Notes under the pieces: model-generated | Told to the model about the DNA's origin: nothing | The model's database searches: none | What the model saw: only the letters and a program-made list of their open reading frames with translations | Assembly (NCBI GenBank): GCA_963750955.1 | Contig: CAVVSI010000006.1 | Coordinates: 8,548-72,547 of the forward strand | DNA: 64,000 nt | Source of the DNA: an uncultured Actinomycetota bacterium | Lineage (GTDB): Bacteria; Actinomycetota; Actinomycetes; Actinomycetales; Microbacteriaceae | Direction of reading: 5' to 3' | In this document: positions 1 through 64,000 of the stretch, in pieces | Numbering within the stretch: the first letter of the stretch is position 1 | Layout of the letters: each line of letters starts with the position of its first letter | Position numbers and translations under genes: made by a program

Positions 1-6
1 GGCCGC

Positions 7-432
7 GTGACCCTCAAGAAGATGCAGTGGGTGGATGTGCCACCCAGCGGCGCAGTCGTGCGCAACAACCTCAACCCCGGCCCGGAAGGCCATCGGGGTC
101 AGGTCGAGATCGCGCGCGTCGCCGGCCATTGGAGCGAGGCCATTCGCACCGCGATCTTCACGTTCGGACCGGGGCGGCCGTGCGACTACCACTACCACGA
201 CGGCGACGAGTACTGGTTCGTCTTCCGCGGCCACTTCACCCTCAAGTACCGCGGCGAAGACATCGAGGTTCGCCCGGGCGCGATCCTGGCTGCCGGCATG
301 GGCGAGGAGCACGGGGTCGTGAACCCGTCCGAGACGTTCGAGGGCATCGGGTTCGCCACACAGCTCGAAGGCAAGGGCCGTGATGGACACCTCTGGCGCC
401 CCGTGCACGGAGACCCCGTCGAGACCCGCTGA
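7..432 (+). CDS. small cupin-domain protein
   Basis: 141-aa ORF. YHYHDGDEYWFVFRGH ... PGAILAAGMGEEHGV resembles the two cupin metal motifs. The frame is open to the window edge, so the true start may lie upstream or at ATG 22. Confidence 0.6.
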   Translation: MTLKKMQWVDVPPSGAVVRNNLNPGPEGHRGQVEIARVAGHWSEAIRTAIFTFGPGRPCDYHYHDGDEYWFVFRGHFTLKYRGEDIEVRPGAILAAGMGEEHGVVNPSETFEGIGFATQLEGKGRDGHLWRPVHGDPVETR

Positions 433-526
433 TCCCAACACGAAGCATCCATCACCCGACCACAACTTCACACCCAGCACCGACGACGCGATGCCTGCGT
501 CACCCACACTGAAAGTGAGTACGTCA

Positions 527-2116
527 ATGAAGATGTCCCGATTCCGGCTCTCCGCTCTCGCGGTCGCCGCAGCCGCAGTGCTCACGCTGTCGGCCTGCAG
601 CGGCGACGGCGGCGGCACCGCGTCACCGTCCGCCACAGTTCCGAGCGCCGAGACGCCCGCGGAGGGCGGCGAGCTCACGATCCTCGTCGCGGGAGCGATG
701 AGCACCTGGGATCCGGGCTCGTCCACGGGCAGCTTCCCCGGCGTCCAGTGGGACCGCCTGTACGCGGTCTACGGTTCACTGATCACCGTCAACACCGAGG
801 GCGTCGTCGAGCCGGGCCTGGCCGAGAGCCTGACGACCGAGGACGGCGGTGACACCTGGACGCTGAAGCTGCGCGAGGGCCTGACGTTCACCGACGGTGA
901 GGCGTTCGACGCGCAGGCGGTCAAGGACAACTGGGATCGCTTCGCCGACCCGGCCAACAACCTGGGTGCGAACCGCATCGCCTCGACGTTCGCGTCGACA
1001 GTCGTCGACGAGACGACGCTGGAGATCGCCTCGAACGAGACCAATCCGGTGCTCGACATCCAGATCGCTGACTCGATCGCATTCATCGCGTCGCCGGAGT
1101 CATTCCCGGCTGCAGGGACGCCGCTGACCGAGCCCATCGGAGCGGGACCCTTCACCCTCGAGGAGTGGGACGCCGCAGTCGGTGAGACGTTCGCCAAGAA
1201 CCCGGACTACTGGGACGAGGGCAAGCCCTACCTCGACACGCTGAAATTCCAGCTCGTCGCCGATCCGGCCCAGCGCGTGACATCGGTCGTGCAGGGCGAC
1301 GCGCAGATCATGAACGGCTACCCGTTCCAGTGGATCGCCGACGCGGAGAACCCCGCGGTCGGGGTGTTCCCGGTCATCTCGGGCGGCATCCGTCACTTCG
1401 TGTTCAACACGACCTCCGACCTGTTCAGCGACGTGCGCGCCCGTCAGGCCGTGCAGCTGGCAGTCAACCCGACCGAGCTCGTGCAGACGCTGACGCAGGA
1501 CCCGGCGGCCGAGGGCAGCACCGCGCTGTTCCCCGACACGTCGCCGTACTACGACGCCGATCTGGCATTGCCCGAGCAGAACGTGGAAGAAGCGCAGTCG
1601 CTGGTCGACGAGATCACCGGCGAGGGCACGGACTTCACGATCGACCTGCTCATCGCGGGCGTCCCCGAGCTCGTCCGCGCCGGTGAGCTGTTCCAGCTCA
1701 CGCTGCAGGAGCTCGAAGGAGTCACGGTCAATCTCACGCAGATCCCGATCCCGGAGTGGCGCGCGGCGGCCTACGACAAGGACGACTTCGACGTCACCTT
1801 CTATCCCGGCGTGTTCGACCTCAACAGCCCCCAGGTCGGCTTCGGCAACCTGTTCGGAGTGGGCGGTCTCGACAACTTCGCGAACTTCGACGACGCTGAC
1901 ATGACGGCGGCGATCAGCGAAGCGCGCGAGGCCACCACCGACGAGGACCGGGTCGCGGCGCTGCAGAAGGTGCAGGAGGTCTACGTGGACCAGGTGCCCA
2001 TCGTGGTCTTCGGCATCGACTACCGCTCGTTCCTCCACGGCGCGGACGTCGTCGGGCTGCAGTCCATGGGCCGTGGCGCGCTGTACACCGACCGGATCGG
2101 ATACGCGGCCGAGTAG
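527..2116 (+). CDS. ABC transporter substrate-binding lipoprotein, family 5 (Dpp/Opp/Nik type)
   Basis: Lipoprotein signal MKMSRFRLSALAVAAAAVLTLSAC-SG. About 530 aa, typical of family-5 SBPs. First gene of an ABC operon. ATG 527 preferred over the ORF-track start at 380. Confidence 0.85.
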   Translation: MKMSRFRLSALAVAAAAVLTLSACSGDGGGTASPSATVPSAETPAEGGELTILVAGAMSTWDPGSSTGSFPGVQWDRLYAVYGSLITVNTEGVVEPGLAESLTTEDGGDTWTLKLREGLTFTDGEAFDAQAVKDNWDRFADPANNLGANRIASTFASTVVDETTLEIASNETNPVLDIQIADSIAFIASPESFPAAGTPLTEPIGAGPFTLEEWDAAVGETFAKNPDYWDEGKPYLDTLKFQLVADPAQRVTSVVQGDAQIMNGYPFQWIADAENPAVGVFPVISGGIRHFVFNTTSDLFSDVRARQAVQLAVNPTELVQTLTQDPAAEGSTALFPDTSPYYDADLALPEQNVEEAQSLVDEITGEGTDFTIDLLIAGVPELVRAGELFQLTLQELEGVTVNLTQIPIPEWRAAAYDKDDFDVTFYPGVFDLNSPQVGFGNLFGVGGLDNFANFDDADMTAAISEAREATTDEDRVAALQKVQEVYVDQVPIVVFGIDYRSFLHGADVVGLQSMGRGALYTDRIGYAAE

Positions 2117-2126
2117 GAGAACCAGG

Positions 2127-2175
2127 AGGAGACCGGTGCCGTCGTTCGTTGGGGCGGACTCGGCACCGGTCTCCT
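2127..2175 (+). promoter_or_regulatory. intercistronic stem-loop after the SBP gene
   Basis: Perfect 15-bp inverted repeat AGGAGACCGGTGCCG (2127-2141) / CGGCACCGGTCTCCT (2161-2175) with a 19-nt loop, between the SBP stop and the first permease. No clear U-tract follows. Confidence 0.5.
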
Positions 2176-2203
2176 GCTTCTCTCGACCTCGACGGAGAAC
2201 CAC

Positions 2204-3157
2204 ATGAAAAGCACCATGCGAGCGATCGGGTCGCGACTCCTCTACGGGATTCCCGTGCTGATCATCGTGACTCTCGGAGCGGCGGCGCTGATGGATCTCA
2301 TGCCCGGCTCGCCGGGTCAGGCCATCCTCGGCGACGCCGCCACCCAGGAGCAGGTCGACGCGATCAACGCGCAGCTCGGCTACGACCAGCCATTCATGGT
2401 GCGCTACCTGGAATGGGCCGGCAACGCCCTGCGTGGTGACTTCGGAACCACGCTGTTCACCCAGGAGCCGGTCACGGACGTCGTCATGCGTCGATTGATC
2501 GTGACCGCGCAGATCGCACTGATGGCGCTCTTGTTCGCCCTCATCGCGGCGGTGCCGCTTGCGATGATCGCCGCCCTGCGGTCGGGCAAGCTGCTGGATC
2601 GCACCCTCAATTTCATCACCTCGGCCCTGCTGAGCATCCCGTCCTTCGTCAACGTCGTGATCGTGTCGCTGATCTTCGTGGTCTGGCTCAAGTGGTTCCC
2701 GGCGACCGGCTGGGTTCCCCCGTCCGAATCGCTGGCCGACAACCTCCGCTATGCCTTCCTGCCGGCTCTCGCGCTGAGCATCTACGAGGGCGCCTTCTTC
2801 TACCGCGTGATCCGCTCGGACCTCACCGGCACCCTCCGGGAGGATTACATCCTCGTCGCCCGGGCGAAGGGCCTTCCCCGCTCGTACATCCTCGCCCGCC
2901 ACGCGATGCGTCCGTCGCTCACGTCACTGGTCACGGTGATGGGCCTGGCGCTCGGGCGCCTTCTGGGCGGTGCCGTGATCGTCGAGTTCTTCTTCTCCGT
3001 GCCGGGGCTCGGCGCCGAGGCCGTGAACGCGGTCTCCATCAAGGACATGCCGGTGATCCAGGCCATCGTCACGATCTGCGTCGTGGCGTACGTGCTGATA
3101 TTCATCGTCGTGGACCTCGCCTATGCGTGGATCGATCCGAGAGTGAGCGTGCGATGA
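2204..3157 (+). CDS. ABC transporter permease (DppB/OppB-like)
   Basis: 317 aa, multi-TM hydrophobic profile. Stop overlaps the next start (ATGA at 3154). Confidence 0.85.
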   Translation: MKSTMRAIGSRLLYGIPVLIIVTLGAAALMDLMPGSPGQAILGDAATQEQVDAINAQLGYDQPFMVRYLEWAGNALRGDFGTTLFTQEPVTDVVMRRLIVTAQIALMALLFALIAAVPLAMIAALRSGKLLDRTLNFITSALLSIPSFVNVVIVSLIFVVWLKWFPATGWVPPSESLADNLRYAFLPALALSIYEGAFFYRVIRSDLTGTLREDYILVARAKGLPRSYILARHAMRPSLTSLVTVMGLALGRLLGGAVIVEFFFSVPGLGAEAVNAVSIKDMPVIQAIVTICVVAYVLIFIVVDLAYAWIDPRVSVR

Positions 3158-4100
3158 CGACGCAGGTGACACCGGGGTCGCCGACCGACGGACCCCGCAC
3201 GCAAGGCTTGAACGCGGTCATCCGGCCGCGCCGCGACGGCACTTCGATGGCGCTCATCCCCAGATTGCGCCCTCGCCGCCGCCGCAAGGTCGGTCGGGGG
3301 ATGCTGTGGTTCGCGGTCATCTGGCTCACGCTGCTGATCCTCGCCGCGGTGTTCGCGGACTTCATTCCCGGCCTCCCGGGCTACGAGGAGAAGATCGGCA
3401 CGTTCGCGCAGCCGCCCGACGGCACGATCGGCGGCCTGCTGGGCACCGATGGCGTCGGGCGCAGCAATCTGTCCCGCATCATCTACGGCGCACGCGTCTC
3501 ACTGACCATCGCTGTCGTCTCGACGCTGATCGGACTCACGATCGGCGTGATCGTCGGGATGATCGGCGGATACTACCGACGCGGTGCCGAGACCGTCGCG
3601 AACATCCTCGCCAACACGCTGTCCGCGCTGCCGCCGCTGCTACTGCTGCTCGCGCTGGTGTCGGCGATCGGCGCATCCTTGTTCGGCATCACCATCGCCC
3701 TCGGGGTGGTCATCGCAGACCTCTACATCCGCGTGACGAAGGGGGCGGTGATAGCCAGCGCGAACCGAGAATACGTTCTCGCCGCGCGCGCCTTGGGCGC
3801 CGGAGACCTGCGCATCATGATCAAGGAGATCCTTCCCAACCTGGTGCCGGTCCTGGCCGCCATCATTCCGATGGCGATGGCCATCATGATCGTCGTCGAA
3901 GGGTCTCTGAGCTTCCTCGGCTACGGCATCCCGGCGCCGACGCCCAGCTGGGGCGGCATGATCGCGGCCGGCGCCGACATCATGCGACAGTTCCCGCTGG
4001 TGATCTTCTGGCCGGTCGTCACGCTGTTCCTCACGGTGCTGTCGTTCAACACGGTCGGCGACTACCTCTCCAGCCGCACGGACGTCAGGGAGGGAAAGCT

Positions 4101-4104
<4 letters not shown>
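3154..4104 (+). CDS. ABC transporter permease (DppC/OppC-like)
   Basis: In-frame ATG 3154 inside ORF 2692..4104. MTTQVTPG... is followed by TM segments. The upstream part of that ORF is an Arg/Pro-rich overprint. Confidence 0.85.
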
Positions 4105-5269
<1,165 letters not shown>

Positions 5270-5273
<4 letters not shown>

Positions 5274-6226
5274 GCGACGACACGGCCACCGAGACACGGG
5301 CCCGCCCGGGCTGGCTCAGAGAGGATGCCCTGCTGACCGTCGAAGACCTGCACTGCTCGTTCAAGACGGCATCCGGTCGCGTCCACGCCGTTCGCGGCGT
5401 GACGTTCGACCTGCGACCGGGCGAGACTCTGGGGCTCGTCGGCGAGTCGGGATGCGGCAAGACCACGACCGGACGCGCGATCCTCCGGCTGCCCCCTGGT
5501 CAGTCGGGCACCGTGACGTTCCGGGGCGAGGACATGTCGACCTACTCGAGCCGCGAGATGCGGGCCGCCCGGCGGCGGCTGCAGATGATCTTCCAGGACC
5601 CGCTGTCGGCGTTCAACCCGCGTCGCCGCGTGATCGACATCGTAGGTGAGGGGCTCGAGATCCAGGGTGTGCCGAAGGCCGAGCGCGACGAGCGCGTCGC
5701 CGCCGCTCTCGAGCAGGTGGGCATGAGCGTGCAGATGGTCGGAGGCCGCCGTCCGCACGAATTCTCCGGCGGACAATGCCAGCGCATCTCGATCGCGCGT
5801 GCCCTGGCCCTCGGCCCGGACGTGATCGTCTGCGATGAGCCGGTCGCCTCGCTCGACGTCTCCGTCCAGGCTCGGGTCCTCAACGTCCTCCACGACATCC
5901 GAGAGCGCAACGAGCTGTCTCTCGTCTTCGTCTCGCACGATCTTGCTGTCGTGAAGGTCATGGCCGACCGAATCGCGGTGATGTATCGCGGACGGATCGT
6001 CGAGATCGGTGACGCGGATGCGGTCTACCGGAGCCCGTCGCACCCCTATACGCGGCGGTTGCTGGACGCTGTTCCGGTGATCCATGAAAGCGAGCGGGCG
6101 TTCGAGGCGGGCGTCGACGACGGTGACGACTCCTGGCGCACGGTCGACCGGGCCCTCGTCGAGGTCGGTCCGGGGCACTTCGCCGCGCTCGGCGACATCG
6201 TGACCGACGGCGAGACCGTGTCGTGA
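5270..6226 (+). CDS. ABC transporter ATP-binding protein (DppF-like)
   Basis: ATG 5270 overlaps the previous stop. GESGCGKTT, FSGGQCQR, VIVCDEPVASLD. Confidence 0.85.
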
Positions 6227-7392
6227 CCGCTGCAGCCGTTCTCGACGAGGAGACCCCCGCGCCGGCAGGGTCCGCAGGCCTGCGTGTGGTGGTGATCGCG
6301 GCCGGGGCGCACATCTTCCAGGCGGCGCACGTTCCAGCGATCCTCGCCACCGGCGTGGATGTGATGGGTGTCTTCGACGCCGACACCTCGCGGGCGGCCG
6401 AGGTGGCCGCCAGGCGCGGGTGGAGGGTCTCCGAGACGCTCGACGAGCTGCTCGCGCTCGACGCGGACGCCGCGGTGATCTGCGCCCCGCATCCCCTGCA
6501 CGCCGAGCTCGTCGAGCGCTGCCTGGGTGCGGGTCTCTCGGTGCTCGTCGAAAAGCCGCTCGCCGCGCGAGTCAGCGAGATCGATGCGCTCATCGCCGCC
6601 GCCGAAACGGCCGGACGGCAGGTGGCGGTCGTCCAGCAGCACCGCCTGCGCGCCGAGGTCGTCGACGCGCGCCGGAGAATCGGCGCCGGCGAGCTGGGCG
6701 TCATCCACCGGGCAGTCGTCACCGCGAGCTATCCCAAACGTGCCAGCTACTACCTGGACACACCCTGGCGCGGCACCTGGGAGGGCGAGGGCGGTGGAGT
6801 GCTGCTTAATCAGGGTCTGCACGACATCGACGTGCTCGTGCACCTCCTCGGGCGACCGGATGCCGTCACCGCAAGCCTTCGCACACTCGTGCAGCCGATA
6901 GAGACCGAGGACACCGCCGACGTCCTCCTCGAGTGGGCAGACGGCGCCACTGCCACCGTGCACGTCACCAGCGCGGCCCGGCTCGACGGCAACCGCATCG
7001 AATTCTTCGGCTCACGAGGCTCACTGCGACTGTCGCAGAGCGGCCTCGACATCCGCTCAGCCGATCTCGACTTCCGGGAGTTCGCGGCCACGCCCGGCGG
7101 GCATTTCGACGCCTACGAGGTGTCGGACTGGCGGCGCGCTCTGCCGCACGGAGGCGGCACGCACACCGAGGTCTACTCGGACTTCGCGAAGGCGTGGGCC
7201 GAGAACGGCGAGCCGCTGACCGCCGCGCGCGGAGCGCGCGACGCTGTCGAGGTCATCGCCGCTGCCGCGCTCTCGTCGGCCCGACGCGCCACTGTGGTGC
7301 TTCCCCTCGATCCCGCCGAGTTCGACGCGTTCCTGGACGCGCGGATCGCGACCTCTCCTGGGCGTCGAACCTCCGAGAGGACACCGGCATGA
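6223..7392 (+). CDS. Gfo/Idh/MocA family oxidoreductase
   Basis: 389 aa. N-terminal Rossmann-like region and VLVEKPLA (EKP motif). Start overlaps the ATPase stop. Confidence 0.75.
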   Translation: MTAAAVLDEETPAPAGSAGLRVVVIAAGAHIFQAAHVPAILATGVDVMGVFDADTSRAAEVAARRGWRVSETLDELLALDADAAVICAPHPLHAELVERCLGAGLSVLVEKPLAARVSEIDALIAAAETAGRQVAVVQQHRLRAEVVDARRRIGAGELGVIHRAVVTASYPKRASYYLDTPWRGTWEGEGGGVLLNQGLHDIDVLVHLLGRPDAVTASLRTLVQPIETEDTADVLLEWADGATATVHVTSAARLDGNRIEFFGSRGSLRLSQSGLDIRSADLDFREFAATPGGHFDAYEVSDWRRALPHGGGTHTEVYSDFAKAWAENGEPLTAARGARDAVEVIAAAALSSARRATVVLPLDPAEFDAFLDARIATSPGRRTSERTPA

Positions 7393-8177
7393 CCGCTTCC
7401 CCCCCGCCGATCGAAGAGACCCCGCTCAACAACCTCCGGGACCTCGGCGGCATCGCCGTGGCGGGCGGGCTGATCGCGCCCGGGCATCTGTTCCGCAGCG
7501 ACGACGTGTCGACGGTTCCCGACGAGCAGGCGCGGGAGCTGTACGACCGCGGCATCCGCACCATCATCGATCTGCGCTCGCCCGCCGAAGCCGAGCACAC
7601 CGGGCGAGGGCCGCTCGCCCGCTACGACGTGACCTACCGACGGATGTCGCTCCTGCGGGGCGGCGCCGAGCCGGAGGAGTTCCTCCAGCACCTGCGTGAG
7701 GACTCCGCGACGCCACGCATCGTGGGCGAGTACTACGCTGCGACGCTCGTCGCCGAGGCGGAGACTCTCGCAGACGCGATCCGTGCGATAGCGGATGCTC
7801 CCGGAGGAGTGCTCTTCCACTGCGCGGCGGGCAAGGACCGGACCGGCATCTTCGCAGCGGCCCTGCTCTCCGTGCTGGGCGCAGATGAGGAGGACATCGC
7901 CACCGATTACGCGCTTTCGTCCGTCGCTGTGCCGCGGATCATGGCCCGCGTGAGCGCATCGATCGGCCACCTCATGGGTGAGTCGGACGCGTTCTTCCGG
8001 GCAGCGGCGGAGGGGCGGGGGCCGGTCAGCCCGCTGCTGGGCGCCGAGCACGACGCGATGGTCGAGATGCTCGCCATCCTCGACGACGAGCGCGGCGGCG
8101 CGGCCGCGGTGCTGCGCGAAGCCGGTCTCGACGACGACGTCGTGGAGCGCCTCCGGGCGCGCGTGGTTCGAAGCTGA
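7389..8177 (+). CDS. tyrosine-phosphatase-family protein (CX5R)
   Basis: ATG 7389 overlaps the previous stop. Active-site loop FHCAAGKDRTG. Confidence 0.75.
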   Translation: MTASPPPIEETPLNNLRDLGGIAVAGGLIAPGHLFRSDDVSTVPDEQARELYDRGIRTIIDLRSPAEAEHTGRGPLARYDVTYRRMSLLRGGAEPEEFLQHLREDSATPRIVGEYYAATLVAEAETLADAIRAIADAPGGVLFHCAAGKDRTGIFAAALLSVLGADEEDIATDYALSSVAVPRIMARVSASIGHLMGESDAFFRAAAEGRGPVSPLLGAEHDAMVEMLAILDDERGGAAAVLREAGLDDDVVERLRARVVRS

Positions 8178-8208
8178 GCGGGCGCCGCCGAAGCCGAGCC
8201 ACACCGGA

Positions 8209-8988
8209 TCAGCTCAGCGCGTCGGCGATGCCCTCCAGCCCGGAACGCAGGGCCTGACGGTAGATGCCGAGGTCGCTTCCGTACGCGAGCACCGTGAAGC
8301 CCCGCTCGACGAGCGAGCGCGCGTCGTCCGGACCGCTCGTCAGGAATCCGACGGGCTTGCCATTTGCCCTGCCGGCAGAGACGATGCGCTCGAGCGCCGC
8401 GAGGTAGAGCGGGTGATCGAACTGCGTGGGGATGCCCATGCTCGTCGTGAGGTCGAAGTGACCGACCCACAGGATGTCGACGCCCGGCACTGCTGCGATC
8501 TCCTCGACGTTCTCGAGCGCCTCGGCGGTCTCGATCTGCACCATGACGATCGTCTCGGAGTTCGACCTCTTCATCGCCGCGACAGGCTCCACCTCGCCGA
8601 AGTCGTGCGCAGCCAAGCCGAACATCGTGCCGCGGATGCCCTGCGGTGGGTAGTGCGCCCACGATGCGATCGCCGCGGCCTCGTCGGCAGTGCCGACCAT
8701 CGGGACCATGAGCCCTACCGCCCCCATGTCCAGGGCGAGCGCGATGTTCTCACGAGAAGCGGAGGGCACGCGCACGAACGGCGTCGACCCCCCGGCGCGG
8801 GTCGCGGTCAGGACGGGCGTCATCGTCTCCCAGCCGAAGCCGGTGTGCTCGCCGTCGATCAGAACGAAGTCGGCACCGGCGCCGGCGGCCGCCCGTGCGA
8901 CGGCGACCGAGGGGAACGCCAGCAGGAAGGTGCCCACAACGGTCTCACCGCTCAGCACTCGGGCGCGGAGGCTCCTGCGGCGCACCAT
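8209..8988 (-). CDS. HpcH/HpaI-family 2-keto-3-deoxyacid aldolase
   Basis: MVRRRSLRARVLSGETVVGTF...FVLIDGEHTG...VMVQIETAEAL. ATG at 8988 lies inside the longer ORF 8209..9924, whose N-terminal 312 aa are an Arg-rich overprint of the upstream gene. Confidence 0.8.
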   Translation of the reverse strand: MVRRRSLRARVLSGETVVGTFLLAFPSVAVARAAAGAGADFVLIDGEHTGFGWETMTPVLTATRAGGSTPFVRVPSASRENIALALDMGAVGLMVPMVGTADEAAAIASWAHYPPQGIRGTMFGLAAHDFGEVEPVAAMKRSNSETIVMVQIETAEALENVEEIAAVPGVDILWVGHFDLTTSMGIPTQFDHPLYLAALERIVSAGRANGKPVGFLTSGPDDARSLVERGFTVLAYGSDLGIYRQALRSGLEGIADALS

Positions 8989-10034
8989 CACGACACGGTC
9001 TTCGGAGCGTCGGGCACGCCGGTCCAGCGCTCGTGTTCCAGAGCAGCCGGGTTCACCACGACATGAGAGGGTCGGAAGCCCCGCTTGACCTCGAGGAGCG
9101 AGCGCACGCACCCTGAGCCGTTGCCGTAGGCGAGCTGGTCGGTCCACCCGGTCGCGTGCGGCGAGAGGAGGACGTTGTCGCAGTCCAGAAGCGGATCGTC
9201 GTCGTCGGCGGGCTCCTTCTCGAGCACGTCGAGGCCGGCCCCGCGGATGCGGCCGGCGGCGAGCACGTCGGCCAGGGCCTTCTGGTCGATGAGCGGCCCG
9301 CGCGCGACATTGACGATCACAGCGTTGTGCTTCATCAGGGCGAGCCGTTCCGCATTCACGATGTGCCGGGTCTCGGGCGTGAGTGCGGCGGTCACGACGA
9401 TCGCCTCGGACTCGGCCATCAGCTCTTCGATGGAGACCAGCTCGGCCCCGAGCGCGCTCGCCTTCGCGGTGTCGAGGTACGGGTCGAACGCCAGCACGCG
9501 CATGCCGAGGGGTTCGAGCAGACGGCTGACCTCGCGGCCGATGTTTCCGAACCCGATGATGCCCAGCGTCTTGCCGGGAAGCCCCAGCCCGTTGTACTCG
9601 TAGCGCTCCGACCAGTCCCGGCGCTCGCGCACGATGCGGTCCTTCTGTCGCACGTTGTGTGCGACGGCCAGCAGCAGCGTGACGGCGGCGAGAGCCATCG
9701 GCCCGCGCGTGCCGTCGGGCGTGATGGTGACCGGGATGCCGGCGGCGGTGCACGCGTCGAGGTCGATCGTGTCGTAGCCGACGCCGAATCTCGCGACGAC
9801 CTTGAGGCGATCGGCGCCTTCCAGCGACCGTGCGTCCAGCGCATTGCCGAGCACCATGACCCCGTCGTAGCCGGCGAGAGCGCCGGGCGACAGCGGTGTC
9901 TCGTTGACGTCGAGGTATTCCCACTCGACGCCCGGCTCGGCCTCGAGTTCGGCCATGCCGATGTCTCCCCAGCCGATCGTGCCGTCGTCGGAGCGGAAGT
10001 CGCGCGTCAGCGCGACGCGGAAGGTCTCAGGCAT
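8988..10034 (-). CDS. D-isomer-specific 2-hydroxyacid dehydrogenase (NAD-binding)
   Basis: 348 aa. GIIGFGNIGREV dinucleotide fold, ...NVARGPLID..., ...LLSPHATG. Stop overlaps the aldolase start. Confidence 0.8.
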   Translation of the reverse strand: MPETFRVALTRDFRSDDGTIGWGDIGMAELEAEPGVEWEYLDVNETPLSPGALAGYDGVMVLGNALDARSLEGADRLKVVARFGVGYDTIDLDACTAAGIPVTITPDGTRGPMALAAVTLLLAVAHNVRQKDRIVRERRDWSERYEYNGLGLPGKTLGIIGFGNIGREVSRLLEPLGMRVLAFDPYLDTAKASALGAELVSIEELMAESEAIVVTAALTPETRHIVNAERLALMKHNAVIVNVARGPLIDQKALADVLAAGRIRGAGLDVLEKEPADDDDPLLDCDNVLLSPHATGWTDQLAYGNGSGCVRSLLEVKRGFRPSHVVVNPAALEHERWTGVPDAPKTVS

Positions 10035-10157
10035 GTCGTCTCGTTTCTGCGGAGCGCGCAGCGGTCGGGGCTTCGTTCACTCCGATGCTACGAATCGAGC
10101 GAGTCTGGATCGAGGGGTCGTCCCGGGGGCTGGGACGTCTGCGAACCGCCCTCGGCC

Positions 10158-11117
10158 TCAGTGCTCGTTCTTCACCACGGGTGTGCCGTGCGTGTGGAAG
10201 CTCTCGATCGTCTTCATGCCCCACGCCTGACCCTTCTTGCGCTCCTCCTGGGTCCACTCCACGACCGGCGAGTCGGGATCCAGCAGCAGTCGCGCGCCGG
10301 CGTTGGCGAATTCGATCCGGTTGCCGCCGGGCTCCCACACGTACAGGAAGAAAGTCTGGTTGATCGCGTGCTTGTGCGGGCCGGATTCGATGTAGATGCC
10401 GTTCTCGAGGAAGATGTCCGCGGCCTTGAGGATGTCCTCGCGGGTGTCGGGCGCGAACGCGACGTGATGCAGGCGGTTGCCGTGCTTGGTCCAGTCGTCG
10501 GAGTACACGACGTCGTAGGACTTGTTGTTGAAGTGGAACCACCAGGCCGCGTAGCCGCCGGCATCCAACGCGATCCGCTCGCTCTCGCGGCCGCCGAGCG
10601 CCCGGGCGATGAACTCGCCGTTGGCGACGACGTCCTTCGCCAGGTAGTTGATGTGATCGAGCCGCCGCGCGTTCACGCCGCGTCCGGGAAACGCGGATGC
10701 CTGGTTCTTCAGCGCGGGCTTGTCGTCGGTGGCGACGTAGCGCTCGGTCTCGTAGTAGATGCCCATCGCGTGGCCGTCGGGGTCGCGGAACCGGTACGTC
10801 GGTCCGGTGCCCTGCTCGCCGTCCACCCATCCCTCGCCGAGGCCGAAGCCGTCGATCGCGGCGACCCGCCGATCGAGCGCCTCCTGGCTCGTCGTGCGGA
10901 ACGTGGTGAGCCCGACGCCGGCGTCCGCTGAGGCCGTGAGCTTGATCGTGTACCGCTGGTATTCGTCCCACGTGCGCAGGTACACCGATTCGCCCGCCTC
11001 GGCGACGACGCGCATCGCGAGCAGGTCGCGGAAGAACCACAGGCTCTTGTCGAACGTGGGCGTGAGCAGTTCGACGTTTCCGATGTGGGCGACATCGAAC
11101 GAGGTGTAATCGGTCAT
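10158..11117 (-). CDS. type I (VOC-fold, XylE-like) extradiol ring-cleavage dioxygenase
   Basis: 319 aa, two-module VOC layout. NRLHHVAFAPDTREDILKAADIFLENGIYIESGPHKH...YVWEPGGNRIEF parallels the catechol 2,3-dioxygenase C-terminal metal-binding module. Confidence 0.8.
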   Translation of the reverse strand: MTDYTSFDVAHIGNVELLTPTFDKSLWFFRDLLAMRVVAEAGESVYLRTWDEYQRYTIKLTASADAGVGLTTFRTTSQEALDRRVAAIDGFGLGEGWVDGEQGTGPTYRFRDPDGHAMGIYYETERYVATDDKPALKNQASAFPGRGVNARRLDHINYLAKDVVANGEFIARALGGRESERIALDAGGYAAWWFHFNNKSYDVVYSDDWTKHGNRLHHVAFAPDTREDILKAADIFLENGIYIESGPHKHAINQTFFLYVWEPGGNRIEFANAGARLLLDPDSPVVEWTQEERKKGQAWGMKTIESFHTHGTPVVKNEH

Positions 11118-11144
11118 CGTGCGGTCCTCTCTGACAGGGCGGGT

Positions 11145-12224
11145 CTACAGGCGCGGTCGTGGGAACACGAGGCCGTCGAAGATCTTGCGGGCGGTGCGAA
11201 TGGAGGTCGACGTCGCGCGCCAGATCCCGTCATCGCCGCGGCCGACGCTCACCCGCGAGGGGAAGGCGCCGCTGGGGTGCTCGATGTCGACCGGCCCGTC
11301 GCCGGACGGGTTGGCCAGGTCGGCGCCGACCGTTCCGGGGATGCAGACGCCCGCGGCGACCGATGCCGCCATGAGCACGCCGATCGAGGTGTGCACCCGG
11401 TGCGGGATGAAGGCGCGGGTGGAGATCACGCCCCCGTTCTTCGGAGCCGAGAGGAGGAACATCTTGGGGACGGTCGCGTCGGTCACGTCGCCGAGTCCCA
11501 TCAGCGGGCCGGCCAGGAGACGCACGCGTTCGACCGCGGTCTTCAGCTCGGCGTTCTGCTCCAGCTCGGCGGGGGTCTCGTCGCCGCGGACGCCGAACTC
11601 GTCGGCGCGCAGCAGCACAACCGGCATCCCGTTGTCGACGAGGGTGACGCGATGCCCGTCGAGCCGGTCGGCGACCGCACCGGTGGGCAGGAGGCGCGCG
11701 TCTGCCGCAGCGCCCATCTCGATCTCTATCGCCGCGGCGGTTCCCGGCACCCCGTCGATCGCGGCGGCCCCGTCGTAGTCGACGCGACCCCCCGGCGTGG
11801 CGAAGGTCTGCGTCGCGAGGGCGCCGGTGTTGCGCAGGCGGATGCGCACCGTGGTGGTGTCGCCGTGCGGCACGGTCAGTCCGCGCTCGACGGCGAACGG
11901 CCCGATGCCCGCGAGCAGGTTGCCGCAGGTCTGCGCATCGCTCACCGACGGCTGATCGACCACGACCTGAAGGAAGAGGTAATCGAGGTCTACGCCCGGC
12001 TCGCTCGATCGCGAGACGATCGCGACCTTGCTGGTCAGCGGGTGGGCGCCGCCCAGACCGTCGATCTGCGCCGGGTCGGGGCTGCCCATCACCCGCAGCA
12101 GGAGGTCGTCGCGCTCCGCCGGATCGGCGGGCACGTCTTCGGCGAGGAAGTAGGCGCCCTTCGACGTGCCTCCGCGCATGAGCATGCAGCGGATGCCGTG
12201 GCGCACAGGATCAGCGACGAGCAT
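11145..12224 (-). CDS. galD: PrpF-family isomerase, probable 4-oxalomesaconate tautomerase (GalD/LigU type)
   Basis: 359 aa. CMLMRGGTSKGAYF ... TCGNLLAGIGPFA is typical of the PrpF/AcnD-accessory fold. Lies between the dioxygenase and the aldolase. Confidence 0.7.
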   Translation of the reverse strand: MLVADPVRHGIRCMLMRGGTSKGAYFLAEDVPADPAERDDLLLRVMGSPDPAQIDGLGGAHPLTSKVAIVSRSSEPGVDLDYLFLQVVVDQPSVSDAQTCGNLLAGIGPFAVERGLTVPHGDTTTVRIRLRNTGALATQTFATPGGRVDYDGAAAIDGVPGTAAAIEIEMGAAADARLLPTGAVADRLDGHRVTLVDNGMPVVLLRADEFGVRGDETPAELEQNAELKTAVERVRLLAGPLMGLGDVTDATVPKMFLLSAPKNGGVISTRAFIPHRVHTSIGVLMAASVAAGVCIPGTVGADLANPSGDGPVDIEHPSGAFPSRVSVGRGDDGIWRATSTSIRTARKIFDGLVFPRPRL

Positions 12225-12924
12225 CCTCGTATTCCTCCTGCGACATGTAGGTCACGCCGAGGTCGGCCAGCACGGGCCGGAGGTTGTTGCGCTCGAGGCT
12301 GAGCCCCCCGGCCTGGTAGACGGCGCGCGATGCGGCCTCCTTCTCGAGGCGTGCGTCGGACGCGGCGAGAGCGTCGGCCGCTTCGTCGCGGGGGACGCAG
12401 AGCACGCCGTCGTCGTCGGCCACGATGACGTCACCCGGACGCACGGTGACGCCGCCCACCGTGATCGGGACGTTGACGCTGCCGGGTGTCGCCTTCACAG
12501 TGCCCTGCGCGTTGACGGCGGCCGACCAGACGGGGAAGCCCATGGCGCGCAGGTCGGCGACATCGCGTACGCCGCCCGTGGTCACCAGCCCGCGCACGCC
12601 GCGATGCCGGAGCGCCGTCGCGAAGAGCTCGCCGAACGAGCCGTCCAGCGACGGGGTCATCGTGGTGACCACGAGCACGTCGCCCGCCCGGCACTGCTCG
12701 ACGGCGGCGTGGATCATGAGGTTGTCGCCGGCCGCGCACAGCACCGTGACGGCCGAGCCCGCGATCCGGACGCCGTCCTGGATCGGTCGCAGCGAAGGGC
12801 CGACCAGCCCCCGGCGACCCATCGCCTCGTGGACTGTGGCGACGCCGTGCACGCCGAGCGCGTCGATCGTCGCGGCATCCGTACGCAGGATGTCGGTGAC
12901 GACGACGGTGTCGGTTCTGCTCAC
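12211..12924 (-). CDS. galC: RraA-fold 4-carboxy-4-hydroxy-2-oxoadipate aldolase / oxaloacetate decarboxylase (GalC/LigK type)
   Basis: GTG 12924 overlaps the upstream stop (GTGA). ...VHEAMGRRG...GELFATALRHRGVRGLVTTGGVRDV... is RraA-like. Confidence 0.75.
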   Translation of the reverse strand: MSRTDTVVVTDILRTDAATIDALGVHGVATVHEAMGRRGLVGPSLRPIQDGVRIAGSAVTVLCAAGDNLMIHAAVEQCRAGDVLVVTTMTPSLDGSFGELFATALRHRGVRGLVTTGGVRDVADLRAMGFPVWSAAVNAQGTVKATPGSVNVPITVGGVTVRPGDVIVADDDGVLCVPRDEAADALAASDARLEKEAASRAVYQAGGLSLERNNLRPVLADLGVTYMSQEEYEDARR

Positions 12925-13676
12925 GCCAGGACGTCCGTGACCTGGGGGTAGTACCGCATGTACGCCTCGCCCATGGTGTCGACCGGCAGGCCGAGGTTCG
13001 GCCCGGCGTTGCGCTTGACCTGCACACCCCGCCGCACGGCGAGGGAGGTGTAGTACTCCCACATGTGCTTCTGGGCCGGCAGGCACTCCATGGCCTTCTG
13101 CTTGAGCGGGAAGGACGCCGTGATGTCCAGCAGCACGTTCGGCTTGAAGTCGGACTGCTCGGGCTGGTGCGGCTCGAAGAAGAACACGGGGGGAGCGCCG
13201 ATGATCTCGTCCGTGGTCGGCGCGGTGCCGTCGGAGTTCGCGACGCCGATCGCCTGTGCGAGGACGCGGGCCTGCAGCGCCATGCGTGCGGCGGCGGGGT
13301 GGTCGCCGTTGTAGGGGTCGGCGAGCGGATGGGTCAGCACGACCGTCGGCTGCACCCGGCGGAACACGTCGACGAGCCGCGCCACCGTCTCGACCGACTC
13401 GACGAGAGGGTAATCGCCGGCGTCGAGGAACTCGATCTCGGCGCCGAGGGCGGATGCGGCGGCCGCGGCCTCATCGCGACGGATCTGCTTGATCTCGTCG
13501 AGAGACTTGCCCTGCAGCCACTGGCTGGCCGACTCGCCGCGCTCGCCGTACGACAGGCACACGACCGTCGCCCGCTCGCCGCGCATCGTCGCCGCGGCGA
13601 TCGCCCCGCCGGCACGCCACACGAAATCACCCGCGTGGGCGCTGACGACCAGCAGCGAAGGCGATGTCTCTGCCAA
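12921..13676 (-). CDS. galB: LmbE/PIG-L-family zinc hydrolase-fold protein, probable 4-oxalomesaconate hydratase (GalB type)
   Basis: TTG 13676 is preceded by GGAGACAGGAG. LLVVSAHAGDFVWRAGG and HPLADPYNGDH match the PIG-L motifs. First gene of the minus-strand operon. Confidence 0.7.
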   Translation of the reverse strand: MAETSPSLLVVSAHAGDFVWRAGGAIAAATMRGERATVVCLSYGERGESASQWLQGKSLDEIKQIRRDEAAAAASALGAEIEFLDAGDYPLVESVETVARLVDVFRRVQPTVVLTHPLADPYNGDHPAAARMALQARVLAQAIGVANSDGTAPTTDEIIGAPPVFFFEPHQPEQSDFKPNVLLDITASFPLKQKAMECLPAQKHMWEYYTSLAVRRGVQVKRNAGPNLGLPVDTMGEAYMRYYPQVTDVLA

Positions 13677-13755
13677 GGGGGACTCCTGTCTCCACGGATG
13701 CCCGCCGCAAGCGGGGCCGAGGCGCGCGGCTCTGCTTCGAGCGCACGGTGTCTCG

Positions 13756-13821
13756 TGGTGACAGCGAACCACACCCCTAGCGCAATGGTCAAGATTTTGG
13801 TTACAATTCTGGTGACCCTGA
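13756..13821. promoter_or_regulatory. direct-repeat array in the divergent promoter region
   Basis: Phased 12-bp units TGGTCAAGATTT / TGGTTACAATTC / TGGTGACCCTGA at 13786-13821, plus TGGTGAC at 13756-13762, in a locally AT-rich stretch. Confidence 0.4.
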
Positions 13822-15306
<1,485 letters not shown>

Positions 15307-15313
15307 CGCGGAC

Positions 15314-15343
15314 GAGGGACGGATGCTGCGGCATCCGTCCCTC
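15314..15343. terminator. bidirectional hairpin between convergent genes
   Basis: GAGGGACGGATGC-tgcg-GCATCCGTCCCTC: a perfect 13-bp stem with a 4-nt loop. Confidence 0.6.
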
Positions 15344-15357
15344 TCGCGTTGTGCGCG

Positions 15358-16557
15358 TCAGCCGCGGGTGACCCGCACCGGCATGCTCTCCCAGCCGACG
15401 AGCGTGTTGTTGAGGTGCCGGCGCTCGGGACCCGCGGGCTCGATCTCGACGATGCGGTCGAGCAGGGCATCGAGTACGCAGACCGCCTCGAGTCGGGCGA
15501 TGTGCTGCCCCACGCACTGGTGGATGCCCATGCCGAACGCAACATGACCCGAGGGGTCGCGATCGAGGTCGAACACGTCGGGGTCGTCCCACCGCCGCGG
15601 GTCGCGGTTGGCCGAGCCGAGGAACATCAGGATCTTCTCGCCGTCGCGGATGTCGACGCCGCCGACCTGCAGGTCTCGCGTGGCGGTCCGGAAGAACGTC
15701 TGCACCGGCGAGGTCAGCCGCACCGCCTCTTCGAAGGCGGTGCGCGTGAGGTGACGATCGCGCCGGAGGCGCGCGACCGAGCCGGGCGTGTGGGCGATGG
15801 CGTGCACGATCGCCGCGATGCCGGTGACGGTCGTGTCGACTCCCGCCGTGAGGAGCGAGCGCACGATCATCGGCGCCTGCTCGGCCGTGATCTCGGCGCG
15901 GTCGGCGGCCGCCCAGATCTGAGCGCCGAAGCCGTCGTCGGTGAGGTTCTCGCGGCGGCACTGCGTGCCGATCCACTCGGTGACCGGGGGCATGTGCGGG
16001 GCGGCGCTGGTGACGAGTTCGTTCGGAGGTCCGAACGCATTGAAGGCGAAGTCGCCGTACGGCAGCAGGTTCTCGCGGCCCTCCCTGCCGATGCCGACCG
16101 CATCCGGGAAGACGCGCAACGGGAACACTTCGGCCAGATCGGCGACGGCATCGAACTGGTCGCCGCGGGCGAGCAGCTCGTCCACGACGGTCGCGGCATC
16201 CGCCCGCCAGCGCTCCTCGAGCTCCCGCAGGCGCCGCGTGGTCAGGAGCGGCGCCACCACCGCGCGGGGGGCGTCGTGCCGCGGCGGGTCGGCCTCGAGC
16301 AGCACGCTCGGCGGACGCCACGGCTTCTCGTGGCGGAAGTTCGAGAGCCCGACGCCCGCCGCCGACTGGAACGTCTGCCAGTCCACGAGCGCCGCGTGGA
16401 CCTCGTCGTATCGCGCCATCGCGTAGACCCCGTACTTGTCCAGCCGCACGACCGGCCCGGCATCCCGCAGCATCGCGTGGAACGGATGCGGATCGTTCAG
16501 GAACTCCAGGTCGAACGGATCGATGGATGCCGCATCCGTCGCTGTCGTGGTGGTCAT
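15358..16557 (-). CDS. cytochrome P450 monooxygenase (probable aromatic O-demethylase)
   Basis: 399 aa. Heme-thiolate loop FGMGIHQCVGQ. I-helix-like LLTAGVDTT. EEAVR (ExxR). Confidence 0.85.
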   Translation of the reverse strand: MTTTTATDAASIDPFDLEFLNDPHPFHAMLRDAGPVVRLDKYGVYAMARYDEVHAALVDWQTFQSAAGVGLSNFRHEKPWRPPSVLLEADPPRHDAPRAVVAPLLTTRRLRELEERWRADAATVVDELLARGDQFDAVADLAEVFPLRVFPDAVGIGREGRENLLPYGDFAFNAFGPPNELVTSAAPHMPPVTEWIGTQCRRENLTDDGFGAQIWAAADRAEITAEQAPMIVRSLLTAGVDTTVTGIAAIVHAIAHTPGSVARLRRDRHLTRTAFEEAVRLTSPVQTFFRTATRDLQVGGVDIRDGEKILMFLGSANRDPRRWDDPDVFDLDRDPSGHVAFGMGIHQCVGQHIARLEAVCVLDALLDRIVEIEPAGPERRHLNNTLVGWESMPVRVTRG

Positions 16558-16579
16558 GGGGTTCCTTCGGGCTCGGGGA

Positions 16580-17564
16580 TCACAGATCGAGGACCAGCCG
16601 GTCGGAGAGCGACCGGGAGATGCAGGGGAAGAGGCAGCGGGATTCCGCCCGTTCGGCCTCCGTCAGCAGCGAGTCGCGATGGTCCGGCAGGCCACGAAGC
16701 ACGCCGGTCTCGCACGTTCCGCACACGCCCTGGGCGCACGAGGTGATGACGTCGACGTCGACCCGGCGCAGCGCCTCGACGATCGATTCGTCTCGCGCCA
16801 CCGTGACGATCGCGCCGGAGCTCGCGACCTCCACCTCGAACGCCGTGGCCGGACGACCGTCGTCGGCGCGCGCGGTGAAGCGCTCCAGACGCACTCGGTG
16901 CCGGCCGAGCGGAGCAGGCCCATGCGTCGACCGCGTTCAGCATGCGCTCCGGGCCGCACGCGTAGATCAGGGGCGCTGAGTCCGCCGCCGGCATCCAGTC
17001 GTCGAGCACGGCGCGGCCTCGCTCGTCGGCGGTGTGGATCGTGACGCGGTCGCCGTACGCGGCGAGCTCCTCCCGGTAGGCGAGGCGTTCGCGTGATCGG
17101 CCGAGGTAGAGCAGGTGCCAGGGGGTCTCGAGCATCTCGGCCTGCCGGATCATCGGGATCAGCGGCGTGATGCCGATGCCTCCCGCGACGAAGAGGTATT
17201 CCGCCCCGGGGGAGAGGCGGAAGTTGTTGCGCGGTCCGCCGAAGCCGACGGCATCCCCGATCCCGACCCGCGTGTGCAGATACTCCGACCCCCCGCGGCC
17301 GTCGCGCTCGCGCAGCACCGCGATCGTGAAGCTGTGCGCGTCCCAGCGGTCGCCGAGCAGGCTGTACTGCCGGGTGGTGCCGTCCGGCAGCACGACATCG
17401 ACGTGCGCGCCCGGTGCCCAGTCGGGCAGCCGCTCGCCGTTCGGGCGGGCGAGCGTGAGCTCCACGACGTCGCGCGCGACCTCGCGTCGGCCGGTGACGA
17501 CCAGCGTCGCGCCGTGCGCGGCATTGCGGCGAGCGGATGCCGCGACCGCAGTGGCCTGGCTCAT
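16580..17564 (-). pseudogene. PDR/VanB-type reductase (flavin-NAD domain plus C-terminal 2Fe-2S ferredoxin), broken by a 1-nt frame shift
   Basis: RQYSL and GGIGITP lie in frame 17564->. The ferredoxin domain (LERFTA...SCAQGVCGTCE...CLFPC) continues in ORF 16580..16894. The frames join if one C of CCC 16919-16921 is removed (..AVDAWPAPLGRHRVRLERF..). Confidence 0.75.
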
Positions 17565-17644
17565 TGCGGCCTCCTCGCCCCGAGCCGCATCGGTGCGGCT
17601 TTCGAGAGGGACGCTACGCGGCGGCGGGGCGCGCCTGAAGCAGG

Positions 17645-17661
17645 TTTCCGTTCAACGGAAA
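17645..17661. promoter_or_regulatory. perfect 17-bp palindrome TTTCCGTT-C-AACGGAAA upstream of the reductase-P450 operon
   Basis: Lies 81 bp upstream of start codon 17564. Related copies at 23969 and 42176. Confidence 0.55.
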
Positions 17662-17664
17662 GAC

Positions 17665-18621
17665 TCAGGAGGCAGGAGTGCGTCGCGCGTTCCCGTGGAT
17701 CGCGAAGAACTCGCCCTGCGTGCCCCGCACCGCTCGGACGACGGTGTCGTACAGCCAGTCCAGCGCGCCGAGCTGCTGCGTCGTGGTGCGGCGGTAGAGG
17801 CACACCTCTACCGGCTGCATGTCGAGGGGCAGCGGTGCGACCACGAGCGGCCAGCTCTGGGCCCAGCCGCTGCCGATCGTGTCGGGAACGGTCGCGATGA
17901 GGTCGGGGCTGGCAGCCAGCAGGGCGGGCAGAGACGCGAAATGGTTGAGCACGACGTCCGACCGCAGCACCGCCCCCGTGCGGCGCAGCGCCGCCTCCAG
18001 CCGCGGAAGCCCGGAGTCGCCGGCCACCACCACCTGGTCGGCTGCGATGTAGTCCTCTCGAGTGAGATCGCCACCCGCGAGAGGATGGTCGCGGGACATG
18101 AGGACGCCGTACGCCTGGGACTTGAGCACGACGTGCGCGAAGCCGCCGGCGACCGGCGACGATGTGACCGCGAGATCGATCGCACCCTGCGCGAGCCAGT
18201 CCGGCAGCTGCTGCACATCCAGCGGCACGGCCTCCAGCCGCACGTGCGGCGCTGCCGCACGGACGGCGCGGTGGATCGCCGGAAAGTAGCCGATCTCGCC
18301 GAGCTCCGAGAGTGCGATGCGCGAACGACGCGTGGACGATGCCGGGTCGAAGCCCACGACACCGTCGATCGTCCGGTCGATTCCGGCGATCCCCTCACGC
18401 AGCCCCGGGAACAGGCCGACGGCGAGCGGCGTGGGTTCCATGACACGGCCCACCCGCCGGAAGAGCGGGTCGTTCAGGTCTCGGCGCAGGCGTCCGAGCG
18501 CCTGACTCACGGCCGGTTGCGTCACGTACAGACGAGCGGCTGCCGCAGTGATGCTGCGGGTCTCGTAGATCGCCACGAAGGAGCGGATGAGGTTGAGGTC
18601 CACGAGAGCCGGCTTAGGCAT
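17665..18621 (-). CDS. LysR-family transcriptional regulator
   Basis: 318 aa. N-terminal wHTH LIRSFVAIYETRSITAAAARLYVTQPAVSQAL. Confidence 0.9.
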   Translation of the reverse strand: MPKPALVDLNLIRSFVAIYETRSITAAAARLYVTQPAVSQALGRLRRDLNDPLFRRVGRVMEPTPLAVGLFPGLREGIAGIDRTIDGVVGFDPASSTRRSRIALSELGEIGYFPAIHRAVRAAAPHVRLEAVPLDVQQLPDWLAQGAIDLAVTSSPVAGGFAHVVLKSQAYGVLMSRDHPLAGGDLTREDYIAADQVVVAGDSGLPRLEAALRRTGAVLRSDVVLNHFASLPALLAASPDLIATVPDTIGSGWAQSWPLVVAPLPLDMQPVEVCLYRRTTTQQLGALDWLYDTVVRAVRGTQGEFFAIHGNARRTPAS

Positions 18622-18633
18622 CCTTTCCGACTC

Positions 18634-18669
18634 ATAAGCACTGCTTATCGAGGATCGTAGACCCGATAA
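18634..18669. promoter_or_regulatory. LysR-type T-N11-A box plus a second inverted repeat
   Basis: ATAAGCA-C-TGCTTAT is a perfect 15-bp palindrome at 18634-18648. TTATCG (18645-18650) pairs with CGATAA (18664-18669). Located between the lysR gene and the divergent demethylase gene. Confidence 0.6.
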
Positions 18670-18713
18670 CCGCAGGTACCTAGCATGGAAGCACCCGGAA
18701 CGAAGGAGTTCTC

Positions 18714-20067
18714 ATGCCCGAGTCGCTCGCGCAGGCCATCGCCCGCGCCGGAAGCCCTGTCCGTCTCCTGCGCGACGCGCAGGCACGGCCGACCGTGTTC
18801 CCGGTGACGCCGGAGTTCAGCAACTGGCGCTCGGAGCAGCAGGCCTGGCGCAGGTCGGTCGCCCTGCTGGACCAGTCCCATCACATGACCGATCTGTTCA
18901 TCACCGGACCCGACGCGCTCCGTCTGCTGAGCGACGTCGGTGTCAACAGCTTCGCGAACTTCCGCGTCGACCAGGCGAAGCAGTTCATCGCCGTCAATCA
19001 CGAGGGATACCTGATCGGCGATGCGATCCTGTTCCACCTCGCCGAGCAGTCGTTCGACCTCGTCGGATGGCACATGGTGCTCGACTGGGTGCAGTACCAC
19101 GGCGAGACGGGCGACTACGACGTGTCGTTCGAGCGGGACGCCAGCTCGGTCGTCCGCCAGGGCGACCCGAAGCTGTACCGCTATGAGATCCAGGGACCCG
19201 AACGCGCTCGCTCTCATGGAGAAGGCGACCGGCGCGGAGGTGCCGCCCACGAAGTTCTTCGGCATGACCTCGTTCACGATCGACGGCCTGGCGGTGCGCT
19301 CGCTGCGCCACGGGATGGCCGGGCAGCCCGGTTTCGAGCTGTTCGGGCCGTGGGCGGAGGGCGAGCGGGTCCGCTCCGCACTCATCGCCGCCGGCGAGGG
19401 ACTCGACCTCGTGCTCGTCGGCTCGAAGGCTTACTCGTCGGCCAACCTGGAATCGGCATGGGTGCCTTCGCCGCTGCCGGCCATCTTCAGCGGCGAGGGC
19501 ACCGACGCCTACCGCGAGTGGCTGCCCGCCGCGCGGGCGGGGTCGCTCGCCGGCAGCGTCACGTCGGATGACATCGAGGACTTCTACCTGACCCCGTTCG
19601 ACCTCGGCTACGGCCGCAGCGTCGCGTTCGACCACGACTTCATCGGCCGTGCGGCGCTCGAGCGCCACGCCGCGGCGCAGAACCGGCAGAAGGTGACGCT
19701 CGTGTGGGACCCCGAGGACGTCGCCGCCGCGATGCGGTCGCTCTTCGAGCCCGGCATCCCGGCGAAGTACATCGATCTGCCGAAGGCGCGCTACGGGCAG
19801 CACCAGGTCGACCGGGTGCTGGCCGACGGCCGCGACGTCGGCATCTCGCACGACGCCGGCTACATCACCAACGAGCACGCGTTCGTCTCCCTCGCGAGCA
19901 TCGACAACGCGTACGCCGAGCCCGGGACGGAGGTCGAGGTCATCTGGGGCGAGGAGCCCAACTCGCACAAGCCCGCGGTCGAGAAGCACCGGCAGGTCTC
20001 CATCCGCGCCACCGTGCAGCCCGCGCCGTACTCGGCCTTCGCCCGGGAGAACTATCGCAAGAGCTGA
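18714..20067 (+). pseudogene. second LigM/DesA-family THF-dependent O-demethylase, 1-nt frame shift
   Basis: ORF 18714..19571 carries residues up to ...YRYEIQGP. The rest (NALALMEKATG...RHGMAGQPGFELFGP...) is in ORF 19021..20067. They join if one C of CCC 19197-19199 is removed. Confidence 0.8.
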
Positions 20068-20076
20068 GCGTCCCAG

Positions 20077-20149
20077 CCGCGAGACAGCATGGGCGCCGCG
20101 AGACAGAGTGCGTCTGCACCGGTCTCGTGGCGACTGTCCGGTCTCGCGG
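20077..20149. repeat. 73-bp nested-hairpin intergenic repeat, copy A
   Basis: CCGCGAGACAG-N8-CCGCGAGACAG-N15-GTCTCGTGG-N10-GTCTCGCGG. Same segment lengths as the copies at 57321 and 59579. Confidence 0.8.
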
Positions 20150-20169
20150 TCTGCGCGTGCGCGGGGCCG

Positions 20170-20832
20170 TCAGGCGAGCTGACGCAGGGCGCCGATCACG
20201 CTGAGCAGGTGGTCGCGCACGGCCCGTTCCGCGGCGTCCGGATCGCGGGCGACGATCGCGTCGATGATCGCCGCGTGCTCGAGCACCGACACCTTCGCGC
20301 GCTGCGGCTTCGACGAGAGCTTGAACTGGTGCCGAACGCTCTGCGCGTGCAGCCTGCCCAGCACCTCTGAGGCGGTCGCGTGGCGGCTCAGCACCCGCAC
20401 GCGCTGGTCGAGCAGCTGGTTGAGGCGCGAGTACTCCACCAGGTCGCCCTCGCCGACGGCGTCGGTCATGTCCTGCCGCAGAGCCTCGAACTCCGCGATC
20501 TCGTGGTCGGTGATGGATGCCGCCGTCTTGGCCGCGCAGAGACCTTCCACGCCGATGCGCACCTCCAGGATCTCGATCGCCTCTTCCACCGAGATCGCCC
20601 GCACCCGGGAGCCCTTGTTGGGCAGGCGCTCGACGAGTCCCTCGTTCGCGAGTTCCAGCAGAGCGGTGCGCACCGTGGCGCGGCTCGCGGCGAAGGTGTC
20701 GCTGAGGTCAGCCTCGATGAGGCGCTGATTCGGCGCGTACTCGCCGCGGACGATCGCGCTGCGGATCACGTCGGTCACGCGCTCTTCGGATGCATCGGCG
20801 CCCGTGCCGGCCTCTTCGACGATCGTCGACAT
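20170..20832 (-). CDS. GntR-family regulator (FadR/FCD subfamily)
   Basis: ATG 20832 with RBS GAAGGAG. wHTH ...LIEADLSDTFAASRATVRTALLELANEGLV... followed by a helical FCD-like C-terminal domain. Confidence 0.85.
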   Translation of the reverse strand: MSTIVEEAGTGADASEERVTDVIRSAIVRGEYAPNQRLIEADLSDTFAASRATVRTALLELANEGLVERLPNKGSRVRAISVEEAIEILEVRIGVEGLCAAKTAASITDHEIAEFEALRQDMTDAVGEGDLVEYSRLNQLLDQRVRVLSRHATASEVLGRLHAQSVRHQFKLSSKPQRAKVSVLEHAAIIDAIVARDPDAAERAVRDHLLSVIGALRQLA

Positions 20833-20882
20833 CGAGTCTCCTTCGGTTCCGCTGAGGGCATCCGCCTCAAAGCTCCAACCAC

Positions 20883-20896
20883 TATTGTCAACAATA
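20883..20896. promoter_or_regulatory. GntR-type operator TATTGT-CA-ACAATA
   Basis: Perfect 14-bp palindrome in the AT-rich divergent region between the gntR gene and the oxidoreductase gene. Confidence 0.55.
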
Positions 20897-20929
20897 TAGA
20901 GGTGAATGCCTCGGCGAAGGGAGGTCGGC

Positions 20930-21718
20930 GTGCGCGTCGCAGTGCTGGGCCTGGGTGAAGCCGGAAGCATCTACGCCGCCGATCTGCCCGAGCGCGGGGC
21001 ATCCGTGATCGGAACCGACCTGCACTTCGCCATCGCCCCGGCGAGCGTCGCGATCGCCGCGGACGTACAGCAGGCCGTGCGCGGAGCGGACATCGTGCTG
21101 AGCCTGGTCGGGGCAGGCTCCGCCGCATCCGTCCTCGATGAGGCGCTGCCGGAGATGCAGCGCGGCAGCGTCTACGCCGACATGAACACCAGCGGACCCG
21201 ACGACAAACGCCGACTCGCCGCGGTGGCGGCCGCGCGCGGCATCCCATTCGTCGACGTGGCGATCATGGCCCCCGTACCCCGCGCGCGCGTCGACACCCC
21301 CCTGCTGGTCAGCGGCTCGGGCGTCCCGCAGCTGCGCCCTCACCTGGAGCGGCTGCGCATCCCCGTCACCGAGGTCGGCGCAGAGCCCGGAGCCGCGGCG
21401 CGCCTCAAGCTGCTGCGGAGCGTCTTCATGAAGGGACTCGCCGCGGTCGTGGTCGAGAGTGTGACGGCCGCGGAGATCCTCGGCGCGGAGGCCTGGCTCA
21501 AGGACCAGATCGCGGCGGAGCTGGGCGGCTCGGGCGGCAGCGCCGTCGACCACCTCATCGACGGCACGGCGAAGCACGCGGTCCGGCGCGAGGCCGAGAT
21601 GGTGGACGCGCGCGACTTCCTGGCCTCCCTCGACGCCCCGCATCCCATGACCGACGCGACCATCGAGTGGCTGCGTGCGATCGCGGCGCAGACCGCCACC
21701 CGCACGCCGGATCGCTGA
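20930..21718 (+). CDS. NAD(P)-binding oxidoreductase, 6-phosphogluconate-dehydrogenase-like fold
   Basis: GTG 20930 after GAAGGGAGG. VAVLGLGEAGSIYAADL dinucleotide-binding motif. Confidence 0.65.
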   Translation: MRVAVLGLGEAGSIYAADLPERGASVIGTDLHFAIAPASVAIAADVQQAVRGADIVLSLVGAGSAASVLDEALPEMQRGSVYADMNTSGPDDKRRLAAVAAARGIPFVDVAIMAPVPRARVDTPLLVSGSGVPQLRPHLERLRIPVTEVGAEPGAAARLKLLRSVFMKGLAAVVVESVTAAEILGAEAWLKDQIAAELGGSGGSAVDHLIDGTAKHAVRREAEMVDARDFLASLDAPHPMTDATIEWLRAIAAQTATRTPDR

Positions 21719-21748
21719 GCTTGTCGTCCGACCCTTCGACAAGCTCAG
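21715..21748. terminator. bidirectional hairpin between convergent genes
   Basis: CTGAGCTTGTCG-N10-CGACAAGCTCAG: a perfect 12-bp stem. The stem includes the stop codon of the + gene. Confidence 0.6.
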
Positions 21749-21760
21749 GGTGCGAACTGG

Positions 21761-22879
21761 CTAGGCGTCCGCCCAGACGTCGGCGGCGACGGCGACGGTC
21801 TCCTCGATCTTGGCCCACTGCTCGGCCTCGGTGAGGATGTTGCCCTCCTCGGTGGAGGCGAACCCGCACTGAGGGCTCAGCGCCAGCTGGTCGAGCGGGA
21901 CGATCGCGGCAGCCTCCTCGATGCGGCGCTTGAGACCGTCGACGTCTTCGAGGGCTCCGGACTTCGTCGTGACCAGTCCCAGCTCCACCACCTTGTCGCC
22001 CTTCGGCAGGAAGCGCAGCGGCTCGAATCCGCCGGCGCGCTCGCTGTCGTATTCGAGGAAGTACCCGTCGAACGCCGTCTCGCCCAGCAGCTGCTCGGCG
22101 ACCGGCTCGTAGCCGCCCGACGAGATCCACGTCGAGCGGAAGTTGCCGCGGCACACGTGCGTGGTGATCACCATGTCGGCCGGCTTGTCGCGCAGCGACG
22201 CGTTGATCAGGTTGGCATAGCGCTCGGCGAGGTGATCGGTGCGGATGCCGCGCTCGGCGGCCTTGGCGAGCTCGACGTCCGAGCAGAGGTACGCCCAGGC
22301 CGTGTCATCGAACTGCAGATAGCGGCATCCCGCGTCGTAGAAGGCCTGAACGGCGGCGCGGTAGCTGGCCGCCAGGTCGTCGACGATGTCTTCGTGCCCG
22401 CCGTACGACGAGCCCTCGAGGGCGTCGCGCTCGAGGCGGAAGTCGAGCACGGTCGGGGCCGGGATGCTGAACTTCGGCACCACGCCGGCGGCTTCGGCGA
22501 CCGGCTTGAGGAAGCGGAAGTGCTCGAGCATCGGATGGTCGGCTGGGAAGCCGACCGGTCCGTCGATGTGCAGGCCGAGCGGCCGGGTCTGGACGCCCTG
22601 GAACTGGATGCCGTGGTCGAGCTCGACGACGTTGACGCCGTCGAGCATGCCGAAGAAGTCGAAGTGCCACCACGAGCGGCGGAACTCTCCGTCGGTGGCG
22701 AGCTTCAGGCCGGCGGCGGCCTCACGCTGGACCAGCGCGGTGATGGCCTCGTCCTCGACCGCGCGCAGGCCTGCGGCGTCGAGCTCTCCCGCGGCATGCT
22801 GCGCACGGGCGGCCTTGACCTCGTCGGGACGGAGGAAGCTGCCGACGATGTCGGCTCGGAAAGGGGGGTTCACTGACAT
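21761..22879 (-). CDS. cobalamin-independent methionine-synthase-like protein (MetE catalytic-domain-only family)
   Basis: 372 aa from MSVNPPFRADIVGSFLRP.... ...ITTHVCRGN..., ...ALSPQCGFAS resemble the MetE C-terminal zinc/homocysteine site. Confidence 0.7.
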   Translation of the reverse strand: MSVNPPFRADIVGSFLRPDEVKAARAQHAAGELDAAGLRAVEDEAITALVQREAAAGLKLATDGEFRRSWWHFDFFGMLDGVNVVELDHGIQFQGVQTRPLGLHIDGPVGFPADHPMLEHFRFLKPVAEAAGVVPKFSIPAPTVLDFRLERDALEGSSYGGHEDIVDDLAASYRAAVQAFYDAGCRYLQFDDTAWAYLCSDVELAKAAERGIRTDHLAERYANLINASLRDKPADMVITTHVCRGNFRSTWISSGGYEPVAEQLLGETAFDGYFLEYDSERAGGFEPLRFLPKGDKVVELGLVTTKSGALEDVDGLKRRIEEAAAIVPLDQLALSPQCGFASTEEGNILTEAEQWAKIEETVAVAADVWADA

Positions 22880-22948
22880 ACCCACAACCATAGTGAGCCC
22901 ACTCGGCAGGGCGAGGGGCGATGTCGAAGCTCCTCCGGATCGGCGAGC

Positions 22949-23023
22949 GTCAAACCGTCGGGAGATTTCGGCGTCTCCGGGGGTTCGGAGGGGTGGAGCG
23001 GTGATTTCGCCCGGCGCTTTGAC
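22949..23023. repeat. 75-bp hairpin element, family 2, copy X
   Basis: Bounded by GTCAAACCGTCGGGA ... CCCGGCGCTTTGAC inverted ends. Related copy at 48229. Confidence 0.5.
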
Positions 23024-23043
23024 GGTCGACGCCGCTGACCGCG

Positions 23044-23907
23044 CTAGGGAGCCGCGGACGAGATCGACTCCAGGTATTCCATCGACCGCACCGACGACGT
23101 CACGAGTGGCCGGAACCGTCCGCCGGGCGTCGCCGACGGATGACCGGTCGGCAGGTAGGCCGCGCGCATCGCCGCACCGATTCCCCGTGCCGCGCGGGTG
23201 AGCAGCTCGACGTGGGGGAGCGTCGGGGCGTCGTCGTTCGGGACGACGACGCCGATGGCCGCGATCACGTCTTGGTGGGCGCCGTACACCGGCACCGCGA
23301 TGCCGCGCGACTCCTCATGGATGTGCCCGTCGCACACCGCCCAGCCGTCGGAGCGGATCCGGCGCAGGGTCGCCTGCAGCTCGGCTTCGGTCTGGATCGT
23401 GTGCGCCGTGTAGCGGCGCAGCGGGGCGGCCAGGACGGCGTCGACCACCGCCTGCCCCGAGTGTGCGAGCAGCACGAGTCCGCTCGAGGAGGCGTGCAGA
23501 GGGATGCGGCCGCCGATGAGCGTCGCATTGACCACGGCGTCGCGGGCCGACAGCCTGTCGAGGAACAGCACCTCGGTGTCGCTCAGCACGCCCAGCTGCG
23601 CGTGCTGCCGCACGCGGGCATGCACCGCCTGCAGATACGGGCGGGCGAGCTCGCGAAGGCCCAGCGCGCCCGGGGTGCGGCAGGCGAGCTCCCACAGCCG
23701 TACGCCCAGCCGGTACGTGCGGTCGGGCAGGCGCTCGAGGAGCCCTTCCCGTTCGAGTTCGCCGACGATGCGGTGGGCGGTCGAGGGCGCGAGACCTGCG
23801 CGGTCGGAGATCTCGGAGAGCGTGAGGAACGGCACGGCGGCCTCGAATGCGCCGAGCACGCGAAGATGCTTGTGCAGTACGGATTCGCCGTCGGATGCGC
23901 GGGCCAT
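23044..23907 (-). CDS. IclR-family transcriptional regulator
   Basis: MARASDGESVLHKHLRVLGAF...LTLSEISDRAGLAPSTAHRIVGELEREGLL plus an IclR effector domain. ATG 23958 is an alternative start. Confidence 0.85.
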   Translation of the reverse strand: MARASDGESVLHKHLRVLGAFEAAVPFLTLSEISDRAGLAPSTAHRIVGELEREGLLERLPDRTYRLGVRLWELACRTPGALGLRELARPYLQAVHARVRQHAQLGVLSDTEVLFLDRLSARDAVVNATLIGGRIPLHASSSGLVLLAHSGQAVVDAVLAAPLRRYTAHTIQTEAELQATLRRIRSDGWAVCDGHIHEESRGIAVPVYGAHQDVIAAIGVVVPNDDAPTLPHVELLTRAARGIGAAMRAAYLPTGHPSATPGGRFRPLVTSSVRSMEYLESISSAAP

Positions 23908-23968
23908 CGTTGCCTCCTCGCAAAGCGCCACCGGAAACACGGCCGCTTCTTCGGACATGCTAGATCAG

Positions 23969-23983
23969 TTCCGTTGAACGGAA
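23969..23983. promoter_or_regulatory. perfect 15-bp palindrome TTCCGTT-G-AACGGAA
   Basis: In the divergent iclR/liv promoter region, followed by GTTCC-CA-GGAAC at 23990-24001. Confidence 0.55.
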
Positions 23984-24041
23984 AACCGGGTTCCCAGGAA
24001 CAGGATGACCTCGTAGATTCGCCTCGTGGGGTCACGCGATC

Positions 24042-24100
24042 ATCACGAAATCGTGATTCGTTCCAAAATCGTTGACAATCTCGTCCTCGATCCATAGCGT
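24042..24100 (+). promoter_or_regulatory. operator-like palindrome plus candidate sigma-70-type promoter of the liv operon
   Basis: ATCACGA-AA-TCGTGAT at 24042-24057. TTGACA at 24072-24077, a 17-nt spacer, then TAGCGT at 24095-24100. Confidence 0.5.
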
Positions 24101-24167
24101 TTCCCTCGAGCGGTAGGTATCGCGCCGCCGCATCCCCGAGCAACGACGCGAGCAGGGAAGGTGACAG

Positions 24168-24950
24168 ATGGCCGCGCGGCTGAGTCTGCACGAAGTGTCC
24201 CTGCGCTTCGGCGGCATCAAAGTGCTCGAGGATGTCAGCTTCGAGGTCGAGCCCGGTGCGATCTTCGGGCTCGTCGGCCCCAACGGTGCCGGAAAGACCT
24301 CGCTGTTCAACTGCATCAGCGGCCACTACAGGCCGTCATCGGGTTCGATCCGCATCGACGAGACAGAAGTGCAGGGATCGGCGCCCGCAACGCTCTCGGG
24401 TCACGGCCTGGCCCGGACCTTCCAGCATCCCGCCCTGCAGCTGCATTCGACCGTGCTCGAGAACGTGTTGCTCGGCGCGCACACGCGGCTTCCCGGTGGC
24501 CCGGTGGAGTGGTCACTGCGGTTGCCTCGGATGGTCCGCTCCGAGCGGAGCCTCCGCGCCGAAGCCCGCGAGCTGCTCGAGCGCAACGGCCTCGGGTGGG
24601 CGGCGAACATGCACGCCGACGAGCTCTCGCACGGTCTGCACAAGGGCATCGAATTGTGCCGGGCGCTGCTGTCCAAGCCGAGGCTGCTGCTGCTGGACGA
24701 GCCGGCCGCCGGCCTGCCGCACGCCGAGGTCCAGCACTTCATCCAGACGATCAAGCGCCTGCGCGACGAAGAGGACATCACCGTCATCATCGTCGAGCAC
24801 CACATGGGGCTCATCGCGGCGCTCACCGATCGTGTCGTCGTGCTCGACCACGGGCGCAAGCTCATGGAGGGCACGGCCGTCGAGGCGCAGTCAGACCCCC
24901 GCGTCATCGAGGCGTACATCGGCAAGGAGGCCGCCGATGACGCTGCTTGA
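24168..24950 (+). CDS. livG: branched-chain/HAAT-family ABC transporter ATP-binding protein
   Basis: GPNGAGKTS, LLLLDEPAAG. 260 aa. Confidence 0.85.
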   Translation: MAARLSLHEVSLRFGGIKVLEDVSFEVEPGAIFGLVGPNGAGKTSLFNCISGHYRPSSGSIRIDETEVQGSAPATLSGHGLARTFQHPALQLHSTVLENVLLGAHTRLPGGPVEWSLRLPRMVRSERSLRAEARELLERNGLGWAANMHADELSHGLHKGIELCRALLSKPRLLLLDEPAAGLPHAEVQHFIQTIKRLRDEEDITVIIVEHHMGLIAALTDRVVVLDHGRKLMEGTAVEAQSDPRVIEAYIGKEAADDAA

Positions 24951-25647
24951 GCTGACTGACGTCACCGCCTTCTACGGGCCGGTCCAGGTGCTCGAGGGCG
25001 TCTCGCTCTCCGTTCCCGACGAGGGAGCGGTCGGCATCCTGGGTGCCAACGGCGCGGGCAAGACGACCACCCTGCGCGCGATCAGCGGCACGGTGCGCGC
25101 TGGAGGCAAGATCGTCTTCGACGGGAAGGACATCCGGGGGATGCGGCCGGACCGGGTCGCCGCGCTCGGCATCGCGCACGTCCCTGAAGGACGCGGCACG
25201 CTCTCCGGGCTGACGGTGCGCGAGAACCTCATGGTCGGCGCGTACCTGCGCAAGGACCGCAAGGGCGTCGAAGCCGACATCGAGTACTGCCTCGACCTGT
25301 TTCCGAACCTGAAGGAGCGGATCAAATCCCACGGCTCGGCCCTGTCGGGCGGTGAGCAGCAGATGCTCGCCGTCGCGCGCGGGGTGATGGCCAAGCCCCG
25401 GCTGCTGCTGCTGGACGAGGCATCCCTCGGTCTCGCGCCGAGCACCGCCAAGAACGTCTATCAGGCGATCGGGCGCCTGCGGAAGGAGTCCGGCATCGCC
25501 ATGCTCGTCGTCGAGCAGAACGCCAACCTCGCCTTCACGCTCGTCGACACCGCCACGGTGCTGGAAACGGGGCGCAACGCCTTGACCGGAACGTCGGCCG
25601 AACTCAAGGGCATGGACGAGATCCGTCGCGCCTACCTGGGGGGCTGA
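24937..25647 (+). CDS. livF: HAAT-family ABC transporter ATP-binding protein
   Basis: ATG 24937 inside ORF 24232... GANGAGKTT, LSGGEQQM, LLLLDEAS. Confidence 0.85.
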   Translation: MTLLELTDVTAFYGPVQVLEGVSLSVPDEGAVGILGANGAGKTTTLRAISGTVRAGGKIVFDGKDIRGMRPDRVAALGIAHVPEGRGTLSGLTVRENLMVGAYLRKDRKGVEADIEYCLDLFPNLKERIKSHGSALSGGEQQMLAVARGVMAKPRLLLLDEASLGLAPSTAKNVYQAIGRLRKESGIAMLVVEQNANLAFTLVDTATVLETGRNALTGTSAELKGMDEIRRAYLGG

Positions 25648-25649
25648 GC

Positions 25650-26531
25650 GTGGGCACCTTCATCCAGCTCGTGATCGACGGCCTGTCGGCCGGGTCGATC
25701 TACGCGGCGCTCGCTCTCGCGATCGTGCTCGTCAATCAGGCGACCGGGCTCATCAACTTCGCTCAGGGCGCCATGGCCGTGCTCGCCGCGTATTTCGCGT
25801 ACTCATTCATCCAGTGGGGCATTCCGCTGATCCTGGCGATCCTGCTGTCGATCCTGGTGTCGTTCTTCCTCGGCGCATTCATCGAACGGTTCCTGATGCG
25901 GCGGTTCGAACGCGGCGAGCCCGACACCGCGATCGTGGTCACCGTCGGTCTGCTCACCCTGATCACCGGGCTCTGCGGCTGGATCTGGAGCTACAACAAC
26001 CTGCAGTTCCCGTCGCTGTTCCCCGTGCAGAACATCAATATCCTGGGTGCCGTGGTGAGCGTCCGCTCGATCGGCACCACCCTGGTCATCGTCGGCATCA
26101 TGTTCCTGCTGCAGCTGCTCTTCCTCGGGACGAAGCTCGGCCTCTCGCTGCGCGCGGTCGCAATCAACCCGCAGTCGGCGGCGTTCTCCGGTCTGCCCGT
26201 GGGACGGCTGCTGATGGTCGGGTGGGGGCTGGCCGCAGGACTCGGCGCCATCGCGGGCGCCCTGATCGCCCCGTCCTTGACGCTGACGCCGGGAATGATG
26301 GATGCCGCGCTGGTGTACGCGCTCGCGGCGATCATCCTGGGCGGCATGTCCAGCCCGATCGGCGTCGTGATCGCCGCGTGGATGATCGGCGTGCTCGAGA
26401 ACCTCGCGGCCGTCTACGTGCCGATCATCGGCTTCGATCTCAAGATCGCCGTGCCGTTCATCCTCATCTTCGTCGTGCTCATCGTGCGACCGCAGGGACT
26501 GTTCGGACGGAAAGAAGTGGTGCGCGTGTGA
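25650..26531 (+). CDS. livH: HAAT-family ABC permease
   Basis: 293 aa, strongly hydrophobic. GTG start. Confidence 0.85.
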   Translation: MGTFIQLVIDGLSAGSIYAALALAIVLVNQATGLINFAQGAMAVLAAYFAYSFIQWGIPLILAILLSILVSFFLGAFIERFLMRRFERGEPDTAIVVTVGLLTLITGLCGWIWSYNNLQFPSLFPVQNINILGAVVSVRSIGTTLVIVGIMFLLQLLFLGTKLGLSLRAVAINPQSAAFSGLPVGRLLMVGWGLAAGLGAIAGALIAPSLTLTPGMMDAALVYALAAIILGGMSSPIGVVIAAWMIGVLENLAAVYVPIIGFDLKIAVPFILIFVVLIVRPQGLFGRKEVVRV

Positions 26532-27622
26532 TGGCCACGGCAGCGGGACTGTGGAGCAAGCCGTGGGTGCGGTGGGTCGCGATCGGTGTGGTCGTGGTGC
26601 TGCTCATCGTGGCGCCCCTGATCTTCCCCGCGTTCGTGAATCAGACCCTCTCGCGCATCGGTGTGTTCGCGGTCGCCGTGCTCGGGCTCAATGTGGTCAT
26701 GGGCTACACCGGGCAGGTCTCGCTCGGTCAGATCTTCTTCGTCGGCGTCGGTGCGTACGTGACCGCCTACGGGGTGAACAACGACTGGAACATCGCGCTC
26801 GTCTTCATCCTCGCGGTGCTGATCCCGGGCATCATCGGCCTCGGCGTCGCGCTCGCAGCCGCGCGGCTGGGCGGCCTCGCGATCGCGATGGTCACGATCG
26901 CGCTGCCGATCGTCGGCGTGCCTCTGGCCAAGAGGCTGTCGGAGCTCACGGGCGGATCCCAGGGGTCCTCGGCCCGCTTCTCGGCGGCGCCGGAGTGGAC
27001 CGGCCTCTACGACGACCAGTGGCAGCTGTACATCGTGATCGCCATCGCGGGCGTCGTGTTCCTGCTGACCCGCAACCTCGTCCGCGGCAAGTACGGGCGT
27101 GCCTTCGCGATCGTCAAGGGCAACGAGGCCGTCGCGTCCTCGATGGGCATCTCGCCATACCGCTACAAGGTGCTGGCGTTCACGATCGCATCCCTCATCG
27201 GCGGCGTGAGCGGCTTCCTGTACATGGTCGTGGTGCAATACACCTCTCCCGAGACGATGAGCTTCGGCCACTCGATCTCGCTGCTGGCCGCGATGGTGAT
27301 CGGCGGCGCCGGCAGCATCATCGGCTCGCTCCTCGGCGGCGCCTACTACGTCCTCGCGCCGCAGTTGACGAACGCCGTCGACTCGAGCCTGACGGCGGTG
27401 CTGCAGGGCATCATCCTGCTGGTGATCCTCTTCGTCCTTCCCGGCGGTCTCGTCTCGCTGCCCAGACTCTGGCGGCGTCGCAAGCGCGATGACCGGGGGA
27501 TGCCGGCCGGCGGGGCCGCGGCATCCCGTGTCGCCGCCGCGACGGTCGCACCCTCCCAGGCCCCGCCGCCACCCGAACCCAACCCATCCACACAGTTCCC
27601 AGAGAAGAGGCAGGACACATGA
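26531..27622 (+). CDS. livM: HAAT-family ABC permease with a Pro/Ala-rich C-terminal tail
   Basis: ATG 26531 overlaps the livH stop. Multi-TM. Tail ...APSQAPPPPEPNPSTQFPEKRQDT. Confidence 0.85.
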   Translation: MATAAGLWSKPWVRWVAIGVVVVLLIVAPLIFPAFVNQTLSRIGVFAVAVLGLNVVMGYTGQVSLGQIFFVGVGAYVTAYGVNNDWNIALVFILAVLIPGIIGLGVALAAARLGGLAIAMVTIALPIVGVPLAKRLSELTGGSQGSSARFSAAPEWTGLYDDQWQLYIVIAIAGVVFLLTRNLVRGKYGRAFAIVKGNEAVASSMGISPYRYKVLAFTIASLIGGVSGFLYMVVVQYTSPETMSFGHSISLLAAMVIGGAGSIIGSLLGGAYYVLAPQLTNAVDSSLTAVLQGIILLVILFVLPGGLVSLPRLWRRRKRDDRGMPAGGAAASRVAAATVAPSQAPPPPEPNPSTQFPEKRQDT

Positions 27623-28908
27623 GCACAATGCGCAGGAGAATGCGGATCACCTCGGTCGTCGCGGGCATCGGCATCGTCGCCGTCCTCGCCGCCGGGTGCG
27701 CCCGCGGGGGCGACGCCGACAGCGGCGGCGGCGATGCCACGGAGGGGCCGGCTGAGGCCAGCCCGGGCATCACCGACACGAGCCTGACGTTCGGCATCAC
27801 CAGTCCGCTGACCGGCGCGACGGCCGGTCCCGGCAACTGCACGGTCGACGGCGCCCTCGCCTACTTCGGCGTCAAGAACGCCGAGGGCGGAATCGAATTC
27901 GGCGACGGCATGACCCGCACGATCGAGATCAAGGCCTACGACGACGGGTACGACCCGCAGAAGGCCCTGACCAACTTCCAGCAGATGGTCTCGGACGGCG
28001 TCTTCGCCGCCGGCATCGGCCTCGGCACGCCGACCAACCGCGCCTGGCGCGAAGCGGCGATCGACGAGGGCGTTCCCCAGGTGCTCGTCATGACCGGCGA
28101 TCCGCTGTTCAGCGATCGGGCGGAGAGCCCGATGCAGCTCGGGCTCGTCCCGATCTACCAGCAGGAGGGCGGCGCGTTCGGCGAGCTGCTCGCCGAGTCG
28201 GGCGAAGACCACAAGGTCGCGGTCCTGTACCAGAACGACGACTACGGCAGCGGCTACGTCGAGGGCTTCATGGAGGCCATCGAGGGTGCCGACAACGTCG
28301 AGGTCGTGAAGGAGCTCACGTACGAGGCGACCGACACGTCGGTCGACGCGCAGCTCACCGAGCTGGCCGCGAGCGGCGCCGACGTCTTCTTCAACGCCAT
28401 GTCGATCACCCCGCTCGTGATCTCATCGCTGAAGAAGACGGAGGAACTCGGGTGGCTGCCCAGCTGGTTCCTGCCCTCGAACACCTCGAGCCCCGGCGGC
28501 ATCCTGCAGCAGCCCGATGTGAACGCGATGGCGTTCCCCGGCATCTACACGGTCGCCTTCTCGCAGTCCGCCGCGAGCCCGACCTTTGCCGAGAGCGAAG
28601 ACGGTGCGGCGTTCCTGGAGGCGATCGGCGAGTACACGAACCAGGAGGGCGTCCCCGCCTTCCCGCACTGCGTGTGGAGCTGGATCGCCGCCGCGACGCT
28701 GGAGCAGGCGTTCGCCGAGATGACCGAGCCTACCCGCGAGAGCTTCATGGAAGCGCTCATGAACATCCAGGGCTACGGGGCCCCGTTCATGCTCGAGGGA
28801 TCGACCATCGACACGACGGTCGACGGCAACCCCGCCGTGTCGAGCGTGGTGGTTCAGAAGTACAACGGCGCCGGTTACGCCCCGGCCGAGACGTTCGGAG
28901 GCGAGTGA
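27619..28908 (+). CDS. type-1 periplasmic-binding-fold substrate-binding lipoprotein (LivJ-like)
   Basis: Signal MRITSVVAGIGIVAVLAAGC-ARGG. 429 aa. Last gene of the transporter block. Confidence 0.8.
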   Translation: MSTMRRRMRITSVVAGIGIVAVLAAGCARGGDADSGGGDATEGPAEASPGITDTSLTFGITSPLTGATAGPGNCTVDGALAYFGVKNAEGGIEFGDGMTRTIEIKAYDDGYDPQKALTNFQQMVSDGVFAAGIGLGTPTNRAWREAAIDEGVPQVLVMTGDPLFSDRAESPMQLGLVPIYQQEGGAFGELLAESGEDHKVAVLYQNDDYGSGYVEGFMEAIEGADNVEVVKELTYEATDTSVDAQLTELAASGADVFFNAMSITPLVISSLKKTEELGWLPSWFLPSNTSSPGGILQQPDVNAMAFPGIYTVAFSQSAASPTFAESEDGAAFLEAIGEYTNQEGVPAFPHCVWSWIAAATLEQAFAEMTEPTRESFMEALMNIQGYGAPFMLEGSTIDTTVDGNPAVSSVVVQKYNGAGYAPAETFGGE

Positions 28909-28931
28909 GCTCGATCTGAGCTGAAACGACT

Positions 28932-28974
28932 GGAGGCCGGGGCGGTCCGCGATGAGCGGATCGTCCCGGCCTCC
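28932..28974 (+). terminator. hairpin after the SBP gene
   Basis: GGAGGCCGGG ... CCCGGCCTCC forms a 10-bp outer stem enclosing an imperfect inner helix (GGTCCGC/GCGGATC). Confidence 0.55.
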
Positions 28975-29010
28975 GTGGTGCGCAGTCACGGCGAAGCAGA
29001 GCGTTCGGTG

Positions 29011-29072
29011 TTGACACGAGGCGGCCCCGCGACTTAGGTGGGTGTTAAGCTGTACTGAACGAAGGTGTTCAG
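29011..29072 (+). promoter_or_regulatory. candidate promoter and CTGAAC-N6-GTTCAG operator
   Basis: TTGACA at 29011-29016, a 17-nt spacer, then TTAGGT at 29034-29039. Inverted repeat CTGAAC (29055-29060) / GTTCAG (29067-29072). Confidence 0.4.
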
Positions 29073-29994
29073 CGTTGCGCTCCCTGGAGGCCGAGATGCC
29101 CGCCCGCCATGTCGTACGCCGTGCATCCGCCGCGAACTATGCTCCCCCGGAGATCTCGCGCCGGATGCCGTCGGGCTGAGCCGCTGGCGCGCCGTCGGCT
29201 ACGACGACGGCGCCTCGCACACGGACTTCGGCATCTCACGGCTGGAGGCCGGGGGAGTCGTCCCGACGCACCTGCACTCCTTCGAGGAGTCCTTCCACGT
29301 GCTGGAGGGCGAGGTCGTGCTTGTCACCCCCGAAGCGACGGTCCGACTCGTCGCCGGCGACTACGGCGTGCTGCCGATCGGCGTTCCGCACTCGTGGCAC
29401 GCGACCGAGGACCCCGCGGCGTGGGCCGATGTGCTCTCGCCGCCGCCGCGCCCGCCGCACGGATCGGACACCTATCGGATGCCCGACACGGCACCGGCAG
29501 AGCCGAGGCGCGTCGACCCGCGCGATCCGCGCACACGTTCCTTCGGCAACATCACCTCCGAGCACATGAACCCCGGCCGGCAGTCGCAGGAGCTGCTCGC
29601 GGTCTCGGCCAGCATGCGCACCGCGCTGCTGGTCTACAGCGGCATCTCGCTCAAGATGATGGTCGACTCCGATCTCGGGGCCGTGCTGCACACGATGTTC
29701 ATGGTGCAGTACGAGCCCGACGGGGTCGCGGGTCCTCACGACCACCCGCTCGAAGAGGCGTACCTCATCACGGACGGCGAGGTGGACGCGACGTTCGACG
29801 GCGAGGAGTACCGACTGCAGGCGGGCGACATCGCGTGGGCCGGCGTCGGCTGCGTCCATTCCTTCCGGGCGACCGGCGCGCCGGTGCGCTGGGTGGAGAC
29901 CCAGTCGCCCCAGATGCCGCCCCGGCACGCCTATCGCTTCGCCCGCGACTGGGACTATCTGGCGACCGCACTGGAGGATGCCGAGCATGAGTGA
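29065..29994 (+). CDS. bicupin protein; 5' end unresolved, possible frame shift
   Basis: Two cupin modules (PTHLHSFEESFHVLEGEV..., GPHDHPLEEAYLITDGEV...). The only in-frame start is GTG 29065, which gives a Cys/Arg-rich leader. ATG 29109 (MSYAVHPPRTMLP) would join this frame if one C of the C5 run at 29144-29148 were removed. Confidence 0.6.
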   Translation: MFSVALPGGRDARPPCRTPCIRRELCSPGDLAPDAVGLSRWRAVGYDDGASHTDFGISRLEAGGVVPTHLHSFEESFHVLEGEVVLVTPEATVRLVAGDYGVLPIGVPHSWHATEDPAAWADVLSPPPRPPHGSDTYRMPDTAPAEPRRVDPRDPRTRSFGNITSEHMNPGRQSQELLAVSASMRTALLVYSGISLKMMVDSDLGAVLHTMFMVQYEPDGVAGPHDHPLEEAYLITDGEVDATFDGEEYRLQAGDIAWAGVGCVHSFRATGAPVRWVETQSPQMPPRHAYRFARDWDYLATALEDAEHE

Positions 29995-30691
29995 ACGCAC
30001 GATCGTCGTCGTGGGCGGCACGTCCGGCATCGGCCGCGAGCTCGCGGCATCCCTGGTCGCGCGTGGTGACCGCGTCGTCCTGACGGGGCGGGATGCCGGG
30101 CGTGCGGCATCCGTCGCTGCCGAGCTCGGCGACCGGGCGACCGGCATCGCCCTCGAGCTCTCCGAGCCGGAGGGCATCGCCGCGCAGCTCGAGCCCGTGG
30201 GCACGGTGCACGGCCTGGTGATGGCGGCGGTGGATCGCGACGCGAACACGGTGCGCGACTACGACATGGCACGCGCCACGCGCCTCGTGACGCTCAAGCT
30301 CATCGGCTACACCGAGACCGTCCACGCACTGCTCGGTCGGCTGGTGGAATCGCGCGAGACGGGCATCGTGCTCTTCGGCGGCCGGGCCAAGGACGCCCCG
30401 TACCCCGGGTCGACCACGGTCTCCACGATCAACGGGGGCATCGACGGACTGACGCGCGCGATGGCGCTCGAGCTGGCCCCGATGCGGGTGAACGCGATCC
30501 ACCCGGGCATCATCGGCGACAGCCCGTTCTGGGCCGGTAAGGCCGCAGCTCTCGCCGGCTACCAGTCGCGTACCCCGGGCGGGGAGCTCGCGACGATGGC
30601 GGACATCGTCGCGGCCACCACCCTCCTGCTCGACAACCAAGGAATGTCGGGCACGAGCATCGATGTCGACCGAGGCTGGCGCCTCACCTAG
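29987..30691 (+). CDS. SDR-fold protein, atypical (no canonical YxxxK visible)
   Basis: VVGGTSGIGRE (TGxxxGIG). The position expected for YxxxK reads V-STI-N. Start overlaps the bicupin stop. Confidence 0.7.
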   Translation: MSERTIVVVGGTSGIGRELAASLVARGDRVVLTGRDAGRAASVAAELGDRATGIALELSEPEGIAAQLEPVGTVHGLVMAAVDRDANTVRDYDMARATRLVTLKLIGYTETVHALLGRLVESRETGIVLFGGRAKDAPYPGSTTVSTINGGIDGLTRAMALELAPMRVNAIHPGIIGDSPFWAGKAAALAGYQSRTPGGELATMADIVAATTLLLDNQGMSGTSIDVDRGWRLT

Positions 30692-30790
30692 CACATCCAC
30701 CCGTGCGAGCCCGTCGTGCGGATCACAACAGAACACCACCGGTCGGGCAGGACGCCCGGCTCGAACGAGTCACTCAACGAGGAGGACCTC

Positions 30791-32237
30791 ATGACCCAAC
30801 CTGATTCCCCGCGCGCGGAGGACTTCGACGGCGACCGGCCGATCGTGTTCCGCGGGGGCACCGTGATCACCGTCGACAGCGCAGGCGTGCTCGAAGACGC
30901 CGACGTCCTGCTCGTGGGCGACACGATCCAGGCCGTCGGCCGCCGTCTGGAGGTTCCCGAAGGGACGCTCGAGATCGACGCGAGCGGGGGCATCGTGATG
31001 CCGGGCATGATCGACACCCATCGGCACATGTGGCAGACGGCGCTGCGGGGCTACGGCGGCGACTGGGCGCTGAGCCAGTACTTCGTCTTCTACTACCTGA
31101 CCTGGGGCCACGTGTTCCGCGCCGAGGACATCTACGCCGGCAACCTGCTCAGCGCGCTGGAGTCCGTCGACCAGGGGGTCACGACCACCCTCGACTGGTC
31201 GCACGGGCTGCGCACGCCCGGAGTACGGCGAAGCCGCGCTGCAGGCGATGCGCGAGATTCCCGGCCGCTTCGTGCTCGCGTACGGCAACTACCTCGGCGC
31301 CCCGTGGGAGTGGTCGAACTCGCCCGAGTTCCGCGACTTCGTCGTGCGCAACTTCAACGCGCCCGACGACATGATGGGGCTCCAGCTGGCCTTCGACGTG
31401 CCCGACGACCCCGACTTCGAGGCGGCGGGCGCCTTCCGCGCCGCCCGCGAACTCGGCCTGCGGGTCACGACGCACGCCGGCGTCTTCGGAGTCACGACCG
31501 ACAAGAGCATCGGGCAGATGTACGACGGCGGCTGGATGAACGACACGCTCACGTATGTGCACGCTGCTTCGCTCAGCGACGAGAGCTATCAGAAGATCGC
31601 CGCGACCGGCGGGACGGTCTCGGTATCCACCGAGAGCGAGCAGAACGCGGGCCAGGGCTACCCCTCGACGTGGCGGGTACGCAAGTTCGGCATCCCGACG
31701 TCGCTCTCGATGGACACCAGCGTGTGGTGGAGCGCGGACTTCTTCTCGGCGATGCGCTCGACACTCAGTGCCTTCCGCTCGCGCGATCACCTCGAGTCGC
31801 AGGCGCACGGCGAGCCGGTCAACGTGAACCGGCTGCGCGCCGAGGATGTCGTGTACCAGGCCACGATGGGGGGCGCTCACACGCTCGGGATGACCGACAA
31901 GATCGGCTCGCTCACGCCCGGCAAGAAAGCCGACGTCGTGCTGCTGAAGAACGACGAGTCGCCCGCCATGACGCCGATCCTCAACCCCTATGCGCACGTC
32001 GTCTTCCAGGCCGGCACCGCAGATGTGCACACCGTCGTCGTGAACGGCAAGGTCGTCAAATACGACGGGCGTCGGATCGGGATGCCGCTGGCCCCGGTGC
32101 GCGACAAGGTCGCGGCATCCGTCGAGTACGTGCGAGGCGAACTGGGCGAAGCGGCCTGGGACGAGTGGATGCACCCGCAGATCCCCGAGGACGAGACGAT
32201 CCCGAACCCCTACACGTACCAGGACGAGGACGACTGA
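30791..32237 (+). pseudogene. metal-dependent amidohydrolase (TRZ/ATZ or cytosine-deaminase-like), 1-nt frame shift
   Basis: ATG 30791 after GAGGAGG. MPGMIDTHRHMW (HxH). Frame 1 ends at ...DWSHGLRTP and continues as EYGEAALQAMREIPGRF... in ORF 31248..32237. They join if one C of CCC 31217-31219 is removed. Confidence 0.75.
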
Positions 32238-32257
32238 GCGGGGCGCCGTGCTGCGGG

Positions 32258-32941
32258 TCAGATCCGATCCATCGCCTGCAGCACGTCGACCGCGTTCGAC
32301 AGCCCGGCGGCGCCGTCGGCGGGCCTGCTCTGCGGCGCGCCGGTCTGGCGACGCCCGACCACGAACCAGACTCCGCGCGCGGGGACCTCGCCGTTGTTGA
32401 CGTAGAGGTGCGGGCGTGCCGAGTCGAAGTACAGCGAGTCGCCCGCGCGCAGCACGTGCGTGTCGAACTCGAGCTGAAGCGTGAGCTCTCCCTCGATCAG
32501 GTAGCCGTACTCGATGCCCGCGTGGCGCATCAGCTTGCCCTCGACCGAGCTGGACGCGTGGGGTTCGTACGTGGCCAGGAACGCATCGGCGGTGCCGTCG
32601 TCTCCGATCGCGAGCCGCTCCCACCGCACGCCGTTCTCCATCTCCAGCGTCGGGTTGTCGGAGGCGCGCTGCACGGCCGGCGGGTACGGCCGAACCTGCG
32701 CCGCCGCATCCGGAGCCGGGGCGGTCGTCCACGGCTCGTGCCCCATCAGGTCGTCCAGCGAGATGCCGAGCTGGCCGACGAGTGCGTAGAGGGTGGACAC
32801 CGAGGGCTGCGTCTTGCCCGTCTCGACCTGCGAGATGAGGCTCGGCGAGACGCCGACCGCCTGGGCGATCGAGCGGAGGCTCATGCCCTGTCGTACGCGC
32901 GCGGCGCGCAGCCGCTGACCGATGTCGACTTTCTCCGTCAC
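32258..32941 (-). CDS. XRE-family HTH regulator with a C-terminal cupin sensor domain
   Basis: IGQRLRAARVRQGMSLRSIAQAVGVSPSLISQVETGK plus a cupin module (...HAGIEYGYLIEGEL...). Confidence 0.85.
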   Translation of the reverse strand: MTEKVDIGQRLRAARVRQGMSLRSIAQAVGVSPSLISQVETGKTQPSVSTLYALVGQLGISLDDLMGHEPWTTAPAPDAAAQVRPYPPAVQRASDNPTLEMENGVRWERLAIGDDGTADAFLATYEPHASSSVEGKLMRHAGIEYGYLIEGELTLQLEFDTHVLRAGDSLYFDSARPHLYVNNGEVPARGVWFVVGRRQTGAPQSRPADGAAGLSNAVDVLQAMDRI

Positions 32942-32963
32942 CGCTCGACTGTACTACGGGCAT

Positions 32964-33010
32964 GTTCAGTCTCAGCCTTCGCATCCGTTCAGTGTGCAGT
33001 TAGGCTGAAC
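32964..33010. promoter_or_regulatory. GTTCAG / CTGAAC repeats in the xre-M24 divergent region
   Basis: GTTCAG at 32964 and 32987, CTGAAC at 33005. The same hexamer pair occurs at 29055-29072. Confidence 0.35.
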
Positions 33011-33056
33011 AGCAACGACGTCAGCGAGGATGCGGCGTCCGGATCGGAGGAGTCCG

Positions 33057-34439
33057 ATGAAGAGCACCGGCACGACGGGCACGAACGCGGTCGACTGGGA
33101 GGCGCGGGTCGATTTCGACCGCCTGCGCGATGAGCGTCTGGCGAAGCTGAAGGAGAAGCTCGCGGCATCCGATCTCGGTGCCGTGCTCGCGTTCGACTTC
33201 TCGAACATCCGTTACATGACCTCGACCCACATCGGCACGTGGGCGATGGACAAGCTCATCCGCTTCAGCCTGCTCACCCGCAACACCGACCCGATCTCGT
33301 GGGACTTCGGCTCGGCGGCCAAGCACCACGCGCTGTACAACCCGTGGCTGGACGTGACGACGTCGGAGATGGATGCCGACCCCCACGCACCGCACGAAGG
33401 AGCGAAGCGGCGCCGGCTCGAGTCGGGGGCGCGTGCGGGCATCTCCACCCTGCGTGGGGCCTTCCCGCCCGACGCGGGGATCGCCGAGGAGGTCGCGCGC
33501 AAGATCAAGCGGGAGCTCGACAAGTTCGGTGTCGCCGACCAGCCGCTGGGCGTGGATGTGATCGAGCTGCCGATCCTGTTCGCGCTGCAGAACGAGGGCA
33601 TCCGCGTCGTCGACGGCCAGCAGGTGTTCATGGAGGCGCGCCGCATCAAGACGAACGACGAGATCCGCCTGCTCACGCAGGCCGCGTCGATGGTGGATGC
33701 CGCGTACGAGGAGCTGTACCGGTTCCTGCGGCCCGGCGTTCGCGAGAACGAGGCCGTCGGGCTCGTCGCGAAGACGCTCTACGACCTGGGCTCGGAGTAC
33801 GTGGAGGGGGTCAACGCGATCTCCGGTGAGCGTTGCTCGCCGCATCCGCACGTGTTCAGCGATCGCCTGATCCGCCCGGGGGATCCCGCGTTCTTCGACA
33901 TCCTCCACTCCTTCAACGGCTATCGCACCTGCTACTACCGCACCTTCGCGGTGGGATCGGCGTCGACGGCGCAGCGCGATGCGTACACGCGGGCGAGGGA
34001 GTACATGGACCGTGCGATCGCCCTCGTGCGCCCGGGTGCGACGACCGCCGACATCTGCGCGGTGTGGCCTACGGCGCAGGAATTCGGATTCCCCGACGAG
34101 GAGGCCGCCTTCGCCCTGCAGTACGGGCACGGCGTCGGGCTGTCGATCTGGGAGAAGCCGATCTTCTCGCGGCTGACGTCGTTCGATCACCCCGAAGTGC
34201 TCGAGGAGGGGATGCTGTTCGCCCTGGAGACCTACTGGCCTTCGGCCGACGGATGGGGTGCGGCACGCATCGAGGAGGAGGTCGTCGTGACCGCGGACGG
34301 GTGCGAAGTCATCACGAAGTTCCCGGCGGAGGAGCTGCTCGTCGCCGGGCCGCGCTACATCGCCGTCGGCGGTCCGCTGAACAACGAGCGCGACTCGCAG
34401 TCGCACCTGAACACCGAGTGGGGGCGCGGCGGAGTCTGA
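33057..34439 (+). CDS. M24-fold (creatinase/prolidase/DddP-like) protein
   Basis: ATG 33057 after GGAGGAG. Creatinase-type N-domain plus pita-bread C-domain (...FFDILHSFNGYRTCYYRTF..., ...YGHGVGLSIWEKP..., ...ALETYW..., ...RIEEEVVVT). Confidence 0.7.
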   Translation: MKSTGTTGTNAVDWEARVDFDRLRDERLAKLKEKLAASDLGAVLAFDFSNIRYMTSTHIGTWAMDKLIRFSLLTRNTDPISWDFGSAAKHHALYNPWLDVTTSEMDADPHAPHEGAKRRRLESGARAGISTLRGAFPPDAGIAEEVARKIKRELDKFGVADQPLGVDVIELPILFALQNEGIRVVDGQQVFMEARRIKTNDEIRLLTQAASMVDAAYEELYRFLRPGVRENEAVGLVAKTLYDLGSEYVEGVNAISGERCSPHPHVFSDRLIRPGDPAFFDILHSFNGYRTCYYRTFAVGSASTAQRDAYTRAREYMDRAIALVRPGATTADICAVWPTAQEFGFPDEEAAFALQYGHGVGLSIWEKPIFSRLTSFDHPEVLEEGMLFALETYWPSADGWGAARIEEEVVVTADGCEVITKFPAEELLVAGPRYIAVGGPLNNERDSQSHLNTEWGRGGV

Positions 34440-34454
34440 CCGCCCGACGGGGAG

Positions 34455-35328
34455 TCAGTCGCGGCGGCGGCTGACCTCTGCGACGGCCGCCCAGTCCAGC
34501 TCGGCAAGTTGGGGGTCAGCGAGGGCGGTCTCGAACCGGTCGCGCAGCACCGCCGCCATCGGCACGTCCACCCGCCCTTCCGCGGCCAGCTGCTCGGCCA
34601 GGCCCAGGTCCTTCAGCCCCAGCGCGATCGTGAACCCGGGCGGCGAGTAGCGCCGCTGCGCCATGATCCCCCCGTAGCCGGTGTGCACGACTCCGCCGAA
34701 CAGGCTCGCGCCGAGCAGCTCGACGAACTGCCCGGCGTCGACGTCCTGCGCCTCGACGAGCGCGATCGATTCGCCGAGCGACTCGAGCGACTGGAGGATC
34801 AGGAAGTTCACGGCGATCTTCACGGCGTTGGCCTGCCGCGGCTGTTCGCCGAAGCGCCAGCGCCGCACGCTGCAGTGAGCCAGATACGGCTCCACGGAGT
34901 CCACCGCGTCGGAGGGACCGGCCACCAGGATGTTGAGTCTGCCCTGGGCGGCCACCTCCGGCCGGCCGAGCACGGGAGCCGACACGTAGGCCATTCCGGC
35001 ATCCGCGAAGCGCTGGGCGAGCTGGTCGGCCATCGCGGCGCTGATCGAGGCCATGTTGACGTGGATGCGCCCCTCGTCGGATCGCCCGAGATTCACGCGG
35101 CTGAGGACGCTCTCGGCCGCGCCGTCATCGGCGAGCATCGAGAACGAGACGGGGGCGGACAGGGCATCGGCCGCGGAGTCGGCGATGGTCGCGCCCGCGG
35201 CGGCGAGGTCGTCCACCGATGCCGAACGGCTGCGATTCCAGACCGTGAGCGGCACGCCCTGCCGCGGCGAGGCGCCCTGCGATCGCCGCACCCATGCGGC
35301 CGATGCCGAGGAATCCGATGGGGCTCAT
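34455..35328 (-). pseudogene. 3-hydroxyisobutyrate-dehydrogenase-family NAD(P) oxidoreductase, 1-nt frame shift
   Basis: The N-terminus MSPIGFLGIGRMGAAIAGRLAAAG (ATG 35328, RBS AAGGAG) is in a different frame from the body (VPLTVWNRS...). They join if one C of CCC 35257-35259 (top strand) is removed. Confidence 0.75.
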
Positions 35329-36029
35329 GCTGATCTCCTTGCCGGGGGCGCGATGGGGATCGGGGGCGAAGCGAAGACCTCCGGGTGACTCGCCAACTGA
35401 CGGCGCGTGCGGCGGATGTGACCTGCGAGCAGACTCTCGGCGCTGTCGAGGTCGCCATCGCGGATCGCCGCCACGATGAGGCGGTGCTCGTCGTGCACCG
35501 TGCGACGCGCCGCCTCGTCCATGAGGGCCGTGTAGATCCGCCGGTAGGCCTGCGTGCGGTTCCAGAGGCGGTGAACGAGATCGGTGAGCACGACCGTGTC
35601 GGCGCCCGCGTACGTGCCGAGGTGGAAGGCGCGGTCCAGCGCCAGGAACTCCTCGGGATCGGAGGTCGCCGCCATCTGCTCGGCCAGAGCGCCCAGCCGG
35701 TCGAGCGATGCGGCGTCCAGGCCGGGTGCGCTCATCTGCAGCAGCAGCGGCTCGACCCGCTCGCGGACCCGGTAGATCTCCTCGCACTCGGCCAGGTTGA
35801 GCGAGGACACCCGCGCTCCGCTGTTGGCGACGAGCGTCACCAGCCCCTCGGCCGCGAGCATCCGCAGCGCCTCGCGCACCGGCGCGCGACTCGCGCCGGT
35901 CAGGTCGGCGATCTGCTCCTGCCGCACCCTGGCGCCCGGCGCGAAGTCCCCGCGGATGATCGCCTCGCGCAGCAGCTCGGCGATGTGGCCTGTCGCCTCG
36001 CCGTGCTCGGGCTGCCGGTCGACGCTCAT
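35325..36029 (-). CDS. GntR-family regulator (FCD subfamily)
   Basis: MSVDRQPEHGEATGHIAELLREAIIRGDFAPGARVRQEQIADLTGASRAPVREALRMLAAEGLV. Start and stop overlap both neighbours. Confidence 0.85.
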   Translation of the reverse strand: MSVDRQPEHGEATGHIAELLREAIIRGDFAPGARVRQEQIADLTGASRAPVREALRMLAAEGLVTLVANSGARVSSLNLAECEEIYRVRERVEPLLLQMSAPGLDAASLDRLGALAEQMAATSDPEEFLALDRAFHLGTYAGADTVVLTDLVHRLWNRTQAYRRIYTALMDEAARRTVHDEHRLIVAAIRDGDLDSAESLLAGHIRRTRRQLASHPEVFASPPIPIAPPARRSA

Positions 36030-36550
36030 GCCGACGGCCTCGCCGGGTGCCAGAGCGTCCGGCCGCCTCGGCTCTCGTACGCCTTGCCGCTCGGGAAGCT
36101 CACGAGTTCGAGCTGCATGCCCCAAGGGGAGAGGAAGTAGACCCAGCGCTGGCCCTCGCTCGCATTGCGGCTCGCGGTCGGTTCGCCGAGCAGACGGATG
36201 CCGCGCTCGCGGAGGTAGTCGACGGCGACGTCGAGGTCGTCGACGTAGAACGCCAGGTGATGGCCGCCGATGTCGCTGTTGCGGGGTTGCGGGCGCTGCT
36301 CGTCGGCGGCATCCCACTGGAAGATCTCGAAATTCGGGCCGAACGCGCAGCGGTAGAAGCGCAGCTCGCGCATCACCGAGCGGGGATGGACGGCGAGGTG
36401 CTCCTGCATCCAGTCGTCGTCGGCGCGGAAGGGTCCGAGCGAGTAGACGTACTCGCAGCCGATCACCTCGACGAAGAACCGATGCGCCTGCTCGAGATCG
36501 GGGACGGTGAATCCGATGTGCTCCGTGCCCCGCAGGCCGGGAAGTCCCAT
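36026..36550 (-). CDS. VOC-family (glyoxalase/dioxygenase fold) protein
   Basis: MGLPGLRGTEHIGFTVPDLEQAHRFF...GGHHLAFYVDDLD. 174 aa. Confidence 0.7.
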   Translation of the reverse strand: MGLPGLRGTEHIGFTVPDLEQAHRFFVEVIGCEYVYSLGPFRADDDWMQEHLAVHPRSVMRELRFYRCAFGPNFEIFQWDAADEQRPQPRNSDIGGHHLAFYVDDLDVAVDYLRERGIRLLGEPTASRNASEGQRWVYFLSPWGMQLELVSFPSGKAYESRGGRTLWHPARPSA

Positions 36551-36579
36551 GCACGCCCCCTTCGATCGACGCCGATCAG

Positions 36580-36652
36580 TGGATCCAATATAGTCCGAGC
36601 CCCGCGGTTCAGACCAGCATGGATGCCGCAAGCCTTGATATTGGATCCAATA
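36580..36652. promoter_or_regulatory. paired GntR-type operators TGGATCCAATAT and TATTGGATCCAATA
   Basis: Perfect 14-bp palindrome at 36639-36652 and a partial copy at 36580-36591, in the AT-rich divergent region. Confidence 0.55.
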
Positions 36653-36708
36653 ATGCTTATCCTGACGAGGAGACGCCGCGAAGCTGCGCGTCGGAGGAGG
36701 GCCGTCCC

Positions 36709-38900
36709 ATGCCGAGCCATCGTCACCTGCAGTCCGCCACGCCGTGGGTCGAGCTGACGACCACCTCGCAGGACTGGGAGAGCGCGGATCCGGCTCTGCT
36801 GGCCGGGATGCTGGCGCAGCTGCACCTCATCCGCGCGTTCGAGGAGACGGTGCTCGAGCTCGCCGCCGAGGGCCTCGTGCACGGACCCGCGCACTCCAGC
36901 ATCGGCCAGGAGGGCGGCGCGGTCGGATCGATCATCGGCCTTCGATCGAGCGACGCGGTCGACGGATCGCATCGCGGCCACCACCAGTTCCTGGCCAAGG
37001 CGCTCACGCACGTGGGCGGCATCCGTTCCGACCTCGCCACGATCGTCACGCCCGAGATCCAGGACGTGCTGCAGACGCACGCTCGCCGAGATCCTCGGAC
37101 TCGCGCAGGGGTACTGCCGCGGCCGCGGCGGTTCGATGCACCTGCAGTGGTTCGAAGCCGGCGCGCTCGGCACGAACGCGATCGTGGGCGGCGGCGCGCC
37201 GTTCGCGACGGGCAACGCGTGGGCGCAGAAGCACTCCGGCACGACCGACCTCACGATCAACTACTTCGGCGACGGGGCGAGCCAGATCGGCTCGGTGCTG
37301 GAGAGCATGAACCTCGCCGCGGCCTGGAAGCTGCCGGTGGTGTTCTTCATCGAGAACAACCTCTACGGCGTCTCGACGCACGTCTCGGAGGTCACCGCCG
37401 ACACCCGGCTGTCGGTGCGCGGTCAGGGGTTCGGCATCCCGTCCTGGCGGGTCGACGGGATGGACCCGCTCGCCGTGCACCTCGCGATGACGGAGGTCGC
37501 CGAGCACCTGCGCGCGGGCCGCGGCCCGGCGGTCGTCGAGGCGGAGGTCTACCGCTTCTTCCACCAGAACGGGCCCTACCCGGGAAGCGCCTTCGGCTAC
37601 CGCACGAAAGAGGAGGAGGCCTCGTGGCGCGAGCGCGATCCGCTGCTGCGCATCGCCGCCGAGATGCGGCACCTCGGTCTGGTGAACGATGAGGAGGTCG
37701 CATCGGTGCGCGCGCAGGCGCAGGACGCGATGCGCGCCGCGGTCGGCGAGCTGCTCGAGCCCGATCCCGAGAGCGAGGGCAAGCGCCGCATCCGGCCCTC
37801 GCTGTGGCCCGATCCCGAATTCGTCGACGTCGGCGTGCGGGGCGACGCGAGCGAGCTCGCCGACGCGCGCACGCTCGACCCGGTCACCGATGCGCCCCCG
37901 ATGACGCCGTCGAAGTTCGTCGACGCCGTGGCCGCCGTGATGGGTCGCCGGATGGAGCAGGACGAGCGCATCGTCGTGCTCGGCGAGGACGTGCACCGCC
38001 TCTCCGGCGGCACGAACGGCGCGACGAAGGGGCTGGCCGCACGCTTCCCCGACCGCGTACTGGGCACTCCGATCAGCGAGAACGCGTTCGCCGGCCTCGG
38101 CGGGGGATTGGCGCTCGACGGCCGCTTCCGGCCGGTGGTCGAGTTCATGTACCCCGACTTCATGTGGGTCGCCGCCGACCAGGTGTTCAACCAGATCGGC
38201 AAGGCGCGGCACATGTTCGGCGGGGTCAACCCGGTGCCGCTCGTGCTGCGCACGAAGGTCGCGATGGGGTCGGGCTACGGCTCGCAGCACCTCATGGACC
38301 CGGCCGGCATCTTCGCCACGAGCCCCGGATGGCGGATCTGCGCCCCCTCCACCGCGGCCGACTACGTCGGGCTGATGAACACCGCTCTCGCCCTCGACGA
38401 TCCCGTGCTCGTCATCGAGCACGTCGACCTGTACGGCCGTGCAGGACGAGATCCCCGACGGCGACCTCGACTACCAGCTGCCCTTCGGCAGGGCGGCCCT
38501 CCGGCGCGAGGGGAAGGACGCGACGATCATCAGCTACCTGTCGATGGTGCACCACTGCCTCGAAGCGGTCGATCAGACCGGGCTGGATGCCGACGTGATC
38601 GACCTGCGCTGGCTCGACCGCGCGTCGCTGGACTGGGAGACGCATCGAGCGCATCGGTCCAGAAGACGAACGCCGTCCTGATCGTGGAGCAGGGTGCGCG
38701 AGGCACGTCCTACGGTGGGTGGCTCGCCGACGAGATCCAGCGCCGGCTGTTCGACTGGCTCGATCAGCCCGTGCAGCGCGTCACCGGCAGCGAAGCGGGT
38801 CCGAGCATCTCGAAGGTGCTCGAACGTGCGGCCATCGCACGCACCGAAGAAGTCGTCGCCGGCATCGAGCTCTTGCGCGCGGGCATGGGAGGAGTGCTGA
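36709..38900 (+). pseudogene. fused E1 alpha-beta component of a TPP-dependent 2-oxoacid/acetoin dehydrogenase complex, multiple frame shifts
   Basis: ATG 36709 after GGAGGAGG. Alpha part (...GSHRGHHQFLAK..., ...YCRGRGGSMHL..., ...YFGDGASQIG...) and beta part (...LGTPISENAF..., ...EFMYPDFMW...). Frame breaks at ~37075-37080, 38437-38438 and ~38641-38655 (two 1-nt events would restore DWETIERSVQKT). The stop is also unresolved. Confidence 0.75.
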
Positions 38901-40124
38901 TGGCGACCGTCGTGCGCATGCCCGAGGTGCTGGCCGGAGTGAGCGAAGCGGCGATCGCGACCTGGCTCGTCGCGGTCGGCGATCGGGTGGGTGTGGGCAC
39001 CCCGCTCGCTGAGATCGAGACGGAGAAGGCGGTCGTGGAGTATGCCTCCGAGGTCTCGGGGACGGTGCTCGAGCTCCTCGCGGAGGAGGGCGCGGGCATC
39101 GCCGTCGGCGCCCCGATCGTGGTGATCGGCGCGTCGGGGGAAGTCGCGACGCCGAGCCTCACCGGTGGTGCCCGCTGACCGGCGACGAGCCCGCATCCGC
39201 CGGACCGCGCAGGGCCGACGAGCCTCCGGTCGCGGAGGCCGCCGGCATCGGCACCCGCTGACGCCGGCCGCCGCACCGACGGGCCGCATTCGTCAGCCCG
39301 CTCGTGCGGCGGCTCGCCCGCGAGCGCGGCATCGACCTGAGCGGCGTCGCCGGCACCGGGCCCGAACGGCCGCGTCGTGCGGCGCGACCTCGAGGCGATC
39401 GCCGAGGCACCGGCCGCGGCGCCGCCCCCCGCCGGGACCACGGCCGACGTGGAGGAGATTCCGCTGACACCCATGCGCCGTGCGATCGCGCGGCGGCTCA
39501 CCGAGAGCACGACGACCGTGCCGCACTTCTCCCTCGTCGCCGACTGCCGCGTCGACCGGTTGCTGCGGGTGCGCGGCGAGGCGAACGAGGGGTCGCCCGT
39601 GCGCATCTCGATCAACGACTTCGTCGTCAAGGCCGTCGCCGGGGCGCTTCGTGCCGTACCGGACGCGAACGCGACCTGGGGTGAAACGGTGATCCGTCGG
39701 CACCGCTCGGTCGACATCGCGCTCGCCGTGGCCGTCGAGGGTGGGCTGGTGACACCCGTGATCCGGGATGCCGACCGGCTCAGCTCTCGGCGAGCTCTCG
39801 CGCACGGCCGCCGATCTCGCCGACCGCGCCCGCTCGGGGCGCCTCGCGCAGCACGAGCTCGAGGGAGGCACCTTCTCGATCTCGAACCTCGGCATGTACG
39901 GCACGCGGGAGTTCTCGGCGATCATCAACCCTCCGCACGCCGGCATCCTCGCCGTCGGCGCGGTGCGCCAGGCGCCGGTGGTGGAGGACGGCGCGCTGGC
40001 CGTCGGCTCGGTCATGACCATCACGCTCTCGGCCGACCACCGCGTGATGGACGGCGCGCTCGCGGCGCAGCTGCTCGCGGCGATCGTGGAGCGGATCGAG
40101 AACCCGGTGAAGGCGCTGGTCTGA
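38900..40124 (+). pseudogene. E2 dihydrolipoamide acyltransferase, multiple frame shifts
   Basis: The lipoyl domain (ATG 38900; ...LAEIETEKAVVEY...) runs into a stop at 39176. The subunit-binding domain (FVSPLVRRLARERGIDLSGVAGTGP) is in another frame. The catalytic domain is split at CCC 39361-39363 and at ~39785-39788, and ends ...LSADHRVMDGA...KALV at 40124. Confidence 0.75.
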
Positions 40125-40173
40125 AATCCCTCGGAGCGGGGGGCAAAGGGGGAATGGGCGCCCGCGAGTCCTG

Positions 40174-40815
40174 CTACTCCGCGGGCGTGTTCGCGTCCGT
40201 CGGCGTATCGACCGGCGTTCGACGGCGACGCAGGAACAGGATCACCCCGGCGATGACCGCCGCGATGAGGCCTGCGATCAGCCACGGCACCCAGCCCGCC
40301 GGCTCCGCATCATCGTCGTCCGTGGCATCCGGGCTGGGAGTCGCGGTGGGTGTGGGAGTCGGCGTGGGTGTCGGAGTCGCGGTCTCCGTCGGCTCGACGG
40401 TCGGTGAACTCGGCTCGGCTGACGGCTCGGCGGGGGGCGCGGCAGTCGCCTCCGCGGTGGGCTCGGGCGTCGCCTCTGCGGTGGGCTCCGGCGTCGGCTC
40501 TGCGGTGGGCTCAGGCGTGGGTTCTGCGGTCGGCGCGGGTGTCGGTCGCGCGGGCAGAGTCCGCGTCGGCTCCGGTGTGGGCTCGGGAGTCGGGGTCGGG
40601 GTGGGCCGCGAAGGCAGAGTCCGGGTGGGAGTCGGAGTGGGCAGCGCCGTGGGCGCTTCAGTGGGCAGCGTGATGGGGGGCAAGGTCGTCGGGAAACCGG
40701 GAGGTACCGTGATCGTGCCGTCGCACCCCGACAGCAGCAGCGCCGACCCGGCGACGGTCAGAATGACGGCGAGACGGAGGAGTCCGCGACGAGGGCGGGC
40801 CGAGCTGGGCATCAT
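40174..40815 (-). CDS. Pro/Thr/Glu-rich repeat lipoprotein with a C-terminal TM anchor
   Basis: Lipobox LLLSGC. About 140 aa of (T/A)(A)EPTPEP-type repeats. Asp-rich segment, then the helix WLIAGLIAAVIAGVILFL followed by RRRR. Confidence 0.6.
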   Translation of the reverse strand: MMPSSARPRRGLLRLAVILTVAGSALLLSGCDGTITVPPGFPTTLPPITLPTEAPTALPTPTPTRTLPSRPTPTPTPEPTPEPTRTLPARPTPAPTAEPTPEPTAEPTPEPTAEATPEPTAEATAAPPAEPSAEPSSPTVEPTETATPTPTPTPTPTATPSPDATDDDDAEPAGWVPWLIAGLIAAVIAGVILFLRRRRTPVDTPTDANTPAE

Positions 40816-40916
40816 GCGGCCTCTCTATCGTGCGCAGACGAGGGACGCACGGCTGAAGTCAGGATGCCGCACGAGAGCGCGGCTGTCGAGTTTCCGCTCT
40901 CTCGCGCCCGACCCGA

Positions 40917-42102
40917 TCAGGCCTCCGGGAAGGGCCACCCCGTGTACGCCTCGGCGAGGTAGGTGCGGCCGGCCTCCGACTCCACGACGGAGCGCAGCTC
41001 GCCGAGCTGGCGCAGGCGGTCGAAATCCGAGGCATCCGGGGCGACGTGCAGCATGCTCGTCATCCACCAGGAGAAGTGCTGGGCCTTCCAGATGCGCTTC
41101 AGGGCGGCATCCGCGAACCCGTCGATGAGCCGCTCGTCGTTCTCGAGCAGGAGCGCCTGCAGGGCGCGATTCAGCAGCAGCACGTCGGCGACGGCGAGGT
41201 TCATGCCCTTCGCACCGGTGGGGGGAACGGTGTGCGCGGCATCCCCGACGATCGCCAGCCGCCCCTTGCGCAGCTCATGCGCGACGAAGCTGCGGAAGCG
41301 CAGCACGTCGCGCTGGAAGATCGGGCCCTCGACGAGGGTGGTGCCGGGCACGCGTGCCTGCAGCATCTGCCAGATCTCGGCCTCGCTCAGCGCGTTCGGG
41401 TCGGCTTCGGGATCGCACTGGAAGTACATGCGCTGCACCGTGGGGCTGCGCTGGCTGATCAGGGCGAAGCCGTCGGGCGAGTTGCTGTAGATGAGCTCGT
41501 GCGCGCTCGGGCGGAGCCTCGGTCAGGATGCCGAACCACGCGAACGGGTACTCGCGGAAGTATCCGCCCGTCGACGAGCCGGTGACCGCCGCGCGGACGA
41601 CGCTGCGCGATCCGTCGGCGCCGACCACGAAGTCTGCCTCGATGACGAGCCGCTCACCGGTCTCGTCGACCGCGACGACGCGGGGGCGCTAGGACTCGGC
41701 GTCCTCGACGCCTTCGACCGTGATGCCGAAGCGGAGGTCCTGCCCGCCGGCCAGGCGTGCGGCGATGAGGTCCTTGAGCGCCTCGTGCTGGGGGTACAGC
41801 CAGACGCTCCGGCCGACGAGACCCGGGAAGTCGATGCGGTGACCGTGGCCGGCGAAGCGCAGCTCGATGCCGTCGTGCCGCGAGCCGACCGTGCGGGCGC
41901 GGCTGAAATCGCCCAGGGTATCGAGGAGCTCGACCGTGCCCTGCTCGAGGATGCCGGCGCGGATCGTGCTCTCGATCTCTGCGCGCGTGCGGGAGTCGAC
42001 CACGACGGAGTCGATGCCGGACTGGGCGAGCAGGTGCGAGAGCAGCAGGCCGGCGGGTCCGGCGCCGACGATCGCTACCCGAGTGCGGATGGTGGTGGTC
42101 AT
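40917..42102 (-). pseudogene. pobA: 4-hydroxybenzoate 3-monooxygenase, in-frame TAG plus a 1-nt frame shift
   Basis: N-terminus VAIVGAGPAGLLLSHLL (FAD fold). TAG at 41689-41691 sits where the P. fluorescens PobA alignment I recall has Glu. The same frame continues ...FVVGADGSRS...FGILTEAPP, then shifts near 41508-41511 into ...SAHELIYSNSPDGFALISQRSPTVQRMYFQ...GDAAHTVPPTGAKGMNLA.... Confidence 0.85.
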
Positions 42103-42175
42103 GGCGTCTCCTTCGACGGTGCGTGCGGGTGCCTCGGCCCAGTGTGCGGCGAGCGGGGTCCGGTCTGCGAGATGG

Positions 42176-42192
42176 TTCCCGTTGAACGGGAA
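42176..42192. promoter_or_regulatory. perfect 17-bp palindrome TTCCCGTT-G-AACGGGAA upstream of pobA
   Basis: Lies 74 bp upstream of start codon 42102, between the iclR stop and pobA. Confidence 0.55.
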
Positions 42193-42320
42193 ATTGCTCT
42201 CAGGTGATCGGAGGCGTTTTCGCCGAGTGCACGGGTTGCGTCCGAGCGCACGGCTTCACCCCGCCGAGAGGCCGTGCACTCGATGTGAAGCCGTGCACTC
42301 GCGCCGAAGTGGGTACCGGG

Positions 42321-43073
42321 TCAGCCCCGGAAGCCCAGGGCCCGTTCGATCTCGCGCTTGCCGGTGTGGAGCTCGACGAGTGCCGGTTCGACCGGGTCGT
42401 CGCGGCGCAGCACGACCGACAGGGCTGCGGCGACCGTGCCGGTCTCGTCGCGCACCGGCACGGCGACGCCGGTCGAGACCGACTCGATGAAGCCGCGGGC
42501 GACGGCGTGGCCCAGTGCCCGCACCTCGGCGAGCTTGCGGCGGAGGGCCGCCGGCTCGGTGATCGTCTCGCGCGTGAGCGGCGGCAGGGGGCCGGTGAGG
42601 ATGCGCTCCTGCAGGTCGCGCTCGCCGAATGCGAGCAGCACGAGACCCGACGACGAGGCGTGCAGGGGCAGGCGTCCGGCGATCCGCGTGACGTTCGATC
42701 CCGATTCGGGGCCGCTCAGCCGCTCGAGGAACAGCGCCTCGTCCTGCTCGAGGATCGCGAGCTGGGTGTGCTCGCGCACGCGTGCCTGCACCCGCTCCAT
42801 CGCGGGCATGGCGGCCTGCCTCAGGCGCAGCGCCTGGGACGAGCGCGTCGCGAGCTCCCACAGCCGCATCCCGATGCGGATGCGGCGATCGTCGTCGCGC
42901 TCGAGCAGCCCCGACTCGACCAGTTCTCCGACGATCCGGTGCGCGCTGGAGCCGGGAAGGCGCGCGCGGCGACCGATCTCGGCCGCGGTCTGCACGGTGC
43001 GGGTGGGCGTGAAGGTCTCGAGCACCCGGACGAGGCGGTCGGTGACGGAATCGCCGGAGGAAGAATTGGCCAT
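42321..43073 (-). CDS. IclR-family regulator (PobR/PcaR-like by position)
   Basis: MANSSSGDSVTDRLVRVLETF...AAEIGRRARLPGSSAHRIVGELVESGLL. Divergent from pcaH and upstream of pobA. Confidence 0.85.
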   Translation of the reverse strand: MANSSSGDSVTDRLVRVLETFTPTRTVQTAAEIGRRARLPGSSAHRIVGELVESGLLERDDDRRIRIGMRLWELATRSSQALRLRQAAMPAMERVQARVREHTQLAILEQDEALFLERLSGPESGSNVTRIAGRLPLHASSSGLVLLAFGERDLQERILTGPLPPLTRETITEPAALRRKLAEVRALGHAVARGFIESVSTGVAVPVRDETGTVAAALSVVLRRDDPVEPALVELHTGKREIERALGFRG

Positions 43074-43092
43074 GCGCACAGCGTGACACGAC

Positions 43093-43107
43093 TCCCATTG
43101 GATGGGA
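43093..43107. promoter_or_regulatory. near-palindrome TCCCAT-TGG-ATGGGA in the iclR/pcaH divergent region
   Basis: 6-bp arms. On the complementary strand it reads TTCCCATCCAATGGGAG, matching the 42176 palindrome at 12 of 17 positions. Confidence 0.4.
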
Positions 43108-43176
43108 ATCCCCTGCGCATGAGTCCGCGGACGGAGGAACATTGAGGAGCCCACCGATCGGGTCAAAGGAGACACC

Positions 43177-44046
43177 ATGACCACCGTCGAATCAGACCGC
43201 ACCGACGACGAGGCGTTCTCGTCCTCCGTCGTCCTGGAGCAGACCGCGGCGGCCCCCGAAACGCTGCTCGCCTCACCCGACCAGCTGTCGCAGGCCGAGA
43301 TCACCCAGGAGATCATCGACTACCACGCCGCCGCCGACGAGCGTGAGGCGGCAGGCGAACGCGTGGGGATGACCCTCCACGACTACCCGCCGTACCGCTC
43401 CAGCATCCTTCGCCATCCCACGAAGAATCCGAAGCTGGTCGACCCCGAGACGATCGAGCTCTGGTCGCCGGCCTTCGGGCAGCGCGACGTCGCCCTGATC
43501 GAGTCGGACCTCACCCTGCAGCACACCGGTGAGCCGCAGGGGGAGCGGATCACCGTGGAGGGTCGCCTGCTCGACTCGTGGGGCCGCCCGCTCGCGAACC
43601 AGCTGATCGAGCTCTGGCAGGCCAATGCGGCAGGCCGGTACATCCACCAGCGCGACCAGCACCCCGCGCCTCTCGATCCGAACTTCACCGGCGCCGGGCG
43701 CATCGTCACGAACGACAACGGGGAGTACAAGTTCACGACGATCAAGCCGGGCGCCTACCCGTGGAAGAACCACGTGAACGCCTGGAGGCCCGCGCACATC
43801 CACTTCTCGGTGTTCGGCACGAGCTTCACGCAGCGGATCGTCACCCAGATGTACTTCCCGGGCGACCCGCTGTTCCCGCTCGATCCGATCTACAACACCA
43901 TCCGCCGCCAGGCCGACCGCGACCGGCTCATCGGCCAGTACGACCACGACCTCACGGTTCCCGAGTTCTCGATGGGCTATCGCTGGGACATCGTGGTCGA
44001 CGGCCCCGATGCCACCTGGTTCGAGCCCGAAGGAGGAGACCACTGA
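43177..44046 (+). CDS. pcaH: protocatechuate 3,4-dioxygenase beta subunit
   Basis: ...LWQANAAGRYIHQRD...WRPAHIHFSVFG.... 289 aa. Confidence 0.9.
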   Translation: MTTVESDRTDDEAFSSSVVLEQTAAAPETLLASPDQLSQAEITQEIIDYHAAADEREAAGERVGMTLHDYPPYRSSILRHPTKNPKLVDPETIELWSPAFGQRDVALIESDLTLQHTGEPQGERITVEGRLLDSWGRPLANQLIELWQANAAGRYIHQRDQHPAPLDPNFTGAGRIVTNDNGEYKFTTIKPGAYPWKNHVNAWRPAHIHFSVFGTSFTQRIVTQMYFPGDPLFPLDPIYNTIRRQADRDRLIGQYDHDLTVPEFSMGYRWDIVVDGPDATWFEPEGGDH

Positions 44047-44627
44047 TGCCCGACGACAAGCTCGATGAGCGCGTGCCCGCCAAGACCCACCTGGCCAGCC
44101 CCGGACAGACCGTCGGTCCGTTCTTCGCATTCGGCCTGAACTACCCCAAGAAGCACGAGGTCGTCTTCCCGCACAGCCCCGGCGCGATCGTGCTCGGCGG
44201 CACCGTCTTCGACGGCGCCGGCGCGCCCATCCCCGACGCGGTGGTCGAGATCTTCGGCGCCGACTCGGACGGCACGGTGCCGCGTGCGCGCGGCGCGTTC
44301 CGTCGCGACGACCACAGCTTCACCGGCTTCGGTCGCGCCGCCACGACGGACGACGGGCGCTACGAGTTCTGGACCCGCAATCCCGGGTCGGTCGGCGGCG
44401 AGGCCCCGTTCTTCGCCGCGATCGTCTTCGCCCGGGGCCTGCCCGACAAGCTGCACACGCGCATCTACCTGCCGGAGAGCACCGATCTGCTCGACGCCGA
44501 CCCGCTGCTCTCCTCGCTCACGCCCGAGGAGCGCGATAGCCTCATCGCAACGCGCACGCCCGACGGCGGACTCCACTTCGACATCCGACTGCAGGGCGAG
44601 AAGGAGACCGTGTTCCTTGTCTACTGA
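44046..44627 (+). CDS. pcaG: protocatechuate 3,4-dioxygenase alpha subunit
   Basis: ATG 44046 overlaps the pcaH stop. ...GQTVGPFFAFGL...FFAAIVFARGL.... Confidence 0.9.
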   Translation: MPDDKLDERVPAKTHLASPGQTVGPFFAFGLNYPKKHEVVFPHSPGAIVLGGTVFDGAGAPIPDAVVEIFGADSDGTVPRARGAFRRDDHSFTGFGRAATTDDGRYEFWTRNPGSVGGEAPFFAAIVFARGLPDKLHTRIYLPESTDLLDADPLLSSLTPEERDSLIATRTPDGGLHFDIRLQGEKETVFLVY

Positions 44628-45966
44628 CGGGTCCGGCATCGACGTCGGCCTGCTCTCACCGGTGACGGTCGGGTTCGACGACGCGGTGTCGGATGCCGCC
44701 TTCCTCGACGCTCTCGTCACGGTCGAGGTCGCGCTCGTCCGGGCGCGAGGAGCCCTCGGGCTCGGCCCGTCCGACGTCGTCGGCCGCGTCTCGGACTCGT
44801 TCGGCTGGACCGGCGCCGGAGCGCCGTGCCGCGGGCACGCGATCGACGCGTCGGCGCTGGCTGCGGCATCCGTCGCCGGAGGCAACCCGGTGATCCCGCT
44901 CGTGAAGCTGCTCACCGACGCGGTGGGCCCGCACGCCGAGATGCACCGCGGAGCGACGAGCCAGGACATCCTCGACACGGCGCTCATGTTCGTCGCCGCC
45001 CGCGCCGGCAGAAAGATCTCAGCGTCGCTCCGCGAGACCGCCTCGGGGCTGCGGGCGTTCGCGCGCGCGCACCGCGATGAGGTGGCGGCAGCCCGAACCC
45101 TCACTCAGCACGCGGTGCCGACGACCGTCGGGCTGCGGGCGGCGAACTGGTTGCACGGGATCCAGCGCGCGAACGCCCGGCTCGATGCCGCCGTGGGCGC
45201 ACTTCCCGCGCAGCTGGGCGGCGCGGGCGGAACGCTGGCGTCGTTCGTCGAGCTCTTCGGGGCGGATGCCGCGGCAGAGCTGCCTGCCGCCTTCGCGGCC
45301 GAGCTCGCGCTCGCCGCTCCGGACGCGCCGTGGCACACCACGCGCTGGCCGGTCACCGAGCTGGGCGACGCCCTCGTGCAGGCGGTCGATGCGGTCGGCG
45401 TGATCGCGGCGGACGTGGCGACCCTGGGCCGCACCGAGATCGGCGAGCTGGCCGAAGGCGTCGGCGGCGGATCGTCGGCGATGCCGCAGAAGCAGAACCC
45501 CGCGGCATCCGTGCTGATCCGTTCGGCCGCGCTGCGCGCACCGCAGCTCGGTGCCACGTTGCACCTCGCCTCGGCGCTCGCCGTGGACGAGCGCCCCGAC
45601 GGCGCATGGCACGCGGAGTGGCCGACGCTGCGGGAGCTGCTGCGACTCGCCCTCGGTTCGACCGGCACCGCCGCGCGGCTGGTCGCGGGGCTGAAGGTCG
45701 ACGCCGGTGCGGTCGCGCACAACCTCGCTCGCACGCACGGACTCATCGTCGCCGAGCGCCTCTCGCTCGTGCTGACGCCGCTGCTCGGAAAGGCCCGCGT
45801 CGCAGAGATCGTGGCGTCGGCGAGCACGGGGCAGGATCTCGCGTCGCGGTTGCGCGCCGAACCCGAGCTGGCACATGTCGACGTGGACGCGCTCCTGGAC
45901 CCGACGGACTACACCGGCTTGGCGGCGCGGCTCGTTGATCGGGCGACCTCGGGGGAGCCCGGATGA
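44617..45966 (+). CDS. pcaB: 3-carboxy-cis,cis-muconate cycloisomerase
   Basis: Fumarate-lyase signature GSSAMPQKQNP. TTG 44617 after AAGGAG is the only plausible in-frame start. Confidence 0.85.
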   Translation: MSTDGSGIDVGLLSPVTVGFDDAVSDAAFLDALVTVEVALVRARGALGLGPSDVVGRVSDSFGWTGAGAPCRGHAIDASALAAASVAGGNPVIPLVKLLTDAVGPHAEMHRGATSQDILDTALMFVAARAGRKISASLRETASGLRAFARAHRDEVAAARTLTQHAVPTTVGLRAANWLHGIQRANARLDAAVGALPAQLGGAGGTLASFVELFGADAAAELPAAFAAELALAAPDAPWHTTRWPVTELGDALVQAVDAVGVIAADVATLGRTEIGELAEGVGGGSSAMPQKQNPAASVLIRSAALRAPQLGATLHLASALAVDERPDGAWHAEWPTLRELLRLALGSTGTAARLVAGLKVDAGAVAHNLARTHGLIVAERLSLVLTPLLGKARVAEIVASASTGQDLASRLRAEPELAHVDVDALLDPTDYTGLAARLVDRATSGEPG

Positions 45967-46751
45967 GCGCGCCCCGCATCGCGATCACCGAGCCCGTCGG
46001 TCCGGAGGGTGCCCCGCTGCTCGTGCTCGGCCCGTCGCTCGGAACCTCGACGATCCTGTGGGACAACGCGATCCCGATCCTCGCCGAGCACTACCGCGTC
46101 GTCGCGTGGGATCTGCCGGGTCACGGCGCCTCGCCCAGCGCGGCCGAGCCGTTCACGGTCGCCGACCTCGCCGACGCCGTCGCGGAGGCCGTCCGGGGGC
46201 TGGGCGCCGACCACATCCTCTATGCCGGCGTGTCGCTCGGCGGTGCAACCGGGCTCGAGCTCGGGCTGCGGCATCCGGACCTGGTCGACGCCCTCGCGAT
46301 CCTCGCATCGGGGGCGCAGCTCGGCGACCCGGCAGCGTGGCACGAGCGCGCCGCCACGGTGCGCGCGCAGTCGACGTCGGCGCTCATCATCCCGTCCGCG
46401 CAGCGCTGGTTCGCGCCGGGTTCGGTCGAACGCGAGCCCGAGCTGTCGGGCCGCCTGCTGCACGCACTCCGCGACGCCGACGGCGAGAGCTACTCGCGGT
46501 GCTGCGAGGCGCTCGCGGCCTACGACGTGCGCAGTCGGCTCGGCGAGCTGCGGATGCCGGTGGTCGCCCTGTGGGGCGAGCACGACGCGGTGGCACCCGA
46601 GGCGAAGGCCGCGGAGATCGCCGCCGGAGTGGTGGACGGACGCGCGGAGATGATCGCCGGCGTCGCGCACCTGCCCCCGGCCGAGCGCCCGGCGGCGACC
46701 GCCGCGGCCCTGCTCGCCTTCTTCGATGGGGTCGACGGTGTTCGACGGTGA
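45963..46751 (+). CDS. pcaD: 3-oxoadipate enol-lactonase
   Basis: Alpha/beta hydrolase with GVSLGG nucleophile elbow. Start overlaps the pcaB stop. Confidence 0.85.
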   Translation: MSAPRIAITEPVGPEGAPLLVLGPSLGTSTILWDNAIPILAEHYRVVAWDLPGHGASPSAAEPFTVADLADAVAEAVRGLGADHILYAGVSLGGATGLELGLRHPDLVDALAILASGAQLGDPAAWHERAATVRAQSTSALIIPSAQRWFAPGSVEREPELSGRLLHALRDADGESYSRCCEALAAYDVRSRLGELRMPVVALWGEHDAVAPEAKAAEIAAGVVDGRAEMIAGVAHLPPAERPAATAAALLAFFDGVDGVRR

Positions 46752-46770
46752 GTGGTTCGACGGTGAGTGA
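46741..46770 (+). repeat. 15-bp tandem duplication at the pcaD/pcaC junction
   Basis: TTCGACGGTGAGTGG / TTCGACGGTGAGTGA. Each unit carries an in-frame TGA. Confidence 0.8.
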
Positions 46771-46781
46771 GGAGCACGTGC

Positions 46782-47192
46782 ATGGCTGAATCCCCCCCGC
46801 GCCCGGAGGGCGACGGCCTGAGCGACGGCGAGCGGTACGCGCAGGGCATGAGGACCCGCCGCGAAGTGCTCACCGACGCGCACGTCGACCGGGCGATCGC
46901 GAACACGACGGAGGTGACCGCGGACTTCCAGGACCTCATCACCCGATATGCGTGGGGCGACATCTGGTCGCGGCCCGGCCTGGACCGTCGGTCGCGGTCG
47001 GTCGCGGTGCTGAGCTCGCTCATCGCGCACGGCCACCACGAGGAGCTCGCGATGCACGTGCGCGCGGCGCTGCGCAACGGGCTCACCGTCGACGAGATCC
47101 GCGAGGTGATCCTGCAGTCGGCGATCTACTCGGGCGTGCCGGCGGCGAACTCGGCGTTCCGGATCGCGAACGAGGTGCTGAGCGAGTCGTGA
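46782..47192 (+). CDS. pcaC: 4-carboxymuconolactone decarboxylase
   Basis: ATG 46782 after GAGGAG. ...YAWGDIWSRPGLDRRSRS...HGHHEEL... (CMD family). Confidence 0.85.
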   Translation: MAESPPRPEGDGLSDGERYAQGMRTRREVLTDAHVDRAIANTTEVTADFQDLITRYAWGDIWSRPGLDRRSRSVAVLSSLIAHGHHEELAMHVRAALRNGLTVDEIREVILQSAIYSGVPAANSAFRIANEVLSES

Positions 47193-47214
47193 GCTGCGAC
47201 CCTAGGCTGGCGCC

Positions 47215-48210
47215 GTGAGCAGCACCCCCGCATCCGCCCTCGATGACCGCGTGACGCTGCGGTTCCTCGCCACGCCTGCCGACACGGCGGCGGGCGGGCG
47301 CTCCGTCGCCGCCGGCAGCGTCATGGAGTGGATCGACAAGGCCGGCTACGCGTGCGCGGTGGGCTGGGCGGGCGCCTACTGCGTCACCGCGTACGTCGGC
47401 AACGTGCGGCACCGCCGGCCGATCCCACCCGGCAGCCTGATCGAGGTGCGGGCTCGCATCGTGCACACCGGCACGACGAGCATGCACGTCGTGGTCACGG
47501 TCTCATCCGCCGAGGTCAGCACCCGCGCCTACACGCCCGCGACCACGTGCGTGCTGATCTTCGTGGCGAAGGATGCCGACGGTCGCACGACGCCCGTGCC
47601 CGCGTGGACTCCGCGGACACGCTCGGATCGCAAGCTCGCCGACGCGGCCCTCGAGCGCATCGAGACCCGCGCCCGGATCAAGCACCTCATGCTCGACGAG
47701 GAATACACCGAGGCATCCGCCGCTCCGCGGACGACTCTGCGGTTCCTCGCGCCGACGGGCGTGGTGAACTTCGGAGGCAAGGCGCACGGAGGCACGGTGA
47801 TGCGGTGGATCGACGAAGCCGCGTACGCGTGTGCTGTCGGCTGGGTCGGCGCGGAGCCGCTGGCCGACCACGCGATCGGGGTGTACTCGGGCGGCATCCA
47901 CTTTCTGGCGCCGGTCCGGATCGGCGAGATCGTCGAGGTGCACGCCCGCATCGTCCTGACCGGCCCGCACAGCATGCACGTCAGCACCCGGGTCTCGACC
48001 GCCGACCCGCGCACCCCCGAGCAGCTGACGCTGACGACCCAGTGCCTCAGCGTGTTCGTGGTGCCGGACGACAGCGGTGTGGCGCTGCCGGTGCCGCAGT
48101 GGGAGCCTGTCCTCGCCGAGGACGAGCGCCTGCACCGGCACGTGCGCGAGATCGTCGCCCTGCGCGAGACCATCGTGCCGATCGCGGCATCGCTGACGCT
48201 CGAGCCGTAG
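47215..48210 (+). CDS. acyl-CoA thioesterase with tandem hotdog domains
   Basis: Two repeats of ...G(G/S)V(M)(E/R)WID(K/E)A(G/A)YACAVGW...IVHTG/IVLTGPHSMHV. Confidence 0.75.
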   Translation: MSSTPASALDDRVTLRFLATPADTAAGGRSVAAGSVMEWIDKAGYACAVGWAGAYCVTAYVGNVRHRRPIPPGSLIEVRARIVHTGTTSMHVVVTVSSAEVSTRAYTPATTCVLIFVAKDADGRTTPVPAWTPRTRSDRKLADAALERIETRARIKHLMLDEEYTEASAAPRTTLRFLAPTGVVNFGGKAHGGTVMRWIDEAAYACAVGWVGAEPLADHAIGVYSGGIHFLAPVRIGEIVEVHARIVLTGPHSMHVSTRVSTADPRTPEQLTLTTQCLSVFVVPDDSGVALPVPQWEPVLAEDERLHRHVREIVALRETIVPIAASLTLEP

Positions 48211-48228
48211 GCGTCTGCCGGTCACGCG

Positions 48229-48304
48229 GTCAAACCGCCGGGACGGATGCGCTTCTCCGGCGTGCGCAGCGCTCGGAAGGGGCGAAATCTCCCGAGTGTT
48301 TGAC
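48229..48304. repeat. 76-bp hairpin element, family 2, copy Y
   Basis: GTCAAACCGCCGGGA ... TCCCGAGTGTTTGAC. Shares GCGAAATCTCCCGA..GTTTGAC with the complement of copy X. Confidence 0.5.
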
Positions 48305-48348
48305 GGCGGATCGCCCTGACCAGCGCGCGCGGTCGCTTGCGTCTGGCG

Positions 48349-48401
48349 CGCACAGCGCCGGTTTGGTAGACTGTGCGTATGGCGAATTACTGTGCGCACA
48401 G
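48349..48401. promoter_or_regulatory. CTGTGCG / CGCACAG half-site cluster upstream of pcaI
   Basis: CGCACAG at 48349-48355, CTGTGCG at 48371-48377, and the perfect 12-bp palindrome CTGTGCGCACAG at 48390-48401, 22 bp before the start codon. Confidence 0.45.
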
Positions 48402-48422
48402 CGAACATCGGAGGCCTCAACC

Positions 48423-49226
48423 GTGATCGACAAGACCGTGCCCGACACCGCGGCGGCCGTCGCGGGTATCGCCGACGGCTCGACCGTGATGATGGGCGGC
48501 TTCGGGCGCGCCGGCCAGCCCGTCGAGCTGATCGACGCGATCATCGCGCAGGGCGCGACAGACCTCACGATCGTCGCCAACAACGCCGGCAACGGCGACA
48601 CCGGTCTCGCCGCGCTCCTGGCCGCGGGCCGCGTGCGCAAGGTCATCTGCTCGTTTCCGCGCCAGCACGACTCCTGGGTGTTCGACCGGCTCTACCGGGC
48701 GGGCGAGATCGAGCTCGAGATCGTGCCGCAGGGCAACCTCGCCGAGCGGATCCGCGCGGCGGGGGCCGGCATCGGAGCGTTCTTCTCGCCGACCGGCGTG
48801 GGCACCGAGCTCGCCGCGGGCAAGGAGGCACGCACGATCGATGGCCGCGACTACGTGCTGGAGTATCCGATCCGCGCCGACGTCGCCCTGATCAGCGCGC
48901 TCAAGGGCGACCGCTGGGGCAACCTCGTGTACCGCGAGACCGCGCGCAACTTCGGGCCGATCATGGCGTCGGCAGCGACCACCACGATCGTGCAGGTCGA
49001 TGAGATCGTGCCGCTCGGCTCGCTCGACCCCGAGGCGATCGTCACCCCCGGCATCTTCGTCGACCGCGTGGTGGCGGTCGGCGAGCGCATCTGGCTCCAG
49101 GACGGCGTCTTCGTCGGGGGTGTCGATCTCGAGGGTCGGCCGCTCGCCGACACTTCGACAGGCTCAGGGAGTTCGACAGGCTCAGGGAGTCCGGCAGGCT
49201 CAGGCACCAAGGAGGTCGACCAGTGA
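48423..49226 (+). CDS. pcaI: 3-oxoadipate:succinyl-CoA transferase subunit A with a Gly/Ser-repeat C-terminal extension
   Basis: GTG 48423 after GGAGG. ...GGFGRAGQPVELIDA.... The tail is encoded by 3 x 18-bp repeats. Confidence 0.85.
   Translation: MIDKTVPDTAAAVAGIADGSTVMMGGFGRAGQPVELIDAIIAQGATDLTIVANNAGNGDTGLAALLAAGRVRKVICSFPRQHDSWVFDRLYRAGEIELEIVPQGNLAERIRAAGAGIGAFFSPTGVGTELAAGKEARTIDGRDYVLEYPIRADVALISALKGDRWGNLVYRETARNFGPIMASAATTTIVQVDEIVPLGSLDPEAIVTPGIFVDRVVAVGERIWLQDGVFVGGVDLEGRPLADTSTGSGSSTGSGSPAGSGTKEVDQ
49154..49207 (+). repeat. 3 x 18-bp tandem repeat inside the pcaI 3' end
   Basis: TTCGACAGGCTCAGGGAG x2, then TCCGGCAGGCTCAGGCAC. Confidence 0.85.
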
Positions 49227-49873
49227 GCACCCGCATCAGCCGCGACGAACTCGCCCAGCGCATCGCCGCCGACATCCGCGAGGGGTCGTACGTGAACCTC
49301 GGCATCGGCGCGCCCACGCTCGTGGCCAACTTCCTGCCCGACGACCAGGAGATCATCCTCCACACCGAGAACGGCCTGCTCGGCATGGGCCAGGCGCCGG
49401 ATGCGGCGCACGTCGACCCGGATCTCATCAACGCCGGCAAGCAGGCCGTGACCGCGCTGCCCGGCGCCGCGTACTTCCACCACGCCGACTCGTTCGCGAT
49501 GATGCGCGGCGGACACCTGGATGTCTGCGTGCTCGGCGCGTTCCAGGTATCGCAGACCGGTGATCTGGCCAACTGGTCGACCGGCGCGCCCGGCGCGATC
49601 CCGGCGGTGGGCGGGGCCATGGATCTCGCGATCGGCGCCAAGGCCGTCTACGTGATGACCGATCTGCTCACCAAGACGGGGGATTCCAAGCTCGTCGCCG
49701 CGTGCACCTACCCGCTCACCGGGGTCGGCTGCGTGACCCGCGTCTACACCGACCACGCGGTCTTCGACGTGACTCCCGACGGCTTCGCCGTGCGCGAAGC
49801 GTTCGGCGAGAACACCGTCGCGTCGCTGGCCGCGCTGACCGGCTTGACACTGGCTTCCGCAGAGGGGAACTGA
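49223..49873 (+). CDS. pcaJ: 3-oxoadipate:succinyl-CoA transferase subunit B
   Basis: GTGA overlap with pcaI. ...LHTENGLLGMG... (active-site Glu motif). Confidence 0.9.
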   Translation: MSTRISRDELAQRIAADIREGSYVNLGIGAPTLVANFLPDDQEIILHTENGLLGMGQAPDAAHVDPDLINAGKQAVTALPGAAYFHHADSFAMMRGGHLDVCVLGAFQVSQTGDLANWSTGAPGAIPAVGGAMDLAIGAKAVYVMTDLLTKTGDSKLVAACTYPLTGVGCVTRVYTDHAVFDVTPDGFAVREAFGENTVASLAALTGLTLASAEGN

Positions 49874-49874
49874 C

Positions 49875-51044
49875 ATGACCGCATCCTTCGTCTACGACGC
49901 CGTCCGCACACCTTTCGGCCGGGCCGGCGGCGCGCTGTCGGGCGTCCGGCCCGACGACCTCGCCGCGATCGTGATGCGAGCCAGCGTCGAGCGTACGGGC
50001 ATCGATCCCGCCCGCATCGAGGACGTGATCTTCGGAGACGCGAACCAGGCCGGCGAAGACAACCGCAACGTCGCGCGCTTCGGCGCGCTGCTCGCGGGGT
50101 TCCCCACGACGGTTCCCGGCGCGACCGTGAACCGGCTGTGCGGCTCGTCGGTCGAGGCCGTGATCCAGGGCTCGCGCGCGATCGAGGCGGGGGATGCCGA
50201 CATCATCCTCGCCGGCGGCGTCGAGTCGATGAGCCGCGCCCCGTTCGTCGTCGAGAAGTCCTCCAAGCCCTGGCCGGCGGTCGGAAACCAGACGATGTGG
50301 AACACGTCGATCGGGTGGCGGATGACGAATCCCGCGCTGCCCCACGAGTGGACGATCTCGAACGGCCAATCGGCCGAGAAGCTGGCGCAGATCTACGGGA
50401 TCTCGCGCGACGCCCAGGACGCCTTCGCCCTGCGCAGCCACGCGCTCGCCGCTCGCGCCTGGGAGGACGGAGCCTACGCCGGCGAGATCGTCCAGGTCGA
50501 CGGTCACGAGCTCGCGATGGACGAGGGCATCCGCGTCGACACGACGCTCGAGAAGCTCGGCGGCTTGCGCGCCCTGTTCGCGAAGGACGGCACCGTGACG
50601 GCGGGCAACTCGTCGTCGATCAACGACGGCGCCTCGGCGATCCTGCTGGCCGGCGAAGGCGTGCTCGAGCGCGATCCGCTCGCGCGCATCGCGGGCCGTG
50701 CGGCTTTCGGCAACGACCCTGATGTGTTCGGCGTCGCCCCCGTCGAGGCCGCCAACCGCGCGCTCGCCCGTGCCGGCCGGACGTGGGCCGACGTGGATCT
50801 CGTCGAGCTCAACGAAGCGTTCGCGTCGCAGAGTCTTGCCTGCCTGCAGCTGTGGCCTGAGCTCGACCCCGAGAAGGTCAATATCCATGGCGGTGCCATC
50901 GCCATCGGGCACCCGCTCGGAGCCTCCGGCGGACGCATCATCGGCCACGCGGCGCACGAGCTGGCCCGCCGCGGCGGCGGAGTCGCGGTCGCGGCGCTCT
51001 GCATCGGCGTGGGCCAGGGGCTCGCGGTCGTCCTGGAGCGGTGA
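49875..51044 (+). CDS. pcaF: 3-oxoadipyl-CoA thiolase
   Basis: VNRLCGSS, GGAIAIGHPLGASG, CIGVGQG. Confidence 0.9.
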   Translation: MTASFVYDAVRTPFGRAGGALSGVRPDDLAAIVMRASVERTGIDPARIEDVIFGDANQAGEDNRNVARFGALLAGFPTTVPGATVNRLCGSSVEAVIQGSRAIEAGDADIILAGGVESMSRAPFVVEKSSKPWPAVGNQTMWNTSIGWRMTNPALPHEWTISNGQSAEKLAQIYGISRDAQDAFALRSHALAARAWEDGAYAGEIVQVDGHELAMDEGIRVDTTLEKLGGLRALFAKDGTVTAGNSSSINDGASAILLAGEGVLERDPLARIAGRAAFGNDPDVFGVAPVEAANRALARAGRTWADVDLVELNEAFASQSLACLQLWPELDPEKVNIHGGAIAIGHPLGASGGRIIGHAAHELARRGGGVAVAALCIGVGQGLAVVLER

Positions 51045-51051
51045 CTCGGCT

Positions 51052-51135
51052 GTGCAGAACTCCACCGATCCGGTGCGGGACAGCATGGTGTCGGCCGCAA
51101 GCGGCGGATCCGCCGCCGTTTCGGTGGAGTTCTGC
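51052..51135 (+). terminator. large compound hairpin after pcaF
   Basis: TGCAGAACTCCACCGA (51052-51067) / TCGGTGGAGTTCTGCA (51120-51135): perfect 16-bp arms. The loop contains the palindrome GGCGGATCCGCC. Confidence 0.5.
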
Positions 51136-51161
51136 AGCGGCGGGGTTACGGCGGTGACCTC

Positions 51162-51933
51162 GTGAGCGACCGCGCCGACGGCGACTTCGTGCAGTCGCTC
51201 GCGCGCGGGCTCGCGGTGATCCGCGCGTTCGACGCCGAGCACCCGGAGCTCACCCTCAGCGACGTCGCCCGGCGCGCCGGAATCACACGCGCCGCGGCCC
51301 GCCGGTTCCTGCTCACCCTCGGATCGCTCGGCTACGTCCGCGCCGACGACCGGTCCTTCTCCCTCACCCCGCGGGTCCTCGAGCTCGGCTTCAGCTACCT
51401 GTCGTCCCTTTCGCTGCCCGAGATCGTCCAACCGCACCTCGAAGCGCTTTCGCGCGAAGTCGACGAGAGCGTCTCGGCCGCAGTGCTGGACGGGCCGGAC
51501 ATCGTCTACATCGCCCGCGTCCCCACCCGCCGCATCATGAGCGTCCGCATCACGATCGGCACGCGGTTCCCGGCGTTCGCGACGAGCATGGGCCGCGTCC
51601 TGCTGGCCGGTCTGCCGGATGCCGCCGTGGATGCCGCGCTCGCGGCATCCGACATCGCCCGCCTGACCGACCGCACGGTGACGGACCCCGACAAGCTGCG
51701 CGCCGAGCTGGATGCGCGTGCGCGCGCAGGGCTGGTCTGTCGTCGACGGGGAGCTCGAGCCCGGCCTGCGCTCCATCGCGGCGCCGCTGCACGCGCGCGA
51801 CGGGCGCGTCGTCGCGGCGGTCAACGTGTCGACCAGCGCGACGCGCGACTCCGTGGAGCATCTGCTCGACGCGTATCGCCCGCCGCTGCTGCGGACGGCC
51901 GGCGCGATCGACGCCGAGCTGCGCCTCGTCTGA
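51162..51933 (+). pseudogene. pcaR: IclR-family regulator (PcaR-like), 1-nt frame shift
   Basis: GTG 51162. ...FVQSLARGLAVIRAF...LTLSDVARRAGITRAAARRFLLTL.... The frame is lost after ...KLRAELDA. The C-terminus VRAQGWSVVDGELEPGLRSIAAPL... is in ORF 51712..51933. They join if one C near 51715-51718 is removed. Confidence 0.8.
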
Positions 51934-52000
51934 TCGGCGCATTCGTCGCGCTTAGGCGCACATCACACCTACTTATGCATGAAAGCGACTATTTGAGGTA

Positions 52001-52014
52001 CCGTGGAACCACGG
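52001..52014. promoter_or_regulatory. CCGTGG-AA-CCACGG inverted repeat in the AT-rich region upstream of the deglycosidase-like genes
   Basis: 6-bp arms next to TTATGCATGAAAG, the only low-GC stretch between pcaR and 52087. Confidence 0.3.
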
Positions 52015-52086
52015 CGTGAGGACGCGCCGTCTGGCCGCGGTCGTCACGATCGCCGCGGTCGCCACTTCTGCAGAGAGCTCCCCTTC

Positions 52087-53388
52087 ATGCTCCTCGAAAG
52101 AGACCTCATCCAGTCCGTCGGCTTCCGCAATGTGCGCGAGAACGGAGAGATCACCGGCTTCCAGCTGCGGGTGCGCATGCCGTCCTATCGCGGGATGGCG
52201 GCGTCCCTCATCGACGGCATCGCAGTCAAGGTCGGCGATCTCGTCGACGTCGCGGCGGACGTGCCGCTGTGGACGCTCCAGGGAAACACCTACACCCTGC
52301 AGCAGCTCTGGGACGGCGACGATGTCCGCTGGCCGCTGGAGGAAGCCGCGATCGTCACGGTGCCGCACCCGGGCGGTCTGCCGGACGGGGTGCACGAAGT
52401 GTCGATCGAGCTCCGACTGCGCATGTCGTACATCCCGGTCGAGCACCAGCCGTCGACCTACAACGTCACCAAGCACGTCACCCTGTCTCCCGAAGCCGAT
52501 GGCGCTCCCTTCAAGTACGGCGTTTCCCTCTACAGCTTCATGACCGACTACGGCACCGTGCTCGACCTCGAGACCGCGATGGCCGGCATCGCCGACATCG
52601 GGGCGACCGGCATCGAGATCCTCGGCGAGGGGCACATCCCGGGCTATCCGAACCCCTCGCAAGAGTGGGTGGACGACTGGTTCCGCCTGCTGGAGAAGTA
52701 CGGCCTCGAGCCCACGAACTACGGCTCCTGGATCGACACCCGCCTGCACTCCAGCGGTCCGAACGGGCGCGACATGTCCGTCGACGAGGGTGCCGCGGCG
52801 CTCCAGCGCGACCTGCGGCTGGCCAAGCGGCTCGGCTTCCGGTTCGTCCGGCCGAAGATCGGCGTCATCACGAGCGACCTGGTGCCGCATCCGATCTGGA
52901 CCGAGGTCGTCGAAGCGTCCCTGCCGCTGGCGGAGGAGCTCGATGTGATCATCTGCCCCGAGATCCACTCGCCCACCCCGATCAAGCACGAGGTCGTCGA
53001 CGAGTACATCGAGTTCATCAAGCGCACCGGAACCAAGCACTTCGGCATCCTCATCGACACCGGCATCTTCCAGGACCGCCCGATCCCGCTGCGACCCGGC
53101 GAACTGCCCGGCCGTCGCCCGGCGTTCCTGGACGGCATCGGCGTCGACCCGGCCGACTTCGCCGACGTCGCCGAGCATGTCGTGTTCGTCCAGGCGAAGT
53201 TCCACGACATCGACGAGAACCTCGAAGACCAGCAGATCCCGTGGGAGCCCGTGCTGCGCGCCATCCGCGACGCCGGCTACACCGGCTACCTCTCCAGCGA
53301 GTACGAAGGCGAACGCGAACCCTGGCGCTCGATCGAGCAGGTCCGCCGCCACCACTCGCTCATGCGCCAGGTCGCCGACGGGCTCTGA
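52087..53388 (+). CDS. fused small-subunit/TIM-barrel protein resembling C-glycoside deglycosidase (DgpB-type domain plus DgpC-type xylose-isomerase-like domain), copy 1
   Basis: 433 aa from ATG 52087. N-terminal ~130 aa ...GFQLRVRMPSYRGMAASLIDGIAVKVGD...ELRLRMSYIPV. Then the TIM barrel ...GATGIEILGEGH..., ...FVQAKFHDID..., ...GYTGYLSSEYEG. Confidence 0.65.
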   Translation: MLLERDLIQSVGFRNVRENGEITGFQLRVRMPSYRGMAASLIDGIAVKVGDLVDVAADVPLWTLQGNTYTLQQLWDGDDVRWPLEEAAIVTVPHPGGLPDGVHEVSIELRLRMSYIPVEHQPSTYNVTKHVTLSPEADGAPFKYGVSLYSFMTDYGTVLDLETAMAGIADIGATGIEILGEGHIPGYPNPSQEWVDDWFRLLEKYGLEPTNYGSWIDTRLHSSGPNGRDMSVDEGAAALQRDLRLAKRLGFRFVRPKIGVITSDLVPHPIWTEVVEASLPLAEELDVIICPEIHSPTPIKHEVVDEYIEFIKRTGTKHFGILIDTGIFQDRPIPLRPGELPGRRPAFLDGIGVDPADFADVAEHVVFVQAKFHDIDENLEDQQIPWEPVLRAIRDAGYTGYLSSEYEGEREPWRSIEQVRRHHSLMRQVADGL

Positions 53389-53426
53389 GCCGCGGCATCC
53401 GACAACGACGACGAAGGAATCACACC

Positions 53427-54904
53427 ATGCCCAACGGACTCATCCAGGACGACAGCCTGCGCGTCCACCCCGAGGGTCTCGCGCTCTCGCTCACCCTGCC
53501 CTGGTACCGCAGCCTGTGGCTGTCGTCGGTCTCCTCGCTCCAGCTCACGGTCGACGGGATCGAGATCCCGGCCGAGGACCTGGCGTTCGAGTTGAAGGGC
53601 GTGCGGTACTCGCTCGACGAGCTGCCGCAGCAGAGCGAGGTGCTCTGGTACCTGCAGGAGCACCCGCTGCTGATCGCCGCTCGCGTGACACGCCGATCGA
53701 GCTCGGTGAGACCCACGAGGTGCGCCTGGTCGGCCAGCTGCGCCTGCCGTACATGCAGATCGCTCCGGGTGAGGACGGCGGGCCCGGCATGTACGTGCCC
53801 AACTTCGTGAACCAGACCCTGACGCTGACTGCGACCGATCGCGACGCGCCGGCGCCGGCACTGGTGACGGATGTGGCGGCTCCGCCGCCGGCGACGGATG
53901 CCGACCCCTTCAAGCTCGGCCTCACGCTCTACTCCGCCAGCGCCGAGTTCCGCGCCGGCTGGTACGACTTCGACAGCCTGCTCGCGCGGGTGGCGGAGCT
54001 CGGGATCGGCCCCGGCATCGAGATCGTGGCATCGCAGGCGCTGCCGACCTACCCGCACGTGTCGGAGGAGTTCGTCCGCAACTGGCGCGCCGCGTTCGAC
54101 AAGTACGGCTTCGACGAGAGCTCGTTCGGCGCCAACCTCGACATGGGTCGCCGTCGCGACCGCGACATGACCGACGACGAGGAGTTCGAGTTCAGCGAGC
54201 TCATGTTCCAGGGAGCCAAGAAGCTCGGCTTCCCGCTCGTGCGGATCCAGAGCGCGAAGCCCGGGCTGCTGCGGCGACTGCTCCCGGTCGCCGAGAAGCT
54301 GAACCTGAAGCTGGCTTACGAGATCCACGCTCCCATGGGTCCGAACGCGCCCGCGGTGCTCAAGGTTCGCGAGACGTACGCCGAGCTCGACTCGCCGCTG
54401 CTCGGATTCGTCGCGGACTTCTCGTCCACGATGCACAGCATGTCGCCGACCCTGCTGCGCGCGGTGCAGCGCGCCGGACTCGACGACGAGGCCCTCGCGA
54501 AGCTGCAGGCGATCTGGGCGACGGATGCCTCGATGCAGGAGCGCCAGCAGGAGTTCATCGGCTACCTCAAGAGCCGCGACTTCGACCCCGGGCGCCTGGG
54601 ATCCTTCGCGCACCTCGCGTTCAACATGCACGGGCACGTCGCTCCGCAGGAGTGGGCCGACATCATGCCGCAGATCCTGCACGTCCACGCGAAGTTCTAC
54701 GACATCGACGAGACCGGCCAGGAGCCGGCGATCGACTATCCCGAACTGGTGCGGGTCTTCGTCGAGGGCGGCTACCGCGGCTACTGGTCCAGCGAGTGGG
54801 AGGGGCACGCGTTCGCCGAACTCGGCGAGGTCGACCCTCTCATGCTCGTGCGCAAGCAGCATGACCTCATCCGGCGCTCGATGCGGGAGCTGCAGCCGGC
54901 ATGA
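53427..54904 (+). pseudogene. second fused C-glycoside-deglycosidase-like gene, -1 frame break
   Basis: ATG 53427 after GAAGGAA. ...LTLPWYRSLWLSSVSSLQLTVDGIEI...LLIAAR, then a frame change at ~53681-53688 to DTPIELGETHEVRLVGQLRLPYMQI...HVHAKFYDID...GYRGYWSSEWEG. Needs +1 nt (or -2) to restore. Confidence 0.65.
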
Positions 54905-55828
54905 CGGACGCAGAGACGGCGGCTCCGCCGGACTTCCGGCGCATGCCCGTCGCGGATGCCATCCGCTGGCTCGCCGAGAACGGTGAGCCCGCCGACCCGC
55001 GCACCGACATCGACACGGCGTCGCTGCGGCGCCGGTTCCCGCGCCTCGCGTCCGTCGAGACCGCCGACATCCGTATCGACGGACCGCGCGGCAGGCTCGT
55101 CCCGGCGAGGCTGTATCGGGATGCCGCGGCGCCGTCATCCGGTCGCGCCCTCATCTGGGTGCACGGCGGCGCGTTCATCGGCGGTCACCTCGACATGCCC
55201 GAGTCGAACTGGGTCGCGCTCGAGCTGGCTGCGCGGGGCATTCCCGTGCTCGCCGTGGACTACGTGAAGTGCCTGGGCGACGTGCACTTCCCCGCGCCGT
55301 CGGACGACGTCCTGGCGGCGTGGCGGCACGCGCTCGAACACGCGGCCGAGTTGTTCGGCGTCGGTCCCGACGCCGTCGTCCTCGGCGGCGCGAGCGCCGG
55401 TGGAAACCTCACGGCCGGTGCCGTGGCGCGGCTGCGGGATGCCGGCGAGCCGGTGCCCGCCGGGCTCGTGCTCGTGTATCCCTCGGTCCACCCCAACGGT
55501 CCGGACGCCTCGGCAGAGGTGGACACCACTTCGCCGCACGGGCAGCTCGCCATGAACTTCGCAGGCACCGAGGACGGGCTGCGCAACCCTTACGCCTTCG
55601 CCGCGCTCGGCCCCGCGGCGGGCTTCCCCCGACCCTGGTCGTGGTGTGCGAGCACGACGAACTTCGCCCTTCCGGGGAGGCCTTCGCCGCTCTGCTCGAC
55701 CGGGCGGTGTCGAGGTCACGCTCCACCTGGAGCCGGGCGCCGACCACGGCCACATCAACGAGCCGTCCGATCCGACCGCTCTGCCGACGATCGAGGCGAT
55801 CGCCGAATGGATCGGCGCGCACGCGTGA
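54901..55828 (+). pseudogene. alpha/beta-hydrolase-fold-3 (HSL-type) esterase, two 1-nt deletions
   Basis: WVHGGAFIGG (HGG oxyanion motif), GGASAGGNL (GxSxG). Frame breaks at the C5 run 55626-55630 (would read GFPPTLVVVCEHDELRPSGEAF) and at GG 55706-55707 (..LLDRAGVEVTLHLEPGADHGH..). Ends at TGA 55826-55828. Confidence 0.75.
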
Positions 55829-57309
55829 GCGCAGCCGGAACGTTCACCAACCCGATCCTGCCGGGCGACCGGCCCGACCCGGCCCTCATCAAAGTCGGCG
55901 ACGAGTACTGGATGACCTACTCGTCCTTCGAGGCGGCCCCCGGACTGCTGCTGTACCGCTCCACCGACCTCGTGAACTGGACGTACGAGACCGCCGCCCT
56001 GCCGAGCCCGGTCGGCAACACCTTCGCGGTCGACATCGCCGAGCACGAGGGACGCTTCTTCATCTACATCCCGTTCATCCCCACGCCCTGGTCGACGCTG
56101 ACGGATGCGTCCATCTTCGTCATCCACGCGCCCTCGATGAGCGGCCCGTGGTCGGAGCCGATCGATCTCGGCATCCGCGGGGTGATCGATCCCGGCCACG
56201 TCGTCGGCGAGGACGGGCGACGGTACCTGTTCGTCAGCGGCGTGCGCCGCATCCGTCTGACCGACGACGGCTTGTCGACGATCGGCGAGCTGGAGCACGT
56301 GTACGACGGCTGGCGCTACCCCGACGACTGGGTCACCGAGGCGTACGCGCTCGAGGGGCCGAAGCTGTTCCGCAAGGACGGCTGGTTCTATCTCGTGAGC
56401 GCGGTCGGCGGCACCGCCGGCCCGCCGACCGGGCACATGGTGATCGTGGCGCGCTCGCGGTCGGTGCACGGTCCGTGGGAGAACCACCCGCGCAACCCGA
56501 TCGCCAGAACGACGGACGCCGCGGAACGCTGGTGGTCACGCGGCCATGCGACGCTCGTCCCCGGACCCGGGTCCGATACCAGTGACGATGACTGGTGGAT
56601 GGTCTCGCACGGGTACGAGAACGGCTACCGCACCCTCGGTCGGCAGATCCTGCTGGAGCCGATCCGGTGGACGGAGGACGGCTGGCCCGAGACCGTGATC
56701 GCCGATCCGGGCGGGCAGATCGCCGCACCGCGCGGCGCCGTGGCGCAGCATCCGTCATCGGAGTTCGTGGACGATTTCTCGACGCTGCTCCTCGGCGAGC
56801 GGTGGGCGTTCCACGCGCCAGGTCCGGGCGAAGCCGCTCGCATCCGCATCGGTGACGGGCTGGTGATGGCAGGCAAGGGCACGTCGCCCTCCGACACATC
56901 CCCGCTCGCGATCCTGACCGGCGACCATTCCTACGAGATCGAGGTCGAGGTCGAGCTCGCGTCGGCGGGCACCGAGGCGGGGCTGCTGCTCTTCTTCAAC
57001 AACCGGCTGTACTGCGGCATGGGCATCGACGGGGAACGGATGCTGAGCTATTCGGGCGGCATCCGCACGCACTGGCGCGAGCCGGCACCGGCGACCGACC
57101 GGATCACGCTGCGCATCCGCAACGAGGAGCACATCGTGACCGGCTGGTACCGCGTGCCCGGCGGTGAGTGGACCCGTCACGCGATCCGCTACGAGACCTC
57201 CGGCTATCACGCGAACACGACCGGCGACCTGCTCAGCCTGCGCCCGGCGCTCTACGCGGCCGGCGAAGGCAGCGCGCGGTTCCGCGACTTCCGCTACCGC
57301 CCGCTCTGA
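55825..57309 (+). CDS. GH43 glycoside hydrolase (beta-xylosidase/alpha-L-arabinofuranosidase type) with a C-terminal beta-sandwich
   Basis: GTG 55825 overlaps the esterase stop. FTNPILPGDRPDPALIKVGDEYWMTYSSFE.... Confidence 0.8.
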   Translation: MSAAGTFTNPILPGDRPDPALIKVGDEYWMTYSSFEAAPGLLLYRSTDLVNWTYETAALPSPVGNTFAVDIAEHEGRFFIYIPFIPTPWSTLTDASIFVIHAPSMSGPWSEPIDLGIRGVIDPGHVVGEDGRRYLFVSGVRRIRLTDDGLSTIGELEHVYDGWRYPDDWVTEAYALEGPKLFRKDGWFYLVSAVGGTAGPPTGHMVIVARSRSVHGPWENHPRNPIARTTDAAERWWSRGHATLVPGPGSDTSDDDWWMVSHGYENGYRTLGRQILLEPIRWTEDGWPETVIADPGGQIAAPRGAVAQHPSSEFVDDFSTLLLGERWAFHAPGPGEAARIRIGDGLVMAGKGTSPSDTSPLAILTGDHSYEIEVEVELASAGTEAGLLLFFNNRLYCGMGIDGERMLSYSGGIRTHWREPAPATDRITLRIRNEEHIVTGWYRVPGGEWTRHAIRYETSGYHANTTGDLLSLRPALYAAGEGSARFRDFRYRPL

Positions 57310-57320
57310 CGGTCCGCCGA

Positions 57321-57393
57321 CCGCGAGACTGGATAGGCGCCGCGAGACCGAGGCGAACGCACCACGTCTCGTGCCGCATATCCCGTCTCGCGG
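57321..57393. repeat. 73-bp nested-hairpin repeat, copy B
   Basis: CCGCGAGACTG-N8-CCGCGAGACCG-N15-GTCTCGTGC-N10-GTCTCGCGG. Confidence 0.8.
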
Positions 57394-57406
57394 GTAGAGG
57401 GCACCC

Positions 57407-59557
57407 TCAGGTGACCCGCAGCTCCACCGACTGCGTCCGCTCGAGCGAGCCGCCGATGTGGAAGCGGAAGACACCCGGCTCGACGACGAACGCCGGGCCT
57501 GCGGCATCCGTCTTCCAGAACCCGAGCTGCTCGCGCCCGATCGTGAACTCGAAGGTCTCCGTCCGGCCGGCCGCGATGCTGCGCCGCTCGAACCCGATGA
57601 GTCGCCGCACCGGCGGGGCGACACTGGCGACCAGATCGTGGACGTACAGCTGGACCACCTCGTCACCATCGCGTTCCGCGGTGTTCGTCACGTCGACGCC
57701 GATCGTCACACCCGTGCCGAGCTGTGCCGCACTCACCTCAGCGGCTGAGATCCGCGGCGGCCCGTGTGCGAAGGTGGCATATCCGGAGCCGTGTCCGAAC
57801 GCGAACTGCGGGCCGAGGTCGAGGTCGAGGTACTTCGAGGTGTACTTCTCCTGCACGTTGTCGGGACCGTGCAGGCCGATGTCAGCGGACTCCAGCTCGA
57901 GCGATCCCCGCACCGTCGCGGGGCGGCCGGTGTTCTCGTGCGCGTAGTAGATCGGCACCTGGCCCGCTGAGCGCGGGAACGACATCGGCAGGCGACCCGC
58001 GGGCTCGCGCTCGCCGAGCAGCAGGTCGACGATGGCCGCGGGAGCCTCGGTCCCGCCGTGCCAGACCTCGAGCACCGACGGCGCCTGGTCGATCCAGTCG
58101 GCCACGACGAGCGGGCGTCCGTTCGCGAGGACGACGACGAACGGGATGCCGCACCCCGCGATCGCGCGGATGAGCTGGGCCTGCCGCCCGGGCAGCCGGA
58201 GGTCGCTCCGCGACGCCGCCTCGCCGGAGAGGGCAGACGGCTCGCCCACGCAGACCACCACCACATCGCAGTCGAGGGCAGCGGTGGCCGCCGCGTCGAT
58301 GTCGTCCGTCGCGGAGCCGAAGAAGGAGACTCCGGGGATGACGTGGACCTCGGCGCGCGGCAGCCGCGCACGCAGCTCGTCGGAAAGCGATCCCGAGGGG
58401 GTTGCGAAGGACTGCGTCCAGGCGCCCAGGTGATCCGTCGACTCGGCGTAGGGCCCGGTCAGCAGGATCCGGCTGGGCGATCGGAGCGGCAGCGTGCCGT
58501 CGTTGCGCAGCAGGACGGACGCGCGCGCCGCGGCGATGCGCACCTGTTCGCGCGCGCCCGCGCTCGATAGGGTCAGCTCGGCCTCCGCGTCCACATACGG
58601 GTCGTCGAACAGCCCGAGCGCCTCTTTCAGCCGGAGCACTCGTGCCACCGCGTCGTCGACGCGAGCGGGATCGAGCGAACCGGGCGCGGCCTCGGAGGGG
58701 GCGCCTCCCATCTCGACGTCCAGTCCCGCCGCGAACGACGCCTGAACGGCGGCGGCGAGGTTCTCCGCCACTCCGTGCGGGAGCAGGTTGCGCACGCCGT
58801 CCGCATCGCCGACGACGACGCCGCCGAACCCCCACTCTGTCTTGAGCACGTCGGTCATGAGCGCGCGATTGGCGTGCATCGGCACCCCTGCGACGGTGTT
58901 GAAAGACGCCATGACCGACGCGACACCGGCATCCACGGCGGCGCGGAACGGTTCCAGGTAGACGTTGCGCAGGCGATGCTCCGACACATCGACGGCGTTG
59001 TAGTCGCGTCCGCCCTCGGGTTGCCCATAGGCGACGAAGTGCTTCGCGGTCGCCGCTATCGCGTCATGTGCAGAGAGGTCCTCACCCTGATATCCGCGCA
59101 CCATCGCCGCGCCCAGAACGGAGGTGAGGTGCACATCCTCGCCGAAGCCCTCGACCGCCCGCCCCCACCGCGGATCGCGGGAGATGTCGACCATGGGCGA
59201 GAAGGTCCAGGTGACGCCCGCCGACCGCGCTTCGAGAGCGGCGAGCCGAGCGAGGTCCTCGACCACGGCCGGGTCGAAGGTCGCGGCCATCGCGAGCGGG
59301 ACCGGTGCGATCGTGCGGTGCCCGTGGATCACGTCGAGCCCGATGAGGATCGGGATGCCGAGCCGGGTCTCCTCGACGGCTGCACGCTGCAGGTCGTTCG
59401 CCGCCGCGGCGGAGCGCGGCCAGAACATCGACCCGATGCCGGCACGGACGAGGGATGCCGCATCCTCGAGCCGCGGACGGAAGACGATCTGCAGCTGGCC
59501 GATCTTCTCCTGCCACGTCATCTGCTGCAGGAGCGCCTGCACGCGGGGCGTGGTCAT
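57407..59557 (-). CDS. GH3 beta-glucosidase (BglX-like)
   Basis: 716 aa. ...GLDVIHGH..., ...SPMVDISRDPRWGR..., ...KHFVAYG... plus a C-terminal fibronectin-like domain. Confidence 0.85.
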   Translation of the reverse strand: MTTPRVQALLQQMTWQEKIGQLQIVFRPRLEDAASLVRAGIGSMFWPRSAAAANDLQRAAVEETRLGIPILIGLDVIHGHRTIAPVPLAMAATFDPAVVEDLARLAALEARSAGVTWTFSPMVDISRDPRWGRAVEGFGEDVHLTSVLGAAMVRGYQGEDLSAHDAIAATAKHFVAYGQPEGGRDYNAVDVSEHRLRNVYLEPFRAAVDAGVASVMASFNTVAGVPMHANRALMTDVLKTEWGFGGVVVGDADGVRNLLPHGVAENLAAAVQASFAAGLDVEMGGAPSEAAPGSLDPARVDDAVARVLRLKEALGLFDDPYVDAEAELTLSSAGAREQVRIAAARASVLLRNDGTLPLRSPSRILLTGPYAESTDHLGAWTQSFATPSGSLSDELRARLPRAEVHVIPGVSFFGSATDDIDAAATAALDCDVVVVCVGEPSALSGEAASRSDLRLPGRQAQLIRAIAGCGIPFVVVLANGRPLVVADWIDQAPSVLEVWHGGTEAPAAIVDLLLGEREPAGRLPMSFPRSAGQVPIYYAHENTGRPATVRGSLELESADIGLHGPDNVQEKYTSKYLDLDLGPQFAFGHGSGYATFAHGPPRISAAEVSAAQLGTGVTIGVDVTNTAERDGDEVVQLYVHDLVASVAPPVRRLIGFERRSIAAGRTETFEFTIGREQLGFWKTDAAGPAFVVEPGVFRFHIGGSLERTQSVELRVT

Positions 59558-59578
59558 CGCTCACCTCTCCTCAAACGA

Positions 59579-59651
59579 CCGCGAGACTGCATCCGCACGT
59601 CGAGACCGTGGGTGATACCCGCAGTCTCGACGCGCAGTTGCAGTCTCGCGG
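59579..59651. repeat. 73-bp nested-hairpin repeat, copy C
   Basis: CCGCGAGACTG-N8-CGTCGAGACCG-N15-GTCTCGACG-N10-GTCTCGCGG. The inner arms changed in a complementary way. Confidence 0.8.
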
Positions 59652-59663
59652 AACAGCTGGGGG

Positions 59664-60966
59664 CTACTCGCCCCAGGCCGCGTCCATCTCCTCGAGCACC
59701 TGGTCGACCGTCTTCTGACCGGTCAGCAGGCCCTGGACGCCGATGCCGAGAGTGTCGTAGACGGCCGGGTTCGGCCACGTCGCGTTGGGCAGGCCGGCGA
59801 ACGCGCCGGTCTCCAGCAGCCCGGCGATCGGCTCGTATACGGCGTTGACGTTGTCCGGCGTCGCTCCCGAGATCGGCACGAAGCCGGAGAGGTCGGCGAA
59901 CTGCTGAGCCTGCTCGGGCTCGGCGAGCCAGTCGAGGAAGGTCTGCGCGGAAGCCTTCACGTCATCCTCGGACGAAGCGTTGATGGCCCACGCGTAGTTG
60001 GCCGAGGCCAGCGTGTACGGCTCCTGGCCATCCGCAGGCGGGAACGCCTGGACGGTGAGGTCCAGACCGGTGCCGGCTCCGATCGAGATCGCGGCGGAAC
60101 CCGGGACGGCCGCGGTGAGCGACGTCGGCCGAACCGATGTTCTGGGTGATCGTGTCGAACGTGCCGCCCGCGACGCCGTCCTGGAAGCAGCCGCCCTCGT
60201 TGAGCGCGATGATGTCGTTGAGCGTGTCCTCCCAGCCGCTGCCGACGAAGGTCACATCGCCTGCCGCGCGCTGCTCGTTCCAGTCGGGGTCCGCCTGGTA
60301 GACGCGGGTCGCCGAGACGAGCATGGAGAACAGGCCCGTGTTGAACGGGATCGCGCCGGCGAGAACGGTGAAGGTCTTGCCGCCGTCGCGCGCCGCGGTG
60401 CACGCCTCGAGCAGCTCGTCGAACGTCTCGGGGTAGGCCTCGACGCCCACCTCTTCGCCGCCGGCGCCGTTGTAGATCAGGCCGACGGGCGCGAGCGCGG
60501 TCGGCTGACCGTAGATCTCACCGTCCACCTCGTAGAGGTTCTCGGTGCCTTCGGGGATGACGCCCGCCGACGCCTCGTCGAGGGGCTCCAGGAAGCCCGC
60601 CTCGGCGAGGGTCACGACCGAGATGGCCTGGCCGGTGCCCGGGGCGAGGACCATCATGTCCGCGGCGTTCCCGGCCTGCAGCTGGGTGGTGACCTGCGTG
60701 TTGTAGGCGTCGGAGGGGTAGGGGATCATCTCGATCTCCACGCCCGTCTCTTCGGTGTACGCCTCTGCCATCTGCGCGTAGTAGTCGTCGGCGTCGTTCG
60801 CCTGCGCGACCATGATCGAGAAGCCGACGCCTTCGGCGGGCGCGTCGGTGTCGCCGCCGCCGCCGTCATCGGTCGAGCCGGAGCAGCCGGCGAGGATCAG
60901 GGCACCGGCCACCGGCGCTGCGAGGAGCAGCCACCGGCGGTTGCGGTGAGTGGAGAGCTGTGACAT
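59664..60966 (-). pseudogene. sugar ABC transporter substrate-binding lipoprotein, 1-nt frame shift
   Basis: Signal ...LLLAAPVAGALILAGC-SGS. Body in ORF 59962..60966 up to ...TQNIGSADV. Continues as LTAAVPGSAAISIGAGTGLDLTVQAF...VKASAQTFLDWL... in the frame of ORF 59664..59960. They join if C 60120 (top strand) is removed. Confidence 0.75.
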
Positions 60967-61059
60967 GTCGAACCTTTCGTGACGTCATTGTCGCCAGCGG
61001 GTGCAGCTGGCTCGGCTCGGGGGCCGCACATCCACCATCGCACCATTTGCATCATTCCG

Positions 61060-61078
61060 ACATAACCATCCCTTATGT
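61060..61078. promoter_or_regulatory. ACATAA-N7-TTATGT inverted repeat upstream of the sugar SBP gene
   Basis: 6-bp arms in the only AT-rich stretch of the 60967-61124 intergenic region. Confidence 0.3.
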
Positions 61079-61124
61079 GCGGCAATTGACGCGCTGATCC
61101 CTTGTGAGGCGGGTAGGACCCGCG

Positions 61125-63980
61125 TCAGCCGGCGAGGTGGAGAGACACTCGACCCCGCAGACCCGCGTCCAAGGGAGTCGCCGCGGCTTCGAAGACCTGC
61201 GTCATGGGCGCGAAGATCGAGCCGCTCGGCGAAACCGCCTCGGCGATGAGCCGGTTGCGCCAGGGGGTCGCGACCTGGATGACGAGGCGGTTCGTGCCTG
61301 CGCGAACAGCCGCCGTGACGTCGACGCGGAACGGGGGCGTCCAGAGCACACCGCAGTCCTGACCGTTGAGCACCACGCGCGCGATGTCGCGCACCGACTC
61401 GACCTCGAGATGCAGCGATTCGGAGCCCGCTTCACCTTCGCTCAGCGTGAAGTCATGGTGGTACTCCGCAGTCCCCGAAAACCCGCGCGGCGCGTCGCCG
61501 AAGTCGGTCCATGGCCGCGGGACGGGGGCCATGACGAGCGGCTCGTCGCTTCCCGGTATCACGACCCGCCACTGTCCATCCAGCGGGAGGCGGCGAATCG
61601 GTGCCTCATCCACTGGTGCGGAGCCTTCGAGCAGGAAGAGCGAGCCGAAGGGCGGCAGCGTGACGGCGAACGCCGCACCCGTCGTGCCGGTTCGCTCCAG
61701 CGGCAGCCGGCGCACGAGGGCGGGATCCCACGCCACCAGATCCGCAACGTTCGCCGGCGTGAGCCGCAGCTTCACCTCGTCGGCCGACGGGTTCGCCACG
61801 AACGTGATCCGTTCTCCGTCGACCAGCCGCGCGATCCGGCGCACGGGCCCGCCCTCGATCTCCAGCGCAGGGCGGATGCCCAGGTCGGCGAGCGCCGTGG
61901 CCACATCCGTCGCGAGCACCCGGCCCGAGCCCCACAGGCGATCGCACACCGCCCGGAACGCCTCCGGATCGTCTGCGAGCGAGGGCGAAGACTCGGGGCG
62001 GATGCCGACGACCGTCGCACCGGCATCCACGAGCCTCTCCACCTGCGCCAGGGCAGCCAGCGTCATGCGCCGGGTGGAGCCGCCCAGGTGGAGGAACCGG
62101 TAGCTCGCCCCGTCGGACACCAGCTCGCCGTCCTGCACGCGGAGGACATCGGCGAGCGCATCGGCCCCGACGTAGTCGAAATCGAACCCGGCCGGCACCG
62201 ATGCGTCGAGTGCGTCGGCGAACAGTCCGGTCAACGGAGCCTCCTCGCCGATGAAGACGGCGATGTCCACAGCGGGACGGCCCGCGCTCAGCAGCGCGCT
62301 GCACCGGGAGAGATAGTCGATCCACGGCCGCGCCATGTCCGCCCAGGTCTCGGTGACGGTGAACGCCTGCCCGAGGAACGGCGCCAGCGCGATGCCCGGA
62401 GCGGGTGCCGAGAGCGGCTGATGGGGGGAGGTGTGGATGCAGAACCGCGTCACCCCGAGCGAGAGCTGCAGGTCGGCGATGTGCTTGAGCGTGCGCGGCG
62501 ACCACGACCAGGGGTTGTCGAAGGAGGTGAACGCCTCACTGCCGGTCCACGCCTTTCCGTACACGTGCGCGACGGATGACGCGCCCTTGAGGTCGGCGAC
62601 GTACGTGGGACGCGGTCCCTCCTCAGGAGCGAACGTCCACATCGCACCCATCGGAGCGTCGGCATGCGACCGCATGGCGAGGTCGTCGCCGAGCTGCGGG
62701 CGCCCGTCCTCGAGGGCTTCGGCGTAGTACGTCATGCCCCGCCGGTGCGCTTCGCCCGCGAGAGTGCCGTAATACCCGTCGGCGAGGAGCTCCGCGAGCG
62801 TCCGCCGGTAGTCGAACAGGAATCGATCGGATGCGGCAGCGCCGCCCACGAGATAACCGGCGAGCGCCGGCAGCCACAGGAGCGGGTCATAGCCGCGACG
62901 GGCCGCGAACTGCTCGCGCACCCCGTCGGTCCAGTTCTGCGGACCCGCCTCGATGCTGTCGCTGAGGAGCGCCGAGAAGCGGGACGAGCCCGACGCGGTT
63001 CCGGGTCGATCCCCGAATCGCGTGAGGTGGGTGTCCAGATAGGCGGCGACACGCTCCCCATCGAGCTTGTCGACCTCGAGGCCCGTCGAATCCGCGGGAG
63101 CTGGACCGTTCGTCTGCCCGGTCAGCGACGCACCGAAGCGCAGAACGCGCCAGCGGCCCGGCGGGGCGTCCCAGCGGAGGACGCCGTCGGAGACGAGAGA
63201 CGTGAGCTCGATCACCCGGCCGGCATCGACGGTGCCGGCATCCGCTCGAGGGTCCGTGTCCGCGGCGTAGTAGTCCGTGACCACACCGAAGCCGGCCTTC
63301 ACCTCGGCGTGGTGCACCCGACCGCCGGTGCGCAGCGCGAACTCGGAGATCAGGAATTCGTGCGAGCGGCGCAGCACGGGAGGAAGCCGCACACCGTCCG
63401 CGACGGGCGGCAGCGCCTCGGCAGCGCTCGCGCCGGCAAGCACGAGACGGAATCGGCGGGCGGTGACGGGGGCGAAGCTCGCCGACCGCACGGGAACGGT
63501 CGAGGCCTCGAGCCGGGCGACGTCGCGGTACTCGACGCCGTCGTCGCCGGCCTGGAGCACCGCCTCGGGCGGGGGCGCCGCGCCGAATCCGCGCGGTCCG
63601 GGCAGACCGACCACGACCGATCGCACCGTGACGGGCTCGGGGAAGGACTGCTCGACCCAGGCCTGGGAGGCCGCGTCCGGATCGCGCGGCAGCGAGAGCG
63701 TCGTCCCGAACGCGCCGTCGACGAGACATGACCAGTCGTCCACCGCGGCGGATGCAGAAACCTCGGCCGGGTTCAGGACGTCCAGCACAGGGTCGTGGGG
63801 CACGGCCACGACGACCCAGTCCGTCGCGAAAGGCGCGGCATCCGATCCTCCCCACCGCGGGCTGTCCTGGTAGAGCCCGGCGACGGAGGGGAGGGGAGGG
63901 AGGGCGCACTCGACGCGGCCCCCACCCTCGAGGACGGTCTCGGCCCACACGACCTTCTTCATCGCATCGTCGGGTCGCAC
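61125..63980 (-). CDS. large glycoside hydrolase, GH106-like (alpha-L-rhamnosidase type) with a C-terminal galactose-binding-like domain
   Basis: 951-aa ORF. ...TRFCIHTSPHQP... core and C-terminal ...FSGTAEYHHDF...VVLNGQDCGVLWTPPFRVDVT.... The frame stays open to the window end, so the 5' end may lie outside. Confidence 0.55.
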   Translation of the reverse strand: MRPDDAMKKVVWAETVLEGGGRVECALPPLPSVAGLYQDSPRWGGSDAAPFATDWVVVAVPHDPVLDVLNPAEVSASAAVDDWSCLVDGAFGTTLSLPRDPDAASQAWVEQSFPEPVTVRSVVVGLPGPRGFGAAPPPEAVLQAGDDGVEYRDVARLEASTVPVRSASFAPVTARRFRLVLAGASAAEALPPVADGVRLPPVLRRSHEFLISEFALRTGGRVHHAEVKAGFGVVTDYYAADTDPRADAGTVDAGRVIELTSLVSDGVLRWDAPPGRWRVLRFGASLTGQTNGPAPADSTGLEVDKLDGERVAAYLDTHLTRFGDRPGTASGSSRFSALLSDSIEAGPQNWTDGVREQFAARRGYDPLLWLPALAGYLVGGAAASDRFLFDYRRTLAELLADGYYGTLAGEAHRRGMTYYAEALEDGRPQLGDDLAMRSHADAPMGAMWTFAPEEGPRPTYVADLKGASSVAHVYGKAWTGSEAFTSFDNPWSWSPRTLKHIADLQLSLGVTRFCIHTSPHQPLSAPAPGIALAPFLGQAFTVTETWADMARPWIDYLSRCSALLSAGRPAVDIAVFIGEEAPLTGLFADALDASVPAGFDFDYVGADALADVLRVQDGELVSDGASYRFLHLGGSTRRMTLAALAQVERLVDAGATVVGIRPESSPSLADDPEAFRAVCDRLWGSGRVLATDVATALADLGIRPALEIEGGPVRRIARLVDGERITFVANPSADEVKLRLTPANVADLVAWDPALVRRLPLERTGTTGAAFAVTLPPFGSLFLLEGSAPVDEAPIRRLPLDGQWRVVIPGSDEPLVMAPVPRPWTDFGDAPRGFSGTAEYHHDFTLSEGEAGSESLHLEVESVRDIARVVLNGQDCGVLWTPPFRVDVTAAVRAGTNRLVIQVATPWRNRLIAEAVSPSGSIFAPMTQVFEAAATPLDAGLRGRVSLHLAG

Positions 63981-64000
63981 CCACGGTCCGCCGGCGGCAC

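Follow-up and report, generated by a model that had tools for sequence, protein, structure and literature searches.

The question raised by this locus is what kind of enzyme opens the aromatic ring, and on which substrate, in an operon that encodes a gallate-type lower pathway and whose sole ring-cleavage gene specifies a VOC dioxygenase. To our knowledge, every described gallate dioxygenase belongs to another superfamily (LigB-type) than this ring-opener, and a literature search found no paper on a VOC-type gallate dioxygenase. The window, that is, the whole stretch of DNA analysed, is 64 kb long; its host is a soil actinobacterium. The six genes reported in the first-pass annotation are all present on the minus strand:

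12921-13676, minus strand: PIG-L/LmbE gene, GalB-like Zn hydratase (PF02585), TTG start with GGAG upstream
12211-12924, minus strand: RraA-like gene, GalC/LigK-like CHA aldolase/oxaloacetate decarboxylase (PF03737)
11145-12224, minus strand: PrpF gene, GalD/LigU-like 4-oxalomesaconate tautomerase (PF04303)
10158-11117, minus strand: two-domain VOC (type I) extradiol dioxygenase, predicted gallate dioxygenase (PF00903)
8988-10034, minus strand: D-2-hydroxyacid dehydrogenase (D-isomer; HADH) (PF02826/PF00389)
8209-8991, minus strand: HpcH/HpaI class II aldolase (PF03328)
13677-13899, no strand: intergenic region with divergent promoters, separating the gallate operon from ligM

The TTG start of the LmbE gene has GGAGACAGGAG just ahead of it. 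As had been noted previously, starts and stops overlap at several junctions, by 4 nt (GTGA) between the LmbE stop and the RraA start, by 14 nt between RraA and PrpF, and by 4 nt between HADH and HpcH. Gaps of 27 nt and 123 nt separate the dioxygenase gene from PrpF and from HADH, respectively, with no recognisable terminator in the 123-nt gap.

Although the six genes are co-directional, they make up two units and not one pathway. The order LmbE-RraA-PrpF-VOC is kept in 62 of the 76 eligible related Micrococcales loci, and 60 of these 62 also have a divergent LigM gene, an arrangement which is therefore far beyond chance. HADH and HpcH follow the dioxygenase in only two of 80 related loci (L004 and L005); in other genomes the two accompany an ABC-transporter/GFO/phosphatase block, apart from the gallate genes, and at L091, L092 and L093 they are paired away from gal genes. 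The HADH reaches no NCBIfam equivalog, and the HpcH aldolase, whose substrate is probably a 2-keto-3-deoxy sugar acid, falls far below the cut-offs of the GarL, HpaI and RhmA equivalogs. Because the pair is so rarely found behind the dioxygenase and forms a separate unit in other genomes, it is not an extension of the pathway but a sugar-acid-type two-gene unit that abuts the gallate operon in this lineage. Thus the genes and coordinates of the six-gene set stand, as does the view that two of its enzymes lie outside the known pathway, but the single operon of six does not; the conserved gallate module is the four genes at 10158-13676 on the minus strand, without HADH and HpcH.

The predicted GalB-, GalC- and GalD-like identities of the LmbE, RraA and PrpF proteins, already suggested in the first-pass annotation, have strong support. 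The LmbE protein matches the structure of GalB, the 4-oxalomesaconate hydratase, over its full length (PDB 5cgz, E = 4e-75, residues 7-251). The RraA protein scores 301.2 bits on the CHA aldolase equivalog NF006731 (cut-off 179) and matches PDB 3noj (E = 9.7e-69), and the PrpF protein, at 456.7 bits, clears the cut-off of 440 for the OMA-tautomerase equivalog NF033377 and matches the LigU structures PDB 6p3j/6p3h (E about 1e-110). A three-enzyme route from ring-opened gallate to pyruvate and oxaloacetate is known.

The ring-cleavage slot is occupied by a VOC type I enzyme (PF00903), as had been proposed, and no LigB-type family match was found among the scanned proteins of the window. The dioxygenase matches PDB 9wgj with E = 1.6e-105, 3lm4/7q2a with E about 1e-59 and 1f1r with E = 6e-30. 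Residue mapping gives His155, His218 and Glu269 as the metal ligands, and the NRLHHVAF motif corresponds to residues 214-221. Whereas other type I enzymes have a His at the second-sphere catalytic position (His200 of homoprotocatechuate dioxygenase), Tyr201 stands there in this enzyme, and the same replacement is found in all 235 clade members examined. Without an equivalent of His200, the chemistry of the clade could depart from standard extradiol cleavage. Six polar or cationic residues are invariant in the clade (Lys137, Asn138, Lys199, Arg293, Gln297 and His308), where the alkylcatechol enzyme 3lm4/AphC is mostly hydrophobic, which sets the dioxygenase apart from relatives that cleave alkylcatechols. 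The only solved relative is 9wgj, a Geobacillus zalihae protein which carries the database label 'catechol 1,2-dioxygenase'; we found no paper describing this structure.

It is reasonably likely that the four genes at 10158-13676 make up a full operon for gallate catabolism and that ring opening in it falls to an extradiol dioxygenase of the VOC superfamily (type I) rather than to a LigB-type enzyme. The neighbouring genes of the window and, further off, its protocatechuate pathway are as follows:

13900-15306, plus strand: LigM-type tetrahydrofolate-dependent vanillate/3-O-methylgallate O-demethylase, GcvT family (NF047885)
15358-16557, minus strand: CYP199-family P450 (PDB 9g9q (CYP199), 1.7e-174; CYP199A2/A4, about 1e-145)
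16580-17564, minus strand: FNR-like + 2Fe-2S reductase for the P450 (PF00175 and PF00111 on two pieces)
18714-20067, plus strand: second GcvT-family O-demethylase, DesA-like (NF047633)
20170-20832, minus strand: GntR/FCD regulator (PF00392 + PF07729)
20906-21718, plus strand: NAD_binding_2/DUF1932 protein (Pfam)
21761-22873, minus strand: MetE-like cobalamin-independent methyltransferase (NF005085, 547 bits; cut-off 313)
42321-51044, plus strand: protocatechuate ortho (beta-ketoadipate) pathway, with pcaH, pcaG, pcaB, pcaD, pcaC, thioesterase, pcaIJ and pcaF, and an IclR regulator on the minus strand (PF00775/PF12391, PF00206, PF00561, PF02627, PF01144, PF00108)

The divergently transcribed demethylase, which had been called LigM/DesA-type, can be specified as LigM: its NF047885 score of 919.8 bits exceeds the cut-off of 580, and the DesA model gives 617.6 bits, below the cut-off of 800. 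The second demethylase is nearer to DesA (syringate O-demethylase) than to LigM, its two pieces scoring 192 and 374 bits on NF047633 (DesA) against 174 and 323 on LigM. A single extra G at about 19197 shifts the reading frame of this gene, which is intact (468 aa) in L004, L005 and L009; the P450 reductase gene is likewise broken by a frameshift near 16916 and is intact (339 aa) in L001. The MetE-like family is present in 22 related loci, in 13 of which the gene is convergent to the dioxygenase, and the enzyme probably turns the 5-methyl-THF produced by LigM and DesA back into tetrahydrofolate. The NAD_binding_2/DUF1932 protein is 28% identical to a Geobacillus gene that lies within the operon there (E = 4e-26) and, with homologues in 37 of the 80 loci, is a recurrent partner of the system.

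In the pathway we propose, the P450, a member of a para-methoxybenzoate O-demethylase family, would remove the para-methoxy group from methoxylated benzoates, the DesA-like enzyme would convert syringate to 3-O-methylgallate, and LigM would convert this to gallate, the methyl group passing to tetrahydrofolate for recycling by the MetE-like enzyme. The dioxygenase would hold gallate as a catecholate on its 2-His-1-carboxylate metal centre (His155, His218 and Glu269) and insert O2 across the C4-C5 bond. Since C5 of gallate also bears a hydroxyl, the product would be the tricarboxylate 4-oxalomesaconate and not a semialdehyde, so that neither a dehydrogenase nor a lactone hydrolase would be required. 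The PrpF-fold tautomerase, PIG-L-fold hydratase and RraA-fold aldolase would then yield pyruvate and oxaloacetate. Protocatechuate, formed for example from vanillate by the same LigM, would take a separate route, the beta-ketoadipate pathway that begins with pcaHG and is encoded at 43-51 kb. Such a division of labour is that of Pseudomonas putida KT2440, in which gallate and protocatechuate are handled separately (PMC12314914).

The dioxygenase clade spans 46-92% identity and is linked to lower-pathway genes in independent architectures:

Geobacillus zalihae (L081/L082): GntR divergent from VOC, with DUF6282-PIG-L-RraA-DUF1932-MFS-esterase
Lysinibacillus (L086): VOC-PIG-L-RraA-RidA-TRAP transporter-GntR
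Bacillus smithii (L088): PIG-L-RraA-RidA-DUF1932, adjoining VOC-MFS
Ktedonobacteraceae (L087): DUF6282-PIG-L-RraA-VOC-esterase
Propionibacteriales (L089): PIG-L-RraA-PrpF-VOC with a TRAP transporter and a GcvT-type demethylase
Corynebacterium-type (L083): PrpF-Amidohydro_2 (LigJ-type hydratase)-RraA-VOC
Tersicoccus (L030): RraA-PrpF-VOC-LigJ-type

The pairing with GalB-like and RraA-like genes thus extends across three phyla (Bacillota, Chloroflexota and, with the Propionibacteriales, the phylum of the window), and DUF1932 homologues also occur at L088 and L089. In the Corynebacterium-type locus a LigJ-type hydratase, non-homologous to the GalB-like one, takes its place; because two non-homologous hydratases occur with the same dioxygenase clade, the dioxygenase product is pointed to as 4-oxalomesaconate. 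The transporters near clade dioxygenases are of carboxylate type (MFS, TRAP). The association of this ring-opener with the lower pathway in three phyla suggests an unrecognised route by which Gram-positive bacteria degrade gallate from tannins and lignin.

Gallate and 4-oxalomesaconate are the most likely substrate and product by computation from gene context, gallate because protocatechuate already has a pcaHG pathway of its own in the window. This favours gallate itself over the protocatechuate-like compounds that had also been suggested earlier. Should the dioxygenase instead be a protocatechuate 4,5-dioxygenase, which we regard as unlikely, LigM would make protocatechuate from vanillate, its best-known substrate (NF047885), and the product, 4-carboxy-2-hydroxymuconate-6-semialdehyde, would be taken to 4-oxalomesaconate by a dehydrogenase, bypassing the pyrone. 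That dehydrogenase could be the ALDH of relatives (PF00171), which lies near the dioxygenase in 38 of the 74 related loci from Micrococcales and directly downstream in 32, or the D-2-hydroxyacid dehydrogenase whose gene comes after the dioxygenase here. However, the 64-kb window has no aldehyde dehydrogenase homologue, the HADH belongs to another unit, and ALDH, CHMS dehydrogenase (LigC) and PDC hydrolase (LigI) are all absent from the Bacillota, Chloroflexota, Propionibacteriales and Corynebacterium-type loci. The ALDH of relatives, which matched no specific subfamily, is generic and could equally act on vanillin or syringaldehyde.

Cleavage of 3-O-methylgallate, the intermediate expected from syringate, is decidedly improbable. 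Such routes are described for LigB-type enzymes (PMC12314914), and a dioxygenase acting like DesZ or LigAB would give the methyl ester CHMOD, to be hydrolysed or cyclised before the lower pathway. An Abhydrolase_3 esterase in or adjoining the Geobacillus and Ktedonobacteraceae clusters, both without LigM, would suit a methyl-ester product, although it could instead be tannase-like and release gallate. The Micrococcales clusters have the gallate-making LigM and neither esterase nor PDC hydrolase, and those of Lysinibacillus, B. smithii and the Corynebacterium type have neither demethylase nor esterase.

We consider it very unlikely that the enzyme acts on some other hydroxylated aromatic compound, such as pyrogallol, a dihydroxybenzoate or a trihydroxy acid derived from flavonoids, with PrpF, LmbE and RraA processing an analogue of 4-oxalomesaconate. 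The atypical Tyr201 site and the abundance of plant-polyphenol genes in the window (C-glycoside deglycosidase, rhamnosidase, GH3, GH43) would accommodate this, but the three lower enzymes match OMA/CHA enzymes at equivalog or structure level, and a 3-O-methylgallate demethylase and carboxylate transporters are among the neighbours. It is highly improbable that the protein is a standard 2,3-dioxygenase for catechol or alkylcatechols that happens to lie beside a gal-type lower pathway whose LigB-type partner is encoded elsewhere in the genome. Many members are publicly annotated 'catechol 2,3-dioxygenase' and TIGR03211 is the best NCBIfam model, but its 301 bits lie under the cut-off of 320, the canonical catalytic His is absent from the clade, HMS hydrolase/dehydrogenase and 4-oxalocrotonate genes are missing next to the dioxygenase, and in three phyla the lower-pathway genes stay syntenic with it, either coupled through start and stop codons or closely spaced.

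The regulator at 20170-20832 is of the GntR/FCD type, which recurs beside this dioxygenase clade in other phyla; such genes were also found at L081, L083, L086, L087, L088 and L089. A block of ∼60 bp between the operon and ligM (roughly 13765-13825, ...AGAATTGTAACCAAAATCTTGACCATTGCGCTAGGGGTGTGG...) is kept in relatives, as seen in an alignment with L001, L004, L009 and L022, and is possibly an operator.

The first-pass annotation had described a single gallate operon of six co-directional minus-strand genes at 8209-13676, and its description of the genes was correct in all details, with Pfam agreeing for six of six and the NRLHHVAF motif of the dioxygenase found at residues 214-221. These genes, together with the demethylase gene on their flank, are as follows.

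12921-13676, minus strand: PIG-L/LmbE protein (Pfam)
12211-12924, minus strand: RraA-like protein (Pfam)
11145-12224, minus strand: PrpF protein (Pfam)
10158-11117, minus strand: two-domain VOC dioxygenase (Pfam, PF00903)
8988-10034, minus strand: D-isomer 2-hydroxyacid dehydrogenase, HADH (Pfam)
8209-8991, minus strand: HpcH/HpaI aldolase, HpcH (Pfam)
from 13900, divergent from the gal module: GcvT-family gene (LigM)

The G+C content of the window is ~70%. The LmbE gene has a TTG start, with GGAGACAGGAG just 5' of it, and its stop overlaps the RraA start in the sequence GTGA. The overlap is 14 nt between RraA and PrpF and 4 nt between HADH and HpcH, while gaps of 27 nt and 123 nt separate PrpF from the dioxygenase and the dioxygenase from HADH, respectively. 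A ~60-bp block (AGAATTGTAACCAAAATCTTGACCATTGCGCTAGGGGTGTGG) at ~13765-13825, in the divergent ligM/galB promoter region, is near-identical in three of the fetched comparison loci (L001, L004 and L009) and partly duplicated in a fourth (L022); this candidate element may be a regulator binding site.

The lower pathway of the window belongs to the known Gal/Lig family. The LmbE protein aligns over its full length with the structure of GalB, the P. putida 4-oxalomesaconate (OMA) hydratase (5cgz, E = 4e-75), the N-terminal AHxxDF metal motif being common to both, and matches other PIG-L structures, which are deacetylases of this fold, at E = 1e-7 or weaker. The PrpF protein passes the OMA tautomerase equivalog NF033377 (GalD/LigU; 456.7 bits, cut-off 440) and matches LigU structures (6p3h) at E ~1e-110. 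Its identification as a PrpF methylaconitate isomerase was rejected, that model scoring 169 against a cut-off of 440. The RraA protein passes the CHA aldolase/oxaloacetate decarboxylase equivalog NF006731 (301.2 against 179), scores 263.8 with the narrower model TIGR02798, under its cut-off of 304.5, and matches PDB 3noj at 9.7e-69. LigM passes the vanillate/3-O-methylgallate O-demethylase equivalog NF047885 (919.8 against 580). These assignments, for the lower pathway and LigM, are about as firm as sequence allows.

We fetched 80 loci with a dioxygenase at least 82% identical to that of the window; without exception they belong to Micrococcales genera or to unclassified Actinomycetota MAGs. 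The closest homologues are in uncultured Actinomycetota MAGs (94-97% identity) and Microbacterium species (92%), and its similarity to the fetched loci places the window in a Microbacterium-like Micrococcales bacterium. The gene series LmbE-RraA-PrpF-dioxygenase, in the order and orientation of the window, is present in 62 of the 76 loci with enough upstream sequence, and 60 of those 62 also have the divergent LigM. The arrangements at other loci are as follows.

Gene arrangements around the dioxygenase at other loci
Geobacillus zalihae (L081/L082): dioxygenase divergent from a GntR gene and a DUF6282-PIG-L-RraA-DUF1932-MFS-esterase operon
Lysinibacillus macroides (L086): dioxygenase-PIG-L-RraA-RidA-TRAP transporter-GntR
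Bacillus smithii (L088): PIG-L-RraA-RidA-DUF1932 beside dioxygenase-MFS
Ktedonobacteraceae MAG (L087): DUF6282-PIG-L-RraA-dioxygenase-esterase
Propionibacteriales MAG (L089): PIG-L-RraA-PrpF-dioxygenase, with TRAP transporter, GcvT-type demethylase and MTHFR
Corynebacterium-type (L083): PrpF-Amidohydro_2-RraA-dioxygenase; hydratase of LigJ type, non-homologous to GalB
Tersicoccus (L030): LigJ-type gene directly after the dioxygenase
Sister dioxygenase P0242, His-bearing (L090): GalB-like-RraA-dioxygenase

The linkage of dioxygenase and lower pathway is not universal, since in Alicyclobacillus acidoterrestris the only neighbours of the dioxygenase are an MFS transporter and a RidA-like gene. 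In clusters without PrpF, its place is taken by a DUF6282 or a RidA/YjgF-like (Ribonuc_L-PSP) gene (coordinates for DUF6282/RidA-like genes: L081 5640-6545, L087 429-1367, L089 13204-14181; L086 9454-9834, L088 3973-4356, L083 9157-9579, L085 8050-8430). These proteins are candidate alternative OMA tautomerases; the window itself has no homologue of either. Another recurrent companion of the dioxygenase/GalB/RraA system, in both Actinomycetota and Bacillota, is the NAD_binding_2/DUF1932 protein encoded in the window at 20906-21718 (plus strand), which has homologues in 37 of the 80 Micrococcales loci and also at L081 3183-4109 and L088 2975-3880; in Geobacillus and B. smithii its gene is one of the operon genes. 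None of the steps in the gallate pathway as known requires a nicotinamide-dependent enzyme.

The HADH and HpcH genes lie 3' of the dioxygenase in only two of the 80 loci (L004 and L005), in each case accompanied by the same GFO oxidoreductase block, and occur without gal genes in L091, L092 and L093, so that the proposal of a single six-gene operon does not hold when related genomes are compared. In the closest relative (L001, dioxygenase 97% identical) an aldehyde dehydrogenase (ALDH) plus an MFS gene take their place. The pair is ~400 kb from the dioxygenase cluster in Luethyella okanaganae (L091 and L031, respectively), where it is convergent with an SBP_bac_5-permease-permease-ABC-ABC-GFO/phosphatase block; this block is likewise found in a Microbacterium genome, and the window carries it at 527-8177. 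The neighbours of the pair in Thermocatellispora are rhamnosidase, aldo-keto reductase, GntR and GFO genes. Neither protein reached any equivalog cut-off. HADH and HpcH are best read as a separate 2-keto-3-deoxy-sugar-acid-type unit which abuts the gallate operon in this lineage. A role for HADH as a LigC substitute and for HpcH as a second CHA aldolase was rejected, since the two genes are associated with another block and show no conserved linkage to the gal genes. A search of the 123-nt gap that precedes HADH gave no terminator-like site, and the predicted fold of this gap is no stabler than that of shuffled sequence (z = -0.06).

The dioxygenase has the VOC/glyoxalase fold (PF00903), with full-length alignments to 9wgj, 3lm4, 7q2a, 1f1r and 1mpy, and was classed as a type I two-domain enzyme on the basis of VOC/glyoxalase homology and two domains of ~150 aa each. 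Its profile matches are to VOC families only, with no LigB catalytic domain, and its score with the catechol 2,3-dioxygenase equivalog TIGR03211 (301.2 bits) is just under the cut-off of 320.2. The best solved relative is 9WGJ, the Geobacillus zalihae enzyme (E = 1.6e-105), followed by the alkylcatechol enzymes 3lm4 and AphC (7q2a), at 36% identity, and MndD/HPCD, at 29%.

The active site was mapped onto MndD, whose numbering was checked residue by residue in the alignment. The metal ligands of the dioxygenase are His155, His218 and Glu269 (own numbering), aligned with His155, His214 and Glu267 of MndD/HPCD, and equivalents of MndD Asn157, Trp192, His248 and Tyr257 are also present. The second-sphere acid/base His (His200 in HPCD, His199 in XylE) is absent, its place being taken, in an ungapped stretch, by Tyr201, which aligns both to MndD His200 and to the His of the GHE motif of 3lm4. 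Within the VOC superfamily the dioxygenase therefore misses one canonical feature, His200, and because this catalytic His is missing, standard extradiol chemistry is not to be assumed.

The substitution is a property of a whole clade, which we aligned as 235 full-length members, 46-92% identical to the window dioxygenase. Tyr201 is present in all 235 and Lys199 in 234, whereas in 3lm4 and MndD residue 201 is His and residue 199 is Leu or Thr. The metal triad is equally well kept (His155 and His218 in 235/235, Glu269 in 234/235), and the second-sphere residues Tyr259 and His250, equivalent to Tyr257 and His248, are invariant. Other clade-specific invariants are Pro134, Lys137, Asn138, Ala233, Arg293, Gln297, Thr303, Phe307 and His308; compared with the alkylcatechol enzyme, the clade-specific residues show a shift to polar and cationic side chains. 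The sister dioxygenase P0242 (49% identity) keeps His201 and Ala199 and has Lys137, Asn138, Arg293, Gln297 and His308 in common with the clade. As this His-bearing enzyme sits in the GalB-like-RraA-dioxygenase operon of a 2252-bp JGI metagenome contig (L090), the His-to-Tyr change arose within a lineage that was tied to the pathway beforehand.

The constant partners of the dioxygenase are a hydratase and an aldolase for OMA, usually with a tautomerase too. The simplest chemistry joining a catechol-type dioxygenase to OMA enzymes would be the cleavage of gallate straight to 4-oxalomesaconate, which is formed directly because, with a third hydroxyl on the ring, a carboxylate arises where an aldehyde would otherwise form. 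From the conserved gene context only, we infer a predicted gallate dioxygenase activity (gallate + O2 -> 4-oxalomesaconate, EC 1.13.11.57), and we take gallate to be the substrate with about two-thirds confidence. No LigB-family Pfam match was seen among the window proteins scanned, which were part of the window ORFs.

Protocatechuate 4,5-cleavage seems unlikely to be the reaction. This route needs a CHMS dehydrogenase and a PDC hydrolase in between, and genes for these enzymes are absent from all sampled loci outside Micrococcales. The window moreover has a complete protocatechuate beta-ketoadipate cluster at 42321-51044 (IclR regulator, pcaH, pcaG, pcaB, pcaD, pcaC, double hot-dog thioesterase, pcaIJ and pcaF), so that vanillate-derived protocatechuate already has a route. 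A semialdehyde product would suit the ALDH gene found near the dioxygenase in 38 of 74 related Micrococcales loci (L001 11046-12512 and 37 others), directly downstream in 32 and often with an MFS transporter, MTHFR and PurU genes. However, an ALDH homologue is absent across the whole window, and the ALDH of the relatives fits no specific subfamily and could be a dehydrogenase of vanillin or syringaldehyde: it stays below every NCBIfam equivalog cut-off, and its PDB neighbours are a mix of betaine-aldehyde, hydroxymuconic-semialdehyde and succinate-semialdehyde dehydrogenases. Cleavage of 3-O-methylgallate is quite improbable: the esterases in two clusters (Geobacillus and Ktedonobacteraceae) could indicate its methyl-ester product, or could just free gallate from its esters. 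The gallate-pathway interpretation of the first-pass annotation is supported, with a unit of four genes plus LigM instead of six, and with gallate preferred over protocatechuate because the window carries its own pcaHG pathway.

P. putida KT2440 uses pcaHG for protocatechuate and gal genes for gallate (PMC12314914), the gal cluster comprising GalA, GalD, GalB and GalC in the work of Nogales et al. (2005, 2011) as summarised in PMC12314914 and PMC10512348. The window resembles KT2440 in keeping a separate pcaHG pathway, in its homologous PIG-L-fold GalB (5cgz), PrpF-fold tautomerase and RraA-fold aldolase, and in the predicted chemistry after cleavage, from 4-oxalomesaconate through its tautomer and CHA to pyruvate and oxaloacetate. 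The difference lies in the ring-opening slot, where GalA is of the LigB superfamily (type II) and the window enzyme is of the non-homologous VOC superfamily (type I). In addition, GalR, GalT and GalP of KT2440 are replaced by GntR/FCD or LysR regulators and ABC, TRAP or MFS transporters, and the window cluster has a tetrahydrofolate-dependent demethylase attached.

With Sphingobium sp. SYK-6 the window shares LigM-type and DesA-like demethylases, tetrahydrofolate recycling genes nearby, a LigU-type tautomerase and a LigK-type aldolase. The syringate route of SYK-6 runs through DesA, LigM, DesB/DesZ/LigAB, LigU, LigJ and LigK. Its ring-cleavage enzymes are, in contrast, all LigB-type, and its hydratase LigJ is an amidohydrolase whereas that of the window is of the GalB type, although some relatives of the window dioxygenase do sit with a LigJ-type hydratase.

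That a single ring-cleavage reaction is carried out by a type I enzyme in Gram-positives and by a LigB-type enzyme in Proteobacteria has a precedent: homoprotocatechuate 2,3-dioxygenase is the type I HPCD/MndD in Brevibacterium/Arthrobacter and the LigB-type HpcB/HpaD in E. coli. HPCD has the metal ligands and the Asn157, Trp192, His248 and Tyr257 positions in common with the window dioxygenase, but the identity is only ~29%, His200 is Tyr in the window enzyme, and the gene context of the latter is one of OMA/CHA enzymes and not that of the hpa pathway. The closest type I relatives with a known substrate class (alkylcatechol) are AphC and the RHA1 enzyme 3lm4, which match in fold and length (E ~1e-59). 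These enzymes act in semialdehyde-forming meta-cleavage pathways; unlike the window dioxygenase they keep the catalytic His of the GHE motif, and at the positions of Lys137, Lys199, Arg293 and His308 of the window's clade their residues are mostly hydrophobic (Leu, Ile, Phe).

The 9WGJ protein falls in the window's clade (~50% identity), with Lys199/Tyr201 and the other signatures, and its gene adjoins PIG-L and RraA-like genes; its cluster differs in having DUF6282 in place of PrpF and no LigM. It was deposited as 'catechol 1,2-dioxygenase', a name which implies another substrate and cleavage mode and is unsupported by the gene context. No publication on this protein was found in the literature searched, although the existence of the structure means that a clade member is evidently under study by others.

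Gallate is a hub of aerobic breakdown, on which hydrolysable tannins and the syringyl units of lignin converge. A 2025 paper on syringate and gallate lists only LigB-type ring-opening enzymes (LigAB, DesZ, DesB, GalA and MgaAB), all from Proteobacteria (PMC12314914). We found no description of a VOC-type gallate dioxygenase in the literature covered, in which few subscription journals are represented; this is no more than absence of evidence. The ring-opening enzyme of the window is outside the GalA/DesB family, and its predicted function is GalA-like on a VOC superfamily fold. Tentatively, and with somewhat less than even confidence, we propose that the operon represents a widespread, undescribed class of VOC-fold gallate dioxygenases, in which a Lys199/Tyr201 pair replaces the second-sphere His of the other type I enzymes compared. 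In Chloroflexota and in the Gram-positive bacteria of soil (Micrococcales, Propionibacteriales, Bacillales), this class would be the main aerobic ring-opener for gallate and for acids derived from tannins and syringyl lignin, with O2 activation and a proton relay unlike the HPCD/BphC paradigm.

If the VOC clade does provide the gallate dioxygenase of Actinomycetota, Bacillota and Chloroflexota, the use of tannin and syringyl-lignin compounds by these abundant soil groups would be explained, numerous annotations as 'catechol 2,3-dioxygenase' or 'VOC family protein' would have to be corrected, and a compact four-gene module would be available for lignin valorisation in Gram-positive hosts. The predicted function would fill a real gap in Gram-positive tannin and lignin catabolism and would be widespread, with an unexpected active-site change that is easily tested. 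At the second-sphere position that has been studied best in extradiol dioxygenases, the clade offers a natural and invariant exchange of His for Tyr, and with it a ready way to test the accepted mechanism; one clade member (9WGJ) already has a crystal structure.

The surrounding genes of the window fit methoxylated gallate precursors. Beside the gal module is a CYP199 P450 (PDB 9g9q at 1.7e-174) with an adjoining reductase, CYP199 being a family that demethylates para-methoxybenzoates. For a second demethylase, at 18714-20067 (plus strand), the best model is the DesA syringate O-demethylase (NF047633), which scores 192 and 374 bits on two frameshifted pieces against a cut-off of 800. A MetE-like methyltransferase could recycle methyl-tetrahydrofolate.

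Several genes of the window read as broken. In the DesA-like gene one extra G at ~19197 (...GGACCC-G-AACGCG...) splits the reading frame, and the gene is intact (468 aa) in L004, L005 and L009; either the gene is truly a pseudogene here or the assembly has an indel. The FNR-like/2Fe-2S reductase gene next to CYP199 (16580-17564, minus strand) has a frameshift at ~16916, its L001 orthologue being intact (339 aa). A 4-hydroxybenzoate-hydroxylase-like FAD_binding_3 gene (40917-42102, minus strand) is present only as separate N- and C-terminal pieces, and a 2-oxoacid dehydrogenase region (36758-40124, plus strand) consists of an 806-aa ORF (E1 alpha, E1 beta and lipoyl) and then a 118-aa E2 catalytic fragment standing alone. 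The two frameshifts and these fragments jointly suggest either many assembly indel errors or a decaying genome region.

The region 23044-29994 encodes an IclR regulator, a Liv-type (branched-chain-like) ABC transporter with a Peripla_BP_6 binding protein, and a bicupin protein that has no NCBIfam match; it may be another aromatic-acid uptake and ring-cleavage unit. A plant-glycoside module at 52087-63998 comprises a C-glycoside deglycosidase beta-subunit fused to a TIM-barrel protein, a second AP_endonuc_2 protein, a GH43 domain fused to an Abhydrolase_3 esterase, a GH3 protein, a sugar-binding protein and a GH106 alpha-L-rhamnosidase, and overall the window resembles an island for plant-polyphenol utilisation.

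Follow-up and report, generated by a model that had tools for sequence, protein, structure and literature searches.

Two consecutive genes in the 64-kb stretch of DNA analysed here (the window) each resemble an entire C-glycoside deglycosidase (CGD). Such enzymes consist of a small, substrate-capping beta subunit (DgpB/CarC type) and an alpha TIM barrel (DgpC/CarB type) that binds Mn2+. The sequence-only reading of this locus regarded the fusion of both parts as unprecedented, found no oxidase partner, and offered a heteromer in decay or an assembly error as readings of a frame break in the second gene. Is the pair a new kind of enzyme, or a known one seen through an incomplete window? Judged by sequence comparison, it is a conserved Microbacteriaceae tandem of single-chain CGDs of an already solved type, and the fusion was already known.

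Two single-chain deglycosidase homologues

Gene 1 (CGD1f, 52087..53388, + strand) encodes a predicted single-chain CGD of 433 aa, with a beta domain at residues ~3–120, a linker at ~121–141 and an alpha TIM barrel at ~142–433. In Pfam, residues 3–115 match PF19906 (CGDB, DUF6379) with an E value of 3.6e-34 and a score of 117 bits, where the cut-off is 27.6, and residues 168–414 match PF01261 (E 3.3e-18). The protein is 84% identical over 432 residues to the Microbacterium testaceum CGD of PDB entries 8QRZ/8UN2 (E 3e-257). Residues 1–432 are collinear with residues 1–432 of 8QRZ and free of gaps, the beta domain being N-terminal and on the same polypeptide. An AF2 model of gene 1 gives a TM score of 0.85–0.86 against 8QRZ/8UN2, and the best Foldseek matches carry the name 'Microbacterium testaceum C-glucosyl deglycosidase (CGD)'. 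On this similarity, gene 1 is an orthologue of the M. testaceum enzyme.

Gene 2 (CGD2f, 53427..54904, + strand) is predicted to encode a second single-chain CGD, of 491–492 aa once its reading frame is repaired. The beta part lies at ~53427–53790 and is followed by a Pro/Ala-rich linker and an alpha barrel at ~53912–54892. The repaired protein (492 aa) matches PF19906 with E 1.3e-13, above the gathering score, and PF01261 with E 1.2e-07. Its alpha part is 60% identical to the AgCGD2 alpha subunit 7DNM_A (E 8e-131) and its beta part matches AgCarC2, 7DNM_B (E 2.5e-30). For the alpha parts of the pair, Foldseek agrees with a xylose-isomerase-like barrel homologous to DgpC/CarB/DfgA. The NCBIfam scan of both proteins returned zero family matches. 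The peptide strings quoted in the sequence-only reading are all present in the translations, and the Pfam profiles bear out its view that each gene is a CGD homologue with beta and alpha parts fused. It was also right to call them strongly diverged paralogues: they share 26% identity and the same domain order.

The fusion is widespread among relatives. All of the best 120 homologues of gene 1 are fused (405–453 aa, mostly 433), as are all of the best 120 matches of gene 2 (477–496 aa), whose orthologue ORFs are unbroken. Where intact ORFs were recovered, beta and alpha lie within one ORF in 52/52 gene 1 and 51/51 gene 2 fused orthologues. Clustered at 50% identity, the fused proteins among the best 150 database matches fall into at least 13 separate groups, and in NCBI and UniRef orthologues of both genes already bear names as CGD beta-subunit-domain proteins. 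The literature searches returned neither a description of a fused CGD nor assay data for one. Because all the best matches are fused and an orthologue has been solved as a single chain (8QRZ/8UN2, released 2025-04-23), the fusion is not novel. Novosphingobium and Clostridia homologues were considered as further fused examples and rejected, since ORF analysis resolves them into separate genes, alpha then beta. Pairing is conserved as well: a gene 2 orthologue lies downstream of gene 1 in 54 of 60 Microbacteriaceae loci, within 120 nt in 53 of the 60. Gene 2 is missing from some genomes that do carry gene 1, and in M. testaceum GCA_020781835.1 (L002) a GDSL lipase gene separates the two orthologues and the downstream neighbours differ.

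Residue roles in metal binding and catalysis have been described in AgCGD2 numbering (PMC8563793), and the Mn2+ ligands Glu147, Asp179, His269, Lys271 and Glu305 were scored in that numbering. Gene 2 keeps all five (E299, D331, H421, K423, E457). Gene 1 keeps four (E292, D324, K371, E405); the position of His269 is taken by Gln369, a change that the solved enzyme shares. The equivalents of the catalytic base His149 and of its partner Glu307 are H294/E407 in gene 1 and H301/E459 in gene 2 and are invariant across the aligned homologues; E147, H149, D179, K271, E305 and E307 are kept in both genes and all orthologues. Tyr17, an aglycone contact, is kept in both proteins, and Asn248 in gene 2. 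The altered strand of gene 1 (53185..53205, + strand; residues 367–373, F-V-Q-A-K-F-H) differs from AgCGD2 by Phe367 for His267, Gln369 for His269 and His373 for Tyr273. These three substitutions are invariant in 52/52 fused gene 1 orthologues and in 9/9 proteobacterial alpha subunits, and occur also in 8QRZ. Within this clade the two parts are joined in Microbacteriaceae and separate in Sphingomonadales and Ramlibacter. It counts against the function proposed below for gene 1 that replacing the His269 ligand with alanine left PuCGD and MiCGD nearly inactive (PMC8563793). We regard it as rather unlikely that this co-varying rebuild of the strand sets the gene 1 clade apart from the mutagenised DgpC/CarB enzymes in the geometry or choice of its metal or in the substrates it accepts. 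If true, and if not covered by the work behind 8QRZ, the pair would be a natural test of how metal site and regiospecificity are tuned in CGDs; the conserved His-to-Gln variant is in any case a minor point of interest for CGD enzymologists.

The frame break in gene 2

The −1 frame break reported in gene 2 is present and lies at about 53684. When intact orthologues are used in tblastn, residues 1–86 are found in frame 3 (53427–53684) and residues 86–491 in frame 2 (53684–54901); without repair the first ORF ends at a stop at 53810. At 53680..53690 (+ strand) the window reads CGCGTGACACGCCG and the orthologues read CGC--GAGGCGCCG, i.e. a DNA alignment with L001, L002 and L005 places two extra bases in the window. 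The protein alignment includes P0241 too. The break falls inside a variable loop and outside any homopolymer. Orthologue identity is 81–91% on both sides of it.

Gene 2 is not the only gene affected. With protein-guided frames, at least five breaks are found in 4 of the 18 genes at 42–64 kb, all between 51.7 and 60.1 kb. All four broken conserved genes are intact in the syntenic contig L005, which has the exact gene order of the window with every gene intact. Gene 1 is likewise fragmented in related MAG contigs labelled 'MFD' and unfragmented in isolate genomes, with the exception of Naasia aerilata (L051). Counting indels by blastn against L005 was dropped as a measure of frameshifts, as DNA identity is just 76–88%. 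Split pobA and bkd genes were seen further left in the window.

A real break would make gene 2 a recent pseudogene, or would leave a truncated beta fragment and an internally started alpha protein, and only gene 1 and the canonical CarBC would stay active. The form and place of the lesion, a 2-nt insertion plus substitutions in non-repetitive sequence of a variable loop, are in favour of this, and so is the absence of gene 2 from six related loci, which marks it as dispensable. Against it stand the breaks in four neighbouring conserved genes, the GC3-phase coding signal that resumes straight after the break, and a dN/dS that is not raised (0.13–0.16, with 0.09–0.19 in intact-intact orthologue pairs). 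Moreover, a truncated beta part would be without the strands lining the aglycone pocket (PMC8563793). We consider a real break quite unlikely. Given the at least five breaks in four conserved genes, the intact syntenic contig and the matching dN/dS, the most likely source of the break in gene 2 is an indel-prone assembly that left an error in the consensus, the better of the two readings originally offered. The other one, a heteromer in decay, is not supported: each protein has its own beta and alpha part, some genomes with gene 1 lack gene 2, a lipase gene stands between the two in one assembly, and dN/dS is unrelaxed.

Gene neighbourhood, probable oxidase partner and proposed function

The flanking genes are as the sequence-only reading described them: the protocatechuate branch on one side and glycoside-processing genes on the other. 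The upstream flank comprises pobA, pcaHGBDC, pcaIJF and two IclR regulators. Its protocatechuate/beta-ketoadipate genes (43177..51044, + strand; pcaH, G, B, D, C, a 4HBT thioesterase gene, pcaI, J, F) are all single frames in tblastn, with 81–95% identity to L001/L005 proteins and Pfam assignments made on the orthologues. Between them and gene 1 stands a PcaR-like IclR-family regulator (51159..51933, +) that tblastn with L001/L005 orthologues splits into two frames at ~51710; the orthologues contain HTH_IclR and IclR_C. Downstream, the start of a BD-FAE/Abhydrolase_3-type esterase gene (54901..55830, +) overlaps the stop of gene 2. Its L005 orthologue has 309 aa (PF20434/PF07859), and in the window it occupies three frames with breaks at ~55629 and ~55700. 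A GH43 glycosidase follows at 55840..57309 (+), a single frame with 83% identity to an L005 orthologue of 486 aa (PF04616). On the minus strand lie a GH3 glycosidase (57413..59557; L005 orthologue of 711 aa, PF00933/PF01915/PF14310), the solute-binding protein (SBP) of a sugar ABC transporter (59673..60966; break at ~60110) and a GH106 gene of the alpha-L-rhamnosidase family (61125..64000). The last is cut by the window end, with ~320 nt of its 5' end missing; its orthologues in L005, L086 and L087 have 1061–1064 aa (PF17132). A scan of 51–61.5 kb for promoters and terminators was uninformative.

The claim that the pair has no oxidase partner holds for the window as searched and probably fails beyond it. 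No GMC oxidase was detected in the 64 kb by tblastn at E 1e-5, and a Gfo/Idh/MocA gene found in a Pfam survey of 29 chosen ORFs between 323 and 42255 lies at 6127–7389, about 45 kb upstream of the pair. The window stops 9.1 kb after gene 2. Relatives do have a CarA-type GMC oxidase, at most 10 kb from the pair in 23 of 56 related loci and 14–15 kb away where the gene order is the same. In M. lacus CP084996.1 and Microbacterium sp. RU33B the order is GH3(−), SBP(−), GH106(−), two permeases, LysR(−), AP_endonuc_2, GMC oxidase, CGDB and CarB, and the GMC gene starts 14.9 kb and ~14.1 kb, respectively, after the gene 2 stop. In relatives the SBP gene runs in the other direction from the two permease genes, beyond which the oxidase block follows. 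One locus of 21.5 kb (L109) carries CGD2f, esterase, GH43, GH3, SBP, permeases, AP_endonuc_2, GMC oxidase, CarC and CarB, and L089, L094, L095 and L101 agree with this order; these loci, independent evidence for the synteny, were obtained by searching metagenomes for matches to the GMC oxidase of M. lacus, and the L005 contig was not among the returns. Based on synteny with relatives at 90–94% protein identity, a GMC oxidase most likely lies ~4 kb past the right end of the window, in the block permease, permease, LysR, AP_endonuc_2, GMC oxidase, CarC, CarB.

We propose the following route. The co-directional esterase and GH43, with the nearby GH3 and GH106, would first remove acyl groups and O-linked sugars, and the ABC transporter would import the glycoside. 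A CarA-type FAD/GMC oxidase would oxidise the plant C-glucoside at C3 of glucose, and the 3-keto-C-glucoside would be bound at the beta/alpha interface. There the metal would polarise the 3-keto group, and His294 (gene 1) or His301 (gene 2) would abstract H-2''. Cleavage of the C–C bond in a beta-elimination-like step would then yield the aglycone and 1,5-anhydro-D-erythro-hex-1-en-3-ulose. The adjacent pobA/pca genes possibly serve to consume ring-cleavage products; the link between glycosidases and the protocatechuate pathway, suggested earlier, is real in this lineage. The paralogues probably act on different attachment positions, gene 2 resembling the C8-specific AgCGD2 and gene 1 the C6-acting DfgAB. 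Judging from the nearest neighbours and a few pocket residues, gene 2 may take C8 and gene 1 C6 substrates.

Taken jointly, a Microbacterium-like (Microbacteriaceae) conserved CGD tandem with this mechanism, an oxidase outside the window and a break due to assembly has a probability of about 85% in our estimate. It is decidedly unlikely that 3-keto-O-glycosides or other 3-keto-glycosides, and not C-glycosides, are the main substrates of the fused enzymes. The locus is rich in O-glycosidases (esterase, GH43, GH3 and GH106 are adjacent), the metal-site strand is altered in the gene 1 clade, and PuCGE cleaves 3-keto-O- and C-glucosides alike (PMC10628242). Nevertheless, the O-specific eliminase AtOGE has neither a beta subunit nor a lid (PMC10628242), whereas both window proteins have a full beta domain and Tyr17, gene 2 has Asn248 also, and the structure of the gene 1 orthologue was deposited under the name C-glucosyl deglycosidase. 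Very improbable is a novel orphan or oxidase-independent fused pair, possibly an obligate heteromer of both paralogues: that no oxidase was detected inside 64 kb and that the published CGDs found in the literature are alpha-beta heteromers would agree with it, but a fused orthologue of gene 1 is already solved, syntenic relatives have the oxidase, and gene 1 is found without gene 2 or apart from it. The result has annotation value, as it assigns the contig to a Microbacterium-type locus for plant C-glycoside utilisation, and carries little weight as a discovery. It also illustrates two traps of reading by window: a partner gene may sit just past the edge, and indel-rich assemblies are able to mimic pseudogenes and gene fusions.

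Comparison with known deglycosidases

The M. testaceum CGD (8QRZ, crystal; 8UN2, cryo-EM) is a single chain of 433–435 aa with the same beta-linker-alpha order and the same F-x-Q-A-K-F-H strand as gene 1. The two differ by species-level divergence only, and M. testaceum genomes also have an adjoining gene 2 orthologue. Next in similarity to gene 1 among solved structures comes EuCGD (DfgA-DfgB) of Eubacterium cellulosolvens (PDB 7BVS/7DRE), with E 2.8e-64 for the alpha subunit (7BVS_A) and 8.7e-19 for beta; in both, the alpha part is of the short form, in which the long lid is missing. EuCGD, which takes C6-glucosides as substrates (PMC8563793), differs from gene 1 in having separate genes, alpha then beta, an alpha4beta4 assembly and a retained His269, a position that is Gln in gene 1.

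Among solved enzymes, gene 2 comes closest to AgCGD2 (AgCarB2-AgCarC2) of Arthrobacter globiformis (PDB 7DNM/7DNN), which is C8-specific (orientin) (PMC8563793). They have in common the five metal ligands and His149/Glu307, and in the pocket Tyr17, Phe242, Asn248 and Met249. Unlike AgCGD2, an alpha-beta heterodimer of two polypeptides, gene 2 encodes one chain with a Pro/Ala-rich linker of ~45 residues, and it has Ser for Pro241 and Gln for Arg123. Finally, the CarA-CarB-CarC cluster of Microbacterium (MiCGD/MtCGD) belongs to the same genus and has a GMC 3-oxidase followed by a CGD (PMC8563793, PMC10646112). Its CarB and CarC are separate subunits, ~33–35% identical to the gene 2 alpha part and outside the window; in relatives the fused pair lies 2.6–15 kb from carA-carC-carB.

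Fused deglycosidase genes and their relatives

Two genes lie in tandem on the forward strand of the window (G+C about 70%). Gene 1 runs from an ATG at 52087 to a stop at 53388 (433 aa) and matches Pfam PF19906, the C-glycoside deglycosidase (CGD) beta subunit, at residues 3–115 (E 3.6e-34) and PF01261, the xylose-isomerase-like TIM barrel, at residues 168–414 (E 3.3e-18). Gene 2 begins with an ATG at 53427; its frame is closed by a stop at 53810 and a second frame encodes the remainder to the stop at 54904. After frame repair it matches both families (PF19906, E 1.3e-13; PF01261, E 1.2e-07), and the two proteins are 26% identical. Since both domains are present in both genes and every peptide string quoted in the sequence-only reading is found in the translations, the observation is real and far beyond chance.

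In a search of all PDB sequences, residues 1–432 of gene 1 align without gaps to 1–432 of 8QRZ/8UN2 chain A (84% identity, E 3e-257). Both entries were released on 2025-04-23 under the title ‘Microbacterium testaceum C-glucosyl deglycosidase (CGD), wild type’. They are also the top structural matches (TM 0.85–0.86) when gene 1 is modelled with AlphaFold2 (mean pLDDT 79). Matches ranking after them are the separate alpha/beta chains of DfgAB, Deinococcus aerius CGD, DgpBC and AgCarB2-C2. Gene 2 shares 60% identity with AgCGD2 alpha in its barrel (7DNM_A, E 8e-131), and over its N-terminal part it matches AgCarC2 (7DNM_B, E 2.5e-30). The Pfam and PDB matches thus bear out the resemblance of both genes to CGDs. 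In a collection of 5.8 billion proteins, the best 120 matches of gene 1 (84–100% identity, mostly 433 aa) and of gene 2 (83–97%, 477–496 aa) carry both domains, and NCBI/UniRef label many of them ‘C-glycoside deglycosidase beta subunit domain-containing protein’. Fused forms are diverse, as at least 13 clusters of 420–500 aa in a library of 50%-identity representatives match gene 1, with the match beginning within the first 26 residues. The fusion is therefore already known. The view that characterised CGDs are two polypeptides was reasonable, since PMC8563793 and PMC12141560 describe alpha-beta heteromers only, but it is out of date now that a fused enzyme has been solved. Our literature search found no paper describing the M. 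testaceum enzyme.

Scanning one genome per species gave 80 loci. Of these, 60 Microbacteriaceae-type loci extend far enough downstream, and in 54 of the 60 a gene 2 orthologue follows gene 1 (53 within 120 nt); beta and alpha share a single ORF in 52 gene 1 and 51 gene 2 orthologues recovered as intact ORFs. The pair does not look like an obligate heteromer, because six loci have gene 1 without gene 2, and a GDSL lipase gene sits between the two in one assembly of M. testaceum (L002). Homologues in Novosphingobium, Ramlibacter and Clostridia (loci L062–L085; 40–62% identity) are unfused, with alpha-then-beta genes like dfgA-dfgB. Two metagenome contigs (L129, 9647–10914; L145, 11529–12796) have separate, out-of-frame beta-then-alpha genes at 53–60% identity. 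Only from this order could simple stop-codon loss yield a fused protein, and the two loci plausibly represent a pre-fusion state. In M. lacus CP084996.1 (L086, 11608–17248), CarC-CarB is accompanied by another pair in the order alpha (341 aa), beta (138 aa), with about 55% identity to the gene 2 alpha part, and by a third ORF with a CGDB domain (472 aa) adjoining ThuA, ROK and Gfo/Idh/MocA genes; genomes of this kind therefore carry up to five CGD paralogues.

Active site and possible substrates

CGDs cleave the C–C bond of a 3-keto-C-glycoside in a beta-elimination-like reaction; in AgCGD2, Mn2+ is held by Glu147, Asp179, His269, Lys271 and Glu305, and the catalytic base His149 is helped by Glu307 (Mori et al., PMC8563793). 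An alignment of 170 homologues shows all seven key residues in gene 2 (E299, H301, D331, H421, K423, E457, E459), along with Tyr17, Phe242, Asn248 and Met249 from the pocket of AgCGD2, which is C8-specific. Six of the seven are present in gene 1 (E292, H294, D324, K371, E405, E407), with Gln369 replacing His269, Phe367 for His267 and His373 for Tyr273. Its metal-site strand (residues 367–373, nucleotides 53185–53205) thus reads F-V-Q-A-K-F-H, whereas other CGD alpha subunits have H-V-H-A-K-F-Y. The metal ligands, which had been singled out for checking, are therefore complete in gene 2 and lack one histidine in gene 1. Without exception, 52 fused orthologues, nine proteobacterial unfused alpha subunits and the solved 8QRZ carry this triple change; Clostridial homologues keep His at the Gln369 position. 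As judged from the alignment, the change is a clade character and not decay.

By family knowledge, a CarA-type oxidase would produce the 3-keto-C-glucoside, which the fused enzyme would hold between beta cap and alpha barrel, eliminating the aglycone. Gene 2 may act on C8-glucosides (orientin/vitexin type) and gene 1 on C6-linked or xanthone glucosides, the latter because its nearest characterised neighbours are DfgAB and the M. testaceum CGD; we give this division of labour slightly less than an even chance. Mixed O/C activity is possible, as CGDs also cleave 3-keto-O-glucosides (PMC10628242).

The frame break in gene 2

At ~53684 the window is two bases longer than the related loci L001, L002 and L005, with CGCGTGACACGCCG against CGC--GAGGCGCCG in those. 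In the closest gene 2 orthologue (P0241, 97% identical) the sequence spanning the site is ...LLIAAREAPIRLGETHEV.... The sequence-only reading left a choice between a heteromer in decay and an assembly error. Identity to orthologues is 81–91% on either side of the break, the third-position G+C signal carries on in the new frame, and the dN/dS measured between the repaired gene and three orthologues that are intact (0.13–0.16) falls within the range of intact–intact pairs (0.09–0.19), all of which speaks against decay. Gene 1 is fragmented in the same way in related contigs from MAGs that bear the label ‘MFD...’. We take these MAGs to be long-read assemblies prone to indels. Isolate genomes have gene 1 unfragmented except Naasia aerilata (L051), where only ~80% of it is matched. 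On these grounds the break is probably an assembly artefact (probability about 0.8) and is unlikely to be a genuine mutation of recent date.

Using the proteins of the syntenic contig L005 as guides over 22 kb around the pair, we located frame breaks in the IclR regulator (51710), the esterase (~55629 and ~55700) and the sugar-transporter solute-binding protein (SBP; ~60110), all intact in L005, and none in the pca genes, GH43, GH3 or GH106. A pobA-like FAD monooxygenase gene (40920–42255, reverse strand) is split into two ORFs (profile positions 200–348 and 1–128), and branched-chain keto-acid dehydrogenase genes (36758–40121, forward strand) are merged or fragmented; both are probably further indel artefacts. 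In the latter, three parts of a 2-oxoacid dehydrogenase (E1 alpha, E1 beta and the lipoyl domain of E2) share a single ORF of 806 aa, while the E2 catalytic domain stands apart on a fragment of 120 aa.

The locus and its oxidase

The gene 2 stop overlaps the esterase start (54901–54904); GH43 follows on the same strand, and GH3, SBP and GH106 lie downstream on the opposite one. These enzymes would strip the acyl, pentosyl, glucosyl and rhamnosyl decorations common on flavone C-glycosides. The suggested funnel to beta-ketoadipate is plausible but no fixed part of the system: of 61 related loci, 26 have the pobA/pca cluster immediately upstream, as the window does. A second block with the look of aromatic catabolism (8991–20064) holds a 2-hydroxyacid dehydrogenase, a glyoxalase/extradiol-dioxygenase-fold protein, PrpF, PIG-L, a cytochrome P450, a LysR regulator and two GCV_T (folate-dependent demethylase-like) genes.

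That no oxidase partner is nearby holds within the window, where we found no orthologues of the GMC oxidase, AP_endonuc_2 (264), SnoaL or permease, but not for syntenic relatives, which have a GMC oxidase downstream of the pair. The only Gfo/Idh/MocA gene seen (6127–7389, forward strand) has as its neighbour an ABC transporter of peptide/nickel type (SBP_bac_5, permease, ATPase), and nothing ties it to the pair. An oxidase lies within 10 kb in 23 of 56 loci (median 6.7 kb). Microbacterium sp. cf046 (gene 1 94% identical) has the order pca-IclR-CGD1f-CGD2f-LysR-SBP-permeases-SnoaL-AP_endonuc_2-GMC oxidase-CGDB-CarB, CGD1f and CGD2f being genes 1 and 2. The window shows a second arrangement, common to the JGI contig L005, with pcaH to GH106 in the same order and all intact there. 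M. lacus CP084996.1 and Microbacterium sp. RU33B extend it as GH3(-)-SBP(-)-GH106(-)-permease-permease-LysR(-)-AP_endonuc_2-GMC oxidase-CGDB-CarB-second alpha-second beta; by record coordinates the oxidase starts 14.9 kb and ~14.1 kb, respectively, past the gene 2 stop. Among oxidase-anchored metagenome loci, L109 has CGD2f-esterase-GH43-GH3-SBP-permeases-AP_endonuc_2-GMC-CarC-CarB in one stretch, and L089, L094, L095 and L101 share its right-hand half. The window ends inside GH106, 9.1 kb past gene 2; synteny would place the start of the oxidase near position 68,200, ~4 kb further on.

The apparent oddities of the pair most likely come from the window edge and assembly quality. Both genes are unremarkable orthologues of an enzyme type that is already known, has a solved structure and is widely annotated, and the Microbacterium C-glycoside locus in which they sit is likewise of a known kind.
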